Shown here in pieces: positions 1 to 64,000 of a DNA stretch of 64,000 nt. A model generated the notes under the pieces. It ran no database searches, was not told the DNA's origin, and worked only from the letters and a program-made list of their open reading frames with translations. Positions within the stretch are counted from its first letter, which is position 1, and each line of letters starts with the position of its first letter. The stretch is from contig CAVTJN010000005.1 in NCBI GenBank assembly GCA_963735055.1, positions 5,804 through 69,803 of the forward strand, given 5' to 3'. The position numbers were made by a program, and so were the translations under genes. The DNA is from an uncultured Chloroflexia bacterium (GTDB lineage: Bacteria; Chloroflexota; Dehalococcoidia; Dehalococcoidales; UBA2162).

Positions 1-1142
1 ACGTGGTTGTCGTGCATGGCCCGGGCGGTGGCACTGGAGAGGACATAGATGCTGGCGACCGCGGGAATGTCATGGTGATTGGCCTTGAGCCAGACCTGGA
101 GCTCGTGGAGTTTGCGGACATCGTAGCCCACCTGGGTAATAATGAAACCGGCGCCGGCCTCAATCTTCCGGGTTAGCTTGTTGTATTGACCCATGACTTC
201 GGACTCATCCTGCTTGAAGGGCGAAAAAGCCACGCCGCAGAAGAAGCTGGTCGGCGCCAGGGTCGACTTCTTGAGCATGATCTCGTGCTCCATGCCCCGG
301 TTCATTTCGGCGACCAGCTGGAGGCCGGTCACCGAATCGAGGTCGAACACGGGCCGGGAGGTCCCCTGAAAAGCCGTGTTGGATGGATAGTCGCCGGTCA
401 GCACCAGCAGGTTGTTGATGCCCATGGAAGCCAACTGGTAGAGCAGGCTTTCGCACTGGTTTCTACTCCGGTCCCGGAATGCCACGTGCACCAGCGGTTC
501 CACGCCCAGCTTGCGAATCTCGCCCGACAGGATTTCGGTGGCGATGGCGGGGTTGCCCCCGGGGTTGTCGGTGACGCTGATGGCACAGATCTTGCCGCCC
601 GCGGCGGCTTTACGGGCGTTGTCAAGGACGGTCTCCTGCCGCTTCTCGAACGACCCCAACCCGGGTATCTGCTCCCATATCAGGCACAGGCCGCCCGGCT
701 CCCGCAGCGAATCCGCGAGGGTGTTGCGGCGCCCCCGCAGTGTGGCGGCGACGCGCTCGCGCAGGCCGGCGCTGAGCTGACTCCGGGGAATGGGGTTGGG
801 GGGCGGGGCGGGGCGGACAGCCAGTTCGGCGTCCAGGTAATCTTCGCCGAGCAGGACAAAGCCATCGCCGGACGGCGCCGGCTTGAGCAGGAGTACTGAA
901 GAATGGCGGGAAATCCACCCCTGGCGCAGTTCCTGGTGGAACGGAGTCATCGCATCCGTCAGCCCGCTGCCCAGCAGCAGTACGATGGCCGGTCGGGTGG
1001 TCTTGACCCGCTCGATGGCCTCAGCCGGGGTCGATGCCAGGTCGATGGTCGCCGCTGAGCCCACCGCCTGACGCACGGTATCGATCAGGCCGGCATCCTG
1101 GCCCACGATCAATATCCGGTCATGGTTGTGGCTGAGAGTCAT
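1..1142 (-). CDS. Methylenetetrahydrofolate reductase (MTHFR/MetF family); the C-terminus runs off the window. Carries a ~110-aa N-terminal flavodoxin/receiver-like extension.
   Basis: Absent from the ORF track because it is open at the window edge. My reverse-strand translation starts at the ATG (complement of 1140-1142): MTLSHNHDRILIVGQDAGLIDTVRQAV... MTHFR-type motifs present: ISVTDNPGGNP, VHVAFRDRSRNQ, INNLLVLTGDYP, KIEAGAGFIITQVGYD. Confidence 0.75.
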   Translation of the reverse strand, partial: MTLSHNHDRILIVGQDAGLIDTVRQAVGSAATIDLASTPAEAIERVKTTRPAIVLLLGSGLTDAMTPFHQELRQGWISRHSSVLLLKPAPSGDGFVLLGEDYLDAELAVRPAPPPNPIPRSQLSAGLRERVAATLRGRRNTLADSLREPGGLCLIWEQIPGLGSFEKRQETVLDNARKAAAGGKICAISVTDNPGGNPAIATEILSGEIRKLGVEPLVHVAFRDRSRNQCESLLYQLASMGINNLLVLTGDYPSNTAFQGTSRPVFDLDSVTGLQLVAEMNRGMEHEIMLKKSTLAPTSFFCGVAFSPFKQDESEVMGQYNKLTRKIEAGAGFIITQVGYDVRKLHELQVWLKANHHDIPAVASIYVLSSATARAMHDNH

Positions 1143-1211
1143 TCACCTGCCCCTGCGCAAGGCGCCTCAACGCGGTCACCGGCCGGCCCAAGGCGGGCCG
1201 GGGCCGGGCCT

Positions 1212-1448
1212 TCATCTCTCCCGGGCGTCTTCGTCGGCGACGGTCTCGGCCTTAGCCGGGGCGCCATGAGATCCGGTATCGACAACGTACCTGGGGGCGG
1301 TGAAAGGAGAATAGCCTTTGGCGATCAACTGGCCATTGCGGTAGATATCAAGCCCGATGCCGCACTTGGGGCAGGTTTGATACCGCTCAAACTGCAGGGC
1401 CCACCCTATCTGGCAGACGCCACACCGAGGACAGCGACCCTCTAGCAT
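1212..1448 (-). CDS. Small zinc-ribbon protein (two CxxC pairs)
   Basis: 78-aa ORF with CPRCG...CPKCG, lying directly upstream of and co-oriented with the MTHFR gene. Confidence 0.5.
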   Translation of the reverse strand: MLEGRCPRCGVCQIGWALQFERYQTCPKCGIGLDIYRNGQLIAKGYSPFTAPRYVVDTGSHGAPAKAETVADEDARER

Positions 1449-1695
1449 GATTCAATTATCGGATCGCGCTCGCGGCCTGTCAATCGAGACCGCCAATCAA
1501 GGGATGACGCGCCCATTAGGGCCGTTCATCTCCCGCCCCGCGTTATCTCGCTCGTTCTTCAATTCTCGAATTCATCAGGCGTCGGATGCCCTTCTTAATG
1601 GTTCGATTACGAACCACGGTTGACATCCGGCATGGACGCATAATATCCTGACGGGAGTGTTCCGCCCCGCCCTATCATTCGAAGAGGAGTGACCG

Positions 1696-2013
1696 ATGAC
1701 ACCGAAGTGGGACCTGGAGAGGCGTCCGCCGCCGACGGCGCGGGAGAGAGTGAATGCATTTCTCACCGCCGGGATATCCACAGCGATTCCCTTCGTGGTC
1801 CTGTTTATTCTGACGACGGCGATGGTGGGGAAGGGGGGCGAATTGGTCTGGATGGGCTCGCTGGCCCTGTGTGTCGTCGCCCTCCTGGTGGGCGCCGGAT
1901 TCGCCATCGCCGACAAACGGCGGATCGCCCTGGGCATTCTGGCCGGGGTGGCGGTTGGGCTCGTCGGCCTAGTTGTCAGTTGCTCCGTCGTACTGGCGGC
2001 GCCGGCGGCATAG
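1696..2013 (+). CDS. Small integral membrane protein (about 3 TM helices)
   Basis: 105-aa ORF with a GAGGAG Shine-Dalgarno site just upstream of the ATG and hydrophobic stretches (IPFVVLFILTTAMV, LALCVVALLVGAGFAI, LAGVAVGLVGLVV). The overlapping 174-aa minus-strand ORF looks like an antisense artefact. Confidence 0.5.
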   Translation: MTPKWDLERRPPPTARERVNAFLTAGISTAIPFVVLFILTTAMVGKGGELVWMGSLALCVVALLVGAGFAIADKRRIALGILAGVAVGLVGLVVSCSVVLAAPAA

Positions 2014-2095
2014 CAGTATCCCACCTGTCGTCGAGGCTCGACGTGCCTCTCCAAGAACCGGGGGTACGAACCGAAACCTCTCCGCGAGGATCCCC

Positions 2096-2869
2096 TCATT
2101 GCGTTGGATTGGCCGCCGCTAACGCATCCGATCTCGAGGATTCCGGCCGGAGCACCCTCAGCCGGCAGACCAGGGCCGGCGGGATGCGCTGGTAGACATT
2201 GTCAAAGATGCTTCCGCCGGCAACGCCGTCTGCGAACGAAGGCTCTTCATAGGCATCGAGTACGAATCCGGCGGCAAAGAAACGCGTCAGAATGGCCGAG
2301 ACCGGCCGGTGAAAGTAGTACTGCGGTTTCGGCTGCCCCACCATCCCCACCCCCAGCCTGGTTCTCTCGACCAGGTAGTCCCTTACACTGACACCATAGC
2401 GGTTCTTGACTTCGCCTCCCAGATCGTCCTGCTCGTGGACCAGCACCGTTTCGCCCGAGTTGAAGCACGGATGAAGAATGGAAAATACGAATACCCCGCC
2501 GGCCTTCAGCAGCGAGGGCAGGTGCCGGGCGAGACCATCGATGTCGGCCATGTCCATCAGGGCCATGGTGCATACCACGGCATCAAAGGAAAGCCCCGCC
2601 AGCCGGGCCAGGTCCGCGTCGCAGGTCACGTCGGCGACCTGGTAGTCGATATTCTGGCCACCCCGGGACCGGGCAATATCGATGAACTTCTCCGCGAAGT
2701 CGATGGCGGTAACGTACGCTCCCAATGCCGCCAGTCTGCGGGCGAACTGCCCGTTGCCGCAGGCGATGTCCAGAACGCGGTCTCCGGCCTTTGTCGCCAG
2801 TAGCCGAAGCTGCGTCGGCTCGATCAGAGTCCGGTGGAAGCTATTGCCCCCGTCGCCCCATCCGCCCAT
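2096..2869 (-). CDS. Class I SAM-dependent methyltransferase
   Basis: Motif I VLDIACGNGQFARRLA, followed by VTAIDFAEKFI and FDAVVCTMALMD, typical of the Methyltransf_11/25 fold. Confidence 0.85.
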   Translation of the reverse strand: MGGWGDGGNSFHRTLIEPTQLRLLATKAGDRVLDIACGNGQFARRLAALGAYVTAIDFAEKFIDIARSRGGQNIDYQVADVTCDADLARLAGLSFDAVVCTMALMDMADIDGLARHLPSLLKAGGVFVFSILHPCFNSGETVLVHEQDDLGGEVKNRYGVSVRDYLVERTRLGVGMVGQPKPQYYFHRPVSAILTRFFAAGFVLDAYEEPSFADGVAGGSIFDNVYQRIPPALVCRLRVLRPESSRSDALAAANPTQ

Positions 2870-3185
2870 CCCAGAACGCCGCGTTGGCGTTCCAGACGTC
2901 CTTCACTTCATCATCAGGCATTTCGTCACCTCCATTGAACTCCCATCCCGGAACACCACTAGTGCAGTGCATCTCAAAGAGCGTTACCCTCCGATTCCGC
3001 TCCCACTGACCATGTCGAAGGGCGCCGATGGTGACTCCAAGTTCAAGAACAGTAACGAAGCGTCAGACGCACTACACCAGCTGGACTATTCTAGTACATC
3101 TGCAGAATGCCTTTTACAAAATCCGGCGAGATGGTGTAGAATGGCTGATACAGTATCAACTCAATTACTTAGAGGAGAAAGCAAC

Positions 3186-3569
3186 ATGGCAGCAAGGAAA
3201 CTCACCTCCTGGGCCCTGGTACTCGGATTGATGGTAGTGTTGTCACTACTGGTCGCTTGCGGCACGAGTTCGTCGACGACCACCAAGCCGACGACGACCA
3301 CTCCGGCAGCGACTACTCCGAAGACCACGACTCCAGCAGCCACCACGCCACAGACGACGACCCCAGCCGCCACCACGACCGCCGCGGCGGCGCCCAAAGC
3401 ACCCAAGGCGATTCATGATGCAGCATATGCAGCGAGCCCCGCGGCCTGCGCCACCTGCCACACAGTCGGTGGCGCCGGCGTAGGCGCGACGGGCGGCACG
3501 GGCATGCCGACCAGCCATAACGGCCGCACCAACGACACCTGCAAGGCCTGTCACCAGCTGGGATCCTAA
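3186..3569 (+). CDS. Small dihaem c-type cytochrome lipoprotein with a Thr/Pro-repeat linker
   Basis: GGAGAAAG Shine-Dalgarno site 5-6 nt before the ATG at 3186. Signal peptide plus lipobox (LLVAC). Repeat TTTPAATTPKTTTPAATTPQTTTPAATT. Two CxxCH haem motifs (CATCH, CKACH). In frame with track ORF 2682..3569. Confidence 0.75.
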   Translation: MAARKLTSWALVLGLMVVLSLLVACGTSSSTTTKPTTTTPAATTPKTTTPAATTPQTTTPAATTTAAAAPKAPKAIHDAAYAASPAACATCHTVGGAGVGATGGTGMPTSHNGRTNDTCKACHQLGS

Positions 3570-3690
3570 CGACCGATCGAGCAGGCAGTACAGACGCCAC
3601 AGGCCCGTCGAGGGACGATCAACGCCAACCCTTGACGTGGCCTTGGTTTGTCTGTTTAATGAATAGTACGGGGCCGGTGGCGCCCCGCAT

Positions 3691-3773
<83 letters not shown>

Positions 3774-4602
3774 CCAATTTCACTCTCAAACGTTCACAAA
3801 ACGTTCACAAGATTCCTGTCTGTTTACCAGTGAACTACTGACCGATTTTCTCAAGGCTCGACCGCAGGGCACGACTCCCAAGAGCATCTCAACCTATCAC
3901 TACGCACTGGACAACTTTGTAGGTTGCCCGTTCACTGCCGAGGGAATAACCGACTATCTGTCTGCCCTAACGTGTAGAAACGGAAAGCTCAAGTTCTACT
4001 CGTGTCTGAGAACTCTGTGCAACTGGCTGCATCGGACCGGTTTCATTTCACAGAATCCGATAGAGTTGGTGCCCGTGCCCAAGACTCAGAAGAGACTCCT
4101 TCAAGCAATCACCAAAGACCAGTTCGAGACTATCCTTGGCTCTTGCCGCTGTGACAGGGATAAGGCTTTGATTTCGTTGCTGTGGCACTCGGGCATGAGG
4201 ATTGCTGAGGTCGTGAATGTCAGGGCAAGCGATTTTGAATGGGTTGAGGGTACAGTAGTTGTGCTGGGTAAAGGCAATCGCTTTCGAAAGGCTCTTGCGG
4301 GCAATGGCGCCGTCAGAAGCTGGTTCAGCAAGCACGTTACCTTCGAGATTTCCAAGGCTGGAGCCACAGTGATGCTCAGGCGCCTGGGCAAGTATTCGGG
4401 CATACACTGCAATGCTCACAGCTTCAGGCGTGGCTTCTGCGTTCAGCAAGTGAAGTCTGGCCTGTCCACCCGTGTAGTGCAGTCACTTGGAGGCTGGGAA
4501 AGCATATCGATGGTTGAGAGATACAGCAAGTCACTGTCCTTCGATGAGAGTCTCAGACTCTACAGGCTGAAGAACGCTGAGACACAAGCTGTCCTCAGTT
4601 AG
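3774..4602 (+). CDS. Tyrosine recombinase/integrase, catalytic part (putative Int(C) fragment; no in-frame start codon of its own)
   Basis: Catalytic signature present: GMRIAEV (R), HSFRRG (HxxR), GGWESISMVERY (Y). The ORF is open from 3721 through the att core. There is no ATG/GTG/TTG in frame between the core and the conserved N-terminal region. The only one is a TTG in the tRNA anticodon loop. Confidence 0.8.
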
Positions 4603-4695
4603 GGCGGATGGGAAAGCCTTGAGATGGTGCAGAGGTACACGAGGTCAATGACGTTTCAGGATAGTGTCAGTTTCTGTTGGGCTCCGACGTCCTAA
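4603..4695 (+). pseudogene. Relic of a second integrase C-terminus
   Basis: Directly after the integrase TAG stop and in the same frame: GGWESLEMVQRYTRSMTFQDSVSFCWAPTS*. This parallels GGWESISMVERYSKSLSFDES of the intact gene, 114 nt upstream. Confidence 0.6.
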
Positions 4696-5185
4696 AGGGC
4701 GTGGGTCCGTCTTTCACTGTGTCGCCCTGCACAATTCGAAGCATGCCCGTCGAATCCTCGCACGTAAAGTAGTAACTGAACCCGGTAGGCCTAGACGAAG
4801 TGACCGTCCATTGGCCGGAGCGCAATTCTTGGTCTTCCGTCATCTCCCGCACCTCGATGAGCCAATTGCCTGCTTCAACCTTTCGCCACGCAAGCCGTTC
4901 TCTCGTTGGTACCGATTCAGCCTTCTCTAGATATTTGGCACTCACCACTTCTCCGAAGAACTTCGTGCGACTTGACGAGCCTTCAGAACCTATGTAGTTG
5001 ACACTCAGTACCTGTCGAACCCGCTCAATGACCTCGTCAGCAGTCTTCGTAGGTCGTGGAGTTTTCCCACAGCCAATGGCGGACATGAGCACCGTGGATA
5101 GCACCGCTAGAACAACAACGAACGCTGTCAACGTTTTCTTCATATGTCTGGCCAGACGGTAAGATGGCTGGGTTGCTGAGCTCAT
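4667..5185 (-). CDS. Hypothetical lipoprotein (island cargo)
   Basis: MKKTLTAFVVVLAVLSTVLMSAIGCGK is a signal peptide plus lipobox. The start is uncertain (5185 or the MKK at 5143). Confidence 0.55.
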   Translation of the reverse strand: MSSATQPSYRLARHMKKTLTAFVVVLAVLSTVLMSAIGCGKTPRPTKTADEVIERVRQVLSVNYIGSEGSSSRTKFFGEVVSAKYLEKAESVPTRERLAWRKVEAGNWLIEVREMTEDQELRSGQWTVTSSRPTGFSYYFTCEDSTGMLRIVQGDTVKDGPTPFRTSEPNRN

Positions 5186-5360
5186 GCCCCTCTCAGGTGA
5201 CTCAATTCTCAGGCAGGTCGTAGTCTCTCGCTCACTTTCACCAAATTGAAGGGGCTTCAGCCTCGTTTGTCAAGACCCTCCCTCCCACGATGCCCAGCGA
5301 CCCCTCGTTACCTTGAGATATTGCCGTCAGCGGTTCAAGAGCAAAAAAGGGCACCAATGT

Positions 5361-5705
5361 CTAATTCGCATTGTCAGCTGCCCTCTTTGCCTCGGCTGGA
5401 TTATCAGCGATGGCAATCACTGCTCTGTAGTAGGTCCTCTTCTTACTGCCTCTTACTCCGAAGTCGCCTTCAGCCAGAAAGAACTCGCCACTTGAGGCAG
5501 AAGACGGGTCGTCAAAATTCTGCGAAATGGGGAGTCCATAATTACTAACCTGCACGATGAGAGATTCGAGCACTCTTACCATGTTGTTTCTAAGTTGTGA
5601 GTCCGTCAGCATCAAACTGCTCCTTGGCCAAAGTACCTGATTATCGCACAAGGCGGTGGCCAGAGTAATGACGAGGCCAACCACCAAGGTCAATAGAACC
5701 GACAT
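5361..5705 (-). CDS. Hypothetical protein with an N-terminal signal/TM segment
   Basis: 114-aa ORF starting MSVLLTLVVGLVITLATALC. I recognise no family. Confidence 0.4.
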   Translation of the reverse strand: MSVLLTLVVGLVITLATALCDNQVLWPRSSLMLTDSQLRNNMVRVLESLIVQVSNYGLPISQNFDDPSSASSGEFFLAEGDFGVRGSKKRTYYRAVIAIADNPAEAKRAADNAN

Positions 5706-6189
5706 CCCCGAAGCCTGCGAAGGGCAGGACTAGGGCAGAACAAACCAAAATCGCTTGCCCTGACGCATGGACAATCCTAAAAAGAGGCATAGTGGCGCTT
5801 GTGTCTGCCCCAAATAGGGCAAATTCGGAAGATGACGCTGACCAGTTCGTAGTACCTCAAAGATAACTGCGGCTACTAGTTCCCCCCATATAACTGCGGC
5901 TGGGCATTAACCACCAAAAACCTCTTTCCTTTCGGGGTTGCTGGCTGGATGGCATGTCTGACCGTCTGGCGGCAAGGTTCGGAGTACAGGCAAAACCTTC
6001 AAGAATATCTAGCTGTACCCTATGTTTTCAGCCAAAGAGGGCAGGCTAGGGGGCTACCATGCCCAGCGACCTTTGTGTCCGGTGTAACCATACCCTCCCG
6101 CAGTTGAATGCTAAAAAAGGCAGGCTAGAATCGGTGATCTGTCAATAGAGGCGAATCGCGGGTAGTGTATCAGTTTGAATAGCGGGTCT

Positions 6190-6399
6190 TCACGAGAAGA
6201 ATAGAGTGCGGATTATAACATAGAGGACAAACCCAGCAAAACCGACTGCCCAGATACCACCAAACCGCCAGGCCCAAGTCATCAACCCTGGTGGTAGGGA
6301 ATGCTGTTCCTCACCCAAATCGCGAGCGTGTCTAAGGAAATAGATCCCTATTCCGAGGGCGAAGAAGAATCCAATGGCTCCCACGATATAGAACATCAT
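6190..6399 (-). CDS. Small membrane protein (2 TM)
   Basis: Track ORF 6190..6468. An internal start (MMFYIVGAIGFFFALGIGIYFL) is more plausible, because the long form abuts the divergent gene at 6469. Confidence 0.4.
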   Translation of the reverse strand: MMFYIVGAIGFFFALGIGIYFLRHARDLGEEQHSLPPGLMTWAWRFGGIWAVGFAGFVLYVIIRTLFFS

Positions 6400-6468
6400 G
6401 CTGATCGACCTTCCGATTTCTGGTCCATATTGACACATCTGCGAACATCTTGCTAGACTGTCGGTCAA

Positions 6469-6945
6469 ATGCCGATTGAGATATTCACTGTCGGATGGAC
6501 AAAGCTGCTACCATTTGACAGCGCTTTGAACCAGTCTGCCTCTCAAGAAGGTGGCATCTATGCCATGTACATAAAGATGCCAAGCAGATACAGGATTCAG
6601 TACGTAGGGAAGTCCAAGGATTTCTTCAAACGTTCTGGCACACACCGCAATGCAGCTTCTCACATGATGACCGACGCACAGTTGAAGAAATGCTTCATCG
6701 CTTTCGGGCTGGTTTCCTGTTTCGAGAAGAGCCGAATGTCCCACGACATCACCGCGGATCAACTCCTTGCCCTTGAAACCTTCTTGATCAACGACGCTAA
6801 ACCGATTGGGAACGATGAGGCGACGAAGAAGGGATACAAAGGCAATCCCATCATTGTTTTCAATACTGGCAACAGAGGGTTCTTCCAAAAGGTCATGTCA
6901 AACTGCCCAGACCTCGTCAAGTTTATGAAGGCCAGCTTCGGCTAG
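6469..6945 (+). CDS. GIY-YIG domain protein
   Basis: GGIYAMY...x10...YVGKSKDF, then R/H residues and a later E...N (LETFLINDAKPIGN). This is a GIY-YIG nuclease-fold signature. Confidence 0.6.
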   Translation: MPIEIFTVGWTKLLPFDSALNQSASQEGGIYAMYIKMPSRYRIQYVGKSKDFFKRSGTHRNAASHMMTDAQLKKCFIAFGLVSCFEKSRMSHDITADQLLALETFLINDAKPIGNDEATKKGYKGNPIIVFNTGNRGFFQKVMSNCPDLVKFMKASFG

Positions 6946-6969
6946 TACCCATATCCTGATCCTTCCGCA

Positions 6970-8330
6970 TCTGCAGAACGTCTCCCTTATTCCCAGCGAT
7001 TGTTCCTAATCGCCGATTGCCTGCGATATTCATGGGAGCGGGCAGTCCGACAAGAGCCCACTGCGGCTCATGGCAAGTCCCTTGGGCCACGATGCAGGGA
7101 ATTGTTTATTCAACTCCGAGCTAGCCTCCGCACCTCAGCGTGGCCCCAAGCTGGGCAGGCACCGAATTCGCAAATTACCTGCCTGTTGAAACATTAGCCA
7201 AAGCACGTGTTATTCCTGTCAACGTTCAGATGGTCAAGGGAAAGCGACAGATCATTGACTCGACTCCGGTGTTTGCGAACATATCCCTGAGCAGCCTCAG
7301 CGGCCTAGTCAGAAAGTGCCGCGAAAACGTGCTGAAGACTGTGGCAAAGCAGGATACGAAGATGGCGGAAGAGTTGGGTGCGACGGAACTGCGGAATGCG
7401 ACGCCGGTGAAGTTCAGCTCCAGCGAAGAGGCTTTGCAGATAGAGATCGCAGCGGCCGGCACGTTATTGGACCGAGTCACTGCCGGGCTAGAGGCCAGGA
7501 AGATAAAGCCAACCAAGGAACTCCAAAAGGACCTCGCGCTGCTGGAAAAGGCGGTTGCGGACCGGGCTGAGCATGCCAAGGATAAGCTGATCAGCCCGGT
7601 AGATCCTGATGCCAGGACGGGGAAAAAGGGTAGCACCAAGTGGGAAGGCTACAAGACCCACATTGTCATGGAAGAAGAAAGCGGCATTATCACTGAAGTA
7701 GCAACCACCCCGGCCAACGCTACTGATGGCAGCCAGCTCCGGCCCCTGCTGAAGCAGCAGGAGAAAGTCCACTCTCTCACGCCACAAGAACTCACCGCTG
7801 ATAAAGCTTACGACTGGGGAGAAAACCTCGAATCGCTCGCAGCTCACAAGACCATCGCCAATATCGCCCTCACCAGGCAGTTTAACCCCCGGAGCGCCGG
7901 GTACTTTACCGTGGACGATTTCCTTTACGACCCGGAGAAGATCAAACTCATGTGCCCGGCGGGACATATCTCAGCCAGCTGCTACTCCGAGGTCCTCCGT
8001 TACAACTACCGTCTGAACAAGCCGGGTTACGCCTTCCAGTTCAAGGCAAGCCTGTGCAACGCCTGTCCACTGAAACCTAAGTGCGTGAAGAACAAAGAAG
8101 GTAGACGGGTCTACATCAGCTACTATGAGCCGTACTTTAGAATGGCAAGAGAAAGGCTGGCCACGGAAGAAGGGAAAGAAGCCTACCGTAACCGCTACAG
8201 GGTTGAGCAGAAGATGGCCGATCTCACCCGGTACTGCGGACTCAGGAACTGCCGCTACCGCGGCCTGGGCAGGCAAAAAAGAAGGGGGCGGGCAAGAGAG
8301 GGCAGAATAAGCCAAAATCGTGGCTTATGA
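6970..8330 (+). pseudogene. IS1182/IS5-like DDE transposase remnant (frameshifted N-terminus, aberrant C-terminus)
   Basis: Track ORF 7140..8330 carries KGKRQIIDSTPV, DPDARTGKKG..KWEGYKTHIV, LTADKAYD, CNACPLKPKC and RYRGLG. A DUF772-like stretch (ERLPYSQRLFLIADCLRYSWERAV) sits upstream in another frame. After RYRGLG the sequence no longer resembles the family. Confidence 0.65.
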
Positions 8331-8496
8331 GGTGCGGTCTGCTCTGAGGAGAAGTCAGGGGAGCTTGTTTTGGTGCCAGACAGGGCAGATTCCGACATTG
8401 ACGACAAGGCCATGATATACCTCTGAAAGAGGGGCAGCAGGGGAAAAAGGAACGTCGGACTGCCTGGAAATTCGTGCGTCCGTTTTTACAGAAGGA

Positions 8497-8958
8497 TCAA
8501 CACTGTTTGTTGAACGGCGGCTGCAGGACGCCTATGGCAAAATGCTCGGTGAAGGCACGTTGCCAAGAATCTGTCACTTCAATGCACCGAATCAAGTAAT
8601 CATCAATCGACTGGGGGTATTCCGGGAACAATTTCAGCATGCCTTTCAAGTCAGAATTCGTGTTTATGCTACGATGGTCTTTCATTCTGCCGATGACCGA
8701 CTTGCTTCTCGTCTTCCCGACGTAAACAATCTCGTCGTCTGCAGGGGTGCTTATGCAGTAGATGCCCTCCACGTTGAACTCTCGTGGCTGACCGTCAATG
8801 ACGTCCGCCAATCTGAATGGCTTCGAAGACGTCAAGAGAGTAATACACTCTCTAAGACTGGTAATCCGACTGTCTGTCTCTTCCTGCACAGAATTGCTTC
8901 TCCAGATGTGTCTCGACAAGCAGAGGAACCCGTGCCAATTTGGTAAAGGGACAGACAT
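8497..8958 (-). CDS. GIY-YIG domain protein (second copy, divergent sequence)
   Basis: VEGIYCISTPADDEIVYVGKTRS...RMKDHRS...FTEHFAIGVLQPPFNKQ, i.e. a GIY-x11-YVG...R...E...N pattern. Confidence 0.55.
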   Translation of the reverse strand: MSVPLPNWHGFLCLSRHIWRSNSVQEETDSRITSLRECITLLTSSKPFRLADVIDGQPREFNVEGIYCISTPADDEIVYVGKTRSKSVIGRMKDHRSINTNSDLKGMLKLFPEYPQSIDDYLIRCIEVTDSWQRAFTEHFAIGVLQPPFNKQC

Positions 8959-9002
8959 CTTCTATCCCTTATATAGGGAATAGCGATTTGTCCTGTCCGT
9001 GC

Positions 9003-10226
9003 CTAGATTATCTGTCTAACGAGCCTAGGGGAGGACAGACAAGAAACTGTCCTCGATGTCCGTCTGTCCTTTTGGGCCAACTGATTGCAGAAGCACCAGC
9101 TACTCCTTCTTCCTTTCCCTGTCGACGGCTTTGGCAACGGTGTCCTGTCACCGCCAAATTCCTTATGGGTAATTTCGACAATTTCGGCTCTCGTCCTCTT
9201 CTCTGACACAAGCTTCCGAATGCGGTCTGCCCTATTCTTGGCTATTGTTGCTTTGTCTGGGCTGAAAACAAGGGTGGCCTTGTCCTGCGCAATCCTTATC
9301 CTAGGTGGCTGAACAGTCGTGTCAACTACTGCTGGATACTTGCCTCTCAGTTTGTAGAAACTCAATGCCCCATCGTGAAGACGCAGAATGACATCCACTT
9401 TCGCCTGAATCAGATTACTCCCCATGACCTCACCGTTCTTGTTGGGATGATGCAACACAATGAAAGCACAGTTCCATTTCCTAGCCAGAATCCTCAACTG
9501 GTCGAATATCGCTGCGCCCTTTGGATGGTTGATGTCTTCGATGCCCACTGAACTGAGCGAGTCAATTATTACCAGGTCTGCCTTGGAGTACTTCATGAGG
9601 TCATCAATGAATGCAGGGTTGTCGAAATTCATTTTGTCGTTGTTCCATCGGACAGGCTCTTTGGGAACAAGCAGGTTTTCCAGCGATGGATGCACGGGTA
9701 GCATCCTGTCCAAATGACCTCTGAGCAGCGCTGGATTCTCGTCCTGTTCGATGAGTAGGGTACGTGCCTCGCCGACACGAAGAGACACTAGGCTCTTACC
9801 TTCCTGCACGCAGCCGATGAGTTGGAGCATGAGTGAAGTCTTCCCCTGCCCCTTGTCCCCGAAGAGTATGGTTATGCCCTCTTTGACAGCGAATCCCTCG
9901 ACAACCCATTCGGGTTCGGGGATATCGGTCACTCGTTGGAAAAGCTGGGTCTGTTTTTCTTCAAATGCCACAACCTCCTTGAGAGCCTTGAGAGCCTCTT
10001 CCGACTGCCTAGTTTGTTCCGGCGTAAGCGCTGGCGGTGGAAACAGGGCTTTGTATTCCTCAAGGTCAAGTTTGCTGTCAATCGCCTTGTTCCAGTGGTC
10101 TTCTATATACTCCGCCTGCCCCGTCGTTAGGGCAGTTGGCTCAATCCCAAGAGCTTCCTTGACGTATTGCTGCTGTTCACCTGAAAGTGGCATCTCGAGT
10201 TCCTCCCAAACGGTGTGTCTGTTCAC
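9003..10226 (-). CDS. RepA-like / AAA_25-type RecA-fold ATPase (replication or mobilisation protein of the element)
   Basis: Walker A LFGDKGQGKTSLMLQL and Walker B ADLVIIDSLSS, followed by FIVLHHPNKNGE. Typical of plasmid or prophage RepA/AAA_25 proteins. Confidence 0.75.
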   Translation of the reverse strand: MNRHTVWEELEMPLSGEQQQYVKEALGIEPTALTTGQAEYIEDHWNKAIDSKLDLEEYKALFPPPALTPEQTRQSEEALKALKEVVAFEEKQTQLFQRVTDIPEPEWVVEGFAVKEGITILFGDKGQGKTSLMLQLIGCVQEGKSLVSLRVGEARTLLIEQDENPALLRGHLDRMLPVHPSLENLLVPKEPVRWNNDKMNFDNPAFIDDLMKYSKADLVIIDSLSSVGIEDINHPKGAAIFDQLRILARKWNCAFIVLHHPNKNGEVMGSNLIQAKVDVILRLHDGALSFYKLRGKYPAVVDTTVQPPRIRIAQDKATLVFSPDKATIAKNRADRIRKLVSEKRTRAEIVEITHKEFGGDRTPLPKPSTGKGRRSSWCFCNQLAQKDRRTSRTVSCLSSPRLVRQII

Positions 10227-10387
10227 TGGTGCCCCACCATTCGCACAGATTTCCGCTCAGGTGTGACGGGCCTGAGCTCAGCACTGCGAATCTGCTGGTT
10301 TTTCCTAGACCACGGCACAATTCTAGCACACCATATTCTCGTCAGGTGACTCGTTTGGACTCGTGCGAAATTGCCTGCCATAAGGAC

Positions 10388-10416
10388 TTGACAACAAACT
10401 GATCAGAGTCTACAAT
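10388..10416 (+). promoter_or_regulatory. Sigma70-type promoter TTGACA-N17-TACAAT, followed by a tandem ACTGTAAC ACTGTAAC
   Basis: TTGACA at 10388-10393 and TACAAT at 10411-10416. The octamer repeats are at 10419-10426 and 10427-10434. AGGAGGAGGG Shine-Dalgarno site, then ATG at 10451. Confidence 0.6.
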
Positions 10417-10450
10417 ACACTGTAACACTGTAACAGGAGGAGGGAATGAA

Positions 10451-10891
10451 ATGCCTACAATCAGGATTGATGATGATGTCTACGCTTGGCTCAAGTCGCT
10501 AGCAACTCCTTTCGAAGATACGCCGAACACAGTACTCCGTCGCATTGCAGGGCTGGATGGAACAATCTGCCACATGCCCAGAGTACACGCCGAGCAAGCC
10601 AAGGTGCGTGACGAGACGCCGACTGAGGTCAAGGACAGAGTCGTTGGAAGAACCACGGGCAAGTACCTCAACGAATTATGGAATGTTGGAGCTGCCCACG
10701 CCCTTTACCATCACGACGGCACATTCTATGAGAACCTACGCACTTTTCCCGGCGCTCTGTTTGACTACCACGGATTCGTCGTCTTCCAGAACGAGGCTGA
10801 GTACACGTCTTGCCCCTACTTGAACATTGGGGAGAAGTTGAACGTCCATCAGGGAATAAAATCCATCCCTAGGTACAAGAGCATAAGATAA
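10451..10891 (+). CDS. Hypothetical protein with an N-terminal ribbon-helix-helix / SeqA-N-like segment
   Basis: Strong Shine-Dalgarno site. The N-terminus MPTIRIDDDVYAWLKSLATPFEDTPNTVLRRIAGL resembles SeqA-N/RHH-type openings. I do not recognise the C-terminal part (HHDGTFYENLRTFPGALFDYHGFVVF). Confidence 0.55.
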   Translation: MPTIRIDDDVYAWLKSLATPFEDTPNTVLRRIAGLDGTICHMPRVHAEQAKVRDETPTEVKDRVVGRTTGKYLNELWNVGAAHALYHHDGTFYENLRTFPGALFDYHGFVVFQNEAEYTSCPYLNIGEKLNVHQGIKSIPRYKSIR

Positions 10892-10941
10892 AGGCCGGGA
10901 AACCAGCGCAAGAGAAGACCAAGACAGAGGAGGGCAGAACA

Positions 10942-11250
10942 ATGAAAAACATGAGTCTAAGTAGAATCGCCGAGGAGGTCGGAATCAGTAAGTCCTACCT
11001 TTCGATGTTGATGTCAGGGCAAAGAGAGATGACGCTGGATTTGGCAGCCAAGCTGAAGCCATTTCGTTCACAACTTTTTGTGAACACTTCAGGCACAGAA
11101 TTCTCCTTGCCAAGGAGAAGGTCGCGAGTTCGAATCTCGTCTTCCGCTCCACCCCACAATCGATCGCTCGCTGAACGTTCACGATGCCAGTCACGCGCTG
11201 CGGGGGAAACATTGCCCGCTGTTGCCCAAGTCATGAGCCCCCGACGCTGA
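10942..11250 (+). CDS. HTH (XRE-like) ORF that reads through attR; putative Int(N) fragment of the partitioned integrase
   Basis: Sequence MKNMSLSRIAEEVGISKSYLSMLMSGQREMTLDLAAKL. There is no stop before the 58-bp core. The core is read as SLPRRRSRVRISSSAPPHN, the same frame as the integrase ORF at attL. The last ~30 codons are chromosomal. Confidence 0.6.
   Translation: MKNMSLSRIAEEVGISKSYLSMLMSGQREMTLDLAAKLKPFRSQLFVNTSGTEFSLPRRRSRVRISSSAPPHNRSLAERSRCQSRAAGETLPAVAQVMSPRR
11102..11159. repeat. attR: second copy of the 58-bp tRNA-Gly 3' repeat
   Basis: Identical to 3716-3773. Confidence 0.85.
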
Positions 11251-11406
11251 CCGGCCCACCACCCACGGCCCCATCTGGCGCGCCGTGCCCCGGCCTGACA
11301 ATCCGCCACTTCTACGATGTCTACCCACTCCCGAGGTCCGTCCCGCGTCCGCTCGAGCTAGCCGGAGCAGCTTCCGGATACCTTTCGGATATCCGGCCGG
11401 GGAAGG

Positions 11407-12201
11407 TCAGATGTAGAGGTCCCGCCGGTTGTACACCAGATATGCGCCCACCATGCTCACCACAATGACCGCCAGCGACAGGCCGACGAAGACAAAGTCG
11501 AATCTCGATTGGTGGAGCAGCACCGCCGGGTCAAAATACTTGAACGGAGAGAGATACTTGAGGAAGGCCAGGTCGGTGTTCAAGGCGGTAACGATGGAGA
11601 GCAAATAGGTCCCCAGCAGCAGGGATACCGCCGCAGAACTCACCAGTTTGTACCGTTTCATGGCACAACCCAGGAAGATGCCGATGGCCAGGAAGATCAG
11701 TTGCATGATGAAGAGCGCCAGCATGCACAGGGCCAGGAATTTGTAGAATGCGGCGTCCGGCTGATAAGGTGACGCACTGACCAGAGAAGCGCCCCAGGTT
11801 ACGAACAGCAGGATGATGCAGTTGGCAAGCGCCGCCACGGACTTGGCGGTCACCAGGCGGCTGCGGGTCACCGGCAGGGTTAATGAGAACTCGACGGTCT
11901 TGTCACGCTCCTCCTTGACGATGATATCGCTGCCCCACATCGCGGCGGCGATGCACAGGAGAAGGGCATAGTAGGTGAACATCACCCCGAAAAAGCCACT
12001 GATCGTGGTCAGGTTGAAGGCATAGAGATTCAGAGCGGACACGATCGCCGGAGGCATGCCGTCCAGTATCGCCAGCATATCCGGGTTGTTGTAGTACGCC
12101 GAGAACTTGGATACGCCCATCATCACGAACAAGATCACGATGATGCCCCAGATGATCAGCGATCTCAGGTTCGCTCTCAGCTCTCTGACAAAGATATTCA
12201 T
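11407..12201 (-). CDS. ABC-2 type transporter permease
   Basis: 264 aa, about six TM segments, paralogous to the upstream permease. Sits in an operon with an ABC ATPase. Confidence 0.8.
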   Translation of the reverse strand: MNIFVRELRANLRSLIIWGIIVILFVMMGVSKFSAYYNNPDMLAILDGMPPAIVSALNLYAFNLTTISGFFGVMFTYYALLLCIAAAMWGSDIIVKEERDKTVEFSLTLPVTRSRLVTAKSVAALANCIILLFVTWGASLVSASPYQPDAAFYKFLALCMLALFIMQLIFLAIGIFLGCAMKRYKLVSSAAVSLLLGTYLLSIVTALNTDLAFLKYLSPFKYFDPAVLLHQSRFDFVFVGLSLAVIVVSMVGAYLVYNRRDLYI

Positions 12202-12213
12202 CTCCTGACCTCC

Positions 12214-13033
12214 TCACACCACCGCCGGGATGTCCCGCCGTCTGTACAGCGCAAAACTGACCACCAGAGAAATCAGGATCACGGCCGCGCTGATGCCCAC
12301 CAGGGGCAAGTCATAGGCCCCGTGCTGCCAGGATATAGTTCGGCTCGAAGTGCTTGAAAGGGGTGATCTTCTCCAGGGTACGGGTGCCGATCATGTCGCC
12401 AAAAATGCTGAGCACGTACATCCCGAAGCCGAGTGCCAGGGCGTAGGAGGCCACGCTCCGGATCCTTTTGACCAGCAGCGAAATGAGCAGGCCGACGCTG
12501 AGGAAGAAGAGTTGGAAGACGACGATACTTATCAACAGCAGCAGCAGAAGGCCGCTGTCATACCCCCGGTCCCCTTTGAACAGACCGATGAAGCCAAACG
12601 AACTGATCCAGACGACGATGTTGGTGATGGTCAATCCGCTCAGCGCGGCGAGCAGTTTACTGGTCAGGATCCGGGTGCGTTCCACCGGTTTGGTCAACAG
12701 GAAATCGGCCGTCCATTCTCGTTCCTCGATGGACACCAGCGAAAAGCCGTAATTCGCCGCCTGGACCGCCAGACATATCTGGGCAAAAAGGAACACGAAG
12801 CCGAAATAGCCCAGGACGGTGGAGAGGTCAACGCCGTTCAGGCCGAAGGCGGTTAGCAACTGCTTCGGGAAATTGGCCAACGCTTCGTTCATCAGTTCCG
12901 CCTGCGGGGCAAAAGAGGGAAACAGCGAGACAAAGACCAGAATCAGCACCGCGACCGACAGGGACCAGGTGATCACGGATTTCAGGTGCATCTTGAACTC
13001 GTACCGGTAGATGTTGGTAGCCATGATCATCAC
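12214..13033 (-). CDS. ABC-2 type transporter permease (apparent 1-nt frameshift near its 3' end)
   Basis: The track ORF stops at 12311 (..ILAARGL*). The next frame continues AYDLPLVGISAAVILISLVVSFALYRRRDIPAVV*, which parallels the paralogue's C-terminus ..LSLAVIVVSMVGAYLVYNRRDLYI. The shift lies at the C4 run at 12318-12321. Confidence 0.75.
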
Positions 13034-13906
13034 CTACTCGTAGTAATGCATGAAGATCTCTTCCAGGGTCGGCTCTTCAATGGTCACGTCGGATACGGTC
13101 ATTTCCCCGATCTTGTGCATGACGGCATTGATATCACCCTTGTAGAAGAAGCGCACCGTACCATCGTGGAGTTCGAGATTGGTCGCGCCGGGGATGGCGA
13201 AGGAGGCAACATCGAGACCGTCGGCGGCCACCCGGACCTTCTTGTAGTTATTCCGCTGCAGGGTGCGGATGTCGGCGATTTCGATGATCCGACCGTCTTT
13301 GATGATGGCGACACGGCTGCACATTCTTTGCACTTCGCCCAGGATGTGCGATGAGAAGAAGACCGTCACCCCCAGCTGATTCTCCTCTCGAATTAGCTGG
13401 AAGAATTTTCGCTGCATGAGGGGGTCGAGGCCGGCGGTGGGCTCGTCAAGGAAAAGCAGCCTGGGCCGGTGCAGGAGTCCCTGCACGATACCCACCTTCT
13501 TCCGGTTGCCGTAGGAGAGGTCCTCAATGCGGCGGTTCAGTTCAAGCTCCATCAATTCAGCCAATTCATGCATGCGCCGGGTGCTGTCTTTGCGGTAGAA
13601 ACTCGCCGAATACTTGAGCAGGTCAATCACCTTCATACGGTCATAGTAGAAGACCTCGGCGGGCAGATATCCGATTTCCTGCCTGATCTCCGGCCCGTAC
13701 TTGAAGCAGTCCTTGCCGAAGATAGCGGCAGTGCCGCTGGTGGGGTGGATCAGGGACAAGAGCAACCGGATGGTGGTCGATTTGCCGGCCCCGTTTGGTC
13801 CGATGAATCCGAAGATCTCCCCCTCGCCCACCTGGAATGAGAGGTCAACGACGCCCCGGGCTTTGCCATAGTACTTGGTCAGTTGGCTGACTTGAATGAC
13901 ATCCAA
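13034..13906 (-). CDS. ABC transporter ATP-binding protein
   Basis: Walker A GPNGAGKST, signature LSYGNRKKV, Walker B LLFLDEPTAGLD. Confidence 0.9.
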   Translation of the reverse strand: MDVIQVSQLTKYYGKARGVVDLSFQVGEGEIFGFIGPNGAGKSTTIRLLLSLIHPTSGTAAIFGKDCFKYGPEIRQEIGYLPAEVFYYDRMKVIDLLKYSASFYRKDSTRRMHELAELMELELNRRIEDLSYGNRKKVGIVQGLLHRPRLLFLDEPTAGLDPLMQRKFFQLIREENQLGVTVFFSSHILGEVQRMCSRVAIIKDGRIIEIADIRTLQRNNYKKVRVAADGLDVASFAIPGATNLELHDGTVRFFYKGDINAVMHKIGEMTVSDVTIEEPTLEEIFMHYYE

Positions 13907-13942
13907 GGCAATACTCCTTTGGACTGGCGATGCCGCTCAAAT

Positions 13943-14326
13943 TCACACGCTGTCGATGACCTTCTTCAGTTTGGCCTCAACCTGCGCGGCAATATCCTGC
14001 AGCTTCTCGTTTTCAATCATGCTCATCGCCCGGGTCGGCAGTATGGCCGCCACCCAGGTCTTCCCCTCCGCGTCATAAACGATGACGTTACAGGGTAAGA
14101 GCAGTCCGATGTCCTTTTCCACCTGCAGTGATTGATGCGCGAAGGGCGGGTTGCATGCCCCCAATATTATGTAATTGCCGGTATCAACCCCCAGCTTCTT
14201 CTTTAATGTTGCCTGCACATCAATCTCGGTAAGCACGCCGAAACCTTCTTTCTGCAGCTCCTCCTTTACTTTGGCGATAGCCTCGAGATAGGGTATGCCG
14301 ACCTGCCGTTTATGACCGTACTGCAT
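13943..14326 (-). CDS. DUF302 domain protein
   Basis: 127 aa: EEL(Q)KEGFGVLTEIDVQATLKKKLG...YIILGACNP...LPCNVIVY, the typical DUF302 pattern. Confidence 0.8.
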   Translation of the reverse strand: MQYGHKRQVGIPYLEAIAKVKEELQKEGFGVLTEIDVQATLKKKLGVDTGNYIILGACNPPFAHQSLQVEKDIGLLLPCNVIVYDAEGKTWVAAILPTRAMSMIENEKLQDIAAQVEAKLKKVIDSV

Positions 14327-14384
14327 TTTCTATTCTCCTGTCGCGGTTACCTTCGGTTCCGAAGCAATGGGGATGCTACCCGTT

Positions 14385-14846
14385 TCACAACACGGTTTGC
14401 CGGCTTTCCAACGCCGCTATCTTCATCAGGCGCCGTTTGAAGCGTTCATCTTCCTTAAAACGCGCCTTCAGGAATACCTGCACAAGGTCCCAGGCCAGGG
14501 CATGTCCGGTGACCCGGCCGCCCAGGCACATCACGTTCATGTCGTCGTCCTCAACGCCTTGATGAGCAGAGAAGGCATCGGTGATCAGGGCGGCCCGCAC
14601 GCCGGGCACCTTGTTGGCGGCCACGCCGGCGCCCACCCCGCTCCCGCAGACCGCCAGGCCGCGGGTGACCTCCCCCCTCGCGACCGCCCGGGCCATGGGC
14701 ACCACGAAATCAGGGTAGTCATCTTCAGCGGCCAATTCATAGGCGCCAAAGTCCTTAACTTCCAGTCCGGCCGCCACCAGGGCCGCCGTCAGGTATGCTT
14801 TCAACTCGAAACCGCCGTGATCCCCGGCAATGCCCACGCGCATCAT
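14385..14846 (-). CDS. rpiB: Ribose-5-phosphate isomerase B (RpiB/LacA/LacB family)
   Basis: MRVGIAGDHGGFELK...DYPDF...GLAVCGSGVGAGVAANKVPGVRAAL...NVMCLGGRV. The start was chosen at the MMRV after an AAGGGGG Shine-Dalgarno site (the track ORF extends to 14873). Confidence 0.85.
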   Translation of the reverse strand: MMRVGIAGDHGGFELKAYLTAALVAAGLEVKDFGAYELAAEDDYPDFVVPMARAVARGEVTRGLAVCGSGVGAGVAANKVPGVRAALITDAFSAHQGVEDDDMNVMCLGGRVTGHALAWDLVQVFLKARFKEDERFKRRLMKIAALESRQTVL

Positions 14847-15034
14847 TATCCCCCTTTTTTCAAACATGTCCAACTTGTGACCCGGGCAATTGACGGCGCG
14901 TCCCGGTCATACCGGCGAGGGCCAGGGGAAAGCGCCACAGGACAATTCTACCTCCGATCGGTTACGTATGACAGAGGGAATAAGCCGGACGACCGCGCAT
15001 TGAAGAATCGCAGGGTAGGGCTCATAATTGACTC

Positions 15035-16522
15035 ATGTCGAACCGCCCCGATACCAGTTCACGAGCCATCCTGGAAAAGATCGCCCGCCGGGCTATGGTC
15101 GAACGTGGTTTTCTGCCCGATTTCTCACCCGCCGCTCTTAACGAGCTCGGAAACTTGAGACCGGTGGATGGGGGGGAACAAGGTCGGGGGAAGGACTTGC
15201 GACGCCTGCCATGGGTGTCGATCGACAACGATGATTCCCTGGACCTGGACCAGTTAACCGTGGCGGAAACCCGGTCCGATGGCGGGGTAACGATTCTTGT
15301 GGCCGTTGCCGATGTGGACACGCTGGTGACAAAGAACTCGGCCATCGACGAGCACGCCAGGCAGAATACGACTTCCGTCTACACGGCCGGTAAGATCTTC
15401 CCCATGCTTCCGGAGCGACTCTCCACCGACCTGACGTCACTCAATTATCAGGTGGATCGCCCGGCCGTTGTCATCGAGATGGCAATAGGCGATACGGGCG
15501 ACGTCCAGAGCTCGAATATTTATCTCGCCCTGGTACGTAACCACGCCAAGCTGGCTTACAACGGCACCGCCGCCTGGCTGGAGGGCAAAGGGATGGCCCC
15601 GGACAAGGTTGTGGCGGCTGACCCGGGCCTTGCGGAAAATCTCCGGGTCCAGTTTCGGACGGCCCAGAAATTAAGGTCCCAGCGCTCCAAGCGCGGCGCC
15701 CTGCAGTTGCAGACCCTGGAAGCCCGCCCCGTTTTTGCCGGAGACGAAATCCGCGACCTGACCGTGGAGGAAACGAATCCGGCTAAGGAGCTAATCGAAG
15801 ACTTTATGATTGCGGCCAATGACGTGACCGCCCGCTTTCTTCGCGACCGGCGGACACTATCGTTGAGACGGGTGGTCCGTTCTCCGAAGCGGTGGGACCG
15901 GATCGTGGAGATAGCGGGCCAGTATAATTCCGAACTCCCGCGCGACCCTGATTCGGCGGCCCTTTCCCGTTTCCTGACCGAACAGAGAGCAGCCGACCCG
16001 CTCCGCTTCCCCGATCTTTCCCTGAGCGTCATCAAGCTGCTGGGCCCCGGCGAATATGTGGTGGAATTACCCAATGGGGAGTCGCCTGGCCATTTCGGCC
16101 TCGCCGTAAAGGACTACACCCACTCAACCGCCCCCAACCGCCGGTTTCCTGATCTGATCACCCAGCGAATCCTGAAAGCGACGCTGACCGGGTCGCCGAT
16201 GCCCTACAGCCCGGAGGAACTGGCCGAGCTGGCCAGGCACTGCACGGAAAAAGAAGACGACGCCAGCAAAGTGGAGAGACTGGTGGCCAAGTCAGCGGCC
16301 GCGATGCTGCTTTCGTCACGAATCGGAGACCAGTTTGACGCAATCTGTACCGGCGCCGCCGACAAAGGAACGTGGGTACGCCTCTTTCATCCACCGGTGG
16401 AAGGACGGTTGGTCCACGGCTATGAAGGCATCGATGTGGGTACCCGGCTCCGAGTGAGACTGATCCGCACCGACGTGGAAGAGGGGTTCATCGATTTCGC
16501 CAGGGTCGGTCCGGGCGCTTGA
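15035..16522 (+). CDS. RNB-domain exoribonuclease (RNase II/R family)
   Basis: VSIDNDDSLDLDQ, TSVYTAGKIFPMLPERLSTDLTSL, IEDFMIAANDVTA, HFGLAVKDYTHSTAPNRRFPDLITQR. These are RNB catalytic motifs. Confidence 0.85.
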   Translation: MSNRPDTSSRAILEKIARRAMVERGFLPDFSPAALNELGNLRPVDGGEQGRGKDLRRLPWVSIDNDDSLDLDQLTVAETRSDGGVTILVAVADVDTLVTKNSAIDEHARQNTTSVYTAGKIFPMLPERLSTDLTSLNYQVDRPAVVIEMAIGDTGDVQSSNIYLALVRNHAKLAYNGTAAWLEGKGMAPDKVVAADPGLAENLRVQFRTAQKLRSQRSKRGALQLQTLEARPVFAGDEIRDLTVEETNPAKELIEDFMIAANDVTARFLRDRRTLSLRRVVRSPKRWDRIVEIAGQYNSELPRDPDSAALSRFLTEQRAADPLRFPDLSLSVIKLLGPGEYVVELPNGESPGHFGLAVKDYTHSTAPNRRFPDLITQRILKATLTGSPMPYSPEELAELARHCTEKEDDASKVERLVAKSAAAMLLSSRIGDQFDAICTGAADKGTWVRLFHPPVEGRLVHGYEGIDVGTRLRVRLIRTDVEEGFIDFARVGPGA

Positions 16523-16534
16523 GAGTCGGTCGAC

Positions 16535-17638
16535 TCACTTGAGATCGTAAAGGCCAAAGACCGGTATGCTCCGCACGGGTGCCCCAGGTTGACCGGGCGA
16601 TACAGAGGGCCTCAGGTACTCCGGCGGCCTTACTATCCGGTAGGTCAGCGCCTGCTGCTTGCACCCGACGATACACAGGCCGCACCCTTTACACTTTTCA
16701 GCGTCAACCGACGCTTTGAGTTTCCGCGAATTGGCGGTCTTCCGCATTTCGATCGCCTCAAACGGGCAGCGCTCGACACAGTCCTGGCAGCCTCGGCACT
16801 GGTCCTCGTCAACCACCGCCAGGAACCGGTTGGGAGTCATCAGGTCGTATCTGCGCGCTCGGGTGACCGGGAAGAGATTCTCACAGCTGCAGGCGCAGCA
16901 ATAGCAGTCTCCCCAATGGACAAGGCCGGATTCCTCGGCCTCCCGCACCACATCGAACGTTTCCGCCAGGGTGACCTCTTTGAGCAAACGGCCCGGCTGG
17001 CCAAGGTAGTATTCGCCCCGCGGCCGGTCAAAGCAGGCAAAGCACGTCATCAGGGGATGGTCACAGCCCCCCCACGACACCCGGCAGCCGCACGGAGCGA
17101 GGATCCGCCGTTTCGCGTTTTCGATCTTCAGTTTCCAGTTCTCTTCCGGCATGATCTCATCGGGACGGATATTGGGACTGCGCTCGAGGGCCCCGATTGC
17201 CGGCCATATCGGGAGGCTCCGCCCTCCGGCCTTCTGGGTCTTAATGGCGTTATTCAGAAAGGTGTAACTCCATTCATTTCTAAAGAAGTCGTCCCAAAGC
17301 CTTTTGACCTCCTGAGACACTGCGTATGGCCCGGTGTGCGGGGCCGTATCGGCGACCACATCATGGTGGAAGCCCAGAACGCTGGTGTGAAAGGCAAATT
17401 GCGTCTTTCCCCGGGTAAGGGCGCCCCGGTCAATCAGGCCGTCCAGGGTCTTAGAGAGGGCCTGTTCTTCAATACCCAGCCGGGCGGCCAGTTCGGCGCA
17501 GGTGGCCGGGGCGATCAACTCGCGGCAAATCTCGGCTTCAACCGGGGAGAACATTGCCTCGAGCAACTTGATGAAACGCCCGGATTCCGGAAAACCCAGC
17601 TTGCCGGCCAATTCGGTATACGAGCCATTCTTCTTCAT
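16535..17638 (-). CDS. Cys-rich protein with an N-terminal winged-helix-like segment and a C-terminal 2x[4Fe-4S] ferredoxin domain
   Basis: CRGCQDCVERCP and CKGCGLCIVGCK ferredoxin motifs. Additional Cys clusters CGCRVSWGGCDHPLMTCFACF and CYCCACSC. Confidence 0.75.
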   Translation of the reverse strand: MKKNGSYTELAGKLGFPESGRFIKLLEAMFSPVEAEICRELIAPATCAELAARLGIEEQALSKTLDGLIDRGALTRGKTQFAFHTSVLGFHHDVVADTAPHTGPYAVSQEVKRLWDDFFRNEWSYTFLNNAIKTQKAGGRSLPIWPAIGALERSPNIRPDEIMPEENWKLKIENAKRRILAPCGCRVSWGGCDHPLMTCFACFDRPRGEYYLGQPGRLLKEVTLAETFDVVREAEESGLVHWGDCYCCACSCENLFPVTRARRYDLMTPNRFLAVVDEDQCRGCQDCVERCPFEAIEMRKTANSRKLKASVDAEKCKGCGLCIVGCKQQALTYRIVRPPEYLRPSVSPGQPGAPVRSIPVFGLYDLK

Positions 17639-17649
17639 GATCAGTCACC

Positions 17650-17991
17650 TCACTCCACCTCAATGCGGTCCATGTACAGTTCGCGTCCGGAGACAATGTC
17701 AACCTGCCCCTGGCTACAACCGGGACAGTGAAAATCACGTCTTTCGGGGACGAAAATGGTGTCGCAGTTGCGGCAGCGCAGTTGGGCCGGAATGTGTTTG
17801 AACGACAGACTGGCCTGGGCCGCGATGGTGTCTTTGCTCAGGAAGTTAAAATAGAAACTCACCGCGTCTTCGACAACTCCAGAGAGTTCGCCAACCACCA
17901 GATAAATCTTCAGAATCCTTTTCGATTCTGCCTTTTGCGCGCTTTCGAGGGCCAGGGCCAGCAGCGATTCAACTATACTCTGTTCGTGCAT
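17650..17991 (-). CDS. hypA: Hydrogenase/urease nickel-insertion protein HypA
   Basis: MHEQSIVESLL... and a C-terminal zinc site CRNC...CPGC, 113 aa. The start was taken at the MHE codon (complement of 17989-17991), not the longer track ORF. Confidence 0.85.
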   Translation of the reverse strand: MHEQSIVESLLALALESAQKAESKRILKIYLVVGELSGVVEDAVSFYFNFLSKDTIAAQASLSFKHIPAQLRCRNCDTIFVPERRDFHCPGCSQGQVDIVSGRELYMDRIEVE

Positions 17992-18026
17992 TGTCTCACA
18001 GCGGCATCGGTACCTTCGGCCGCCGG

Positions 18027-18938
18027 TCACGGTCCCGGGTCTTTGTTCCCCCTCAGGAATTCTTCGGCAAGCTGTATTGCCTCATTCGCGGACATGTCGA
18101 GCGTCTCCCGGTAGGGCATCTCGACATAACCCTTTTCCAGTTCGTCCATATAGGAGTTGAACTGGGTGTTCTGCTGCCGGAAGAACTCCAGTTTTCCCTG
18201 GATCTGCCCAATGGCATCCTCAAGCTCGTCGAAAGCGAGACCGAGATGCATGAGATCGTTGAGCCGTACCAGCACCGCCTTTATCGACCTCGGACTGTAC
18301 TCAATAGCCAGGTTAAACTCCGGATAGTACGGCGCCCGCGCCGTCAGTGCCACGCCGTCGAGCCCTTTCTTCTGACAGGCGTAAAGGAGCACCTGGTTGA
18401 GAGTGGCGGCGCCCTCGCGGCTGGAAAAGCTGACCCGGTACTTCGCCATCTCGTCCTTGACCCGGGGACTGGTGCAGGTGCACGTTATCCGCGGCTCCCG
18501 CGCATAGGGCGACCGGTCCAGAATAGCCCCGAAAGCATATAGTCTGGAAGCGCCCATTTCACCCGCCAGAGCAACCACGGTGTCGGCGTATTCCTCCCAG
18601 TCGAGATTGGGCTCGGTGCCGAGGAAGAAGACCAGGTCATGGTCCGAGGCGGGATTCGCCGCGTAGTAGAACAGGTCCCGGGGGAAATTAGATTCGACAA
18701 TGAGACCATCGTCCATCTTGAATACGGGGCGGAGGTCTTCGGCACCGGGGATATGGTAGACATGGTAACGGGCCGTCTTAATTTCAGCGAACTTGACGGC
18801 CTTGAAATGCTTCACGAGGTATTGAATACCGCCTACCGACACATTGCCGGCATTGAGCGAGCCATCCAAACCGCATACGAGGTAAGGGCTGCGCAGCGCG
18901 GGGCGACTGTCAAACATGAGGGAGCTCCGGTCATCCAT
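18027..18938 (-). CDS. PAC2 (proteasome assembly chaperone 2-like) family protein
   Basis: 303 aa. The pattern LVCGLDGSLNAGNVS...FFLGTEPNLDWEEYADTV...LYAFGAILD is typical of bacterial PAC2-family proteins. Confidence 0.75.
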   Translation of the reverse strand: MDDRSSLMFDSRPALRSPYLVCGLDGSLNAGNVSVGGIQYLVKHFKAVKFAEIKTARYHVYHIPGAEDLRPVFKMDDGLIVESNFPRDLFYYAANPASDHDLVFFLGTEPNLDWEEYADTVVALAGEMGASRLYAFGAILDRSPYAREPRITCTCTSPRVKDEMAKYRVSFSSREGAATLNQVLLYACQKKGLDGVALTARAPYYPEFNLAIEYSPRSIKAVLVRLNDLMHLGLAFDELEDAIGQIQGKLEFFRQQNTQFNSYMDELEKGYVEMPYRETLDMSANEAIQLAEEFLRGNKDPGP

Positions 18939-19085
18939 ACCATCACCTGCCGTTTTGTCTCACAGGGATTATATCACCTGGACCGAAATCACGCCCGCCA
19001 ATCCGGGAGCATACCGTCGATGACATGAACGAGCCCCCTTCTTGACTTACCGGGAACCCATGAGATACAAATACGTAGGCCACCA

Positions 19086-19974
19086 ATGCGCAAGACGATA
19101 TCATTCGACAGCAAGGGATCGCAGTGTTCCGGCTGGCTCTATGTGCCCGACGGCCTTGGAACAAACAAGGCGCCCGCCGTGGTCATGGCGCACGGACTCT
19201 CCGCCGTCAAAGAGCAGGCCCTGCCCGGGTACGCCCGGCAATTTGCCGCCGCCGGCTTTGTGACGCTGGTATTCGACTACCGTTGCTTCGGAGCCAGCGA
19301 AGGCGAACCGCGCGGCCAACTGTTTCCGCTTGAGATGGTTGAGGACTACCGTAACGCCATCAGCTGGGTTTCCGACCAGCCTGAAGTCGACCCGGCGCGG
19401 ATCGGCGTCTGGGGTACATCCTTCAGCGGCGGCTACGTCCTCTATCTGGGATCGTTCGAACCGGCGCGTTAAGGCGGTGGTCGCCCAGGTGCCCAACGTG
19501 GCCACCCCGGTGTCCCGGCACACGCGGTCCCGGGAGAGGTGGGAAAGCGACGGCCAGGCGATGATTGCGGACCGTCTCGAACGCTATCGAACCGGGGCGG
19601 TGAGCTATATTAAGGTGGTAGCACCGGCGGGCGAGCCGTGCATCATCCCGGGAAAGACCGCTTACGACTTCTTTACCGGGTCCCAGACCACGGCCCCCAA
19701 CTGGCACAATCAGCTGACCCGGGAGTCATTGGAGAAGATGCGCGAGTTCGACCCGGTGAGTTCGATCGCGCTGATGGCGCCCACTGCCCTGCTGCTGATC
19801 GCCGGCGAGCGGGATGAGCTAATATCCTTTGAAGCCATCCGTAACGTCTACGAACGGGCCCGGGAACCTAAAGCAATTCAGAGTCTACCCATCACCCACT
19901 TTGAGATTTACTACGAACCGTGGCTGTCCCGGGCCGCGGCCGCCGCCATCGATTGGTTCGAGCGGCACTTGTGA
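19086..19974 (+). CDS. Alpha/beta hydrolase (apparent 1-nt frameshift near 19458-19461)
   Basis: Track ORFs 19086..19472 (nucleophile elbow GTSFSGG) and 19330..19974 join into one ~295-aa hydrolase if one base is removed in ttcgaaccgg: ..LGSF(D/E)RRVKAVVAQVP.. Confidence 0.75.
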
Positions 19975-20029
19975 GGCAAACACCCTCACTATCCCGGCCG
20001 GGTGGTGACCCGGGAAAGAGTCCCGTAAT

Positions 20030-21412
20030 ATGGTAGAAGCGTCACAAACGCGCTCCCGAAGGGCCGCGCTTGAGAAGGACTGGACCCAGGGTTCCGTCCT
20101 GCATAATCTGCTCCGCCTGTCATGGCCCATGGTGGTCATGGAGAGCCTGTGGGTGGTCAGCCAGATCATAGACATGGTCTGGGTGGGCCGCCTCGGGTCA
20201 TCTGCCCTGGCCGGAATGGGTCTCGCCAATGTCGTCCTCAACCTGGTGTACTCGGTGGACATGGGACTCATCGTCGGTGTGCGGGCGACCATCGCCCGGT
20301 ACGTCGGGGCAGGGGACGTGCGGGGGGCCAACCACGTCGCCGGGCAGGGCGTGCTGCTGGGCCTGGTCTGGGGCGCGCTGGTCACACTGGCGGGCAGCTT
20401 TCTGGCCGGTCCGGTATTGAGACTGTTCGGGGCCGATGCCGTGGTGGTACGCGAGGGAACGGCCTTTATGCAGATCATGGTCGCGGGCTGGGTCGGGTTC
20501 GAGGTAATGGTAATGGGTCTCTACGCGATCCAGTCATCCGGCGATACCGTCACCCCGATGTTCATTGAGGGCATGATGAGAGCCGTCCACGTGACGCTGT
20601 GCCCGTTCCTGGTCCTGGGCCTTTGGATGTTCCCGCACCTGGGCGTACGCGGCGCTGCTCTCAGCAACGTCATCTCGCAGAGTCTGGGGGCGGTGGCCGT
20701 ATTGTGGGTCCTTTTTGCCGGGCGCAGCCGGCTCCACGTTCATCTGGAGGACTTGCGCTTCGCCCCGCACGTGATGTGGCGCCTGCTCAGAGTTGGCATT
20801 CCGGCACTGGTCATGAACCTGCAGGGGGCGCTCGGCGGCAGTATCCTGATGAGGTTCATCGTCCCCTTCGGCACCCTGGGCGTGGCGGCCCTCAGCCTGG
20901 CCGGCCGGGTCGATATGTTCTTGTCCATTCCCGGAATCGGCCTGGGGTCCGGCGCCGGAGTGCTGGTGGGCCACAACCTCGGCGCCGGCCGCCCGGAACG
21001 GGCGGAGAGGAGCGCCTGGCTGGCGGTGGGGTTCGTTCAAGCCTTCATGATGGCCTGTTGTGCCGTGATCTTACTCTGGGCGGAGCATGTGGTGGGCATT
21101 TTCAGCGCCGAGGCAGAGCTGGTGGCGCTGGGCAGCGCTTTCCTGAGGATCACTGCCGCCGGCTACCTGGTGGTGTCTCTGTCCTCGGTACTCCAGAATT
21201 GCATCGCCGGCGCCGGCGACACCCTGCCGAACATGGTCATCAGCCTGGCCGCTATCTGGGCCGTCCAACTGCCCCTGGCCTACCTTCTGCCCCGGTTTAC
21301 CGGTCTGGGCATCTACGGGGTGCGCTGGGCGATGGTGGCAGCCACTGTGGCCGGCTCGCTGGCTTACGCCGTCTACTTCAGGCGCGGACGGTGGAAGCAT
21401 AAGCACGTGTGA
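20030..21412 (+). CDS. MATE family efflux transporter
   Basis: 460 aa, 12 TM-like segments, N-terminal ..LLRLSWPMVVMESLWVVSQIIDMVWVGRLG typical of MATE/NorM. Confidence 0.85.
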   Translation: MVEASQTRSRRAALEKDWTQGSVLHNLLRLSWPMVVMESLWVVSQIIDMVWVGRLGSSALAGMGLANVVLNLVYSVDMGLIVGVRATIARYVGAGDVRGANHVAGQGVLLGLVWGALVTLAGSFLAGPVLRLFGADAVVVREGTAFMQIMVAGWVGFEVMVMGLYAIQSSGDTVTPMFIEGMMRAVHVTLCPFLVLGLWMFPHLGVRGAALSNVISQSLGAVAVLWVLFAGRSRLHVHLEDLRFAPHVMWRLLRVGIPALVMNLQGALGGSILMRFIVPFGTLGVAALSLAGRVDMFLSIPGIGLGSGAGVLVGHNLGAGRPERAERSAWLAVGFVQAFMMACCAVILLWAEHVVGIFSAEAELVALGSAFLRITAAGYLVVSLSSVLQNCIAGAGDTLPNMVISLAAIWAVQLPLAYLLPRFTGLGIYGVRWAMVAATVAGSLAYAVYFRRGRWKHKHV

Positions 21413-21420
21413 TTCCCGGC

Positions 21421-21570
21421 CTAGTGACCAAACACGTAGGAGAGGATACCAAGGAAGACTACTCCGAAGCAGACGACCAGCAGCACCCCCATAATAACCA
21501 GATCAATCAGAGCGAAGCTGCTCCGGTCGGCCTGTGGGCGTATTGCGGGTTTCTCTCCGGACTGGGTCAT
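21421..21570 (-). CDS. 49-aa small membrane protein (below the ORF-track cut-off)
   Basis: My translation: MTQSGEKPAIRPQADRSSFALIDLVIMGVLLVVCFGVVFLGILSYVFGH*. A GAGGTGAGG Shine-Dalgarno site precedes the ATG (complement of 21568-21570). Confidence 0.4.
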   Translation of the reverse strand: MTQSGEKPAIRPQADRSSFALIDLVIMGVLLVVCFGVVFLGILSYVFGH

Positions 21571-21778
21571 GGGCCTCACCTCGATGCTGAGATAGTGCCG
21601 CAGGTTTCACCATTCTATCGGCCGCGCAATCACCGGACAATGGCGGAATAGTAATGGGCAAATCGTAGATTCGTTGGTGACGGCATCTGCGTGTTTCCGT
21701 GGAATCGGCCGATCACCCGCTGGACAAACGGGGCCGCCATTACCCATATTGTCATCATTTGTTCATCTGGCATTCATT

Positions 21779-21807
21779 TTGACTTGCCAAAATACCAATG
21801 GGTTATT
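21779..21807 (+). promoter_or_regulatory. Putative promoter TTGACT-N17-(TGg)GTTATT of peptide gene copy 1 (copy 2 equivalent at 22038-22066 with GATATT)
   Basis: Match to -35/-10 with an extended -10 TG. It lies only ~14 nt upstream of the ATG, so the leader would be very short. Confidence 0.4.
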
Positions 21808-21820
21808 GTGGGGTGAGAAG

Positions 21821-21988
21821 ATGAAAGCCGAACAGTGTTGTTTTGACGGTATAACCGAATGCAATAAAGGCGAGACCTGCGACAAGTGCATCAACGATGA
21901 GACAACGTGGACCGAATCGTGGTCTCAGTGGCTCGAGGCCGGATCGAAGAACGCCCGTTCAAACGAGCCGGCGGGCGCCGCCACCTGA
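21821..21988 (+). CDS. 55-aa Cys-rich small protein, copy 1
   Basis: MKAEQCCFDGITECNKGETCDKCINDETTWTESWSQWLEAGSKNARSNEPAGAAT. A GGGGTGAGAAG Shine-Dalgarno-like stretch precedes the ATG. The differences between copies include two synonymous changes, which suggests coding. Confidence 0.55.
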   Translation: MKAEQCCFDGITECNKGETCDKCINDETTWTESWSQWLEAGSKNARSNEPAGAAT

Positions 21989-22079
21989 CCGATCAGGGAG
22001 CGGGTTATTGTCATCATTTGTTCATCTGACATTCATTTTGACTTGCCAAAATACCAATGGGATATTGTGGGGTGAGAAG

Positions 22080-22247
22080 ATGAAAGCCGAACAGTGTTGT
22101 TTTGACGGTATAACCGAATGCAATAAGGGCGAGACCTGCGATAAGTGCATCCACGATGAGACAATGTGGACCGAATCGTGGTCTCAGTGGCTCGAGGCCG
22201 GATCGAAGAACGCCCGTTCAAACGAGCCGGCGGGCGCCGCCACCTGA
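22080..22247 (+). CDS. 55-aa Cys-rich small protein, copy 2 (N24H, T29M relative to copy 1)
   Basis: MKAEQCCFDGITECNKGETCDKCIHDETMWTESWSQWLEAGSKNARSNEPAGAAT. Confidence 0.55.
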   Translation: MKAEQCCFDGITECNKGETCDKCIHDETMWTESWSQWLEAGSKNARSNEPAGAAT

Positions 22248-22555
22248 CCGATCAGGGAGCGGGCTCGAAACTCCATACGTTTCAAGATTGGCAGGCTTGT
22301 CAGCCTGTCTTGCGCGTCAGCACGCTGGTGTTCCCTTTCTACTCTTGCACCTCACCGTCCATGGATCTATTGACTGCAGACATCTACCACAGGTGAGTTC
22401 CACAGTCGAGTGTACCTAAGTACAATTGTAATGCTGCGCTCGACGAAATAACATTCTAGAAAGCCAACCGCGCCGTTATCTACGATTTACTGTCAGGAGC
22501 TTCCTTCCGACAACGATACCGTTACGGCCTCAATGAAATTTAATATGCCAAATGC

Positions 22556-22590
22556 TAGTATCCTACACGATATTGTCTTGTAGGATACTA
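22556..22590. promoter_or_regulatory. Perfect 12-bp inverted repeat TAGTATCCTACA-N11-TGTAGGATACTA overlapping an extended -10 (TGcTAGTAT); a candidate operator
   Basis: Arms at 22556-22567 and 22579-22590. The repeat sits 22 nt upstream of the TTG start at 22613 (AGGAGG Shine-Dalgarno site). Confidence 0.5.
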
Positions 22591-22612
22591 AGGTTAGATC
22601 TAGGAGGACTAT

Positions 22613-24445
22613 TTGAAGAAAGCCATCTCGTTAACTCTCGGCATCGTTTCTCTTCTGGCACTGCTTCTGGCGTCCTGCGGCACCCCCGCCGCGACCGACA
22701 GCACCACCACCCCCAACCCCACCACCACGACCACCGCCAATCCGACCAGCACGGTCCCGGCAACCACCAAACCGGCTGCCGGCGTCCCGAAGTACGGCGG
22801 TACCGTCACCTACCTGGTCGCCAGCGACATCATGGGCTTCGATGAGGCGTTTCAGGCGCCCTGGTTCGCCTGGACCACGCATCTCACCGAGGACGAGATG
22901 CTTACCGGTGACTGGACCAAGGGCCCGGCCGGCACTGGACAGTACAGTTGGATACTGGATGGTATCTACAACTGGGATAGCAAGGCCGGTCAGGTCTGCG
23001 AGAGCTGGCAAATCCTGACCCCGTATCACTGGGTCTTCAAGGTAAGACAAGGCATCAAATTTGGCGTGAACCCGAACATCGAGGCTACGAAACTGACGAA
23101 CGGACGCGAGGTCACCGCCCAGGACGTCGTCTACAGCTACGACCGCCTGCGTAATGAACCTGCATCCTACGTCTACAATGCTCACAACGCCCTGATGAAA
23201 GCGATGAAACTCACTGCGGTGGACAAGTACACCGTGGACATGGAAGTCCCCAATGATCCGGATTCCATCTACAACATCGCCCAGATCATCGTGGACTGGA
23301 CGGGCGTGGTAGCTAAAGAAGTAATCGACAAATACGGCAACATGAAGGACTGGAAAACGGCGCACGGGAGCGGCCCGTTCTTCCTGACCGATTACGTTCC
23401 GGCGAGTTCCGTGAACTTCGTGAGAAACCCCGGCTATTGGGCCAAGGACCCGATCGGCCCCGGCAAGGGCAATCAACTGCCCTACCTCGACGCGATCAAG
23501 TTCCTCATCATCGGCGACACCTCGACCCAGTTGGCCGCGCTCCGCACGGCCAAGATCGACAGTCTCTCGAATGTCCAGGTGGACGACGCCGACAGTGTCA
23601 AGAAGACCAGTCCCGACATCACCTTCAAGGACTACACCCCGGCGGGCGTGTACCAGATCTACATGAGGACCGACAAGCAGGACCTCCCCTACAAGGACAA
23701 GCGCGTCCGCCAGGCACTCGTGATGGCGACCGACTACAACAGCATCGTCAAGGACATGATGAAAGGGAAGGCCCATTATCCCAGCTTCCCGATCACGCCG
23801 ATGGCCGACCTCAAGGACGCATATCTGCCCCTGTCCGAGGCCTCGGCCGACGTCCAGAACCTGTACAAGTACGACCCGGCCAAAGCCAAGGAACTCCTCA
23901 AGACGGCCGGCTATCCGAACGGCTTCAAGGTCAACATTATCACTTCGAATACACCGAGTTGGAACGTTGATTACCTGTCGGTCATTAAGCAGATGTGGTC
24001 CAAGATCAACGTCGATATGAGCATCCAGCAGGTAGAAATGGGCGTGTACAACAACCGCTGGGTGGCCCGCAACTACGACGATATGTTTTTCGCCAGCACC
24101 GCCAGCTCCGGAACGTTCCGGTATATGTGCTCCTCGCAGGGCGCCGGCGGTGGGTACAACCTGAGCTACATCGACGACAAGCGTCTAGCCGACGGCCGCA
24201 TCCAGATGATGGACCTGTTCGGCAACAACAAGGACGCGGAAGTGGCGAAGTTGAACAAGCAACTGTCCCAGTACATTTATGAGGATGCCTGGGTGGTCAA
24301 CACTCCCGTCGAGAACCGGACTATTTTCTGGTGGCCGTGGCTCAACAACTATCATGGTGAGCTGGCCGTCGGTATCCTCAACCCGTGGGGCTGGAACCGG
24401 TGGGTGTGGGTTGACCAGGACCTGAAGAAATCAATGGGCAAGTAG
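22613..24445 (+). CDS. ABC transporter substrate-binding lipoprotein, family 5 (peptide/nickel/opine type)
   Basis: TTG start after AGGAGG. Lipobox LLLASCGT, Thr/Pro linker, then PKYGG..., NPGYWAKDPIGPGKGNQLPYLD, KYDPAKAKELLKTAGYPNGF (SBP_bac_5 pattern). Confidence 0.9.
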   Translation: MKKAISLTLGIVSLLALLLASCGTPAATDSTTTPNPTTTTTANPTSTVPATTKPAAGVPKYGGTVTYLVASDIMGFDEAFQAPWFAWTTHLTEDEMLTGDWTKGPAGTGQYSWILDGIYNWDSKAGQVCESWQILTPYHWVFKVRQGIKFGVNPNIEATKLTNGREVTAQDVVYSYDRLRNEPASYVYNAHNALMKAMKLTAVDKYTVDMEVPNDPDSIYNIAQIIVDWTGVVAKEVIDKYGNMKDWKTAHGSGPFFLTDYVPASSVNFVRNPGYWAKDPIGPGKGNQLPYLDAIKFLIIGDTSTQLAALRTAKIDSLSNVQVDDADSVKKTSPDITFKDYTPAGVYQIYMRTDKQDLPYKDKRVRQALVMATDYNSIVKDMMKGKAHYPSFPITPMADLKDAYLPLSEASADVQNLYKYDPAKAKELLKTAGYPNGFKVNIITSNTPSWNVDYLSVIKQMWSKINVDMSIQQVEMGVYNNRWVARNYDDMFFASTASSGTFRYMCSSQGAGGGYNLSYIDDKRLADGRIQMMDLFGNNKDAEVAKLNKQLSQYIYEDAWVVNTPVENRTIFWWPWLNNYHGELAVGILNPWGWNRWVWVDQDLKKSMGK

Positions 24446-24475
24446 CTGCCGCAAGATTATCTTTGTCCCTCGTTT

Positions 24476-24528
24476 GAAGACGGGGCGGAGGCAGACCGGT
24501 GGTCGGTCTCCGCCCCGTCTTCGTTTTT
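24476..24528 (+). terminator. Intrinsic terminator
   Basis: GAAGACGGGGCGGAG (24476-24490) pairs with CTCCGCCCCGTCTTC (24508-24522), followed by GTTTTT. Confidence 0.75.
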
Positions 24529-24580
24529 CAGGGGTTACACGGGCACCCGGGCCCCGTGGGGACAATCCCCCAGCAGAGAC

Positions 24581-26207
24581 TCAGGACTCCCCGGTTGACG
24601 AAACAGATCTGGCAAGCTTCACAATGTGTACCTTGTACATGTCCGGTATTGCCAGTATCCGTTGATGAGCCTCTGAAGTGATCGGGTCATCCAGGCAGAC
24701 CACCATCATCGCTTTGCCCCCACGATGCACGCCCCGGCTGACTTGCATCTGACTGATGTTGATCCCTGCGTTGCCCATTATGGAGCCTACCGCCCCAATC
24801 ACGCCGGGCCGGTCTTTGTGTTCGGTGAATAGCATGTAACTGCCCGATGGTTCTATTTCCAGCCAGAAGTCGTCCACCCTAACCAGGTACACGGTGCCCC
24901 GCAGTGACGATCCAGCCACCACGACTCTGCCGAAGTTGGAGTCTATCTCGACCGTCAGCATATTGGAATAGTTCTCACAGGTGGGGTCTCTTTCCTCGGT
25001 TATCCTCAGACCGCGGCTGGCGGCAACAATATCCATGTTGACGATGTTCACCCGTTCTTCTGTCAGGCTCCCCAATAAGCCGCTCAGGACCGCAGCTTTG
25101 ATGGGGTCAGTATCAAGCTTCGAAATATCTCCCTGATAGCGGATTGCGATCGACTTCGCCTGGCCCTTGAACATCTGGGCTGCGATTGCTCCGAGGGTTG
25201 TCCCGCCCGGGACGTACTGATCAACCGCGGTCATCCCCTCGGCCGGAACCGCAGGGGCGTTCACCGGCGACCTGGGCAAACGTCCGCTGAGAACCGCGAT
25301 CGTCTGCTCCGCTATGTCGATGCCAGCACTGGTCTCTGCCTCCGAAGTAGACGCGGCCAAGTGCGGAGTAGCCACCACCTTGTCGCTCTTGAGAAGAATG
25401 TTTCCGACGGCCGGTTCCGAACTGAAAACGTCGACGGCCGCGCCTGCCAGGCGGCCCTTCTTCAAGGGCATCGTACAGCGCTTGCTCGTCAATTACTCCC
25501 CCTCGAGCGCAGTTCACCACCATGGCGGTGGGTTTCATCCTGCCGATCTGTTCCCGACCGATCAGGCCCTTCGTGGCCGGGCCAAGGGGTACGTGTACCG
25601 AAATGAAATCCGAATTTCCCAGCAGAGCATCCATCTCAACCATTTGCACACCCAGCCGGTCAGCTGCGGCCTGGGATACCATCGGGTCATAGGCGATGAC
25701 GTTGATTCGGAACCCCCGGGCTATCTCGGCCACCGCGGTCCCCACTCGGCCCAGGCCGATGATGCCCAGCACCTTGCTGCGCATTTCTATTCCCTTCAGG
25801 GAACGATTCCACAACCCGGCCCGCAGATCACGATCGGCTTTCGGAATGTGCCGGACCAGCGACAGCAGGATGGCTATGGTGTGTTCGGCTGCTGACACGG
25901 TATTTCCCTCACGAGAATTGATTACGAACACGCCGCGGCGGGTGGCCGCATCGACATCGATATTGTCCACTCCCACCCCGGCGCGACCGATGACCTCCAG
26001 TCTCCCCCCGGCATCGATGATCTGCCGCGTTACCTTGGTCTGGCTGCGAACTATCAGACCTTCGTATCCCCCAATCGCCGACAGCAGCTCAGCGGGCGTC
26101 AAACCGATACGAACATCGACATCCGCATCTCGCCGCAAAACATCAATGGCCGCGGAAGCGATGGAATCCGCTACCAGCACCTTCTTTCTCACATTGGTGT
26201 TTGTCAC
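24581..26207 (-). CDS. serA: D-3-phosphoglycerate dehydrogenase, long form with ASB and ACT domains (apparent 1-nt frameshift at 25466-25468)
   Basis: Track ORFs 25221..26207 (GIIGLGRVG, NCARGGVIDEQALYDAL) and 24581..25492 (KKGRLAGAAVDVF...ATPHLAAST...ACT domain) join if one G of the GGG run is dropped. Confidence 0.85.
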
Positions 26208-26267
26208 CGTTTCATACCACCGCTCCGCGACCCTTTTCGAGGCGCCGGCGCGAACCTTTGTCCGAGT

Positions 26268-28098
26268 CTAATGGCCCATCTGTTGCTTGAGTGCCACGTC
26301 AATCCAGAAGAACTTGGCCAGGCCGAACGGCATCATGGTCGGCGTTCCCTGGCCGTAGTAGTTCTTCAACCAGGGCCACCACAGGACGTAGGTGTAAGGT
26401 GTTGGCCGCGGGATGTAGAAGACATTCTCCAACACGTATGGTTTCAGTTCCTGGTAGGCTTTATAGGCGGCGGGATTATCGGCAAAGATATTCTGCTGCA
26501 GACCGGGTGTAACGCTCTTCAATGAACGGGTCCGATCCGATCGGGTCATTCACGTAACTGCCATTGAATGTACTGGAGCCGCGCAGGCCGGACAGGAAGA
26601 GCTGGATGCTGAAGGTCTGGAACGGAGAACGATAGATCATGTTCTCATGGGACCGGGCATTGGCGATGCTGGTATAGACGCCGCTCTCCCTGGGATCGAT
26701 CGCCAGGTCAATGCCTACCTTTGCCCACATTCCTTTGAAGATGGATAGTTCGTCGACCCGCTCAGCCGTATTGACCGTGATCACCGAGGTCTTGAATCCA
26801 TTGGGGTAGCCGGCGTCCTTCAAGAGCTGCTTGGCTTTGTCGGGATTGTACTTGAAAAGGTCCTGGACCGCTTGCGGCATCCCGCTCAAAGGCTGATACA
26901 GCGAGGCTACCTGTTTGTTCACCGGATAGACGTCGATGTCCCCCTGGCCCTTAAAGAGGTCGTTCTTGAAGGCATTGAAATCGGTGGCCAACATGAGCGC
27001 CTGGCGCACCTTTACGCTGCTGAGGGGGTTGTCAGACTTGTCCCGCCTCATACCGATGACCCAGGGGTTGTTGGACAGGTAAGTAACATACTTCATATCC
27101 GGATTGGCCTTGATCAGGCTGTCCGCATCATCCAGCACAATGTCAGACATGAAATCTATCTTGGCAGTGCGGAGGCCGGCCAGCCTTGTGGAAAGATCAG
27201 GAATGATCAATTGCTTGTAGGCGTCCACATAAGGCAGCGGATTGCCTTTACCCGGGCCGATGGGGTCCGTGCCCCAATAGTTGGGGTTCTTCTTGAAGGT
27301 CAACGAGCTGCCCGGTACAAAGTCGATGAGGATGAAGGGTCCGGTCCCCACGGCGTTGTGCCAGTCTTGCACGTCCCCGTACTTGGCAACTACTTCGGGG
27401 GGATATTGGCGGAGGAAGCCGGCCCCAAAAACCACCCAGGTGAAGGAGGTCCAGGGGTCTACCGGAGTCTTGATGGTTACTTCCGACGGGCCGGTCTTTT
27501 CGATGCTGGAGGCCTTCATGATGGCAGGCTGGCTGACATTGCCCCAGGACCGTGGGTCGGCTTTAAGGCGGTTCCAGCTGGAGACGACGTCGTCAACGGT
27601 CAATTCGCGGCCGTTCATGAGCCGTCCGGCATCGGTGTTGGTCTGTTGATAGTGGACGCCCTTTCTTATCTGGAATTTCCAGACGCCTACCTGTGGCATC
27701 TGCCAAGCTTCGGCCAGCATGAGCCCCAGGTGGTCTTCCACGTAGTTGGCGCCCGTGGTCAAGTTGGTGATGCCGCTGCCGGCCGGGCCGCGGGTCCAAT
27801 CCATAGTCACATACGCCTCGTAGACCGTTCCGCCGAGGGCGGTGCCACCGCTCCGGGCGCCGCTGTCAAACATGGTGGGATCTGCGGTCAACACGTCGAT
27901 GAGCGTGCCCCCGTACTTGGGCGCCTCAGCCGCGGGTGTGGTCTTAACAGGGGTGGACGTGGTGCTGGCGGGTGGGGTAGTCGTGGTCGTGGCGGGTGGC
28001 GAGGTAGTCGTCTGGGCGGTCTGAGTGCCGCACGAATTCAGGAGCAGGGCTGCGATGACGCAGCACACCAGAAACAAGGAAACAATTCTCCGTTTCAT
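26268..28098 (-). CDS. Family-5 substrate-binding lipoprotein (apparent 1-nt frameshift at 26505-26507)
   Basis: Track ORFs 26476..28098 and 26268..26549 rejoin as ..DPFIEERYTGLQQNIFADNPAAYKAYQELKPYV.., collinear with the neighbouring paralogue. Lipobox LLLNSCGT. Confidence 0.85.
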
Positions 28099-28253
28099 CT
28101 GTCATCCCTCCTGTTGTGATCTCTCAAGGACCAGGACTCGGCGGTTGATGTCCTGCCGCCCGTCCTCATCATGCGCAACTCCCTCTATCCGGTCATGTGG
28201 CGGGTCTTCGTCTCAGGCGTCACCGGAGATCAAACCAAGGTCGCTGCTCCGGC

Positions 28254-30065
28254 CTACTTTCCCATGCTTTCTTTCACGCCCTTGTCGACCCAAAAATAGT
28301 TGATGAAGCTGCTCCCCTGGCCGTAGAAATTCTTCACCCACGGCCACCATATGGTGTAGATGTTCGGTGACGGCCGCGGGATGTAAAAGACCTGCTCCAG
28401 GACGTATGGTTTAAGTTCCTGGTACGCTTTGTACGCCCTGGGCGTATCGACGAAGATGTACTTCTGGAGATCCTGGTAGCGTTGTTCGACATATGGATCG
28501 CTTCCCGGAGGGTCGTTCACGTAGCTGGAGTTGAAGGTGCTCGTACCCCTGAGGCCGGAGAGAAATAGCTGAATGGAAAACGTCTGGAACATGCTGCGAT
28601 AGACCATGTCCTCGTGCGCCCGTTTGGCATTGAGGGCGGTGTAGACGCCGGTCTCTTTAGGCTCGATGGTCAGGTCGATGCCAACCTTGGCCCACATGCC
28701 TTTGAAGATAGACAACTCATCAACGCGTTCGGCAGTGCTGGGTGAAACCACGGAGGTCTTGAAGCCATTGGGGTATCCGGCGTCTTTCAAGAGTTGTTTA
28801 GCCTTGTCCGGATTGTACTTGAAGAGGTCCTGGACGGCCTGAGGCGTCTTGTCCAAGGGCAGGTATAGGGCGCTCACCAGCTTACTCACCGGGTAGATGT
28901 CGACGTCCGCCTGACCTTTGAAGAAGTCTCGATTGATAGCCTCGAAGTCGGTCGCCAACATCAGCGCCTGGCGCACCCGAATATCATGGAAAGGCTTTTG
29001 TGGGTTGTCCCGGCGCATGCCGATGACCCACGGCTGCCCGGTGAGGTAGGACATTGACTGTAGCTTGGGATTGGCTGTGGTCAGAGTTTGCCAGTCCTCA
29101 AAGACGATGTTGGCTGCGTAGTCGAGCTTGCCGGTACGGAGGGCGGCCAGCTGGGTGGAAAGATCAGTGATGACCAGTTGCTTGAAGATGTCCACGTAGG
29201 GCAACTGGCTGCCCTTACCCGGACCGAGAGGGTCCTTCTCCCAATAGTCAGGGTTTCGGCCAAAGGTGAGCGAGCTGTTCTCGACATAGTCAAGGAGCAT
29301 GAAAGGTCCGGTACCAACCGCATTGCGCCAATCTGCCAGGTTGCCGTACTTGGCAACCACTTCGCGCGGATAGACGCGAAATGATCCGGCGCCGTGGACC
29401 AGCCATAAGAACGAGGTCCAGGGGTCCACCGGTGTCTTGATGGTGACTTCCCAAGGGGCGGTCTTTTCAAAGGTGGCGGTCTTGGCGACGGCGGGCTGGC
29501 TGGCCATCAGCCACGATTCAGGCGATTCCACCTGCCGTTTGAAGCTATAGACGACATCATCGGCGGTCATTTCCCGGCCATTCATGATCCGTCCGGCGTC
29601 ACTATTGACCTTTTGCCAGTGGACTCCCTGGCGTATTTGCAGGACCCACACGCCCGGCTCAGGCATCTTCCATCCGGCCGCCAGGGCGGGACCTTGATGA
29701 TCCTCCACGGAACTGCCACCGGAAACGAAGTTGGTGACACCGCTGCCGGCCGGCCCTCTCGTCCAGTCCAGCTGCAACAGCTGTTGATTGACGTAGGTGT
29801 TGGTAGCGCTGCCGGCGCGGTTCAGACAAGTGTCGAAATTGGTGATCGGAGCATCGGGTACCGTGGTGATGGTACCGCCATACTGCGGCTTTTCAACCGC
29901 GGGCGTTGTCGTAGCCGGAGCGGATGTGGTACCGGCAGGTGGGGAGGTCGTGTTTGTGGCGGGTGGCGAGGTGGTCGTCTGGTTTGCCTGTGTGCCGCAC
30001 GAGACCAGGACTAGCGCCGCAATACTGGCAAACACGAGCGATAGCAACACAATTCTCCGTTTCAT
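28254..30065 (-). CDS. Family-5 substrate-binding lipoprotein (tandem paralogue)
   Basis: Start taken at MKRRIVLLSLVFASIAALVLVSCGT after an AGGAGGGG Shine-Dalgarno site (the track ORF extends to 30143). The C-terminal half appears ~75-80% identical to the 26268-28098 protein by eye. Confidence 0.9.
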   Translation of the reverse strand: MKRRIVLLSLVFASIAALVLVSCGTQANQTTTSPPATNTTSPPAGTTSAPATTTPAVEKPQYGGTITTVPDAPITNFDTCLNRAGSATNTYVNQQLLQLDWTRGPAGSGVTNFVSGGSSVEDHQGPALAAGWKMPEPGVWVLQIRQGVHWQKVNSDAGRIMNGREMTADDVVYSFKRQVESPESWLMASQPAVAKTATFEKTAPWEVTIKTPVDPWTSFLWLVHGAGSFRVYPREVVAKYGNLADWRNAVGTGPFMLLDYVENSSLTFGRNPDYWEKDPLGPGKGSQLPYVDIFKQLVITDLSTQLAALRTGKLDYAANIVFEDWQTLTTANPKLQSMSYLTGQPWVIGMRRDNPQKPFHDIRVRQALMLATDFEAINRDFFKGQADVDIYPVSKLVSALYLPLDKTPQAVQDLFKYNPDKAKQLLKDAGYPNGFKTSVVSPSTAERVDELSIFKGMWAKVGIDLTIEPKETGVYTALNAKRAHEDMVYRSMFQTFSIQLFLSGLRGTSTFNSSYVNDPPGSDPYVEQRYQDLQKYIFVDTPRAYKAYQELKPYVLEQVFYIPRPSPNIYTIWWPWVKNFYGQGSSFINYFWVDKGVKESMGK

Positions 30066-30194
30066 CTGTAACCCCTCCTGTTGTGATTGTTCAGAGACCA
30101 AGACGTGGCGGCTGATTCCTTGTCGCCGACTCCAACCTGGCACCTCAATATCCTTTATCTCATGTACGCGCCAACCACCTTAAACAACCCGCTC

Positions 30195-30208
30195 AACGGA
30201 GCTCCGTT
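30195..30208. promoter_or_regulatory. Perfect 14-bp palindrome AACGGAGCTCCGTT in the leader of the SBP gene; a candidate operator
   Basis: Self-complementary sequence located between the minus-strand promoter (30282-30310) and the SBP start (30065). Confidence 0.35.
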
Positions 30209-30281
30209 ATCCCAATCATCCGCTTTGCCATGACGCCGATAGTATTGAAATAGTCTTTCATTTCCTGTGGAATCTGCTGGC

Positions 30282-30310
30282 ATTATAGGGCCGAATCATG
30301 ATGGTGTCAA
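30282..30310 (-). promoter_or_regulatory. Perfect consensus sigma70 promoter TTGACA-N17-TATAAT (minus strand) directed at the SBP gene at 30065
   Basis: The reverse complement reads TTGACAccatcatgattcggcccTATAAT. Confidence 0.65.
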
Positions 30311-30333
30311 TATGCTGGATCGAGAGAAAGCCG

Positions 30334-30362
30334 TTGACACAGCATGAACATTACCCTATAAT
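30334..30362 (+). promoter_or_regulatory. Perfect consensus sigma70 promoter TTGACA-N17-TATAAT directed at the IclR gene
   Basis: TTGACAcagcatgaacattacccTATAAT. The ATG at 30395 lies 32 nt downstream, with no obvious Shine-Dalgarno site. Confidence 0.65.
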
Positions 30363-30394
30363 CCAATGAAAATGAAAACATATTTCAAATCATA

Positions 30395-31156
30395 ATGGAA
30401 AACGTTTCGGTGACCGTTAACAAGGCGATAGACATACTGGAGGTTTTCCTGCAGAGGGAGGGCCAGGTTAGTCTGGCCGAGATCGCGCAGGCAACCGGAC
30501 TCAATGCAGCGACGGCTTTCAGGCTCGTGTCTACGCTCGCCCGAAGAGGCTACATCCGGCAACCCCAGAAGAAAGGGGCGTACCTGCTTGGCTTGAGGAT
30601 GCTCGATTTCAACTACGCGGTGAGGCGGAACCTGAAATACATAGACCTGGCGTATCTGGCGATGAGCAAGCTCAGCAAAGAGCAGAATGCGTCGGTCTAC
30701 ATGGCTGCTCTGGATGCGGACCAGGCGCTGATCATAGAGGAGGTCGGAGTCACCGAGGACCTGAGGATCAACTCTCCGGTCGGAAAGAGACTGCCTTTAC
30801 ACTGCACAGCGTGCGGCAAAGTGCTGCTGGCGGCGTTGTCCGAAGAGGAACGGCAAGCGTACTACTACAGGAACACGCTTCAATCGCTTACCACGAATAC
30901 GATTACCGACGTGGAACGGCTTGATCAGGAACTGGCGAGAGTGAGGCTGGAAGGTGTCGCTTTCGACAACGAAGAATACAGGATGGGCCTGTGGATAGCG
31001 GCCTCGCCGGTGTATGACGGCAGGCGGAGTGTGGTGGCGGCGGTCGGCATAATGGTCCCCACTTCAGATATCAACGCGGAGAGCAGTCAGAGACTCGCGA
31101 CGGCCATCAAGAGCTGCACGGCAATGATATCGCAGATCGTGGGGCGGGTCAGTTGA
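30395..31156 (+). CDS. IclR family transcriptional regulator
   Basis: N-terminal wHTH (LAEIAQATGLNAATAFRLVSTLARRGYI) plus a C-terminal IclR effector domain, 253 aa. Confidence 0.9.
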   Translation: MENVSVTVNKAIDILEVFLQREGQVSLAEIAQATGLNAATAFRLVSTLARRGYIRQPQKKGAYLLGLRMLDFNYAVRRNLKYIDLAYLAMSKLSKEQNASVYMAALDADQALIIEEVGVTEDLRINSPVGKRLPLHCTACGKVLLAALSEEERQAYYYRNTLQSLTTNTITDVERLDQELARVRLEGVAFDNEEYRMGLWIAASPVYDGRRSVVAAVGIMVPTSDINAESSQRLATAIKSCTAMISQIVGRVS

Positions 31157-31223
31157 ACTCTGGCGGAACGTGGTCGCAACCCGGTTGAGCCGGGAACACT
31201 AGTAGAAGCGGGAGGATAGACAC

Positions 31224-32603
31224 TTGGCCATGACAGTCAATACGAAGACCTATCGGGAACCAGCGAAAGACATCAAGGTATGCGCTGAGGCAGATGTGGT
31301 GGTGGTGGGCGGAGGGCCGGGGGGACATTCGGCGGCTATTGCGGCGGCGCGCAATGGCGCTCGTACCGTACTTCTGGAAAGATACGGCCACCTGGGCGGT
31401 ATGGCCACCGGCGGAATCGTGATTCAGATACCGCACATGAGTGATGGTTCGGAGCAGCAGCAGATTGCCGGGCTCTGCCAGGAATGGATCGACCGGCTCG
31501 AGCCAATTGGCGGCGTTCTGGTCCCACGCCGCGAGGACAAAGGCTCAACCGACGAGAAGCTGGTGTCGCGGTGGCGCCGCTTCATGGGCAATGTCAACCG
31601 GGGCCGGATCGAGTACACCGCGTGGGTGGACCCGGAGCTTCTGAAGTGCGTGTTGAATGACATGGTGGAAGAAGCAGGGGTGAAACTATATCTACATTCC
31701 TGGGGAGCGCGGGCGATTGCCGAAGACAACCGCGTGAAGGGCATTGTCTTTGAAAGCAAGTCAGGACGGCAGGCGGTGCTTGGCAAGGTGATCATCGACG
31801 GCACTGGCGACGGGGACCTGTTGCCGTCTTCCGGGGCGGAGTCCTATGAAGCATTCGATCCCAAGCTGCGAAGCTCGATGCTGGCTCTGGTCTTCCGGAT
31901 TGGGAATTGCGACTACCAGAAGCTTTGTGATTTCAAGGAAACGCAACCGGATAAGTACGCCGAACTCATGAAACAACTCGCCACCGAGGCGGGCACGCGC
32001 CTGCTGCCCCTTCCATCTCCCCGCAACGACGTACTGTGGGTGAACAACTGGATCCCCGGTCTCGACTGCACGAAGGTAGAGGACCTGACGAAGCTGGAAG
32101 TGGACATGCGCAAAGTGATGCGTCGGGGGCATGACTTCATGAAGAAGAACATCCCGACCTTCGAGAACAGCTTCATCCTCGATACGGCGTCGCAAACGGG
32201 GACAAGAGGCTCCCGTCGGCTCGTTGGCGAGTTTACGCTCACAAAAGAAACGGTCAACTCGGGGACGATCTACGAAGACACCGTGGCGGTGATTCCGCGA
32301 CTCGGACCGGCATCCGGAGGGAGTCCCTTTGTTTACTTCCCCTACCGCGCCCTGGTCCCGAAAAAGGTCGAGGGATTCCTGGTGGCCGGACGCAGCTTCT
32401 CGTCTGACGATGCCGCCAATGACAGCATTAATCTTATCCCGCACTGCATTGCCATGGGAGAGGCCGCCGGAACTGCGGCCGCGCTCGCCGTAAGACAGGG
32501 TATAAACCCGAGACAAGTGGAATACCGGACGCTCCAGGAACGATTGATGGACAGGGGCGTGCCTTTGCCCGGGGTAAAGACGGCAACGAAAGCAATGAAG
32601 TAG
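31224..32603 (+). CDS. FAD-dependent oxidoreductase (FAD_oxidored/GIDA-like Rossmann fold)
   Basis: DVVVVGGGPGGHSAAIAAARNGARTVLLERYGHLGGMATGG dinucleotide-binding motif. Substrate unknown. Confidence 0.8.
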   Translation: MAMTVNTKTYREPAKDIKVCAEADVVVVGGGPGGHSAAIAAARNGARTVLLERYGHLGGMATGGIVIQIPHMSDGSEQQQIAGLCQEWIDRLEPIGGVLVPRREDKGSTDEKLVSRWRRFMGNVNRGRIEYTAWVDPELLKCVLNDMVEEAGVKLYLHSWGARAIAEDNRVKGIVFESKSGRQAVLGKVIIDGTGDGDLLPSSGAESYEAFDPKLRSSMLALVFRIGNCDYQKLCDFKETQPDKYAELMKQLATEAGTRLLPLPSPRNDVLWVNNWIPGLDCTKVEDLTKLEVDMRKVMRRGHDFMKKNIPTFENSFILDTASQTGTRGSRRLVGEFTLTKETVNSGTIYEDTVAVIPRLGPASGGSPFVYFPYRALVPKKVEGFLVAGRSFSSDDAANDSINLIPHCIAMGEAAGTAAALAVRQGINPRQVEYRTLQERLMDRGVPLPGVKTATKAMK

Positions 32604-32850
32604 CCGAGTTTTAAAGAGCGAGCGGAGGCATAAGACATCTGATCCAGAACCCATGACTTGCCAGATGCAGAAAAGGGAGGTCACGGGGTAGGGTGTCAAG
32701 TGAGTCCAGCGTCGTTCTCTTGATGACGAAAGGTTGGCCTAAACTCGATTCCCTGGCAAGTGGGTCGTTGCAGCGCTCGGATTAGTTGCGATCGACTTCG
32801 GCGAGGTCATCGATGACCCAGCCGGGACATTGGCAATGGAGGTGAATGCG

Positions 32851-33879
32851 ATGGCATTCAAAGTCGTCTATACCAGTGTGCCCCCGATCAAGATAGACGG
32901 TGAAGCGCTGCTGAGGCTTGGGGTGGATTACGTCGAACAGCCAGCGCCCGCGGAGGAAGATCTCATTGCCGTCGCCTCCGACGCGGATGCCCTGATCGCC
33001 AGAAGCGAGCCCTGTACTGGAAAAGTAGTCAGAAGTCTCCGGTCGTGCCGGCTCATCTTCACGCCAAAGGTGGGCTTTGAGAATATCGACGTAGCGGCCG
33101 CCACGGAGATGGGCATCTGCGTGGCCAACATGCCCGGCCTTTCGGCAGATGAAGTGTCTGATCACGCCATGGCTCTGCTGTTGTCTCTTGCCAGGAAGCT
33201 CTTCGGACTGGAGCGGACGGTCCGGGGGGGACAGTGGAAGGCCTTTCACGGTCCGGAGATGCAGGCCATATGGCAAGGAATCCCCCGGGTCCGGGGGCAA
33301 ACTCTGGGGCTGATAGGCTTCGGCTCCATTGCCCGAACCCTCACCCCCAAGGCGCAGGCCTTCGGACTGAGAGTGCTGGCCCACGACCCGTACGTTCCTT
33401 CCGAACTCATGAACGGCTTGGGCGTATTATCCGTGGACCTCACCGAATTGCTGAAGCAGTCGGACTACGTCTCTGTCCATTCTGTCCTTACCCCGGCCAC
33501 TCGTCACCTGCTGGGCCTGGCCCAATTCCAAATGATGAAGCCCACGGCCTATATCATCAATGCATCTCGCGGCGCTATCCTGGACGAAGAAGCGCTGTTC
33601 GTAGCGCTGAAACGAGGATACATTGCAGGCGCGGGACTGGATGTATTGGAAGTAGAGCCCATCAGAATGGACAATCGGCTCCTGGGGCTTGACAACGTCA
33701 TACTCACCGGCCACTCTGCGCATTACTCTGACCAGGTCTGGGCGGAACAAGCCCGGAGACCGGCGGAAGAAGTGGCCAGGATACTCCGCGGCGAATGGCC
33801 CAGGGGGTGGGTCAATCCCCAGGTGGAGGCGAGGTTCCTCGCCAGGTGGCCGCGTCTTGGGGGCCGGCTCCTGTCATAG
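32851..33879 (+). CDS. D-isomer-specific 2-hydroxyacid dehydrogenase family protein
   Basis: GLIGFGSIA NAD motif and the catalytic triad context INASRGAI / LDVLEVEP / LTGHSAH. Start chosen at MAFKVV after GGAGGTG (the track ORF starts at 32830). Confidence 0.85.
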   Translation: MAFKVVYTSVPPIKIDGEALLRLGVDYVEQPAPAEEDLIAVASDADALIARSEPCTGKVVRSLRSCRLIFTPKVGFENIDVAAATEMGICVANMPGLSADEVSDHAMALLLSLARKLFGLERTVRGGQWKAFHGPEMQAIWQGIPRVRGQTLGLIGFGSIARTLTPKAQAFGLRVLAHDPYVPSELMNGLGVLSVDLTELLKQSDYVSVHSVLTPATRHLLGLAQFQMMKPTAYIINASRGAILDEEALFVALKRGYIAGAGLDVLEVEPIRMDNRLLGLDNVILTGHSAHYSDQVWAEQARRPAEEVARILRGEWPRGWVNPQVEARFLARWPRLGGRLLS

Positions 33880-33891
33880 ACGACTTCTATA

Positions 33892-33920
33892 TTGACATCT
33901 GCAAAGTCCCGTGCTATACT
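33892..33920 (+). promoter_or_regulatory. Promoter TTGACA-N17-(TGc)TATACT, with a ~230-nt leader before the SBP gene
   Basis: TTGACA at 33892-33897 and TATACT at 33915-33920. Confidence 0.6.
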
Positions 33921-34148
33921 CGGAGCACTCCAAATCTGGTGGGACAAGAACTAGATTCATGCACCGCCGCATGATGATTGTGCGTGCGGCGGCTTGCCCT
34001 TCCTGATACATGTACTGCCGGTGGCGTTAGATCATGTCGACGTCCGGCGGCAGTGAGTAGCCATCCAAAGCCGCGCTGGCGCCGGCGTGTCTGGAGTTGC
34101 GCCCGGAGACCAGCGAATTGCGAAGTATTAAAACAGGAGTGAACGACG

Positions 34149-35961
34149 GTGAAGAGGAAGGTTCTGTTTCTGGCCAGTTTCGTTGCGCTGTTCGGGCTAT
34201 TGCTGGCATCATGCGCGCCGGCGGCAAGCTCGACTACTCCACCCAACTCCACGACAACATCACCCCCCACCACCACAACGGCCGCCCCCTCGAAGACGAC
34301 TAGTCCGGCCGATGCGCCCAAATACGGCGGCGTATTCACCTACTGGCTGAAGACTGATCCTATGGGTTTTGACGAAGCTTACTCAGTCCATCCCAACGTT
34401 ACTACCGCGGCCCTGACTCAGGACAAACTGATGATCGGCGACTGGGCGAAGGGCCCGGCCGGCAGCGGCGAGATCGACTGGACGTACGGTTTCATCGGAC
34501 AGCGTTGGCGTGATGACTGGTTCGCTGGCCCAAAGCTGGGAAACGCCGGATGGTCAAACGATCGTATACCATATCCGGCAAGGCGTCCACTTCGCCCTCA
34601 ACCCCAACAGCGAAGCGAGCCGCTTGGTGAATGGCCGCGAAGTCACTGCCGACGACGTCGCATTCAGCATCGACCGGGCGTTCACTTCAAAGACGGCCTA
34701 TCTCTACAGCGCGTACACGTCGGTCGGCAATAACCCCACCTCAATAAAGGCGCTAGACAAGTATACGGTGGAAGTCAAGACAAACCAGGCCATGCATGGC
34801 CTGATGGTGTTGGTCTGCGGAGGCTTCCTCTGGACCTGGCCCCGGGAGGTGATCAACAAGTACGGCGACATGAAGGACTGGCGGAACTCCGCCGGGACCG
34901 GGCCGTTCATGCTCACTGACTACGTTTCCGGCAGCGCCATCACCTTCATACGGAATCGCACCTATTTCGGCAAGGACCCGCTCCACTCGCAGAACCAACT
35001 GCCCTACTTGGACGGCGTCAAAATGCTGATCATACCGGACATATCTACGTATCTGGCCGCGCTGCGCACCGGGAAGCTTGATATGTTGCCGGCGGTCCAA
35101 TGGGAAGACGCCGCCTCGCTGATCAAGACCAATCCGGACCTAAAATACCACACGCGCTATCAGACTCCGACTTTCCCGGTTGGTCGCGTCGACAAGCAGG
35201 ACCTGCCCTTTAAGGACATCAAGGTCCGTCAGGCTCTGAACATGGCAATCGACAAGCAAGCTATCCTTAAATCCTACTTTGGTGGCCACGCGGCACTTCT
35301 GGGCTATCCCTGGCCGCCAACCAAGACATACGACGCGATCTACACTCCGCTTGAACAGCAGTCTCAGGCGGTAAAGGACCTGTTCACCTACGATCCAGTC
35401 AAGGCCAAGCAACTTCTGGCAGATGCAGGCTTTCCTAACGGGTTCGTCACCCACATCGTCTGCGACGGCACTTCCACTCAGCCGGACATGCTGTCCATCG
35501 TGCGGGAGCAACTACTCAAAATCGGCGTTGACATGCAGATCCAGCCCAAAGAAGCCGGAGTTTTCACGTCCATTACGAGGGGCAGGACCCACGAAGAGAT
35601 GGTCATGAAGAACGCGGTAGACTATTCGTTTCCGTTCCGCATGCTGATGGTGCGGAAGGAGAGCTTTGATGACCCGGCGTATTTCGAAGCTGATTTTACC
35701 AGACAAGCCTATAACACAGTCAGTCGACTGGTCGGGGTCGATGACGCCACTGTCAACAAAACCCTGAAGGAGGTCGGCAAGTTCAGTCTAGAGCAGGCCT
35801 GGGGCCTCTGGCTTCCAGCCCCCGAAGTGTATGACATGTGGCAGCCGTGGGTGGGCAACTATCACGGAGAGCAGGACGTCGGCTATCTGGCAGGCCCCGC
35901 TAACAGGAATTTGGACTGGGTCTGGATTGACCAGACACTGAAACAGTCAATGGGACGCTAA
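34149..35961 (+). CDS. Family-5 substrate-binding lipoprotein (apparent 1-nt frameshift near 34495-34500)
   Basis: GTG start after AGGAG. Lipobox LLLASCAP. Track ORFs 34149..34733 and 34510..35961 rejoin as ..DWTYGFIG.SVGVMTGSLAQSWETPD.., collinear with the paralogues. Confidence 0.85.
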
Positions 35962-35968
35962 GACTTAG

Positions 35969-36010
35969 CGAGGGAAGTCATCGACAGCTATTGTTCGATG
36001 ACCTCCCTCG
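35969..36010 (+). terminator. 16-bp stem-loop (1 mismatch) between the SBP and CoA-transferase genes, with no T-tract; possibly an attenuator or RNA-stability element
   Basis: CGAGGGAAGTCATCGA (35969-35984) pairs with TCGATGACCTCCCTCG (35995-36010). Confidence 0.4.
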
Positions 36011-36033
36011 AATTGTGAAGGGCGAGCCGAGTT

Positions 36034-37275
36034 ATGCCAGAATCGGACATGCTGAACCCGTACCGAGTCTTGGATCTGACTGACGAGAAGGGTCTTCTCT
36101 GCGGTAAGATCATGGCCGATCTCGGGGCGGACGTCGTGAAGGTGGAGCGGCCGGGAGGAGACGCGGCACGCTCGATCGGACCTTTCTACCACGATGATCC
36201 GGACCCCGAGAAAAGCCTCTTCTGGTTAGCCTTCAACACAAACAAGCGGGGAATCACACTCGACATCGAGACAGCAGACGGGCGCGACATTTTCAGGAAG
36301 CTGGTCACGACTGCTGACGTGGTAGTGGAAAGCTTCCCGCCGGGACATATGGAAGAGTTGGGTCTGGGGTATTCGGCTCTGGAGAAGATCAACCGGCGAG
36401 TGATCCTGGTGTCCATCAGCCCGTTTGGACAGACGGGGGCATACAAGGCCTACAAAGCGCCGGATATTGTCGCCTGGGCGATGGGCGGCTACATGTACTC
36501 GGTAGGTGATGCGGACCGGGCGCCGGTACGCATCAGCCACCACTCTCAGGCGTACCTTCATGCCGGCGGGCAGGCGGCCCAGGGAGCGCTGCTGGCGCTC
36601 TACGGCCGCGAGTTAAGGGGTGTTGGCCAGCACGTGGACGTCTCAATACGGGACTCGATTACAAGGTGCACGCCGGAAAGGATCACGGAGGCGTGGGATT
36701 TCCGGAAGGTAATAACGCGCAGGGGCGGTTCGGGGGCTACTCTCCAGGTGAAGCGGACCTGGCCGTGCAAAGACGGATACGTGTCGGCATTCTTCTGGTC
36801 CGGGCCGGATGCCAGGCGATGGAACTCGCCGCTGACCAACTGGATGGATAGTGAGGGAATGTCGAACGAATTCATCAGGACCATTGACTGGGACACGTTC
36901 GACATCCAGAAGTTGACCCAGGAGACCTATGACCGCATCGCAGAGCCGGTCGGCAGGTTTTTTATGGCGCACACGAAGGCGGAGTTGCTGGCCGGAGCGG
37001 CAAAACACAAGGCGCAATTGTATCCGCTGTCCACAACCGCCGACATATTGAACAATCCGCAGCTGGCATCCAGGGAGTTTTGGACGGAGATCGAACATAC
37101 CGAACCCGGTACCACGATTACTTATCCGGGCGGGTTCGCAAAGACCTCGGAAGCTCCGCCGAAAGTACGCCGGCGCGCCCCATTGATAGGGGAGCACAAT
37201 ATCGAGATCTACGAAAAGGAATTGGGTATCCCGCGCGACAGGCTGCTGGCGCTGAAACAGATGGGGGCAATTTAG
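36034..37275 (+). CDS. Family III CoA-transferase (CaiB/BaiF family)
   Basis: RVLDLTDEKGLLCGKIMADLGADVVKVERPGGD opening and ~410 aa length are typical of CoA_transf_3. Confidence 0.85.
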   Translation: MPESDMLNPYRVLDLTDEKGLLCGKIMADLGADVVKVERPGGDAARSIGPFYHDDPDPEKSLFWLAFNTNKRGITLDIETADGRDIFRKLVTTADVVVESFPPGHMEELGLGYSALEKINRRVILVSISPFGQTGAYKAYKAPDIVAWAMGGYMYSVGDADRAPVRISHHSQAYLHAGGQAAQGALLALYGRELRGVGQHVDVSIRDSITRCTPERITEAWDFRKVITRRGGSGATLQVKRTWPCKDGYVSAFFWSGPDARRWNSPLTNWMDSEGMSNEFIRTIDWDTFDIQKLTQETYDRIAEPVGRFFMAHTKAELLAGAAKHKAQLYPLSTTADILNNPQLASREFWTEIEHTEPGTTITYPGGFAKTSEAPPKVRRRAPLIGEHNIEIYEKELGIPRDRLLALKQMGAI

Positions 37276-37303
37276 GGCACCGAACAGGAAAGGGTACAGA
37301 CAC

Positions 37304-38497
37304 ATGACAGAGTCGCTGCTCGCGGGAATCAAGGTGGCGGATTTCAGCCGGGTGATCGTAGGTCCGCTGAGCACCAAGACCCTCTGCGATTACGGAGCAG
37401 AGGTGGTAAAGATAGAGGGCAGAAGCAGGCCGGGGCACTATCGGACAACCGGTCCGGAGCCCGACCTCAGCGCGCACTTCACCTCCTGGAACACCGGCAA
37501 ACTCAGCATCGCGGTGAACCTGGCCAAACCGCAGGGCGTGGAATTGGCGAAGAAGATCGTGGCATGGTCGGACGTTGTGGTCGAGAGCTTCGCCGGGGGA
37601 TCGATGCGCAGAATGGGCCTGGGTTACGATGAACTCAGAAAGGTGAAGCCAGACATCATCATGCTGAGTTCGTGCATGCAGGGGCAGACGGGGCCGTTTG
37701 CGTCGCATCCGGGCTGGGGCTTCCAGCTTTCCGGGCTTTCAGGCTTCTGCCACATTGCGGGCTGGCCGGACCGCCCGTCCCCGGAGCTGGGGGTATACAC
37801 CGATTTTGTGGCACCGCACTTCAACGTTTGCGCGATCATGGCCGCCCTGCTGTACCGGCGGCGGACGGGCAGGGGACTCTACATCGACATGTCGCAACTT
37901 GAAAATGCGGTGCAGTTCATGTCACCATTGATTCTGGACTACGCGGTGAACGGCCGGGTAGCCGAAAGAACCGGGAACAAGTGCTCATACGCTGCGCCGC
38001 ACAACGCGTACCGTTGTAGCGGCGACGACCGGTGGTGCGCCATTGCAGTATTCACCGATCAAGAGTGGCAGGCGTTCTGCCGCGTCACGGGGAATCCCTC
38101 CTGGATTACCGACCCGAGGTTCGGCACGCTGCTGGCCAGGAAAGAAAACGAGGGGGAGCTGGACAGGCTGGTGGCGGCATGGACGGCCAATCACACGGCG
38201 GAAGAGGTCATGCGGACGATGCAGGATGCGGGGGTGGCGGCGGGAGTGCTGGAGACCGGGGAGGACCTATTGGAACGTGACCCTCAGATACAGCACCGCC
38301 GGACTTTCCGCGAGGTTGATCATCCCAGGATGGGCAAGCATCACCCGGTGGCCTCGCCCTTTATAATGTCGGCGTCGGCCGACGAAGTGCGGAGAGCCCC
38401 GTTGCTCGGCGAACACAACGAATACGTCCTGAAACAGATCCTGGGCATGTCCGATGAAGAGATTGCCGATCTGGTGATGGCCGGCGCCGTTGAGTGA
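37304..38497 (+). CDS. Family III CoA-transferase (CaiB/BaiF family), second paralogue
   Basis: IKVADFSRVIVGPLSTKTLCDYGAEVVKIEGRSRPG..., 397 aa. Confidence 0.85.
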   Translation: MTESLLAGIKVADFSRVIVGPLSTKTLCDYGAEVVKIEGRSRPGHYRTTGPEPDLSAHFTSWNTGKLSIAVNLAKPQGVELAKKIVAWSDVVVESFAGGSMRRMGLGYDELRKVKPDIIMLSSCMQGQTGPFASHPGWGFQLSGLSGFCHIAGWPDRPSPELGVYTDFVAPHFNVCAIMAALLYRRRTGRGLYIDMSQLENAVQFMSPLILDYAVNGRVAERTGNKCSYAAPHNAYRCSGDDRWCAIAVFTDQEWQAFCRVTGNPSWITDPRFGTLLARKENEGELDRLVAAWTANHTAEEVMRTMQDAGVAAGVLETGEDLLERDPQIQHRRTFREVDHPRMGKHHPVASPFIMSASADEVRRAPLLGEHNEYVLKQILGMSDEEIADLVMAGAVE

Positions 38498-38603
38498 AAC
38501 TCCGGTGACAGATACCGGGACTTAGGACAGAGAAAGTCCCGGATCTCGCGGAGCGCAGACCTACCGAACGTACCCTTGAAGCTAATCAGGGAGGTAGACG
38601 CCC

Positions 38604-41078
38604 ATGGCACTACCACAAGACCCACCGCAAGAGCCGACCGATCCCGAAGAAACGCTGTGCACTTCCTGTGAATTGGGTGGCCCGCTGCTGATTCACGTGA
38701 AGAACGGAAGAATAGTCAGAGTGAGACCCCTGCCGTTGACGGAGGATGATGTCAAATCGGCTCACTGGAAAATAACGGTGGGCGACAAGACCTTCGAACC
38801 TCCGACCCGCACTACGGTGACCCCTTACGGAGTCGGCATTCGAGGCCGCATATACAACCCGCTCAGGCTGAGATACCCCTTGAAGAGAGTCGGGTTCAAG
38901 CCAGGCGGCAAAGACACTGTCGAGAACCGGGGCAAAGGGGAGTTCGTCCGCATCAGTTGGGACGAAGCTCTAGACACGACCGCCCAGGAAATATCGAGAA
39001 TCAAGAAGACCTACGGTCCGGCGGCGATTCTGCCGGAGATCGGGGGCCACAGCATGTGGGGCTTCATCCACGGCGGCTATAACAGGCGATTTTTTGACAT
39101 TTTGGGGTCGATGAGGCAGATGTCCAATCCCAACAGCTGGGAAGGGTGGTTCTGGGGCGCCGTTCACGCCTGGGGTTTCCAGAAGACGATCGGCACTCCC
39201 GATAATACCAACCTGTTGCAGGACGTGATGAAGAACTCGCAGCTGCTCGTCTTCTGGTCGAATGACCCGGAAGCTAACTGGGGCTACGGGGGGCAAGATA
39301 GCCTTATCTGGCGGCTGTGGCTGCGTGAGCTGGGAATCAAGCAGATATACATCGACCCGTTCTGCAACTTCACCGCCAGACGTTTCGCCCACAAGTGGAT
39401 TGCTCCAAGGCCGGCCACCGATGCGGCGCTTGCCGCAGCTATCGCCTACGTGTGGATAGCTGAAGGGACTTACGATAGGGAGTACGTGGCGACGCACACC
39501 GTTGGCTTCGATAAGTGGAAAGAATACATTCTGGGGGACGAAGATGGCGTCCGGAAGACGCCAGAGTGGGCGGAGCATATCAGCGGGGTCGAGGCCGGAG
39601 TGATCCGGGCATTAGCCAGGGATTGGGCATCGAAGAGAACGACTCTCTGTATCAGGGCGGGGATGGGAGGCGCCTGCCGGGCGCAGGGCGGCACCGAGTG
39701 GGCGAGGATGATGGTCCTTCTCCAGGGAATGCAGGGCCTTGGGAAGCCCGGCGTGACCATATGGGACAGCCAGAGCGGATCTCCTCTGAATCTGGATTTC
39801 AAGTTTCCGTCCTACCGTCCAGCGCCAGTGGACCTATTCGCCAAGACACACCCCACCAATCCCGTGGACCAGTATGTGTACAGACTCAGACTCCCCGAGG
39901 CGATACTGAACCCGCCGATACATTGGACCGGCGCCGGTACCAACTGCACCCAGTGGGGCGCTGACTATCAGTTCAAGAAGTACACGTATCCGGAGCCTGG
40001 GGACACCGAACTAAGAATGATTTACCGGTTGGGCGGCAACTACTTCGGCACGCTTCCAGAAGGCAGGAGATGGATGCAGGCCTATCAGAGCCCGAAGATC
40101 GAGTTTATGGTGGGTCAGACGATCTGGATGGAGGCCGAGACACCCTTCATGGACATTGTGCTTCCCGCCTGTACCCACTATGAGAGCACTGATATCAGTG
40201 AGTGGGCGTCCACGGATTTCAACGTCTGGAGAACCAACCATCGAGTGATTGTGTATCACCAGAAATGCATCGATCCGCTATACGAGTCGAAGACCGATAT
40301 GGATATCTTCACTTTGCTGGCAGAAAAGCTGGGGTTCAAGGAGCAGATGACTGAAGGGAACACGGTGGAGGACTGGATCAGGAAGACTTTCGAAGCAAGC
40401 GACATCACGAAATACATGACTTACGAGGAGTTCAAGAAGAAGGGGTACTTTGTGGTCCCGGTCCCTGACAATTACGACCCCAAGCCCGCCTTTAGATCTT
40501 TCCATGAGACTGGAACTGGTCTCGACACGCCCACGGGCAAGATTGAGTTCGAGTCGCAACGAATCCGCAAATACCTGCCTGATGACGAAGAGAGACCGCC
40601 GGTACCCCACTATGTCCCGTCCTGGGAAGGGCACGCTACCACGCCGCTGGTCAACAAGTTCCCGCTGCAAATGATCATCCCACATTCGAAGTTCTCCTAC
40701 CACAGTCATGGAGAACTGGACCCTTGGATCAGCGACATATGGATGCACCGGGTGTTCAAAAACGGATATCGCTACCGTCCCCTGCAAATCCATCCCGTTG
40801 ATGCCAACGCGAGAAGCATCGAGAATGGCGACATCGTGAAGGTATACAACGACAGGGCCACCGTCCTCCTGGTGGCATCGGTTACGGAAAAGATCAGGCC
40901 AGGCACGGTTCACGCTCGTGTTGCCGCGAAGTACGACCCCATTGAGCCAGGGAATCCCGACTCCATCGACCGGGGAGGGGCCGTGAACCTGCTCACCTCT
41001 GCCAGATTCTTGGCCGCCAACGTGCCGGGCCAGGTCGCACAGTGCCTGGTCGAAGTTCAGAAATGGGGAGGCCAATAG
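38604..41078 (+). CDS. Molybdopterin oxidoreductase large subunit, pyrogallol-phloroglucinol transhydroxylase (AthL/BthL)-like; cytoplasmic (no Tat signal, no N-terminal FeS Cys motif)
   Basis: 824 aa. The stretches GGPLLIHVKNGRIVRVRPL, ISWDEALDT..EISRIKKTYGPAAI, NPNSWEGWFWGAVHAWGF, LVFWSNDPEAN, ACRAQGGTEWARMM and LPACTHYESTDISEWA match my recollection of the Pelobacter transhydroxylase alpha subunit. Confidence 0.8.
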   Translation: MALPQDPPQEPTDPEETLCTSCELGGPLLIHVKNGRIVRVRPLPLTEDDVKSAHWKITVGDKTFEPPTRTTVTPYGVGIRGRIYNPLRLRYPLKRVGFKPGGKDTVENRGKGEFVRISWDEALDTTAQEISRIKKTYGPAAILPEIGGHSMWGFIHGGYNRRFFDILGSMRQMSNPNSWEGWFWGAVHAWGFQKTIGTPDNTNLLQDVMKNSQLLVFWSNDPEANWGYGGQDSLIWRLWLRELGIKQIYIDPFCNFTARRFAHKWIAPRPATDAALAAAIAYVWIAEGTYDREYVATHTVGFDKWKEYILGDEDGVRKTPEWAEHISGVEAGVIRALARDWASKRTTLCIRAGMGGACRAQGGTEWARMMVLLQGMQGLGKPGVTIWDSQSGSPLNLDFKFPSYRPAPVDLFAKTHPTNPVDQYVYRLRLPEAILNPPIHWTGAGTNCTQWGADYQFKKYTYPEPGDTELRMIYRLGGNYFGTLPEGRRWMQAYQSPKIEFMVGQTIWMEAETPFMDIVLPACTHYESTDISEWASTDFNVWRTNHRVIVYHQKCIDPLYESKTDMDIFTLLAEKLGFKEQMTEGNTVEDWIRKTFEASDITKYMTYEEFKKKGYFVVPVPDNYDPKPAFRSFHETGTGLDTPTGKIEFESQRIRKYLPDDEERPPVPHYVPSWEGHATTPLVNKFPLQMIIPHSKFSYHSHGELDPWISDIWMHRVFKNGYRYRPLQIHPVDANARSIENGDIVKVYNDRATVLLVASVTEKIRPGTVHARVAAKYDPIEPGNPDSIDRGGAVNLLTSARFLAANVPGQVAQCLVEVQKWGGQ

Positions 41079-41909
41079 ATGGGACAGAGAGCACTGGTCA
41101 TCGACGTGACCAAATGCACGGCGTGCTTCGATTGTTTCATCGCCTGCAAAGATGAGTTTGCAGGACAATCCTGGCCACCGTATTCAGAGGCTCAACCGGA
41201 TATGGGACAATCATGGATGCTCGTTGACGAGATAGAGCGGGGGCAATTCCCTCACGTGAAAGGTACGTTCGTCCCACAACCCTGCATGCTCTGTCAGGAC
41301 CCTCTTTGTGTCAAGGCAGCCAAGGACGGCGGCGCGTACCGGAGAGCAGACGGCATCGTAATCTTCGATCCACAGAAAAGTAAGGGTCAAAAAGGGATCG
41401 CGACCGCGTGCCGCTATGGCCGCGCCTTCTGGAACGAAGAGCTTAAGATCCCACAGAAATGCGACTTCTGCGCCCATCTGCTCGACAAGGGTTGGAAGGA
41501 GCCGCGGTGCGTGGAGGTCTGTCCGGCAAGAGTGTTCACATTCGGAGAGAAGGATGAGTTGCAGGAACTCATCGCCAAAGCAGAGCCACTTCATCCGGAA
41601 TACGGGACCGATCCGGCGGTCTACTATATCGGCCTGCCCAAGACTTTCGTTTCAGGCAGTGTGTATGGCGACGATACCAGGGACTGTCTGGAAGGTGTCG
41701 AGGTGACCCTGGTTGACAGGGCGACCGGAAATGGGCTGCCTGTAAAGACCAACAACTATGGGGATTTTGAATTCGACGGGCTTGAGGCAGGTGGTAGCTA
41801 CCGGCTGATCGTGAAAGCGGAAGGCTACTACCCGGTATCATTTGAAGACATACTCCTGGACAAAGACTTGCATCTGGGCAACATCTTCCTCAAAACGGTC
41901 ATAGCATAG
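41079..41909 (+). CDS. Transhydroxylase-like beta subunit: 4Fe-4S ferredoxin domain plus a C-terminal carboxypeptidase-regulatory-like beta-sandwich
   Basis: ATG immediately after the alpha-subunit stop. Cys motifs CTACFDCFIACKD, CMLCQDPLCV, CDFCAHLL..PRCVEVCP. C-terminal VSGSVYGD...GDFEFDGLEAGGSYRLIVKAEGY. Confidence 0.8.
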   Translation: MGQRALVIDVTKCTACFDCFIACKDEFAGQSWPPYSEAQPDMGQSWMLVDEIERGQFPHVKGTFVPQPCMLCQDPLCVKAAKDGGAYRRADGIVIFDPQKSKGQKGIATACRYGRAFWNEELKIPQKCDFCAHLLDKGWKEPRCVEVCPARVFTFGEKDELQELIAKAEPLHPEYGTDPAVYYIGLPKTFVSGSVYGDDTRDCLEGVEVTLVDRATGNGLPVKTNNYGDFEFDGLEAGGSYRLIVKAEGYYPVSFEDILLDKDLHLGNIFLKTVIA

Positions 41910-41916
41910 CGGTCGA

Positions 41917-43164
41917 TCATAGCCAGCCGTATTCCAGGACCGATTCTACGATGGCCCTTACGTTCTGCGGATTGGCTTCGTCCGGTATGCCGACGTCACC
42001 GTTCATAATGAACCCGCCATTCTTGCCGACCACTTCGATGAGATTCTTGCAGTAAGCCTTGACCTGTGTTGGCGTTCCGTGGATCAGAAGAGAGGACGGG
42101 ACTCCTCCTTCAATACACACCGTGTCCCCCAGGACTTCCTTCGCCTTGATGAGGTCAGTGCGCTCAAACCAGTACACCGCCTTACCCTTGGGGATGTCTT
42201 TGATCACTTCCAGACGAGAAGTGCAGTCGCCTTCAAAGAGCGGGTTGGGCGTGAAGCCGGCGTCGATACACGCAAGCATGAGCTTCTTCAGGGAAGGCCA
42301 GTAGAAGGTTCTGAACTGATCAGAGGACATGAACCCGTCGAGACCCTTGTGCAGGGGAATGAAAACCCGGTTGGCGCCGCGGGTCTTCGCCGCTGACGTC
42401 CCCTGTTGGATAATGGACGGAAGTACCTTGTCGATGGCAGCCAGCAGTTTGTCCGGGTTCCGGTACATGTCAAGCATTATTCCACGCGTCCCTCTGAAGA
42501 AGTCCCCCAGGTAGTCGAACGGCGCGTAGGTCGAAGCGGCGAACTGGCGCGGAAACCCCAGGGTTTCCATCTCTCTGGTGAGACTAACGGCGGCTGCCAC
42601 CATTTTGGACGCTTCCCGCCCGGCCTTGATGAGAGATTCGAGGGCCTCCGACACCTCCGGCTTTCCGAAGAAGGACACGTATGACACCATTCGGGTATAC
42701 CATGCCCAACTTAGCGGACGCAGCCCCGCCAGCGGCTCCAGTGAACCCCAGGCACGAGGCAGAAAGCGCCGCAGCAGGAAATCCGAGGGATCGTCAATGA
42801 AGGCATCGTACTCCTCAGCTTTCATGTATTCGCCTTCTACAAACTGGTAGGTAACGTCAGGCTTCCCGTGGTGCCCGGGCCAGACCAGTTGCCGGTAGTC
42901 CAGTATCTCGAGCGTCGGCGCCCAGGCAAGGATCCGGAAGGTATCGGGAAAGACATCCGGCTGAAAATCAGCCATGAACTTCTTCATGGCCGTGGCCAGT
43001 TTGCCGTAATCGTGCATGGCTTCCTGGAAACTCAGACCGGCGTATGTCGCCGGGAAGAAGGTCGCGAAGGGGGCGAAAGGGACCCGGTCCGGTTGTCTCA
43101 GGCTAACAGCATCCTGGATTCTTTGAACACGCTCCTGCAAGAGTTCCTCTGTCTGCTTCGTCAT
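41917..43164 (-). CDS. Uroporphyrinogen decarboxylase (URO-D) family protein, MtaA/CmuA-like methyltransferase fold
   Basis: 415 aa. N-terminal ..PDRVPFAPFATFF.. and C-terminal ..GGFIMNGDVGIPDEANPQNVRAIVESVLEYG are typical of the URO-D superfamily. Confidence 0.75.
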   Translation of the reverse strand: MTKQTEELLQERVQRIQDAVSLRQPDRVPFAPFATFFPATYAGLSFQEAMHDYGKLATAMKKFMADFQPDVFPDTFRILAWAPTLEILDYRQLVWPGHHGKPDVTYQFVEGEYMKAEEYDAFIDDPSDFLLRRFLPRAWGSLEPLAGLRPLSWAWYTRMVSYVSFFGKPEVSEALESLIKAGREASKMVAAAVSLTREMETLGFPRQFAASTYAPFDYLGDFFRGTRGIMLDMYRNPDKLLAAIDKVLPSIIQQGTSAAKTRGANRVFIPLHKGLDGFMSSDQFRTFYWPSLKKLMLACIDAGFTPNPLFEGDCTSRLEVIKDIPKGKAVYWFERTDLIKAKEVLGDTVCIEGGVPSSLLIHGTPTQVKAYCKNLIEVVGKNGGFIMNGDVGIPDEANPQNVRAIVESVLEYGWL

Positions 43165-43266
43165 GTCTGCGCACCTCCCGTCTTGACCGACATCATATCG
43201 CAGCCTGCAAAGGAACGAAAGCCGGCGAATTATGCAGGCCGGTGCAGGAGACGCTTCGTCGGCAGC

Positions 43267-43770
43267 CTAGAGATGGACGATCTTGACGTCGACCTGGCCG
43301 TCGCGAACGTCGAGAATACCGACCGTACCCAGGCCACGCTGATAGTTCAGAAACGTCGGGCTGCCCGGGTTGACGAAGAGAATACCGTGCGACCGCTCGA
43401 CGGTCGTCCGGTGCTCGTGGCCAAAGACAACGATGTCCGGCAGTTCCTCCGGGTTCCCGCCGGGCAAGAAGGTTGGCTGTCCGAGGCCGTACGGCCGCTG
43501 GTGGACGAGCCACAGCTTATGCCCCTCTAGTGCCAGGACGTGCTTCGACTTGATGCGCTGGTCCCTCTCCATCGTGGCCACGGAATCATCGTCGCCCAGA
43601 GCGGCCAGCACGGGGGCGATCGTAGCCAGATCGTCAAGGACGGTCGTGAAGTAAATATCACCGGCGTGAAGCACCAGCTCGACGCCTTCGAAGGCCTTCC
43701 TTACCTCCGGCATGGGAAGCTCTTTCACAGCGTCCGGGACGTGACTGTCCGACAGCAATCCAACGCGCAC
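43267..43770 (-). CDS. YfcE/MJ0936-type metallophosphoesterase
   Basis: GTG start. Motifs LLSDSH, HAGDI, GDDD, VFGHEHR, NPGS. Confidence 0.8.
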   Translation of the reverse strand: MRVGLLSDSHVPDAVKELPMPEVRKAFEGVELVLHAGDIYFTTVLDDLATIAPVLAALGDDDSVATMERDQRIKSKHVLALEGHKLWLVHQRPYGLGQPTFLPGGNPEELPDIVVFGHEHRTTVERSHGILFVNPGSPTFLNYQRGLGTVGILDVRDGQVDVKIVHL

Positions 43771-44303
43771 AGTTGTTCTTCTCGGCGTCCAGGCTATATC
43801 AAACTGTTACCTGGTCAGAACTCCACCATAACGTTGACAAGTCCGGGTGAATTGGTACCTGCGACCTGAGGTATGGATACGAGGGTTCGGCCGGTGACCT
43901 TCTCCAGCGTGTCAGGGTCAACTCTTGCTCCCGGGATCGATTGTACCTCGGCAAAAACGGGGGGATGGGAAGAAACACAGGACGGCCCACCACAAACCGC
44001 CCCGTGTTTCTCCACTCAGGAGGAGGTAACGAAAGCCGCACGCACTCGTCTGCGACCGGCTCCGGAACTGACTCGGCGAACGGCTGGTCAAGGTAACCTC
44101 TCCTTGCCACCAAAGCTCGCTCCTGGCCGCGATTCGGTCATGACCGCACTGACTCCCCCCAGGCATCGATGATGCAGAAAGGATCCCTGTTGAGGTGACG
44201 GCGCGAGCTCAACCGGTGACTCACCTCTTTGCGATGACTGCCGGATTCAGACACCTGACTCTCTCTGCCATATTCTTATCCCCCCGTCTATCAAGTCCGC
44301 GTG

Positions 44304-46136
44304 CTAGTGACCCATGGACTTCTTCAGGGTCTGGTCAACCCAGGCATACTGGATCGAATTGAACCCGTTCATGTACCCAACGCTGCTGATGCCGTAGAAG
44401 TTCTTGACCCATGGTTGCCAGATGGTATAGGAAGCCGGGCTTGGAAAAGGAATCGCCCAGGCCTGGTCCAGAGCATATTTCATGAGCTCCTTGTGGATCT
44501 TGTCGGCCTGAGCTGTGTCGGTAAGGGACAAGGCCATCATCTTGGTCCGTGCCTCTTCGACCTTCGGATCATTCACATAGCTCTCGTTAGTCATGGTGTT
44601 TCCGTACAAGGAGGCAGCCTGATACAGGTTGGTGATCGGAGAGTACGTCCCGTAGATGATTTGGTCAAAAGATCGAGCTCTATAGATTGAGGTCCAAGCC
44701 CCGTTTTCTTTCGAGTCGATGGTCAGATCCACCCCTATTTTGGCCCACATTAGCTTGATCATTGAGTAATAGTCGATCACGGTGCCGGTGGAGTCGGTCT
44801 GCGGAGTGATCACGCTGGTCTTGAACCCGCTGGGCAGACCGGCATCGCCTAGAAGCTGTTTCGCTTTGGTGGGGTTGTAGCTGTAGAGTTCTTTTACTGA
44901 CGCCGGGCACTCAGGGTCGTCAAGTCCCAGATACGCGTCTTTGAATTCTACCCAATAGCCAATGGGCCACGTCAGGGTCCTGGCATTCGGTCCATAGAGG
45001 TTCTTGTTAATTGCATCGAAGTCAATCGCCATCATCAGTGCCCGCCGCACCCTGACGTCGTTGAACGGCGCCTTATCGGTACGCAAGGAGGTTACGGTCG
45101 CGGCCCCGGAACGGCCCCCTTCGAGGTACCTGACATCGGGTATCTGCTTCTGGAGAATGGGAAAGTCTTCCCAGTTGACCGCGCCCAGCCTATCTATTTT
45201 CCCGGTTCTCATGGCAGCCTGCCTGGTGGAGACGTCGGTGATGATGAGTGCCTTGACGCTATCTACATACGGAAGCTGGTTACCCTTACCCGGACCGATC
45301 GGGTCTTTAGCCCAGTATTTCGGGTTCTTCACAAAGGTCAGCGAGCTGTTGTCAACGAAATCAGTAATCATAAACGGCCCGGTGCCGACCGAGTTGCGCC
45401 AGTCGATCATGTTGCCGTACTTCTGCACGACCTCGGGCGGAACGATATGGACGCATTCGGTAACGCGGATAAGGGCGTTTGTCATGCTTGTGGGTGCTGC
45501 CACGAACTTCACAGTGTATTTGTCCGGAGCGGTGATACTTGCCGTCCTGAGGTCCGGATAGGCGCTGTAAAGATAGGCCCTCGAGTTCGTGAACACCTGC
45601 TTCAGTGAGAATACAACATCGGCGGCAGTGAGTTCCCGCCCGTTTACCAGCTTACTAGCTTCGCTATCTGGATTGAGGGCCCAGTGGATGCCTTTCCTGA
45701 TATTGAAAGTGAGCGCTCCCTCATCAAAGTTGAAGTCCCAGCTCTCGGCAATGGCGCCGGTGTCGAATTGAATCCGGAAGGCGCCCCAGGTAGTCTGATT
45801 GGCGCCAGCCGGCCCCTTGGTCCAGTCTCCGACGAACAGGTCTTCGTTAGTCATCTGCAACGTATTCATTTCGGGCGGGCCGAAGAAGCCATATACTTCA
45901 TCGAAGTCGCCTACGTTCAAATACAATCCAAGAATAACTTGCCCGCCATACTGGGGTTTGTCAGCGGGTGGCGTGGTAGCCACCGGGGCCGACGTCGTCT
46001 TGGTCGGGGCTGTGGTGGTCGGTGCACCGGGGGTCTGGGTGGTCGTCGTAGGCTCCTGGGACGGAGCGCACGAAGCCAGCAGGAGACCGGCAACCGTAAG
46101 GCAAATCAATGCCCTCACTATTGTGTTCTTAGTCAA
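44304..46136 (-). CDS. Family-5 substrate-binding lipoprotein
   Basis: TTG start after GGAGG. Lipobox LLLASCAP, Thr/Pro linker, PQYGG, NPKYWAKDPIGPGKGNQLPYVD. Confidence 0.9.
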   Translation of the reverse strand: MTKNTIVRALICLTVAGLLLASCAPSQEPTTTTQTPGAPTTTAPTKTTSAPVATTPPADKPQYGGQVILGLYLNVGDFDEVYGFFGPPEMNTLQMTNEDLFVGDWTKGPAGANQTTWGAFRIQFDTGAIAESWDFNFDEGALTFNIRKGIHWALNPDSEASKLVNGRELTAADVVFSLKQVFTNSRAYLYSAYPDLRTASITAPDKYTVKFVAAPTSMTNALIRVTECVHIVPPEVVQKYGNMIDWRNSVGTGPFMITDFVDNSSLTFVKNPKYWAKDPIGPGKGNQLPYVDSVKALIITDVSTRQAAMRTGKIDRLGAVNWEDFPILQKQIPDVRYLEGGRSGAATVTSLRTDKAPFNDVRVRRALMMAIDFDAINKNLYGPNARTLTWPIGYWVEFKDAYLGLDDPECPASVKELYSYNPTKAKQLLGDAGLPSGFKTSVITPQTDSTGTVIDYYSMIKLMWAKIGVDLTIDSKENGAWTSIYRARSFDQIIYGTYSPITNLYQAASLYGNTMTNESYVNDPKVEEARTKMMALSLTDTAQADKIHKELMKYALDQAWAIPFPSPASYTIWQPWVKNFYGISSVGYMNGFNSIQYAWVDQTLKKSMGH

Positions 46137-46381
46137 GTACTATGCCTCCAATCATGTTTTACTAAGGACTGATATCCTCATCCTGACGAGTCGCAGTTAC
46201 ATGGAATCCGCGCTTGTATTGACCAGCGTAAGTCTCCTCGAGTAACACACCCCTTTGGGACAAAGGCCTTGGTGAGCCGGCGCTTCTAGTAATCTCGGGC
46301 CGCCACTGCCCTCCCGCCTTCGTCCATATTCCTTAGCCTGCCCTGACTGCCTGACGCCACGCGGAAGACGCTTCCTGACGC

Positions 46382-47518
46382 CTAGACGTTAAGCATCATG
46401 GCTATCTTTTCACGGTGAAAGTCGCTATCGCCGTAAGTTGCCTCACCCGCCTTGGCACGCTTGAGATACAAGTGCATGTCATGATCCCACGTGTACCCGA
46501 TACCCCCGTGTACCTGAATCCCGTCAAAAGCTGCCTGCTTGTAGGTTTCTCCGCACCACGCTTTGGCCATTGAGGCCGCCAGAGCCATGTCGTGGTCATT
46601 CTCCATTATTGTCCATGCTGCGTAGTAAGTGATGGACGTTGCACCCTCAACCTGAACGGCGAGGTTGGAGAGTTTGTGCTGGATGGCCTGAAAGCTGCCG
46701 ATGGGACGCCCGAACGCGATTCTCATCTTCGAATAGTCGATGGACGCATCCATGGCCCAACGCGCCCCGCCTGTCATCCAGGCAGATTCAGCCACCTGGG
46801 CCTCGACCAGGATTCTCTTCACGATCGGCCAGCCTTTGTCCAATTCGCCCAGCATGTCTTTTGCGGGCACGCGCACGTTGTCAAATGTGACCTCACATAT
46901 TGGCTCGCCGGTCATGGTCTTCAACTTCTCAGTCGTAACACCCACTGCCCTTGCATCTACCAGAAAGAGGGTAATGCCGTCTTCGTCATCACGTTTGCCT
47001 CCCGTCCTTGTCACACACAGGAAATGGTCGGCGACGTGGGCACAGGGCACGAACAGTTTCGTCCCGTTGATGACAAAACCGTCTCCCGACGGAGTGGCCG
47101 TAACCGCGACATCCGATGCCTCAAGGCCGCCGCCGGCTTCCATGAATGCGAAGGTCATTATCACGTCGCCACTCGCTATTGCGGAAAGAAACCGCTGCTT
47201 CTGCTCTTCGTTACCGGCCGCCAGGATGGGGCGTCCGCTCAGCACCACGGTCGGAACAAATGGCCCCGGCAACAGCGCCCGGCCGCACTCCTCGAGAAGC
47301 ACCACCAGATCTAGAAAGCTGCTTCCGACACCGCCGTACTTTTCAGGAAAGGCGAGCCCAAGCCAGCCCAGGTCCGCGATCTTCTTCCACAGCTCCGGAG
47401 AGTATCCCTTTTCGTCCTCCATCATCGCCCTGACGAGTTTCTTGGGGCATTCTTTGTCGAGAAACTCCCGGGCTGAGGTCTTCAGCATGACCTGTTCTTC
47501 ATCAAGTTCGAAATTCAT
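46382..47518 (-). CDS. Acyl-CoA dehydrogenase family protein (short type, 378 aa)
   Basis: ACAD N/M/C domain pattern. The C-terminus ..GGIGYTWDHDMHLYLKRAKAGEATYGDSDFHRE has no Glu at the MCAD YEGT position. Confidence 0.85.
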   Translation of the reverse strand: MNFELDEEQVMLKTSAREFLDKECPKKLVRAMMEDEKGYSPELWKKIADLGWLGLAFPEKYGGVGSSFLDLVVLLEECGRALLPGPFVPTVVLSGRPILAAGNEEQKQRFLSAIASGDVIMTFAFMEAGGGLEASDVAVTATPSGDGFVINGTKLFVPCAHVADHFLCVTRTGGKRDDEDGITLFLVDARAVGVTTEKLKTMTGEPICEVTFDNVRVPAKDMLGELDKGWPIVKRILVEAQVAESAWMTGGARWAMDASIDYSKMRIAFGRPIGSFQAIQHKLSNLAVQVEGATSITYYAAWTIMENDHDMALAASMAKAWCGETYKQAAFDGIQVHGGIGYTWDHDMHLYLKRAKAGEATYGDSDFHREKIAMMLNV

Positions 47519-47533
47519 ACTTGTCCGCTCCCT

Positions 47534-48763
47534 CTATTCCGTGTATCTGGGCAGTCCGAGGGTCCTCTGCGCAATCACGTTTCTCTTGACCTCGGAGGTG
47601 CCGGTCATGATCGTTCTGCCACGAGAAGCAAGGAAACTCCTCTGCCAGGCGCCGTGGTCGATGGCGTGCTTAGAGCCTCTCACCAGCTGGCTGTATGGTC
47701 CCTCCAAGTACATCGCAAAGTCCTCCATGCGTTGGGCCACCTCCATTAACAAGAGGCTGCCGACCGAACTTTCGGGTCCGGGCATCTGCCCGCGCAGTTG
47801 ACGCGTCAACGCCCGCAGGCCAATGTATTTGCACACGTTGGCCTCGATGTAGAACTGGGCGATCCGTTGTCGGGTCACCGGGTCCTTGGAGAGTGGCTGA
47901 CCATTGCGTTCCATCTTCTGAGCGAGTCCGATGAGTCTCTCTACGGTGCTGAGGTGCTGGATAGCAGAGCTCGAGTTAGATCTTTCAAACTCGAGGGTGC
48001 CCATGGATATGTACCAGCCCCTTCCTCTTTCGCCGAGCATCAGACCCTTGGAGATGCGCACGTTATCAAGAAACGTCTCCCCGAATGCCGCGGCGCCGGT
48101 AATTTCCCGCAACGGTCGCACCGTGACTCCGGGAGAATGCATGTCCATAAGGAAATAACTGAACGTCCGGTGCCGCGGCATTTTGGGATCAAATTCCGTT
48201 TTTGCCAGTAGAATCGCCCAATCGGCTCTCATTCCCCCGGTCGTCCAGACTTTCTGCCCGTTGACGACATAGGAGTCTCCGTCCTCAACGGCACGCGTCT
48301 GAGCACCGGCAAGATCGGAACCAGCACCGGGCTCGGAAAAGGCTTGACACCAGACTTCTTCACCGCTGAGGATCTTCGGAAGGAAACGTTTCTTCTGCTC
48401 TTCAGTCCCGTGGGCGATGATAGTGGGTCCCGCCCATCCGATGCCGAGACCGCCCACACCCGAAGGTAATCGACGCTTGGCCATCTCTTCGTTGAAGATG
48501 ACCTGTTCCATCAGAGTGGCGCCGCGGCCGCCGTACTCCTTCGGCCAGGCGATGCCGACATAACCGGCGTCATGCAACTTCTTGTGCCACCACCGTGTGA
48601 ATTCATTGGCTTCGTCTGGCTCGGCGGAAAGAAGTAAGGTATCTTGGGCGCCCGAAGCACCCAATCTGCTCCGCCTTTGGCGCAGCTCTTTCGTGTTCGA
48701 ATCCAGCCAGTCACACAGTTCTTTCCGAAAGGCTTCCTCTTGTGGCGATAGATAAAAGTCCAT
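47534..48763 (-). CDS. Acyl-CoA dehydrogenase family protein (long type, 409 aa)
   Basis: WPKEYGGRG, CQAFSEPGAGSDLAG, VNGQKVWTTG. C-terminus ..IMTGTSEVKRNVIAQRTLGLPR. Confidence 0.85.
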   Translation of the reverse strand: MDFYLSPQEEAFRKELCDWLDSNTKELRQRRSRLGASGAQDTLLLSAEPDEANEFTRWWHKKLHDAGYVGIAWPKEYGGRGATLMEQVIFNEEMAKRRLPSGVGGLGIGWAGPTIIAHGTEEQKKRFLPKILSGEEVWCQAFSEPGAGSDLAGAQTRAVEDGDSYVVNGQKVWTTGGMRADWAILLAKTEFDPKMPRHRTFSYFLMDMHSPGVTVRPLREITGAAAFGETFLDNVRISKGLMLGERGRGWYISMGTLEFERSNSSSAIQHLSTVERLIGLAQKMERNGQPLSKDPVTRQRIAQFYIEANVCKYIGLRALTRQLRGQMPGPESSVGSLLLMEVAQRMEDFAMYLEGPYSQLVRGSKHAIDHGAWQRSFLASRGRTIMTGTSEVKRNVIAQRTLGLPRYTE

Positions 48764-48997
48764 ACCATCTCCTTAGATCCGGCGATGCCCGAATGGAGGC
48801 CGTCATCGGGTCACTATCCCGGGCTCCCGCCCGGGCACCCAGGACACCGGCGAACTCGCGGCCCGTCTCGGGACGCGTGCGTCTGTCTCCTGTCTAAAAG
48901 GCTTATCCCGTGATGTTCACTGGACAGGCGCGAGCCGGAGACCGATGACGCGGGCCACCTCGTCCGCAGTCCCCTGGCTCGCGCGAATACTAGTCCA

Positions 48998-49819
48998 CTA
49001 ATACGTGAACAGGTCCAGTCCACCCATCACATGCATGTCCTGGCCGGTGATGTACCTGGCCTGGACTGAACATAAGTAGGCCACCATGTTGGCGACATCC
49101 GCCGGTTTGCCGAATTCACGCATGGCTATCTTGGCCTTGATGCGGTCAAAGGTCTCGCCCTGCTGCGGGCCTCGGGGGGGCGCTCCCGGGGGCGCTCCCG
49201 GTGGGGGCGGGGGTGGTGCGGCGGGCCGGTCTCCAACAGTATCAACCACGCCCAGGGTAACCGCGTTGGCGGTGATGCCAACCCGGGCGCCTTCCAGGGC
49301 CGCCGTCTTGGCCAGCGAGATCACGGCGCCTTTGGCCGCCGAGTAGTTGGCCTGTCCGAATCCACCCTGTACGCCGGCGATGGACGAAATGTTGACGATG
49401 CGTCCGAACTTCTTCTCGACCATCGACTCCCAGACTTCCCGGATCCAGTACCAGGGACCATCGAGGTCGATCTTCATCAGGTTCTTCCAGTCCTCGACCG
49501 TAGTCTTGTCGATGCGTCCGCCGCCCCTCAGCAAGGCGGCGTTGTTGACCAGGATCTCCGGCGGACCGAGTTCGGCTTTGATTCGGGCCACGGCTGCCTT
49601 GACCTGCTCGTAGTCACTCTGGTCGGCTTTGACGGCAATCGCTCTTCTGCCCATATCCCGGATCGATTTGGCCACTTCTTCGCATCCGGGCATCACGATA
49701 TCCACACAGGCGATATCGGCGCCTTCCTCAGCGAGGGTGGTCGCGATCGACGCCCCCATGGCGCCCTTGCGGTTGGTCCCGGTAACGATGGCAACTTTTC
49801 CCTTAATCCCGAAGTCCAT
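48998..49819 (-). CDS. Short-chain dehydrogenase/reductase (FabG-like) with a ~19-aa Pro-rich insertion
   Basis: GKVAIVTGTNRKGAMG, NNAA, SSIAG...YSAAKGAV. The insertion DRPAAPPPPPPGAPPGAPPRGPQQ sits in the substrate loop. Confidence 0.85.
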   Translation of the reverse strand: MDFGIKGKVAIVTGTNRKGAMGASIATTLAEEGADIACVDIVMPGCEEVAKSIRDMGRRAIAVKADQSDYEQVKAAVARIKAELGPPEILVNNAALLRGGGRIDKTTVEDWKNLMKIDLDGPWYWIREVWESMVEKKFGRIVNISSIAGVQGGFGQANYSAAKGAVISLAKTAALEGARVGITANAVTLGVVDTVGDRPAAPPPPPPGAPPGAPPRGPQQGETFDRIKAKIAMREFGKPADVANMVAYLCSVQARYITGQDMHVMGGLDLFTY

Positions 49820-49867
49820 ACTAACCTCCTGATAACCTGGCTGCCAGCTCTGCTGTCAGCCCCCTCA

Positions 49868-50659
49868 TTATTCTCCCTTATAGGCCGGCTTTCTCTTCTC
49901 CATGAAGGCCTTCCGCCCTTCGGCGAAGTCCTTAGACGATGTGACCTTACGTCCCAATTCGCTTTCCAGCTTCAGTCCTTCGGCCAGCGTCATATCCAGC
50001 CCGCGGAACATGGCTTCCTTGGCGGCGCGCACGGCCAGAGGAGCGCACTCGCATATCTGGGCGGCCCATTCCTTTGCCGTCGTCATGAGGTCTTTCGACG
50101 GAACGACCTTACTGACCAGATTCAGGTTGAATGCTTCCTGGGCATCGATACGCTTTCCCATGAGCAGAAGTTCCGCCGCCTTGCCCACCGGAATCATCCT
50201 CGGCAACCGTTGACTGCCTCCCCACCCTGGTATCAGCCCCAGGGTCACCTCGGTCAGGCCGAAACGAGCGTTCTCCGAGGCAATCCTGATGTCGCAGGCC
50301 AACGCGATCTCAAAACCGCCGCCAAAGGCATAGCCGTTGACCGCCGCAATCAGAGGCTTCCACAGTTCCAATCCGCGCACCAGTGTTGCCTGCGGCGCTG
50401 CTGGCCGGGGAGGCGGTGCTCCACCTGGGGCGCCTCCAGGCGGCGGACCGCCGGTCCCACTCCTCAGGTCAAGGCCGGTGCAGAAAGCCTTCTCGCCGGC
50501 TCCAGTGATGATGCCGACCCAGAGGTCCGGGTTGTCCCGGAAATCGATGAGGGCATCAGTCCACTCCGCGAGCGCCTGTGGGCTCAGGGCATTCAGGACT
50601 TCCGGCCGGTTGATGGTGAAGATAGCGATCTTACCTTCCTTCTGATAATCAATGGGCAT
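49868..50659 (-). CDS. Enoyl-CoA hydratase/isomerase (crotonase) family protein with a Pro/Gly-rich loop
   Basis: ITGAGEKAFCTGLDL ... IAAVNGYAFGGGFEIALACD. The loop reads SGTGGPPPGGAPGGAPPPRPAAP. Confidence 0.85.
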   Translation of the reverse strand: MPIDYQKEGKIAIFTINRPEVLNALSPQALAEWTDALIDFRDNPDLWVGIITGAGEKAFCTGLDLRSGTGGPPPGGAPGGAPPPRPAAPQATLVRGLELWKPLIAAVNGYAFGGGFEIALACDIRIASENARFGLTEVTLGLIPGWGGSQRLPRMIPVGKAAELLLMGKRIDAQEAFNLNLVSKVVPSKDLMTTAKEWAAQICECAPLAVRAAKEAMFRGLDMTLAEGLKLESELGRKVTSSKDFAEGRKAFMEKRKPAYKGE

Positions 50660-50701
50660 TTTTTCCTCCTTCCCGTCTCTTATTCTCTACCAATGGTGAT
50701 G

Positions 50702-51898
50702 TTAACGTCGAGGCAAACCAAGCCCTCGCGTGGCTATTGTGGTCCTCTGGATCTCGGAACTGCCGCCCAACAACCTGGACTGATGGCTGGTCAAGTACGT
50801 CTGCCCGATTATGCCATCCTGCCAGGCACGTTTGGAGCCTCTCATCAACTGGCCGTGAAGGCCCAGGAGTTGAGTCCCCATGTCGGTTATCTGCTGGCTC
50901 AGCTCAGAGCTGAAGACCTTACCCAGAGAGGCCATCAGGGTGTAATCCCGTCCCTGACTTTGCAGCCAGTAGGCATACTTGCCAAATAGTCCGGCGATCT
51001 CGGCTTTTATCGCTACGTCAGCCAGCCGGTACATCCACACGTCTTTTCCGCCCCTGAGGGACCCTGCCGTCTCCCCCTCTTTGACGTAACGGGTCAAACG
51101 GTCGACAGACCGCCGGGCCCCCCTTCCCACAAGGATCAGACTGGACCTTTCTGCGTTCAGCAGCGCGCCGGCAACCCGGGCTCCGTCATTGAGTTTACCG
51201 ACGAGATTCTCTTTGGGGACTCTAACGTCGTCTAGAAATGTCTCGCAGAAGTCGAAGGATCCTGCCATATTCTGGATGGGGCGAAGGGATATGCCCGGCG
51301 ATTTCATGTCGATGAGAAGGAAGCTGATCCCGAGGTGTTTCCTCGGAGCGTTGGGGTCGGTCCTGACCAGGAAGAACCCCCAGTCGGAACGGTGGGCGCC
51401 CGTCGTCCAGATCTTCTGGCCATTCACGATGAAGCAGTCGCCGTTATCCACGGCCCTGGTCTGCAGCGAAAAGAGGTCCGAGCCGGCGTTGGGCTCGCTA
51501 AAGCCCTCACACCAGACCACCTCGCCCTTGCCCAGCGGGATGAGGTGCTGTCTCTTTTGCTCCTCGGTCCCGTTTGCCAGCAGTATCGGCGCCAGCATCT
51601 CCAGACCGAATCCGTTGACTCCAGGAAGGTTCACTTTGGATGTCTCTTCAGTAAAAACAAGCTTCAGCGGGATGCCGGCCGCACCTCTGCCACCGTATTC
51701 CTCGGGCCAGGTCAGCGACAGCCAGCCCTTCTGTCCCAATTTACGGGCAATTCGCCGGGTGGCGATATTACCATCGTCACTGAACGAACCGCGGGCGTCG
51801 TTGATGATTTCTATGTCGGCGGATTCCTGTTTCAGGAATGCCTGCACTTCCTTACGGAAGGCCTCTTCTTCTGGCGTGCTGGCGATATTGAAATCCAT
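50702..51898 (-). CDS. Acyl-CoA dehydrogenase family protein (long type, 398 aa)
   Basis: WPEEYGGRG, CEGFSEPNAGSDLFS, VNGQKIWTTG. C-terminus ..LLGGSSEIQRTTIATRGLGLPRR. Confidence 0.85.
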   Translation of the reverse strand: MDFNIASTPEEEAFRKEVQAFLKQESADIEIINDARGSFSDDGNIATRRIARKLGQKGWLSLTWPEEYGGRGAAGIPLKLVFTEETSKVNLPGVNGFGLEMLAPILLANGTEEQKRQHLIPLGKGEVVWCEGFSEPNAGSDLFSLQTRAVDNGDCFIVNGQKIWTTGAHRSDWGFFLVRTDPNAPRKHLGISFLLIDMKSPGISLRPIQNMAGSFDFCETFLDDVRVPKENLVGKLNDGARVAGALLNAERSSLILVGRGARRSVDRLTRYVKEGETAGSLRGGKDVWMYRLADVAIKAEIAGLFGKYAYWLQSQGRDYTLMASLGKVFSSELSQQITDMGTQLLGLHGQLMRGSKRAWQDGIIGQTYLTSHQSRLLGGSSEIQRTTIATRGLGLPRR

Positions 51899-51927
51899 GG
51901 TGCACCGCTCCCTGTTATCGATTTCCG

Positions 51928-53073
51928 CTAGCTAGCTACTTGGCTACTTATGGCCTCAACCGCTTTCCACTGGTAGAAGTCAGCGTCACCAAAAGCGGAT
52001 TCCGCTGCCTTGGTGCGCCGGGTGTAATAGTGGAGATCGTGGTCCATCGTCGTGCCGATAGCACCGTGGATCTGATGGGCCAAAGCAATCACGCGCGGAC
52101 AAGCCTGGCTCGCCCACGCTTTGGCGACCGCCGTTTCCCAGGTACAAGGCATGCCCTCACTTACCTTCCAAGCCGCCTGATAGGCGGAAAGCATCGTGCC
52201 GTTCACGTCTATGGCCATGTTGGCGCAGTGGTGCTGCACCGCCTGGAAGCTGCCGATCGGTCCGCCCGACACAACCCTCTCTTTGGCGTAGGCAACCGTC
52301 ATTTCGAAGACACGCTGCAGCGAACCGACCATATCACAGCACTTGGCCACTGCTGCCCGTTCGATCATCCTCTCGACGTTCCCCCATCCGCGGTCCAGCT
52401 CACCCAGAATGTTGTCCTTGGGCACTCTCACCTTGTCAAAGACGACCTCGCAGAGCTTGTCATTGGCTATGGTTTTCAAGACGGTCCAGCTTATGCCCGG
52501 GCTCCTTGCGTCGACGATGAATGTGGTAATCCCGTCCTCGGGGGTAGCTCCCGGGCGTGTCCGGGCAACGCATAGCAGGTAATCGGCAACGTTGGCGTCG
52601 GGAACGAACATCTTGACTCCGTCAATGACAAAACTGTCCCCGTCAGCCCTAGCTTGAACCCGGATGCCGGAGGCATCGTATTTGGCGCTGTCTTCGGTCA
52701 AGGCAAGGGTAAGAACTGCCCTGCCAGCTGCTATCTTGGGGAGATACTGCTCCCTCTGCTTTTCAGTCCCGAAATCAAGGATAGGCAGCGCCCCGAGCAC
52801 CACCGTGGAAAAGAACGGGCCAGGAAGGCAAGCGCGACCCATCTCTTCCAGCAACACCGCAAGGTCAAGAAAAGCCATACCTGCCCCGCCGTACTTTTCC
52901 GGGAGAACGAGTCCCATCCAGCCCATATCGGCCAGCTCTTTCCAGAATTCAGGCGTGTACCCGGTCTGGCTGTCTTCCATCTCCTTGACCGCCTTCTTGG
53001 GTAGCGCCCTGGTTAGAAAGTCCCTGGCCGCGTCTCGTAACATCAATTGCTCTTCGGAGAAATCAAGATTCAT
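51928..53073 (-). CDS. Acyl-CoA dehydrogenase family protein (short type, 381 aa)
   Basis: Paralogue of 46382..47518. C-terminus ..HGAIGTTMDHDLHYYTRRTKAAESAFGDADFYQ. Confidence 0.85.
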   Translation of the reverse strand: MNLDFSEEQLMLRDAARDFLTRALPKKAVKEMEDSQTGYTPEFWKELADMGWMGLVLPEKYGGAGMAFLDLAVLLEEMGRACLPGPFFSTVVLGALPILDFGTEKQREQYLPKIAAGRAVLTLALTEDSAKYDASGIRVQARADGDSFVIDGVKMFVPDANVADYLLCVARTRPGATPEDGITTFIVDARSPGISWTVLKTIANDKLCEVVFDKVRVPKDNILGELDRGWGNVERMIERAAVAKCCDMVGSLQRVFEMTVAYAKERVVSGGPIGSFQAVQHHCANMAIDVNGTMLSAYQAAWKVSEGMPCTWETAVAKAWASQACPRVIALAHQIHGAIGTTMDHDLHYYTRRTKAAESAFGDADFYQWKAVEAISSQVAS

Positions 53074-53154
53074 CTTACCTGCCTTCCTTCGGTCTGGATC
53101 ATACTCCGCCTCCAGATGTCTTCCAGACTGTTGTTCCCAGCGGGTGTGTTGCAG

Positions 53155-54336
53155 CTAGTCTCTCTGGCCGAAGATGCTGACCGTACCCATGCCACTACCC
53201 GGGTTCATGCCGAAGTTGTGGGTGAGACCGATACTCGGGTTCTTGCGTTGTCTCGGGCCCGCTTTGCCCTGCATCTGTTTGTAGATTTCGTAGGCCATTC
53301 TGAGACCGCTGGCGCCGATGGGATGGCCGAAGCTCTTCAGTCCCCCATCCGGGTTGACCGCTAGTTTGCCGTTAAGCTCGAATGTGCCGGCTTTGATCAG
53401 CTCGGGAGCCTTGCCGCGCGGGGCGAAGCCGAGGTCTTCCATAATCACCAGTTCGGTGATGCTGAAGCAGTCATGGACCTCACACAGGTCGATTTCGTTG
53501 AAGGGGTCCTTGATGCCCGCCTGGGTGTAGGCCTGTTTGGCTGCCCTGACTGTCTCCTCCATGTGGGTCATGTCGTAGCTGGGCTGGAGGTAACCCTGTC
53601 GGGCGCCGACGGCCAGACCGAGCCCTTTCACCAGAATATAGTCGTCGCGGAACGTCTTCGCCATGTCAGCCCGGCAGACGATGGCGCAAGCACAGCCATC
53701 GCTGACGCCGCAGGCGTCATACAGCCCGAGCGGCCACGCCACCAGTGGCGCATTGACCGCTTGCTCCTCGGTAATATCACGCTGGAAGTGGGCCTTGGGG
53801 TTGAGCGAACCGTTATGGTGGTTCTTAACCGATATCTTGGCCAAAATGTGCTTGAACTCATCGAACGTGTACCCGTACTGGTACATGTAGCGGCTGGCCA
53901 TGCGGGCAAAGAACATCGCCGCCCCCGCCCCCATCTCCATCGTCCCGTTGCCCCCGCCCCCGCCGCCGCCGCCGCCGAGTCCGCCCACTCCCTGGTCCTT
54001 TAACTTCTCAACGCCGATCGCCAGGGCGATATCGTACATCCCGGAAGCAACGCCGAAACAGGCATTGCGCAGCGCTTCGGTAGCCGTGGCACACAGGTTC
54101 TCCACTCTGGTGACGGGGATGTAGTCGAATTTGAGTGCTGTCGCACAGGGTTCGGCGGTGTTGAGCCGCGTCGTGCCAAACCAGCACGCCTGGATGTCTT
54201 TGGCCTCGATCCCAGCGTCCTCATAGGCTTCAAAGGCGGCATCTACCATCATGTCCTCGGGGCTCTTATCCCAGTTCTCCCCGAACTTGACGCATCCCAT
54301 GCCGACGATGGCGACTTTGTCCTTTATGCTCTCCAT
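53155..54336 (-). CDS. SCP-x / archaeal-type thiolase-like protein with a poly-Gly insertion
   Basis: VAIVGMGCVKFG, the nucleophile context VENLCATATEA, GGLKSFGHPIGASG. Insert GVGGLGGGGGGGGGNG. Confidence 0.85.
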   Translation of the reverse strand: MESIKDKVAIVGMGCVKFGENWDKSPEDMMVDAAFEAYEDAGIEAKDIQACWFGTTRLNTAEPCATALKFDYIPVTRVENLCATATEALRNACFGVASGMYDIALAIGVEKLKDQGVGGLGGGGGGGGGNGTMEMGAGAAMFFARMASRYMYQYGYTFDEFKHILAKISVKNHHNGSLNPKAHFQRDITEEQAVNAPLVAWPLGLYDACGVSDGCACAIVCRADMAKTFRDDYILVKGLGLAVGARQGYLQPSYDMTHMEETVRAAKQAYTQAGIKDPFNEIDLCEVHDCFSITELVIMEDLGFAPRGKAPELIKAGTFELNGKLAVNPDGGLKSFGHPIGASGLRMAYEIYKQMQGKAGPRQRKNPSIGLTHNFGMNPGSGMGTVSIFGQRD

Positions 54337-55788
54337 TTACTTTGCCTCCTTTGCCTGAGCCGGGGCGGCCGCAGGCGTTAGCCACGTCTCTCTTAACGGC
54401 TTGCACCGCCAGAAATAGTTGTGGACCTGGCCCCCCACCCCGAGCTTCCTGAAACTCATCTCCACTTCGCTCCCGATCAGGTCTTTGGATTCGACTTTGG
54501 CGGGCAGCGAGATGTCGGTCATGCCGAAAAGCGCCCGGCCACCACCCTCGAAGTCAACCATCGTGTCGATGCCGGGCCGCATGTAGGCCGGGACATCAGG
54601 CTTGAGCACGAACAGGAAGACTTTCGCTTTCTTGTCAGACATCCGGATGGAATCAAAGTTGTCCTTCTGATGGCAACTCGTGCACACCCGCTGCGGCGGA
54701 AACTGGATCGTGCCGCAGTTCTTGCACTTCACACCGTGCATCCGGTAGATGTAGTCGCGCTCCCGGGCAATCTCCGACGCCGAGGCGCTTCCGCCCCGCT
54801 CCGGGTCCGCCGCGGCTACATTCTGGAACGCAGCCTGCTGGTCCATCCCGGTTACCATCATCTTGGATGCCAGGCCCCGCTTCATGCCCCACTTGGGCTT
54901 GACCTGGCTGATCTTGTCGGTGGCCTGGAACAACAGAATGTCTGCCCCGTCACCATAGCTCACGCACATGATCTTGTCGCCCGGTTTGGCGTCTTCAAGG
55001 GCCGCCACCAGTTGCATCAAACTGAAGGCCGCCCCCGTGTTCCCCATCTTGTCGAAGAAGGGATTCTGCAGTTGGGCCGGCGTCACCTTGAGCCGCGCCG
55101 CCATTTCCCGGTGCCGGCGGGCATCCGGGGCGTACAGGACTACCTTCGACAGGTCGGCCATGTTCACCCCTGCTTTCTTCATGAAACGGGCCACGGCGTC
55201 GGGAATGACCTTCTGATATCCCACTTCAAATACCCACCGGTCTTCCCAGGTGCGCGTGCGCCGCGCCCCTTCGGCGCGCCATACATCCAGTAGTTCGTTC
55301 GATATGGAGTAGCTGTCAACCAGCGTGGCGGCTACGTCGCTGTCACCAATAATGAAAGCGGCCGCACCATCACCAAAGTCCTGGTCCAGCCCAGCGCTTC
55401 CCAGCCGGCGGTCCGATGCCGTCACCAGCACGCGCTTGGCCGACCCCGCTTTCACCGTGTCTGCCGCCATCCTGAAGGCAGTGGTGCCGCACCGCAGCGT
55501 GTCCGTTATGTCCGCCGTCGCCATGTCGGTCCGCAGGTCGGCGGCCAGGCCCAGGGTCGTGGCCGTCAGTTTCTCGCGGTAGGGAGCCGTGGTCGATGCG
55601 AAGTACAGTCCGTCAATCCGATTCCGGTCACCGTCGCCGATACAATCCAGCGCCGCGGCAACTGCCATGGTCAGGCTATCTTCATCCCAGGATGCCACCG
55701 CCTTTTCGGTCTGAGCCATCCATCCCCTCGTCCCCGGCCCCAGCCTGTGTAGTGGAACATAGGCGCCATAGGACACTATACCTACCAT
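54337..55788 (-). CDS. HMG-CoA synthase-like (thiolase-fold condensing enzyme) fused to a C-terminal DUF35 zinc-ribbon/OB-fold domain
   Basis: N-terminal MVGIVSYGAYVPLHRL, SWDEDSLTMAV, TLRCGTTAF, MGNTGAAF. C-terminal CKNCGTIQFPPQRVCTSC plus an OB-like tail. Its stop abuts the thiolase start. Confidence 0.8.
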   Translation of the reverse strand: MVGIVSYGAYVPLHRLGPGTRGWMAQTEKAVASWDEDSLTMAVAAALDCIGDGDRNRIDGLYFASTTAPYREKLTATTLGLAADLRTDMATADITDTLRCGTTAFRMAADTVKAGSAKRVLVTASDRRLGSAGLDQDFGDGAAAFIIGDSDVAATLVDSYSISNELLDVWRAEGARRTRTWEDRWVFEVGYQKVIPDAVARFMKKAGVNMADLSKVVLYAPDARRHREMAARLKVTPAQLQNPFFDKMGNTGAAFSLMQLVAALEDAKPGDKIMCVSYGDGADILLFQATDKISQVKPKWGMKRGLASKMMVTGMDQQAAFQNVAAADPERGGSASASEIARERDYIYRMHGVKCKNCGTIQFPPQRVCTSCHQKDNFDSIRMSDKKAKVFLFVLKPDVPAYMRPGIDTMVDFEGGGRALFGMTDISLPAKVESKDLIGSEVEMSFRKLGVGGQVHNYFWRCKPLRETWLTPAAAPAQAKEAK

Positions 55789-55858
55789 AATCTACCTCTC
55801 CTTCTTAAGGGTGTCTAAGCCGTGTTGATGCGCACCACGCGTCGGAAAACGTGGCCGA

Positions 55859-55887
55859 AGTATATCACCTTGGGTATCAAGTGTCAA
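55859..55887 (-). promoter_or_regulatory. Promoter TTGACA-N17-(TGa)TATACT (minus strand) for the beta-oxidation-like operon
   Basis: The reverse complement reads TTGACActtgatacccaaggtgaTATACT, ~65 nt upstream of the start at 55788. Confidence 0.6.
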
Positions 55888-55908
55888 TATAGATATCGAC
55901 CACGACTA

Positions 55909-55937
55909 TTGATACTTGCCGGCCGGAATGCTAGAAT
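55909..55937 (+). promoter_or_regulatory. Promoter TTGATA-N17-(TGc)TAGAAT for the MarR gene
   Basis: TTGATA at 55909-55914 and TAGAAT at 55932-55937. It overlaps the track's TTG start at 55916, which argues for the ATG at 55985 instead. Confidence 0.55.
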
Positions 55938-55984
55938 CTAGACATAACAGAAAGGTCGCCATTCCCAGTCCGGGGTCTCCAAAG

Positions 55985-56953
55985 ATGACAGCAGGCAAAG
56001 ATATGGACGGGCGCTCGCTTTCCAACTATGACCTATGGGCATTATTGGACGCTGCCGGATTTGCCGTATATCGTTTGCGGGAATTAGAACTGGCCGAATT
56101 CGATCTGACCATAGAGCAGGCCGCAGTCCTGGGGTTGTTGAAGGCCGTACGCCGCGGCATGACCGTCGGGCAGATCAAGGATGTCACGCTACGGCAGCAG
56201 AATTCCATATCTGTCCTGACAAACAGGATGGTGACAATGGGCCTCGTGACCAAGGAACGGATGCCCGGAGACAGGGACCTGACAATCCTCATAACCCAGG
56301 AAGGACGTCGCCTCCTCAGGAAGATACCGGCGACGTGTCTTCAGGAGGCCTTTTCCGAATTGACCGAAGAAAGTAAGCGGGAATTGGCTCAATCGCTGAG
56401 TTCTCTCTACGGGAACGCTCGCAGTCTGCTCGTGCCCGACAAACCGCCCTTCATGCAATATCTCACTCGCGACCTTCCCGCTGCACCTCCTGCCGAAGAG
56501 GGCAACAGCGACAACACGACGTCCGATTACATGCTTTGGTCCCGCCTCGATAGCACACGATTTGCCATTTCCAGACTGCGGGAGCTTGAGTTGGCGCCCC
56601 TTGATTTGAGTGTGGAACAAGCCTCCGTCTTGAGAATCCTCATGAATGGGGTTGGGTCTTTGACATTCAAGGACATCGAAGACGCGAGTCTGCGCCAACA
56701 CCACTCGGTCTCCACTCTTGTCAACAGAATGACGAAAACGGGGCTTGTCCGCATGAAGACGGAGCCGGGCAGGAAGAGGAACCGGATCTTCATCACATCG
56801 AAGGGCAAGAACCTGCTGGCAGGGATCAAAACCATGGCAATAGACATGGTATTCACTTCCCTCCCAAGCAGTGAAAAGCGAGGACTCCGGGCATCGCTGC
56901 TTTCCGTCCACTGGAGAGCCCGCGACCTGTTGGGCGCTTCGAAATTGGGTTGA
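55985..56953 (+). CDS. Tandem (duplicated) MarR-type winged-helix regulator, a single-chain pseudo-dimer
   Basis: Two MarR-like repeats. Repeat 1: LWALLDAAGFAVYRLRELELAEFDLTIEQAAVLGLL...LTNRMVTMGLV. Repeat 2: MLWSRLDSTRFAISRLRELELAPLDLSVEQASVLRIL...LVNRMTKTGLV. Confidence 0.8.
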   Translation: MTAGKDMDGRSLSNYDLWALLDAAGFAVYRLRELELAEFDLTIEQAAVLGLLKAVRRGMTVGQIKDVTLRQQNSISVLTNRMVTMGLVTKERMPGDRDLTILITQEGRRLLRKIPATCLQEAFSELTEESKRELAQSLSSLYGNARSLLVPDKPPFMQYLTRDLPAAPPAEEGNSDNTTSDYMLWSRLDSTRFAISRLRELELAPLDLSVEQASVLRILMNGVGSLTFKDIEDASLRQHHSVSTLVNRMTKTGLVRMKTEPGRKRNRIFITSKGKNLLAGIKTMAIDMVFTSLPSSEKRGLRASLLSVHWRARDLLGASKLG

Positions 56954-56966
56954 TGGAGGGGCGAAC

Positions 56967-57425
56967 ATGGAACAGACGAAATATGGGAAGTACTTCATCA
57001 CCGACACTCCGCCTAACCCGAATCACCCCGAGAACCGGACGAAGGGCAGCTCTGTGCCGTGGGAGAATTCACTGTATATTAGTGAGGAGCTAAAGGGGAC
57101 CGTTAAAGGCGCCTTCTACCTGGAGACCAACATGGTGCTGCGGACTGGCACAATAGATCTTGTGAGCAAGTCCCACAGCCATCCCTTTGACGAGTATCTG
57201 ATGTTCCTTGGAACCAACCCTGAAGACCAGTTTGATCTGGGGGGAGAGGTAGAGTTCTGGGTCGGAGATGAAAAGCACTTGATCACCAGGACTTGTGCCG
57301 TCTTTGTGCCCGGCTCGATTCCTCACTGTCCCCTCTTTTTCCGTAGAGTGGACCGGCCGTTCATGTTCATCACCACCGGAAACACGCTCGGATACGGCTA
57401 CGATGGCGACAACAGGCAGCAATGA
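56967..57425 (+). CDS. Cupin domain protein
   Basis: GGAGGGG Shine-Dalgarno site. Metal motif KSHSHPFDEY...GEVEFWVGDEKH...PGSIPHCP. 152 aa. Confidence 0.7.
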   Translation: MEQTKYGKYFITDTPPNPNHPENRTKGSSVPWENSLYISEELKGTVKGAFYLETNMVLRTGTIDLVSKSHSHPFDEYLMFLGTNPEDQFDLGGEVEFWVGDEKHLITRTCAVFVPGSIPHCPLFFRRVDRPFMFITTGNTLGYGYDGDNRQQ

Positions 57426-57548
57426 AACCCTGGCGGCAATAGGGATCCGCCCAAACGATACGGAAGGGGACACCGCCATACTGGCCAGAGAGCCGGTATC
57501 CGTCTGAGCCGCATAGGTCTATGCCATGAATGGCATCTATCCAATATA

Positions 57549-57577
57549 TTGACATACCCGTAAGGAAGTGCTATCCT
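57549..57577 (+). promoter_or_regulatory. Promoter TTGACA-N17-(TGc)TATCCT
   Basis: TTGACA at 57549-57554 and TATCCT at 57572-57577, ~80 nt before the ATG at 57658. Confidence 0.6.
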
Positions 57578-57657
57578 CGTCGCGATTTGCCGGTACCCAC
57601 GAGGAGACACCGCCAGCAAAAGCAAAGAGGCCACACGAGGTCGGGGAGGATACAGGG

Positions 57658-59469
57658 ATGAATAAGAAATTGTTGCGTTTGTCTTTAGTCTGTGTTTTGT
57701 CAGCCGTCGTGCTCCTGGCAGCCTGTAGCACCCCCGCAGCCACCACGACACAACCATCCACCACCGCGCCAGCGTCCCAGACTCCAACCGCGACCCCTCA
57801 GGGTACAACCCCCACAACAGCAGAGAAGCCCAAGTACGGCGGAGTCATCAGCATTCCTCTCAGCGCAGACATAGTCAACTTCGAAGAGATGTATGGTTGG
57901 CATCCCGGCGCCGCGCTTCTCAAGCTGACTAATGAAGAGCTTTTGACCGGCGACTGGAAGATCGGGCCCGCTGGCACCAATGAGGTGGATTGGGCGATCA
58001 GAGGCACCGACCGGTTCGCACAGAAGGACGGAGCGCTGGCTGAAAGCTGGGAATACCCGGAAATAGGCACCGCCATCTATAAGATCCGTAAGGGCGTACG
58101 ATGGGCGCTGAATCCCAAGAGCGAGGCCAGCCGCCTCGTGAACGGCCGCGAGCTAACGGCTGAGGATATTGTCTGGACGCTCCAGACATACATTACTTTC
58201 CCCAGGGCGTACCTCTACTCTCAGCCCGGTCTGAAGGAAGCTAAGATAACGGCCCTTGACAAGTATACGGTGCAGATCAAGGTCGCGCCTGAGTACTTCG
58301 AACCCGGAATCAGTCGCTTCCAGGATTTCGCGAGTATCGTACCCAAGGAAGTAGTCGACAAATACGGTTCGATGCAAGATTGGCGGACCTCGGTTGGTAC
58401 TGGTGCATTCATGCTGACCGACTTCATTGCCGGCAGTTCGGCGACGTTTGTAAGAAACCCGGGTTACTGGCAGACCGACCCCACAGGGCCGGGCAAAGGG
58501 AATCAACTGCCCTATCTGGACGGAGTCAAGTACATAATCATCACCGACGCCTCGTCCCGTGAGGCCGCGTTCAGAACCGCTAAGATCGACATGTATACTT
58601 CTGCTGATTGGGAGACAGGCGCCCGGCTCACCAAGGAAAACGCCAAGCTGGTCTACAAGAAGCACGCGCAAGATACCACGCCCAACAACACGATGATGAG
58701 AACGGACAAAGCTCCGTTCAACGACAAGCGAGTCCGGCGCGCGCTGATGATGGCAACTGATTTCGAGTCAATCAAGAAGGACCTATTCGGCGGAGAGGCC
58801 GATATTATTACCTGGCCGGTGACTCCGGTCAGGGAATACAAGGCGGCCTATCTTTCCCTTGAAGAATCGCCCGCTTCAGTCAAGGAGCTGTACACCTACA
58901 ATCCGACCAAAGCAAAGGCACTCCTCGCCGAAGCCGGCTACCCCAACGGCTTCAAGACCACGGTGACTGCCCAGAACCTCGCTGAGCGAGTGGACTACTA
59001 CTCGGTGATCAAGAACATGTGGTCCAAGGTTGGAGTTGAAATTACGATCGACTTGAAGGAACTCGCCGTTTGGGAGTCCATCACCGGAGCGAGGACGTAC
59101 GAAGGCATGATTCACAGCCACACCGCACCGTGCGGAGGCATATACCGGATGATCAATTACAGGGGGGTAGGCCGCACAAACGGAAGCTACATCGATGACC
59201 CTTACGTGGAAGAGATGTATCCCAAGATCCAGGCGGCATATATCCAGAATCCGCCCGAAGCCGACCGCCTCCACAAAGAGCTGATGAAGTATGTGCTGGA
59301 CCAGGCCTGGGTAATCCCCACCCCGCTGCCCCCCCTGTACCACATATGGTGGCCGTGGGTGAAGAACTTCCGGGGGGAACTCAGCCCCGGCTATGACAAC
59401 ACCAACAAGTTCACGTACTTCACGTGGATGGACCAGGACCTCAAAGAGCAGATGACCGGTAGAAGGTAG
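57658..59469 (+). CDS. Family-5 substrate-binding lipoprotein
   Basis: Start at MNKKLLRLSLVCVLSAVVLLAACSTP after GGGGAGGA. Thr/Pro linker, PKYGG, NPGYWQTDPTGPGKGNQLPYLD. Confidence 0.9.
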   Translation: MNKKLLRLSLVCVLSAVVLLAACSTPAATTTQPSTTAPASQTPTATPQGTTPTTAEKPKYGGVISIPLSADIVNFEEMYGWHPGAALLKLTNEELLTGDWKIGPAGTNEVDWAIRGTDRFAQKDGALAESWEYPEIGTAIYKIRKGVRWALNPKSEASRLVNGRELTAEDIVWTLQTYITFPRAYLYSQPGLKEAKITALDKYTVQIKVAPEYFEPGISRFQDFASIVPKEVVDKYGSMQDWRTSVGTGAFMLTDFIAGSSATFVRNPGYWQTDPTGPGKGNQLPYLDGVKYIIITDASSREAAFRTAKIDMYTSADWETGARLTKENAKLVYKKHAQDTTPNNTMMRTDKAPFNDKRVRRALMMATDFESIKKDLFGGEADIITWPVTPVREYKAAYLSLEESPASVKELYTYNPTKAKALLAEAGYPNGFKTTVTAQNLAERVDYYSVIKNMWSKVGVEITIDLKELAVWESITGARTYEGMIHSHTAPCGGIYRMINYRGVGRTNGSYIDDPYVEEMYPKIQAAYIQNPPEADRLHKELMKYVLDQAWVIPTPLPPLYHIWWPWVKNFRGELSPGYDNTNKFTYFTWMDQDLKEQMTGRR

Positions 59470-59517
59470 ATCCCTCGCCGGAGTACTGCTGATCTTTGCG
59501 GAAACCAGAGCGCACAA

Positions 59518-59551
59518 AAAGGACAGTCCTTCTTCCGAAGGACTGTCCTTT
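59518..59551. terminator. Perfect 15-bp stem-loop between convergent genes. It acts as an intrinsic terminator on the minus strand (T5 follows) and is weaker on the plus strand.
   Basis: AAAGGACAGTCCTTC-TTCC-GAAGGACTGTCCTTT. It is preceded by an A5 run on the plus strand, which reads as a T5 run after the hairpin on the minus strand. Confidence 0.7.
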
Positions 59552-59780
59552 CCACTAGCAGGCCGATCGGTAGCGGAATCCTGTCACACCCCAAGCCGAC
59601 TCAACACTTCGTCAGATTGTCGATCTCCTCCGGCCATCACGAACTTAGTGCAGGTAACGGAGACAACAAAGCCACCGGTGTCAGGATTGTTATTACTCTA
59701 CCTGATTAATGATTTGCCCGCCATCAACCAGGTCCCATCCCACGTTGTTGAGTCTGTTCTTCATCTTGCTGGGCTGCCTG

Positions 59781-61568
59781 TCAGTCTTGTTCCGCCGGGT
59801 GGCTGCGGCCTGACTTGGTCAGTGTGGCCCCTCTGATCACGTTTGTCTTGTGCGCGGTTCGGAAATACGACATCCCGAAAGAGTAGCCCGGTATGCTCCC
59901 AGACACGATAATGTGGATGTCTTCCGGGTTCACCACGGGCACCTTTCCACCTGGTCTGAGTGACTCCTTGATGACGGGCACGCGGTGCTGCGGGACCGCA
60001 TCGTGCGGATAGAAGATGTCTATATCCGGGGGCTTGGTGTTAATTCTGTCGTTTATGCCCTGTATTTCTTGCCCGCTGAGTTCTTCGTACGGCACCTTCG
60101 TCGTCTGGTACAGGTAGTCTCGGAGGCTTCGCTTGGTCTCAAAACCAAGGCGCGTCAGCATGATGGCGAACTCCGGGTGAATGACGATGATGTGCTTCCG
60201 GAGATGGGCCGCCGGGTTAGCCACGCCAAGCTTGTACCGACCGAAGGTGCCCCGGTCAGCCGCCACGTCTTTCACGATCTCGCCAAGGACCGCCCTGGCG
60301 TCCCAGGGCTCAACCACGCCTCCGCCATAGATCCTGATGCCGGTGCCGCCTCCGCTCGTGACAGTGTCCACGGTCACGCAGCTGTCATCCGGTCGATATT
60401 CGAGGTCGGCATTGAACGTTTCCCACGGGCTCTGTTCCACGTTCTCGGCGAAGACATAGAAGGTGTGCGCCGATGGGCGGCCGATGAGGGCCATGTCGAT
60501 CTCTCCCGGCCACAGGTAGCCGATGTTAATCAGGCTTAATCTCACGGCACGGCCGATGGTGTTATTGGCCCGCCAGCCATGACCAAGCAGACCGACTCCG
60601 CAGTTCATCCCAATCTCCCTGGCAATCGGGCCGCTTACCATCATGGACAGAGTGAAGGACCCCTCCGAGCTCATCATATGAGTGAAAGTGCCCTCTTCAA
60701 CCAGGCATTCCATCGCCGTGATTATCACCGGCAAGTACTCGGGCCTGGCCCCCGCCATCACCGCGTTGATGGCCATCTTTTCGACAGTGGCGATGCCGTT
60801 CCGGTACGGCACCCGTCCGATGACTTCGCCTGGAGCACGATTGGTCCCGGCCAGCATCCGTCTGACGGCGCGTGCCGTCGGAGGCAACAGGGGCAACCCG
60901 TCTCCCATGTGCTTATCGAGGTACAGCTGGTTGAACAGCTCTATGGCAGACTCATAGCTCTCGGCAGTGACTCTGACTGTCCTGGCCGGCTTCTTGGAGG
61001 CCTTCAGCTTCGGATTCCTCTCTTCAGGTGTCAGCGGCCGGGTCAGGGCGTCAATAATGCTGTCAATGGACGCTTCGGCAACCGGTCTGATCGCTTCCAC
61101 AGTCAGCCGGTTCGGGTAGTAGTCTATCGAGGGAAGGCTCACGATGCGCAGGGCAGGCATCCCGGCATCCTCGGCCGACATCCTGGCAGTATGAGTAGCG
61201 TTGTCACCGACCACGAAGACACCGGGTTTACCGAGTCTTTCCAGGGCGACCACCTGCCGGCACTGGATCCAGCCGCCCATCCCGTTGTCGCCGACCCCGT
61301 AGATGAAGGTATCCACCTCCCTCTTTGCTTTGGCCGCCGCCTCGGCGTCTCCCCAGACAAGCCGCGTGATCGTTGCGGTGGGATACCTCTGCTTCAGCAG
61401 CTCTTCTACTGCGATGCAGAAATTGTCCCCGCCTTTTTTGCCGTCCCAGATGATGCCGATCTTTTTGCCGGCGAGGTCCGGGACACGTTGACTGACCAGG
61501 CCCGAAGGCGCCGGGACCTCGATTACGCCCTGCGGGTTGAGACACACCAGTGACACTTGCTTCTTCAT
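59781..61568 (-). CDS. Large uncharacterised protein (595 aa), paralogue A: an N-terminal ~190-aa alpha/beta domain plus a ~400-aa C-terminal domain of unknown function
   Basis: Long ORF with good codon structure. Conserved block GDGLPLLPPTARAVRRMLAGT...VEKMAINAVMAGARPEYLPVII shared with the divergent neighbour. Confidence 0.7.
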   Translation of the reverse strand: MKKQVSLVCLNPQGVIEVPAPSGLVSQRVPDLAGKKIGIIWDGKKGGDNFCIAVEELLKQRYPTATITRLVWGDAEAAAKAKREVDTFIYGVGDNGMGGWIQCRQVVALERLGKPGVFVVGDNATHTARMSAEDAGMPALRIVSLPSIDYYPNRLTVEAIRPVAEASIDSIIDALTRPLTPEERNPKLKASKKPARTVRVTAESYESAIELFNQLYLDKHMGDGLPLLPPTARAVRRMLAGTNRAPGEVIGRVPYRNGIATVEKMAINAVMAGARPEYLPVIITAMECLVEEGTFTHMMSSEGSFTLSMMVSGPIAREIGMNCGVGLLGHGWRANNTIGRAVRLSLINIGYLWPGEIDMALIGRPSAHTFYVFAENVEQSPWETFNADLEYRPDDSCVTVDTVTSGGGTGIRIYGGGVVEPWDARAVLGEIVKDVAADRGTFGRYKLGVANPAAHLRKHIIVIHPEFAIMLTRLGFETKRSLRDYLYQTTKVPYEELSGQEIQGINDRINTKPPDIDIFYPHDAVPQHRVPVIKESLRPGGKVPVVNPEDIHIIVSGSIPGYSFGMSYFRTAHKTNVIRGATLTKSGRSHPAEQD

Positions 61569-61742
61569 CTCCTCTCACCCCTTCCTGGAAACCTTCGTGA
61601 TGTGCCGACATTATGCCATTATTGGCTTAACTTTTCTACCGAAAGAGGCCGGCAGGCGGGCTTTGCATCCGGGGGCAAATGCATGTTACCCTTTGCGCAG
61701 CCGGCAAGGCCGGAAAGAGACCAACGGAGGATAGAGACTGAA

Positions 61743-63523
61743 ATGGCAAGCAGGAAAGTGACGGTCTTGAACCCGAGAGGTAGACCTGGCCCGATACAAC
61801 TGGTGCCGATGGCGCCACGGCTCAAGACCCTTGAAGGCAAGACAGTCTACATCGTTGACATGAATTTCCCGCGGACACACCAGTTCTTTGAAGAAATGCA
61901 GAAGACGCTCGCGAACAGATACCCCAGGACGATCTGGGTCCTCAGGGTGAAGGTGGGCACTTACTTCAACAATGACCCAGATCTGTGGGCCGAGATCAAG
62001 GCCAAAGGCGACGCAGTGATCATCGGAATCGGGCAGCTGGACACGTGTGCGCCGTCGGTCATCATCTTCTGCTCGATACTCGAGAAGCTAGGGCTGCCGA
62101 CGGCGCCTGTCGTCACCCAGGCGTTTCCCGACCTCATCAGGAACTTCGCCTACAAAAAAGGAATGCCCGGGCTGCGGTTCACCTTCGTTCCCCATCCCTT
62201 CGCAAACCGGCCGATCGAGGCACACCGACGGTATCTGGAAGGCGACGATCCGATCACCGGCAGACCAGTCATCGACGAAATCGTGTCGGCGTTGACCGCG
62301 CCTGCGACAGACGAGGAAACGAGGACAGGTACCGTCGAGAGGCCGGTGCCGAGGTTGCTGGGCCCGGACAGTCCGGAGCACCTGGAGCGCCTTTTTCTTG
62401 AGAGCGGACTGACTGACTACCTGCCGATCATACTTCCGACCGAAGAACGAGTCGCCGAAATGCTCGGCGGAACGAAGCACAAACCGGAAGAAGTGATTGG
62501 CCGGATGCAGCCCATTCCTCCTCACGAGGCCTGGGAGAACGCAACCAGGCAGCTTGGCGCCCGATCGGTGGGGAGAGGACCCCGGACCGAACACTCTCCG
62601 GTTGCCATGCAGCCCTCCCCCCCCACGAAGCCTGGGAATACACTGTTGAGCATGTCGCAATCAATGCCGTAATGGCAGGAGCCAGGCCGGAGCATCTCCC
62701 AGTAATATTGGCCATAGCTTCTACAGGGGTAACCTCGCTGTTCAGTTCCGCCACCTCCATGTGTAGGATGGTGGTCACCAACGGGCCAATTCGCAAAGAG
62801 ATAAATATGAATTTCGGGCTAAGTGCATTAGGTCCCTTCAACCAGGCTAACGCTGTCATTGGCAGGGCTTGGACACTCATGTCTAAGAATCTGGGCGGAG
62901 CAAGACCGGGTGAAACGTATCTGGGCGACATAGGCAACAACACTAACTACAACAATCTGTGTTGTGCAGAGAATGAAGAGGCATTACCTGAAGGATGGAA
63001 TCCCCTGCACGTACAAAAAGGCTATCAGCCGGAAGAGAGCGCTATCAGCATTCTGGGCGGGTGGAGCCTGCTTAACTATGCTGCATATAAACCGCATCCG
63101 CACCACCAGATTATGAAGGAGCAATTGACAAGTTTTGAGACCAGTGGAGCCGGCACTCATCATACTCTTGGACTAAACCCGGGAACTCAGGCTACTTTCA
63201 TATTGAGTCCGATTACTGCCGGAGATATGAAGAATGAAGGCTTCGATAGCAAGGAGCAGTTGGGCCGGTGGATAAAAGAAAACGCCCACATGACCGTCTG
63301 GACCTATTGGGCTGCCATGCCCGATGATCTAGAATCTGCCCGGGCAGGGGTTGAGCCGTTTGCCTCCTGGTTGAAACTCCCGCCGGGAGCGAAAACAACA
63401 CATCCGCTAATCCTTAATAATGCCACGGTTGAGATCATGGTGGTGGGAGGAGGCGCCGATGCGTTCTGGATGGCCGGAGACTTCAATTGTATGGCAACAG
63501 CCTCCGTGGATAAGTGGAGGTAA
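61743..63523 (+). CDS. Large uncharacterised protein, paralogue B (frameshift at the C8 run 62617-62624 and a 34-codon internal insertion)
   Basis: Track ORFs 61557..62672 and 62672..63523. Start taken at MASRKVTVLNPRG (ATG 61743, GGAGG upstream). The two frames rejoin as ..MQPSPPHEAWEYTVEHVAINAVMAGARPEHLPVIL.. if the C8 run is read as C9. Confidence 0.7.
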
Positions 63524-63698
63524 ACGGTCAGAATCTTCCTTTCCGCATAAGGAGTTCAAGATAACGGGTTGGGACGGTCGATTCGGGTATTTCCCGGATA
63601 TCACCATGGGTTAAGAAGTCAGTAGCTTATGGCAATCAACTGTTAATAATTTCCAAAGCAATGGTTCATAATTGTGATTTGATGGTAAGGAGAACAAT

Positions 63699-64000
63699 AT
63701 GGCATTAGAGTTCACAAGAGCAGAGGCAAAACAGTGGGCTAAGAAGAATCTAACGGGACTAGAGGGCGTCATTCATGCGTCATATACACCGGACCTTTGT
63801 GGACTGGATGAGGAAGGCATCAGGTGGGATGTTCAATACCTGATCGCCAACAAGCTGAGCTGTATCTTGTGCGCCGTGGAAGCCTCGGCAATGACCTTTG
63901 AAGAGCGCAAGGAATTTGTGGAGATAGTATGCGATGAAGCCAAAGGCAAGATCCACGTATCAATGACCATATTGCAGAATACCATCGAAGAGGATATTGA
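63699..64000 (+). CDS. Dihydrodipicolinate synthase/N-acetylneuraminate lyase family (class I aldolase)-like protein, N-terminal part only
   Basis: AGGAGAA Shine-Dalgarno site, then MALEFTRAEAKQWAKKNLTGLEGVIHASYTPDLCGLDEEGIRWDVQYLI... The ORF is open to the window end. The family call rests on a short N-terminal pattern only. Confidence 0.45.
   Translation, partial: MALEFTRAEAKQWAKKNLTGLEGVIHASYTPDLCGLDEEGIRWDVQYLIANKLSCILCAVEASAMTFEERKEFVEIVCDEAKGKIHVSMTILQNTIEEDI

Follow-up and report, generated by a model that had tools for sequence, protein, structure and literature searches.

Introduction

[quoted passage not shown] The latter two carry out a net redox hydroxylation of phenols, and their substrates include a phenolic carboxylate; the family is not limited to redox-neutral hydroxyl transfer. 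The hosts of both are nitrate reducers with high-potential electron acceptors, and we know of no CoA-transferase linkage for either. RhLS and DbhLS are compared here by general description. A different Mo enzyme of anaerobes, 4-hydroxybenzoyl-CoA reductase, strips the phenolic hydroxyl from an aryl-CoA. The Pelobacter pathway itself is said to contain a CoA-transferase step, acting on the ring-cleavage product, which weakens the premise of a preliminary description of the locus examined here that the pairing of a transhydroxylase with CoA-transferases is unexpected. The lower pathway in Pelobacter and Eubacterium is CoA-dependent (PMC10470551), and genes of the transhydroxylase type in Chloroflexi genomes are as a rule labeled pyrogallol hydroxytransferases and taken as a sign of pyrogallol fermentation (PMC3971608, PMC4959651).

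The second system that bears on this locus is BbsEF, the succinyl-CoA:(R)-benzylsuccinate CoA-transferase (PDB 9fn0), which is built from two paralogous family-III subunits and belongs to the bbs system of anaerobic toluene degraders. Here we describe a locus from an uncultured soil Dehalococcoidales bacterium in which a BbsEF-like gene pair is followed by a molybdoenzyme of the transhydroxylase family. The analysis covered 64,000 nt of contig CAVTJN010000005.1 (GCA_963735055.1), referred to below as the window.

Results and Discussion

Organization of the locus

The features of the locus, with the evidence for each assignment, are as follows.

30395..31156, + strand: IclR-family regulator (Pfam HTH_IclR and IclR_C; NCBIfam PcaR/PcaU/PobR subfamily, below cut-off)
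31224..32603, + strand: FAD-dependent oxidoreductase (PF12831, E = 1.4e-85), a conserved neighbor of the CoA-transferase pair
32830..33879, + strand: D-2-hydroxyacid dehydrogenase family protein (Pfam 2-Hacid_dh_C, 2-Hacid_dh)
33892..33920, + strand: promoter-like site, TTGACA-17-TATACT with an upstream TG (11/12 consensus positions; consensus match only)
34149..35961, + strand: gene for an SBP_bac_5 solute-binding lipoprotein (family 5; Pfam), with a frameshift at 34503
35968..36009, + strand: hairpin between the SBP gene and CoAT1, no T tract (RNA fold of the spacer)
36034..37275, + strand: CoAT1, non-catalytic-type subunit of a BbsEF-like family-III CoA-transferase (PF02515; PDB 9fn0_A)
37304..38497, + strand: CoAT2, catalytic-type subunit of the same CoA-transferase (PF02515; PDB 9fn0_B)
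about 38500..38553, + strand: stem-loop between CoAT2 and alpha (RNA fold of the spacer), followed by the alpha Shine-Dalgarno sequence GGGAGG
38604..41078, + strand: alpha, large bis-MGD molybdopterin subunit, transhydroxylase family, clade W (Pfam PF21423, AhtL-like_1st; PF00384, Molybdopterin; PF01568, Molydop_binding)
41079..41909, + strand: beta, small subunit with Cys motifs for three [4Fe-4S] clusters and a C-terminal beta-barrel domain (Pfam Fer4_11 and CarboxypepD_reg)
41917..43164, - strand: URO-D/MtaA-like protein (Pfam URO-D, partial match), convergent on beta
46382..55788, - strand: bbs-like beta-oxidation operon (Pfam: HMGS-like::DUF35 fusion, SCP-x-type thiolase, two ACAD pairs, ECH, SDR)

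The five genes from the SBP gene to beta are all located on the + strand with intergenic gaps of 72, 28, 106, and 0 bp, in agreement with the preliminary description, which had also correctly placed the IclR, FAD oxidoreductase, and 2-hydroxyacid dehydrogenase genes upstream and the URO-D-like gene and the beta-oxidation-like operon downstream on the opposite strand. The stop codons of beta and the URO-D-like gene are 7 bp apart. The promoter-like site precedes the SBP gene and is the sole + strand site of its kind in 33800-43400; a search for further promoter-like or terminator-like sites 3' of 33920 on the + strand of the block returned none, and the five genes may be co-transcribed. None of the RNA runs searched contains the sequence of the locus.

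The T-tract-less hairpin reported earlier between the SBP gene and CoAT1 was confirmed: the 78 nt spacer (35959-36036) folds with -29.4 kcal/mol (z = -4.0), and its sequence occurs once in the genome. The hairpin is not, however, the only intercistronic element of the block, since the 106 nt spacer between CoAT2 and alpha holds the second stem-loop (-36.9 kcal/mol, z = -2.5). Together the stem-loops set apart the SBP gene, the CoA-transferase pair, and alpha/beta. Neither direct nor inverted repeats that could represent insertion scars were found in the flanks of alpha/beta, and no compositional anomaly was seen across 34-42 kb.

A single BbsEF-type CoA-transferase and its probable partner operon

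The preliminary description counted two family-III CoA-transferases. While there are indeed two genes and both belong to family III, each product matches a different chain of benzylsuccinate CoA-transferase. CoAT1 has its best PDB match in 9fn0_A (3e-67, as opposed to 1.5e-23 for 9fn0_B), and CoAT2 in 9fn0_B (1e-71, as opposed to 2.5e-23 for 9fn0_A), so that the cross-matches are more than 40 orders of magnitude weaker. Moreover, both CoAT1 and 9fn0_A have a Tyr where the formyl-CoA transferase YfdW has its catalytic Asp169, whereas hand alignment through the downstream helix places the Asp of a YTD motif at this position in CoAT2, as in 9fn0_B. This asymmetry of the catalytic Asp is probably a defining trait of the BbsEF-type family. 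Because each subunit matches a different chain and the catalytic Asp is retained in CoAT2 alone, CoAT1 and CoAT2 are identified as the two subunits of one heteromeric BbsEF-type enzyme. The CoAT1-like matches in sister genomes include single frames of 826-835 aa, which have the appearance of fused subunits. Judged by eye from the printed alignments, CoAT1 and CoAT2 are only some 35-40% identical to the Bbs chains, and neither CoAT1 nor CoAT2 reaches an NCBIfam equivalog cut-off. The genome encodes about nine tandem pairs of this kind with 55-62% identity among paralogues, which implies several substrate specificities.

In sister genomes the orthologues of CoAT1/CoAT2 are grouped with bbs-like genes and the FAD oxidoreductase, and alpha/beta are absent from these groups. 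The CoAT1/CoAT2 orthologues share 65-74% identity with the window pair. In G218 and G140, they have the same orientation as the counterparts of the SDR, ECH, ACADs, thiolase, and DUF35 fusion of the window, and in G285 they adjoin orthologues of the operon genes; the operon genes of these three genomes are 57-80% identical to those in the window. In the same-genus genome G248, the pair comes after an SDR and an FAD oxidoreductase, the latter being 73% identical to the window protein and located immediately 5' of CoAT1. These associations with thiolase and DUF35, SDR, ECH, and ACADs resemble those in the bbs operon of toluene degraders, and on the basis of this conserved linkage the bbs-like operon is very probably the functional partner of CoAT1/CoAT2. 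There are clear differences from the bbs system as well. The window contains paired ACADs and the HMGS-like::DUF35 fusion instead of BbsG and BbsAB, it encodes no fumarate-adding glycyl-radical enzyme, and its CoA-transferase pair is inverted away from the operon, with the Mo enzyme next to it.

A divergent branch of the transhydroxylase family

The assignment of alpha/beta as transhydroxylase-like stands, as alpha aligns over its full length (residues 19-823) with Pelobacter AthL (PDB 4v4c_A; related entries 4v4d, 4v4e) with E = 1e-211 and 44% identity. Alpha shares with this subfamily the AhtL-like N-terminal domain and the bis-MGD domains. There are only two Cys near its N-terminus and no FS0 Cys motif. 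It also has no twin-arginine (Tat) signal, which would place the enzyme in the cytoplasm, the compartment of CoA esters. Beta has the ferredoxin-type Fe-S domain and the C-terminal CarboxypepD_reg-like barrel of BthL, and its gene directly follows that of alpha, as it does in nearly all loci of the relatives.

Alpha is nevertheless not a classical transhydroxylase. True orthologues of the Pelobacter enzyme retain 72-96% identity to it across phyla, and include proteins from Eubacterium oxidoreducens DSM 3217, Holophaga foetida, Parasporobacterium, and many MAGs. The family tree places alpha outside this group in a separate clade, W, with support of 1.0. In addition, alpha is about 50 residues shorter than AthL owing to loop deletions. 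The residues at the pocket positions also differ, with a signature of HGNSWMYF in alpha versus HRDSWWYY in the Pelobacter enzyme. Most of the family has H-[RK]-D-S-W-x-Y-Y at these positions; clade W does not. Alpha retains the Mo-ligand Ser175 along with His144, Trp176, and Tyr404. Asp174 is replaced by Asn within an ungapped motif (NPNSWEGW versus NPDSWEGW). Arg153 and Tyr560 are also lost, by replacement or by deletion depending on the alignment. The identities of the Pelobacter residues at these numbers were checked against the sequence; in that enzyme His144, Asp174, Tyr404, Arg153, and Tyr560 are described as serving catalysis and substrate binding, and Ser175 as the Mo ligand. The loss of Asp174, Arg153, and Tyr560 suggests that alpha/beta would not convert pyrogallol to phloroglucinol. 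AlphaFold2, given a 24-sequence alignment, produced a model of alpha with a mean pLDDT of 65 and values <50 around the pocket segments 148-156, 175-199, and 352-364 and across the C-terminal domain; the model is too poor for pocket analysis. Judged from sequence, clade W appears to be a divergent, uncharacterized branch of the pyrogallol-transhydroxylase family rather than an orthologous group of the pyrogallol-phloroglucinol transhydroxylase.

Neighborhoods of clade W

The deeper members of clade W are known here from metagenome contigs alone, and a search of genome contigs for such members returned only crown members and proteins from outside the clade. A survey of gene neighborhoods, as proposed in the preliminary description, found the linkage to CoA-transferases beyond the present genome, contrary to the refuting case named there of a linkage confined to one genome. 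Tandem family-III pairs on the same strand and within 7 kb of alpha occur at 3/19 non-redundant clade-W loci and at 0/233 other loci of the family (Fisher p = 3.7e-4); a further 65 loci from outside clade W, some of them repeating loci already counted, contain no tandem pair either. Two other lineages have BbsEF-like pairs together with clade-W alpha/beta genes, and a third has a CoA ligase there. The order in L025 is OYE, MaoC, CoAT, CoAT, alpha, beta, TRAP, and that in L323 is OYE, MCM, CoAT, CoAT, DUF35, thiolase, alpha, beta. In L325 the genes run OYE, MCM, B12-binding protein, TctC, epimerase-like protein, AMP-ligase, FAD oxidoreductase, alpha, beta. L321 contains OYE, ECH, Amidohydro_2, TRAP, alpha, and a beta::GltD fusion, and L328 contains a glycyl-radical enzyme, alpha, beta, and DUF35. 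OYE, B12 mutase, thiolase/DUF35, and carboxylate transporters are thus frequent companions of clade-W alpha/beta. Fusions of beta to a GltD-like flavoprotein are present at 2/19 clade-W loci versus 1/233 others. The pairs at the clade-W loci are not orthologous (35-45% identity), and since the L025 pair is nearer to another pair of the present genome than to the window pair, at least the L025 recruitment was independent. A literature search retrieved no paper that combines transhydroxylase, CoA-transferase, and molybdenum.

Proposed function and alternatives

Our overall reading, which we hold with about even confidence, is that the block joins two modules from a catabolic island through which the Dehalococcoidales bacterium would degrade organic acids anaerobically. 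In this scheme, CoAT1/CoAT2 would use a CoA donor, for example succinyl-CoA, to activate a carboxylic acid taken up by the cell, and the product would enter beta-oxidation through the bbs-like enzymes whose genes lie on the opposite strand at 46.4-55.8 kb. Alpha/beta would be located in the cytoplasm, with Mo-bis-MGD in the large subunit and several [4Fe-4S] clusters in the small one, and would function as a redox-active (de)hydroxylase in CoA-dependent acid catabolism, a context unlike the phloroglucinol pathway of the Pelobacter transhydroxylase. It may add, remove, or shift a hydroxyl; the substrate would carry a carboxyl group, would probably be phenolic, and might be used as such or as the CoA ester. 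Where relatives have beta fused to the GltD-like flavoprotein, the beta clusters would relay electrons between the Mo enzyme and NAD(P)(H), in either direction. A CoA thioester as the substrate of the Mo enzyme, one of the options raised in the preliminary description, is conjecture, and many alpha/beta pairs have transporter genes as immediate neighbors, an arrangement that suits a free imported compound equally well.

Alternatively, the juxtaposition may be incidental within a plastic catabolic island, such that the transferase serves the beta-oxidation operon alone while alpha/beta is self-contained and acts on a free imported phenolic with no involvement of a CoA ester, in the manner of the known enzymes of the transhydroxylase family. 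We regard this as the lesser possibility, though a real one. The orthologues of the CoA-transferase pair and of alpha/beta are unlinked in all sister genomes examined, so the adjacency is specific to the present genome. The closest alpha/beta orthologues (74-81% identity), including those of two same-genus genomes, have no CoA-transferase beside them, and are instead surrounded by an SBP gene, or by Fe-ADH, MatE, and MFS genes, or stand alone, as expected if alpha/beta acts as a mobile two-gene unit that enters many differing contexts. In G248, the slot after CoAT2 is occupied by an SAF/GD_AH dehydratase pair, which indicates that the adjacency seen here is recent and could be incidental; a 41%-identical homologue of the URO-D-like protein has a similar position after CoAT2 in that genome. 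The stem-loop on each side of the CoA-transferase pair points in the same direction, and the roughly nine pairs in the genome raise the chance of adjacency. Against this, pairs beside alpha/beta recur in two other clade-W lineages and at none of the 233 other loci, many of which come from CoA-transferase-rich Dehalococcoidia. The L025 pair is clearly non-orthologous to that of the window, and was therefore recruited independently. Finally, CoA ligase, MCM, ECH, and thiolase/DUF35 genes share tight operons with other clade-W alpha/beta pairs.

The SBP gene is not one intact open frame and raises the question of whether the block is a disused, decaying remnant. Frame 1 extends to 34502 and encodes the lipobox LLASC and a Thr/Pro linker, frame 2 begins at 34504 and encodes the SBP_bac_5 domain, and the break amounts to one extra base at 34503, over which the homologues align contiguously. 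The split gene represents either a pseudogene or an indel error. Among the sequencing runs searched, fragments of the locus occur at low depth in two soil DNA runs only, and these span neither 34503 nor the junctions. One further CoA-transferase paralogue in the genome has internal stop codons, as might be expected of decay. However, the CoAT1, CoAT2, alpha, and beta frames are all full-length, and none of the columns found invariant among 24 clade members has changed in them, the Mo-ligand Ser and the beta Cys motifs included. A single-base indel error is plausible in a 23-contig assembly with many long-read soil MAGs among its relatives, and five other SBP_bac_5 paralogues in the window could substitute for the broken gene. 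We therefore consider a remnant improbable.

The classical route, in which alpha/beta would isomerize pyrogallol and the CoA-transferase would activate the ring-cleavage product (3-hydroxy-5-oxohexanoate or triacetate) for thiolysis, agrees with the fold and subunit architecture of the Pelobacter enzyme, with the CoA-dependent lower pathway described for Pelobacter and Eubacterium, and with the annotation of such Chloroflexi genes in earlier genome papers, but is very improbable given that alpha lies so far below the at least 72% identity of true orthologues, that its pocket is altered at Asp174, Arg153, and Tyr560, that the transferase is of the BbsEF type and its links are to a bbs-like operon containing ACAD pairs rather than to a triacetate route, and, as weak negative evidence, that the genome carries two cyclase-family (DPGC-type) genes and a single BKACE (TAL-type) gene of the canonical phloroglucinol pathway scattered over different contigs with none near the locus.

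Conclusions

Together, the two transferase genes of this locus specify one enzyme. At least one sizable branch of the transhydroxylase family has a rebuilt active site and resides in different operons, which contain BbsEF-like CoA-transferases, a CoA ligase, OYE reductases, a B12 mutase, and thiolase/DUF35, with some beta subunits fused to an NAD(P)H-type flavoprotein. As a speculation, and one that we consider on balance unlikely, clade W might constitute an unrecognized class of cytoplasmic NAD(P)H- or ferredoxin-linked Mo enzymes whose substrates are aryl- or alicyclic-carboxyl-CoA esters or the free acids, from which a ring hydroxyl is taken off by reduction or to which one is added by oxidation. 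Such enzymes would be the DMSO-reductase-family counterpart of 4-hydroxybenzoyl-CoA reductase, by functional analogy only, as the latter belongs to the unrelated xanthine-oxidase family with molybdopterin cytosine dinucleotide and other subunits, and would allow strict anaerobes, Dehalococcoidia among them, to pass hydroxylated aromatic acids derived from humic matter or lignin on to CoA-dependent ring reduction and beta-oxidation. If the coupling in the present genome is functional, the abundant, uncultured Dehalococcoidia of soils and sediments would possess a Mo-dependent step, so far undescribed, for degrading hydroxylated organic acids anaerobically.

Results and Discussion

Layout of the Locus

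Every reading frame between 34149 and 41909 lies on the + strand, in agreement with the preliminary description of this stretch as a co-oriented candidate operon.

Features of the 34149-41909 block (assigned by Pfam)
34149-35961, + strand, family-5 solute-binding protein (SBP_bac_5), frame split at 34503
36034-37275, + strand, CoAT1, family-III CoA-transferase
37304-38497, + strand, CoAT2, family-III CoA-transferase
38604-41078, + strand, alpha, 824-aa molybdopterin subunit with an AhtL-like first domain
41079-41909, + strand, beta, 276 aa, Fer4_11 and CarboxypepD_reg domains

The flanking genes are likewise as described. An IclR regulator gene opens the upstream group, followed by a PF12831 FAD oxidoreductase gene and one for a 2-hydroxyacid dehydrogenase. 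On the minus strand downstream, a URO-D-like gene comes first and then a beta-oxidation-like operon, whose products are an HMGS-like::DUF35 fusion, an SCP-x-type thiolase, two ACAD pairs, an ECH and an SDR. Only 7 bp lie between the ends of beta and of the convergent URO-D-like gene (41909-41917), which leaves no space for a terminator on either strand. The source MAG comprises 3.3 Mb in 23 contigs, with the window at C5:5804-69803; its nearest relatives are Dehalococcoidales MAGs, and soil metagenomes contain low-depth traces of the locus. At the left of the island, a phage-type integrase gene (3721-4602) and a DDE transposase gene (7140-8330) have the look of mobile-element remnants, and the GC content there is 0.51-0.53 vs ~0.58 elsewhere.

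A near-consensus promoter-like site (33892-33920) precedes the SBP gene, and a search of the + strand within the block revealed neither promoter-like nor terminator-like sites. The hairpin described between the SBP and CoAT1 genes is real (z = -4.0), and a further stem-loop, in the 106-bp spacer before alpha, has to be added to it. Within the SBP gene, the lipoprotein signal, a Thr/Pro linker and the first ~118 residues share one frame, to 34502, and the SBP_bac_5 domain follows in the next frame from 34504. Since four homologues span this break uninterrupted in alignment, we attribute it to a single extra base at 34503; the site (34500-34506) lies outside any homopolymer, no public reads span it, and the frameshift could reflect a pseudogene or an assembly indel. 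Six SBP_bac_5 lipoprotein paralogues occur within 37 kb (22613-24445, 26476-28098, 28254-30143, 34149-35961, 44304-46136 and 57568-59469). The window ORFs scanned include neither a permease gene nor an ATPase gene of the Dpp/Opp type, so these are orphan binding proteins.

Identity and Pocket of the Molybdoenzyme

[quoted passage not shown] It does not extend to classical orthology: with the Pelobacter sequence as probe, functional orthologues are 72-96% identical across Desulfuromonadota, Acidobacteriota, Bacillota and Actinomycetota, among them Eubacterium oxidoreducens DSM 3217 and Holophaga foetida, and two trees, of 276 and of 396 sequences, built without RhL and DbhL, place the window alpha in a clade apart, here clade W, with a support of 1.0. 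Identity to the window protein is 56% or more throughout clade W, and the deep members of the clade come from metagenome contigs only.

The pocket differs as well. The positions that we take to form the Pelobacter pocket are His144, Arg153, Asp174, Ser175, Trp176, Trp354, Tyr404 and Tyr560, and the residue types at these eight numbers were confirmed in the Pelobacter sequence. The signature of that enzyme and most of the family is H-[RK]-D-S-W-x-Y-Y, and that of the window alpha is HGNSWMYF; elsewhere in clade W we find HGMSWEYF, HGDSWQYF, HYVSWMYF and H-x-N-S-W-x-Y with a deletion. The window alpha retains the Mo-ligand Ser, His144 and Tyr404, carries Asn for Asp174 within an ungapped motif, and has shortened Arg153 and Tyr560 loops. 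The alpha sequence has neither a Tat signal nor an FS0 motif, and beta retains its cluster cysteines.

The source genome holds no other transhydroxylase-like alpha. On another of its contigs, a 17-kb stretch (C19:229084-245794) brings together a CoA-transferase pair, a gene of the cyclase family (PF04199) and a molybdopterin oxidoreductase of 32% identity; this is a possible second cluster for Mo-plus-CoA catabolism.

The CoA-Transferase and Its Conserved Partners

CoAT1 and CoAT2, previously counted as two CoA-transferases, are the two subunits of one enzyme. As comparison with solved structures shows, CoAT1 is closest to chain A of benzylsuccinate CoA-transferase (9fn0_A, 3e-67) and CoAT2 to chain B (9fn0_B, 1e-71), with the cross-matches reaching only ~1e-23. 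The position of the catalytic Asp169 of E. coli YfdW (chain residue 171) is occupied by Tyr in CoAT1 and in 9fn0_A, and by Asp, in a YTD motif, in CoAT2 and 9fn0_B (hand alignment through the downstream helix). The source genome contains ~9 tandem family-III pairs (22 PF02515 matches), on C4, C6, C7, C17 (three), C19 (two) and C5. At some CoAT1-like matches in four sister genomes (G151, G281, G289 and G212), ORFs of 822-835 aa look like a fusion of both subunits.

Four genomes of the same family carry orthologues of CoAT1 and CoAT2 (65-74% identity). Those in G218 and G140 share their orientation with orthologues (57-80% identity) of the SDR, ECH, two ACADs, thiolase and DUF35 fusion of the window minus strand; in G285 they adjoin orthologues of this set, and in G248, of the same genus, they come after the orthologues of the SDR and of the FAD oxidoreductase (the latter 73%). 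Alpha and beta are absent from all four loci. It is therefore the bbs-like beta-oxidation system that forms the conserved partner of the transferase; in the window this system has been split from it onto the opposite strand. The position after CoAT2 appears to be a variable slot: where the window has alpha and beta, G248 (L313:12110-13599, on contig C2) has a split SAF and GD_AH (altronate/galactarate dehydratase-like) pair. Between the SDR and CoAT1 orthologues, G218 (L316:5345-6364) and G140 (L320:4631-5650) carry a GAPDH-family gene that the window does not have, recognized in L316 by Gp_dh_N/C and in L320 by a same-sized 339-aa ORF only.

Neighborhoods of Alpha and Beta

A survey of gene neighborhoods, proposed in the preliminary description, gave a divided answer: CoA-transferase linkage is not conserved among the nearest alpha/beta relatives (74-84% identity) and recurs deeper in clade W. 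Among the near relatives, alpha and beta occur with an SBP (L011, L269), with an esterase, or alone; in L024, L315 (G248:C10) and L317 (G277:C1) they belong to a conserved operon that comprises Fe-ADH, alpha, beta, MatE and MFS together with genes for a small protein and for a 479-aa protein, in a subclade with 74%-identical alpha/beta and the pocket HGDSWQYF.

Gene order at alpha/beta loci deeper in clade W (identity in parentheses)
L271 (70%): FAD oxidoreductase, alpha, beta::GltD fusion
L025 (69%): MarR, then OYE, MaoC, CoAT, CoAT, alpha, beta, TRAP
L325 (62%): OYE, MCM, B12-binding protein, TctC, glyoxalase-fold protein, AMP-ligase, FAD oxidoreductase, alpha, beta
L321 (62%): OYE, ECH, Amidohydro_2, TRAP, FAD protein, nitroreductase, alpha, beta::GltD fusion, FAD_binding_4, CCG, AOR
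L323 (59%): OYE, MCM, CoAT, CoAT, DUF35, thiolase, two small genes, alpha, beta
L328 (59%): TRAP, glycyl-radical enzyme, activase, alpha, beta, DUF35

Counting non-redundant loci with a same-strand tandem CoA-transferase pair within 7 kb of alpha, we find 3/19 in clade W vs 0/233 elsewhere in the family (Fisher p = 3.7e-4); a further 65 non-clade-W loci, some repeating loci already counted, gave none. The three clade-W pairs have identical subunit order and only 35-45% identity. That of L025 is nearer to another pair of the source genome than to the window pair, which indicates that its recruitment was independent of the window's.

Fusions of beta to a GltD-like domain are likewise enriched in clade W (2/19 loci vs 1/233 others). 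In L271:3988-6225 and L321:10467-12689, beta is fused to an N-terminal Fer4_20/Pyr_redox_2 flavoprotein domain of the NAD(P)H type, and the fused proteins are 740-745 aa long.

L123, outside clade W, has a 739-aa beta, known by size alone. In L328:3675-7116, an 801-aa glycyl-radical enzyme and its activase lie directly upstream of alpha/beta, with DUF35 and a probable thiolase downstream. L329:392-11651 is a perfect-looking inverted duplication, 2-Hacid_dh, beta and alpha flanking two HpcH/HpaI genes, and may be an assembly artefact.

Interpretation

The adjacency of transferase and alpha/beta in the source genome is young, so it may mark the adaptive joining of two modules or result from a chance rearrangement. 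We put the functional reading of the window adjacency at about even, and regard the accidental one as less likely. Transhydroxylase genes in Chloroflexi were known earlier and interpreted as pyrogallol fermentation (PMC3971608, PMC4959651), with BbsEF-like genes of Dehalococcoidia recorded separately (PMC4959651); for the window, that classical reading is very unlikely, because alpha lies outside the orthologue clade and lacks Asp174, the transferase is of the bbs type, and the DPGC-type and TAL-type candidates of the source genome are scattered. Our literature search found no paper on a transhydroxylase-family clade with the clade-W pocket, CoA-transferase coupling or beta fusions.

We favor a functional, though loose, association of clade-W enzymes with CoA-dependent catabolism of imported carboxylic acids. 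The NAD(P)H-type flavoprotein fusions of beta point to net redox chemistry, hydroxylation or dehydroxylation, in clade W, unlike the Pelobacter enzyme with its redox-neutral shuttling of hydroxyl groups. The reductive direction would be the likelier one, given strict anaerobes without high-potential acceptors.

Follow-up and report, generated by a model that had tools for sequence, protein, structure and literature searches.

The locus under study, close to the end of the 64,000-nt stretch of DNA that was analysed (the window), raises the question of what kind of protein is encoded by two large, divergently transcribed paralogues, here termed A and B, which are assigned to a family rich in selenoproteins and lack Sec themselves. 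An initial annotation, made from the letters alone, had described a divergent pair of ~590-aa proteins, had likened the N-terminal domain to the UGSC proteins and had been unable to place the C-terminal one. The description of the pair holds for A, an intact ORF of 595 aa, but not for B as deposited, which is split into two frames by a missing base. The coordinates of the features discussed below are collected in Table 1.

Table 1. Features of the A/B locus in window coordinates.
Feature	Coordinates	Strand	Remarks
SBP_bac_5 solute-binding protein	57568..59469	plus	convergent with A; variable neighbour of the cluster
Paralogue A	59781..61568	minus	intact single ORF, 595 aa; UGSC::partner-domain fusion
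A, C-terminal ~400-aa 'partner' domain	59781..60998	minus	AF2 domain model; fold class without match
A, MAGA, residues 271-274	60747..60758	minus	Ala274, Cys (MAGC) in Sec/Cys-bearing relatives
A, N-terminal alpha/beta domain, ~residues 1-190	60999..61568	minus	UGSC family; related to the GrdB Sec module
A, degenerate UGSC motif GVGDNGMGG, residues 91-99	61272..61298	minus	from alignments
Divergent intergenic region A/B, 174 bp	61569..61742	none	from ORF coordinates
Paralogue B, first part, frame 0	61743..62624	plus	UGSC-type N-domain, start of C-domain and duplicated loop specific to the B clade
B, GIGQLDTCAPS, residues 95-105	62025..62057	plus	Leu at the Sec column
In-frame ancient duplication MQPIPPHEAWE-(~22 variable aa)-MQPSPPHEAWEY	62505..62641	plus	read in 13/14 B orthologues
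C8 run, one base short relative to orthologues	62617..62624	plus	frame change in B
Paralogue B, second part, frame 2	62624..63523	plus	rest of C-terminal domain, including VMAGARPEH (Ala at 274)
Start of DHDPS-family (DapA-like) gene, 353 aa in the genome	63699..64000	plus	member of the conserved A/B cluster

The resemblance to the UGSC family was borne out by the Pfam search, in which the N-terminal domains of both proteins exceeded the gathering score of PF24696 (25 bits), A with 59.2 bits over residues 25-176 and B with 87.5 bits. Both fall below the 125-bit cut-off of the NCBIfam equivalog NF041046 (45.4 bits for A, 61.3 for B), a model of 147 positions which describes a small single-domain protein. 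A and B (593-594 aa for the latter) differ from such ~150-aa proteins in being fused to a ~400-aa domain and in lacking both Sec and a CxxC-type pair. As had been stated, the U/C-G-S-C (UxxC) motif is not intact: the aligned columns read N-G-M-G in A, with N95 at the Sec column and G98 at the Cys column of the paralogues, and L-D-T-C in B, where the paralogues and database relatives carry UGSC, CGSC or UxGC. Whether homologues ever contain Sec or Cys at this position had been put forward as a check, and the outcome is strongly positive. The motifs quoted for this region, GVGDNGMGGWIQC in A and GIGQLDTCAPS in B, are present, as are the LP(L/I)(L/I)PPT and AINAVMAGARPE(Y/H)LPVI blocks of the C-terminal domain.

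Profile comparison indicates that the UGSC N-domain is homologous to the Sec-bearing end of selenoprotein B of glycine/betaine/proline reductase. A profile of 49 family N-domains was aligned by hhalign with a GrdB profile built from read-through genome sequences, as the top GrdB database matches all ended at Sec, and the two were matched with a probability of 94.4% and an E value of 9.4e-8 over 90 columns, the Sec columns being matched to each other. The single-sequence version of this comparison was weaker (E 0.0019, probability 14%), faint NCBIfam matches to PrdB, GrdF or GrdB (E 0.02-0.14) were obtained in 1-2 of 64 family members, and neither A nor B was matched by the PF07355 model at E <= 0.01. 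In GrdB and its relatives (GrdB/GrdF/GrdH/PrdB; PF07355), it is the last ~90 residues that correspond to the second half of the UGSC domain and share with it the order strand, Sec, helix, 'LE+GIPT', strand, a signature visible by eye in this genome's own GrdB-like gene. DSSP assignment of the A N-domain gives a beta-alpha pattern, with a strand at residues 87-92 followed by a helix at 99-111. The likeness ends there: nothing in the UGSC::partner proteins corresponds to the first 340 residues of GrdB, A and B are without Sec, and the C-domain has no similarity to the GrdB profile. No GrdE/PrdA-type pyruvoyl proprotein gene was recognised among the annotated neighbours of A and B. A link to ferredoxin:thioredoxin reductase was also considered, given an FtrB-like domain fused to one or two database members, and was rejected, this genome having no FtrB match.

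The C-terminal domain could be assigned neither to a described family nor to a solved fold, in agreement with the initial failure to place it. No Pfam or NCBIfam match was obtained at E <= 1 for any of the 54-64 members in two alignments, and a PDB sequence search with the family profile returned zero matches. AF2 models were obtained with high scores both for full-length A (pLDDT 89.2, pTM 0.91) and for its C-domain (pLDDT 92.2, pTM 0.93). Foldseek comparison of the C-domain model with the PDB gave at best E 0.043 and TM 0.2 (class I fumarase, cyanuric acid hydrolase), which we count as no match, and the full-length model gave only weak flavodoxin/Rossmann-like matches (TM ~0.17), which fall on the N-domain. 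The alignments define the partner domain by the blocks DGLPxxPPT, TVEKxAxNAVMAG, GRA, AENE and PW, and place A and B among the fusions of this domain with the UGSC domain. Stand-alone partner proteins also exist, one of them two genes away from a UGSC gene fragment. No characterised enzyme family was matched, and the initial annotation's view that the pair represents an uncharacterised family therefore stands.

A and B are members of a widespread family that has ~29 loci encoding the UGSC::partner fusion in this genome. At least 22 of the paralogues are full-length and Sec-containing, each with one in-frame TGA at the same alignment column, and selA, selB and tRNA-Sec are all present. A hairpin 3' of the TGA shows compensatory changes in 4/6 pairs, and the observed value was reached in 0/500 shuffles; the default RNAalifold consensus of the SECIS region had yielded a different, weak helix, and the hairpin, recognised by eye, was then tested explicitly. 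Sec-containing paralogues (for example C19:6695-8471 with GDUGSC, C4:697559-699175 with GSUDGC and C6:177623-179350 with AWUSNA) share with A and B the two-domain architecture, a length of 575-600 aa, the invariant residues and the C-terminal motifs; they differ in having the in-frame UGA with its SECIS-like hairpin and, mostly, Cys274. A fusion of UGSC with an unknown domain has been in print since 2008 as the 'UGSC/Unknown_1' of Zhang and Gladyshev (PMC2398784), which is possibly the same family. In aquatic metagenomes the UGSC proteins rank with the most abundant selenoproteins (PMC2398784); they are without known function, such selenoproteins being largely uncharacterised according to a 2026 review (PMC13188914). 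This published fusion, the predominance of selenoproteins in the family and the frameshift in B had all escaped the initial annotation.

Comparison of A with B yields 28% identity over 550 columns, and in the family tree the neighbour of A is a GDUGSC selenoprotein and those of B are UxGC selenoproteins, which puts the two in different deep clades. These relationships indicate that A and B are distant paralogues of one family and not the products of a recent duplication. The combination typical of the family, Sec or Cys at position 95 and usually Cys274 or Cys98, is found in neither protein, the corresponding residues being N95, G98 and A274 in A and L95, C98 and A274 in B. The losses at positions 95 and 274 go together, Cys274 being absent from 16/16 sequences without U/C at 95 (three clades) and U/C95 being present in 29/29 sequences with Cys274, a correlation behind which there are few independent lineages. 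Cys-form relatives have C98 and C274 together, so the idea of an 'alternative resolving Cys' does not hold as a strict rule. R28, E110, D223, T261, R340 and E375 are invariant across the family, A and B included. In the B motif the Cys of UxxC is present, and most, although not all, B orthologues keep it, so that some thiol chemistry may persist in B.

The frame of B required separate consideration. In the deposited sequence B is not one ORF: frame 0 is open from the ATG at 61743 and closes with a stop at 62672, the C-terminal part is encoded in frame 2, which is open from ~62415 to 63523, and a -1 shift within the C8 run at 62617-62624 fuses both parts into the 593-594-aa protein. The break in the assembly most probably reflects either a miscalled homopolymer or a lesion of very recent date. 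B orthologues read TCN CCN CCN CAY at this site, in frame, same-genus genomes have open B frames of 616-617 aa, and contigs 95-99% identical to the locus, taken from runs X3 and X4, have one extra C in the run (X1 reads do not span it). A true pseudogene at a decaying locus, which would leave only A, or neither protein, functional in this strain, is a somewhat unlikely alternative. The break in the deposited sequence speaks for it, as do four further family loci broken in the same assembly (C19:6695-8471, C3:19895-21043, C4:287496-289258 and C7:92724-94476), at least one of them outside any homopolymer; yet a lone 1-nt difference within C8 splits B, both parts are free of other stops or decay, and all of the orthologous, same-genus and near-identical sequences are in frame. 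The assembly itself, which consists of 23 contigs and contains long ones, would fit a long-read origin, for which such miscalls are common. It is highly improbable that the break represents programmed recoding, by -1 ribosomal frameshifting or transcriptional slippage, or that insertion of a mobile or bypassed element accounts for a 102-nt segment, even though C CCC CCC formally qualifies as a slippery heptamer and the segment lies between imperfect direct repeats of 35-36 nt and contains inverted repeats. The slippery run is not conserved, orthologues having non-slippery codons (TCG CCG CCC, TCT CCT CCC), and a programmed frameshift at C8 was rejected as the main reading. The repeat-flanked segment is translated and its length changes by multiples of three, which identifies it as an old coding duplication; the same duplicated peptide and linker are encoded in frame by 13/14 of the B orthologues read, only L037 lacking the loop, and a mobile element, intron or translational bypass was rejected as well.

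The surroundings of the pair were as initially described, with tandem MarR genes, a cupin (a weak match), the SBP_bac_5 gene and the DHDPS-like gene, which is followed in the genome by a URO-D-like gene. The scan of the locus for promoters and terminators gave nothing beyond shuffles; its one sigma-70-like match in the intergenic region, at 61638-61610 on the minus strand, is weak. SBP_5 genes adjoin 5 family loci in this genome. Orthologues of A and B, 58-92% identical, cluster with two DapA-like (DHDPS-like) genes and one URO-D-like gene in MAGs from peat, soil and sediment samples that are labelled Dehalococcoidia, Acidobacteriota and Deltaproteobacteria/Desulfobacteraceae, A and B usually being divergent or adjacent across these phyla. 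B adjoins A in 19/32 loci, and a DapA-like gene does so in 21/32. It is this gene context that suggests a 'catabolic or activating enzyme' role for the pair, as had been proposed.

Combined, the loss of both position 95 and Cys274 and the retention of the invariant polar residues lead us to read A and B as a selenium-independent, probably heteromeric unit: a non-redox enzyme or substrate-handling pair derived from selenoenzymes, to which we assign a probability of about 0.55. In typical members of the family, Sec or Cys at 95 sits at the N-terminus of a helix and most likely acts as a redox nucleophile towards a substrate bound in the C-domain; it would be resolved either by the Cys three residues on (UxxC) or by Cys274 of the C-domain. 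A and B arose separately within Sec-containing clades, each losing the Sec or Cys at 95 together with Cys274. Their substrate site, plausibly one for a carboxylate, would be preserved; they would no longer perform selenol or thiol redox chemistry, and would act within a horizontally mobile catabolic cluster alongside two DHDPS-type aldolase-like proteins and one URO-D-like protein. Adjacency of A and B is no proof of a complex, and the frameshift could be real, leaving A alone functional in this strain.

Two other readings of the pair were weighed. A and B could be independent homomeric enzymes which form no A/B complex and share a neighbourhood through a common pathway, as might be expected from the ~13/32 loci at which A is without a detectable B and from the Sec-containing paralogues of this genome, most of which are single genes and not mixed-clade pairs. 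This we regard as unlikely: short or truncated contigs account for many of the A-only loci, and A and B, while belonging to different deep clades, recur as neighbours in MAGs from several phyla and have undergone the same double loss. That A and/or B are catalytically dead pseudoenzymes, serving as scaffolds, regulators or substrate-binding chaperones for a Sec paralogue or for the aldolase-like enzymes, is less probable still. In its favour, both redox positions are gone, and A is very strongly conserved (at least 120 protein clusters at 71-94% identity, from MAGs of several phyla), as it would be under tight interaction constraints. Retention of every invariant polar residue of the family in both proteins argues for a preserved ligand or catalytic site, and the cluster also occurs in genomes without a nearby Sec paralogue. 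The reading of A and B as a selenium-free pair that retains its substrate site remains the one that we prefer.

These observations bear on the family as a whole. One genome can hold >20 Sec-containing copies of the two-domain form, and standard gene callers cut most members of the family short at the TGA; numerous representatives in the databases begin right after the Sec position. A selenium-free pair without paired cysteine is in turn a conserved and horizontally spread product of this family. From the co-loss of 95 and 274 follows a concrete prediction, open to test, of which residues form the redox pair in the selenoenzymes. A wider proposal, which we put forward as doubtful, is that the family is a hitherto overlooked class of GrdB-like selenoenzymes with a catalytic domain of new fold, which in this Dehalococcoidia lineage radiated into >20 substrate-specific reductases. 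A and B would be a selenium-free, heteromeric, non-redox derivative of it, two clades having independently lost the redox pair. If this were true, the radiation would be a counterpart, based on selenium, of the batteries of reductive-dehalogenase genes in Dehalococcoides. Neither A nor B depends on the Sec-insertion machinery, which makes them the members most readily produced in E. coli, crystallised and screened; as they retain the invariant residues of the putative substrate site, they would, under the same proposal, offer a tractable Sec-free entry to the structure and substrate class of the whole family.

The initial annotation described two large, divergently transcribed paralogues, a description that stands except that B, unlike A, is split over two frames in the window instead of forming one open reading frame; every sequence motif it cited is present, as are the neighbours it named, consisting of tandem MarR, cupin (weak match), an SBP_bac_5 protein and a DHDPS-like gene. 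A and B are separated by an intergenic spacer of 174 bp and are only 28% identical. Both match Pfam PF24696 (UGSC), A with 59 and B with 87 bits at a cut-off of 25, which bears out the resemblance to UGSC proteins proposed in the initial annotation, and both score under the cut-off of the NCBIfam equivalog model for UGSC. In the AF2 model of full-length A (pLDDT 89, pTM 0.91), the N-terminal domain is beta-alpha-beta with the motif positioned between strand 87-92 and helix 99-111.

Locations of A and B in the window and of related genes elsewhere in the same genome (C numbers are contigs)
Feature	Location	Strand	Remarks
Paralogue A	59781-61568	minus	single intact ORF, 595 aa
Paralogue B, frame 0 portion	ATG 61743 to stop 62672		not one ORF
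Paralogue B, remainder	open ~62415 to 63523		frame 2
GrdB-type selenoprotein B gene	C10:113800-115179	minus	PF07355, 477 bits; Sec in LTSTUGTSTRCG
tRNA-Sec, selB, selA	C21:56026-59677		anticodon TCA; adjacent
Sec paralogues, examples	C3:45575-47323, C3:51480-53246, C4:61046-62806, C4:71129-72892, C4:285630-287408, C4:693736-695460, C4:697559-699175
Sec paralogues, examples	C6:177623-181131, C6:182623-184176, C6:189466-191268, C7:90477-92249, C7:99681-106268, C7:129329-131068, C7:244837-246588
Sec paralogues, examples	C7:268993-270717, C11:25764-27533, C17:72967-74736, C19:583303-585081, C20:8943-10691

A and B belong to a family of two-domain fusions with ~29 loci in this genome (3.33 Mb searched), 22 of which are full-length copies (574-600 aa) with one in-frame TGA apiece, falling at residues 74-109 and in a single alignment column. 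Paralogue motifs are of the types G(S/G)U(D/P/I)GC, (C/V/A/I)WU(S/H)GA and GDUGSC, the last represented by one frameshifted locus outside the 22. Homologues thus carry Sec, or Cys as GDCGSC, at the UGSC-equivalent position, a point on which the initial annotation had left a check to be made. A hairpin with an AGUU loop lies 3' of the TGA in 18 genes, being 86% paired; this SECIS-like hairpin has compensatory changes in 4 of 6 pairs, and none of 500 shuffles reached the observed value. Together with tRNA-Sec, selB and selA, which are clustered on contig C21, the hairpin is evidence that the TGAs encode Sec. The expansion recurs in same-genus and several same-family genomes, where most copies have a single TGA. 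Public protein sets hold 4120 family clusters at 50% identity, in which many representatives start right after the Sec position, being gene calls cut at TGA, while full-length members are Cys forms or forms without a redox residue. One database protein, P0176, and one further member of alignment A2 have a fused FtrB-like domain, resembling the catalytic chain of ferredoxin:thioredoxin reductase (PF02943, 1.4e-16; NCBIfam 'FtrB family double-selenoprotein', 5e-21), which hints at a possible electron input; no FtrB match was detected in the window's own genome.

The genome's GrdB-like sequence, ...VDGVVLTSTUGTSTRCGSALAKEIEKVGIPTAHV..., shares a signature with the family's ...AVVFGVGSUDGCAAGLAEFARTIEDYGIPTAP.... 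Alignment by hhalign of a profile of 49 family N-domains with a GrdB profile of 13 read-through genes from genomes of the same class gave a probability of 94.4% and an E of 9.4e-8 across 90 columns, in which the Sec positions coincide, indicating that the UGSC domain has the Sec-bearing module of selenoprotein B in common. The domain in A and B resembles selenoprotein B in this module but is not a PF07355 member. Judging from its Sec-containing PF07355 gene, the organism probably has a glycine/betaine-type reductase as well.

The family tree comprises three well-supported clades. A is the sister of a GDUGSC selenoprotein (C19:6695-8471) in a clade also holding Cys forms, four UxGC selenoproteins are the sister group of B, and the third clade consists of 18 WU-type selenoproteins. 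Since each is placed beside different selenoproteins, the redox residue was lost independently in A and B. The C19:6695-8471 locus, which lies on the minus strand and at 44-49% identity is nearest to A among the paralogues, has a frameshift just 3' of ...ITISGESY that is not in a homopolymer. Cys274 (NAVMAGC, helix N-cap) is present in every one of the 29 WU-type and Cys-form sequences, mostly missing where Cys follows Sec by three residues, and absent in all 16 sequences without U/C at position 95, which fall in three clades. Because Cys274 tracks position 95, the alignment suggests that the two positions may be linked across the domains by a selenenylsulfide or disulfide bond, Cys98 being an alternative partner, although the independent events are few.

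The initial annotation could not place the C-terminal domain, and it likewise remained without a match here. The AF2 model of this domain alone is of high confidence (pLDDT 92.2, pTM 0.93), but Foldseek against the PDB returned no meaningful match (best E 0.043, TM 0.2), and the full-length model matched only generic alpha/beta domains, all for the N-terminal part. A profile search of PDB sequences with the family gave zero matches, and Pfam and NCBIfam gave no C-domain match in any of 54-64 members. The domain is also known as a separate ~350-aa protein. On one Logan contig (L063:345-2755), a stand-alone 351-aa version lies two genes 3' of a UGSC gene call that is truncated, with four solute-binding genes of the TctC family around it; here the fusion is split, and the context is one of carboxylate uptake.

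A has orthologues of 58-84% identity in MAGs whose labels are Dehalococcoidia/Dehalococcoidales, Acidobacteriota/Acidobacteria, Deltaproteobacteria/Desulfobacteraceae and, for one, Chloroflexia. Of the 32 loci, 21 have one or two DHDPS-like genes and ~14 a URO-D-like gene; SBP, cupin and MarR are variable neighbours. In the window's genome, DHDPS-like (PF00701) and URO-D-like (PF01208) genes lie directly 3' of B. Other family copies of this genome neighbour short-chain dehydrogenases (7 genes), family III CoA-transferases (5), SBP_5 genes (5), a 3-hydroxyisobutyrate-dehydrogenase-like gene, a split transketolase and a ThDP enzyme. All these settings appear catabolic. Two A-like genes, 58-65% and 40-59% identical to A, occur in tandem at L038:8001-11531, L039:8001-11552 and L034:1410-4620 (Dehalococcoidia and Acidobacteriota MAGs), in the first two 3' of a B-like gene, so that the cluster has further duplicated forms.

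Addition of one base in the C8 run at 62617-62624 cleanly joins both frames into a product of 593-594 aa. In two metagenome runs, contigs with 95-99% identity have one extra C at the break, and B frames of 616-617 aa are open in same-genus genomes; the run that best represents this DNA has no coverage there. The missing base is therefore due either to a miscall in the homopolymer or to a lesion particular to this strain, the miscall being favoured. Further family loci of the same assembly are broken too, at least one outside any homopolymer. An imperfect direct repeat of 35-36 nt (62505-62540 and 62607-62641), situated just 5' of the break, encodes MQPIPPHEAWE and MQPSPPHEAWE. Because the duplicated peptide and its ~22-residue variable linker are in frame in 13/14 B orthologues read from other genomes, L037 alone being without the duplication, the segment is an ancient duplication of coding sequence, confined to the B clade; an inserted element or bypass signal is ruled out on the same grounds. 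Orthologue codons there are TCN CCN CCN CAY, where the window has TC followed by C7. The duplication (62505-62641) occupies the loop in which WU-type paralogues have a different insertion of 35-45 residues with KKGDxVxFxP, this loop, N-terminal to the TVEK strand, being a hot spot for clade-specific insertions.

In the proposed mechanism, Sec95 would act on a substrate held by the C-terminal domain and be resolved by Cys274 or Cys98. R28, E110, D223, T261, R340 and E375 are invariant in 49/49 sequences, A and B included, and the two invariant arginines suggest that the substrate may be a carboxylate. A and B would retain the substrate site, having given up redox chemistry, and may work together; B adjoins A in 19/32 loci. 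Alternatively, they could be independent enzymes, or, with the redox residue lost, one or both could be pseudoenzymes, or B could be truly dead in this strain.

A 2008 paper (PMC2398784) described a UGSC-containing selenoprotein, along with a fusion of UGSC to an unknown domain; a 2026 review still lists UGSC among selenoprotein families with largely uncharacterised functions (PMC13188914), and for Dehalococcoidia, MAGs that carry 46-49 selenoprotein genes have been described (PMC13326102). The analysis shows that A and B belong to the family, that their paralogues are Sec proteins, that A and B have each lost both U/C95 and Cys274, that the N-domain is homologous to the GrdB module, that the C-terminal domain has no known relative, and that the A/B/DHDPS/URO-D cluster is conserved. 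New here are the Sec/Cys-free pair and the conservation of its cluster, the finding that positions 95 and 274 are lost together, evidence at profile level of the GrdB link and the scale of expansion in this lineage, which is very large for a single selenoprotein family in a 3.3-Mb genome and in which standard gene calling splits each of the 22 genes at TGA.
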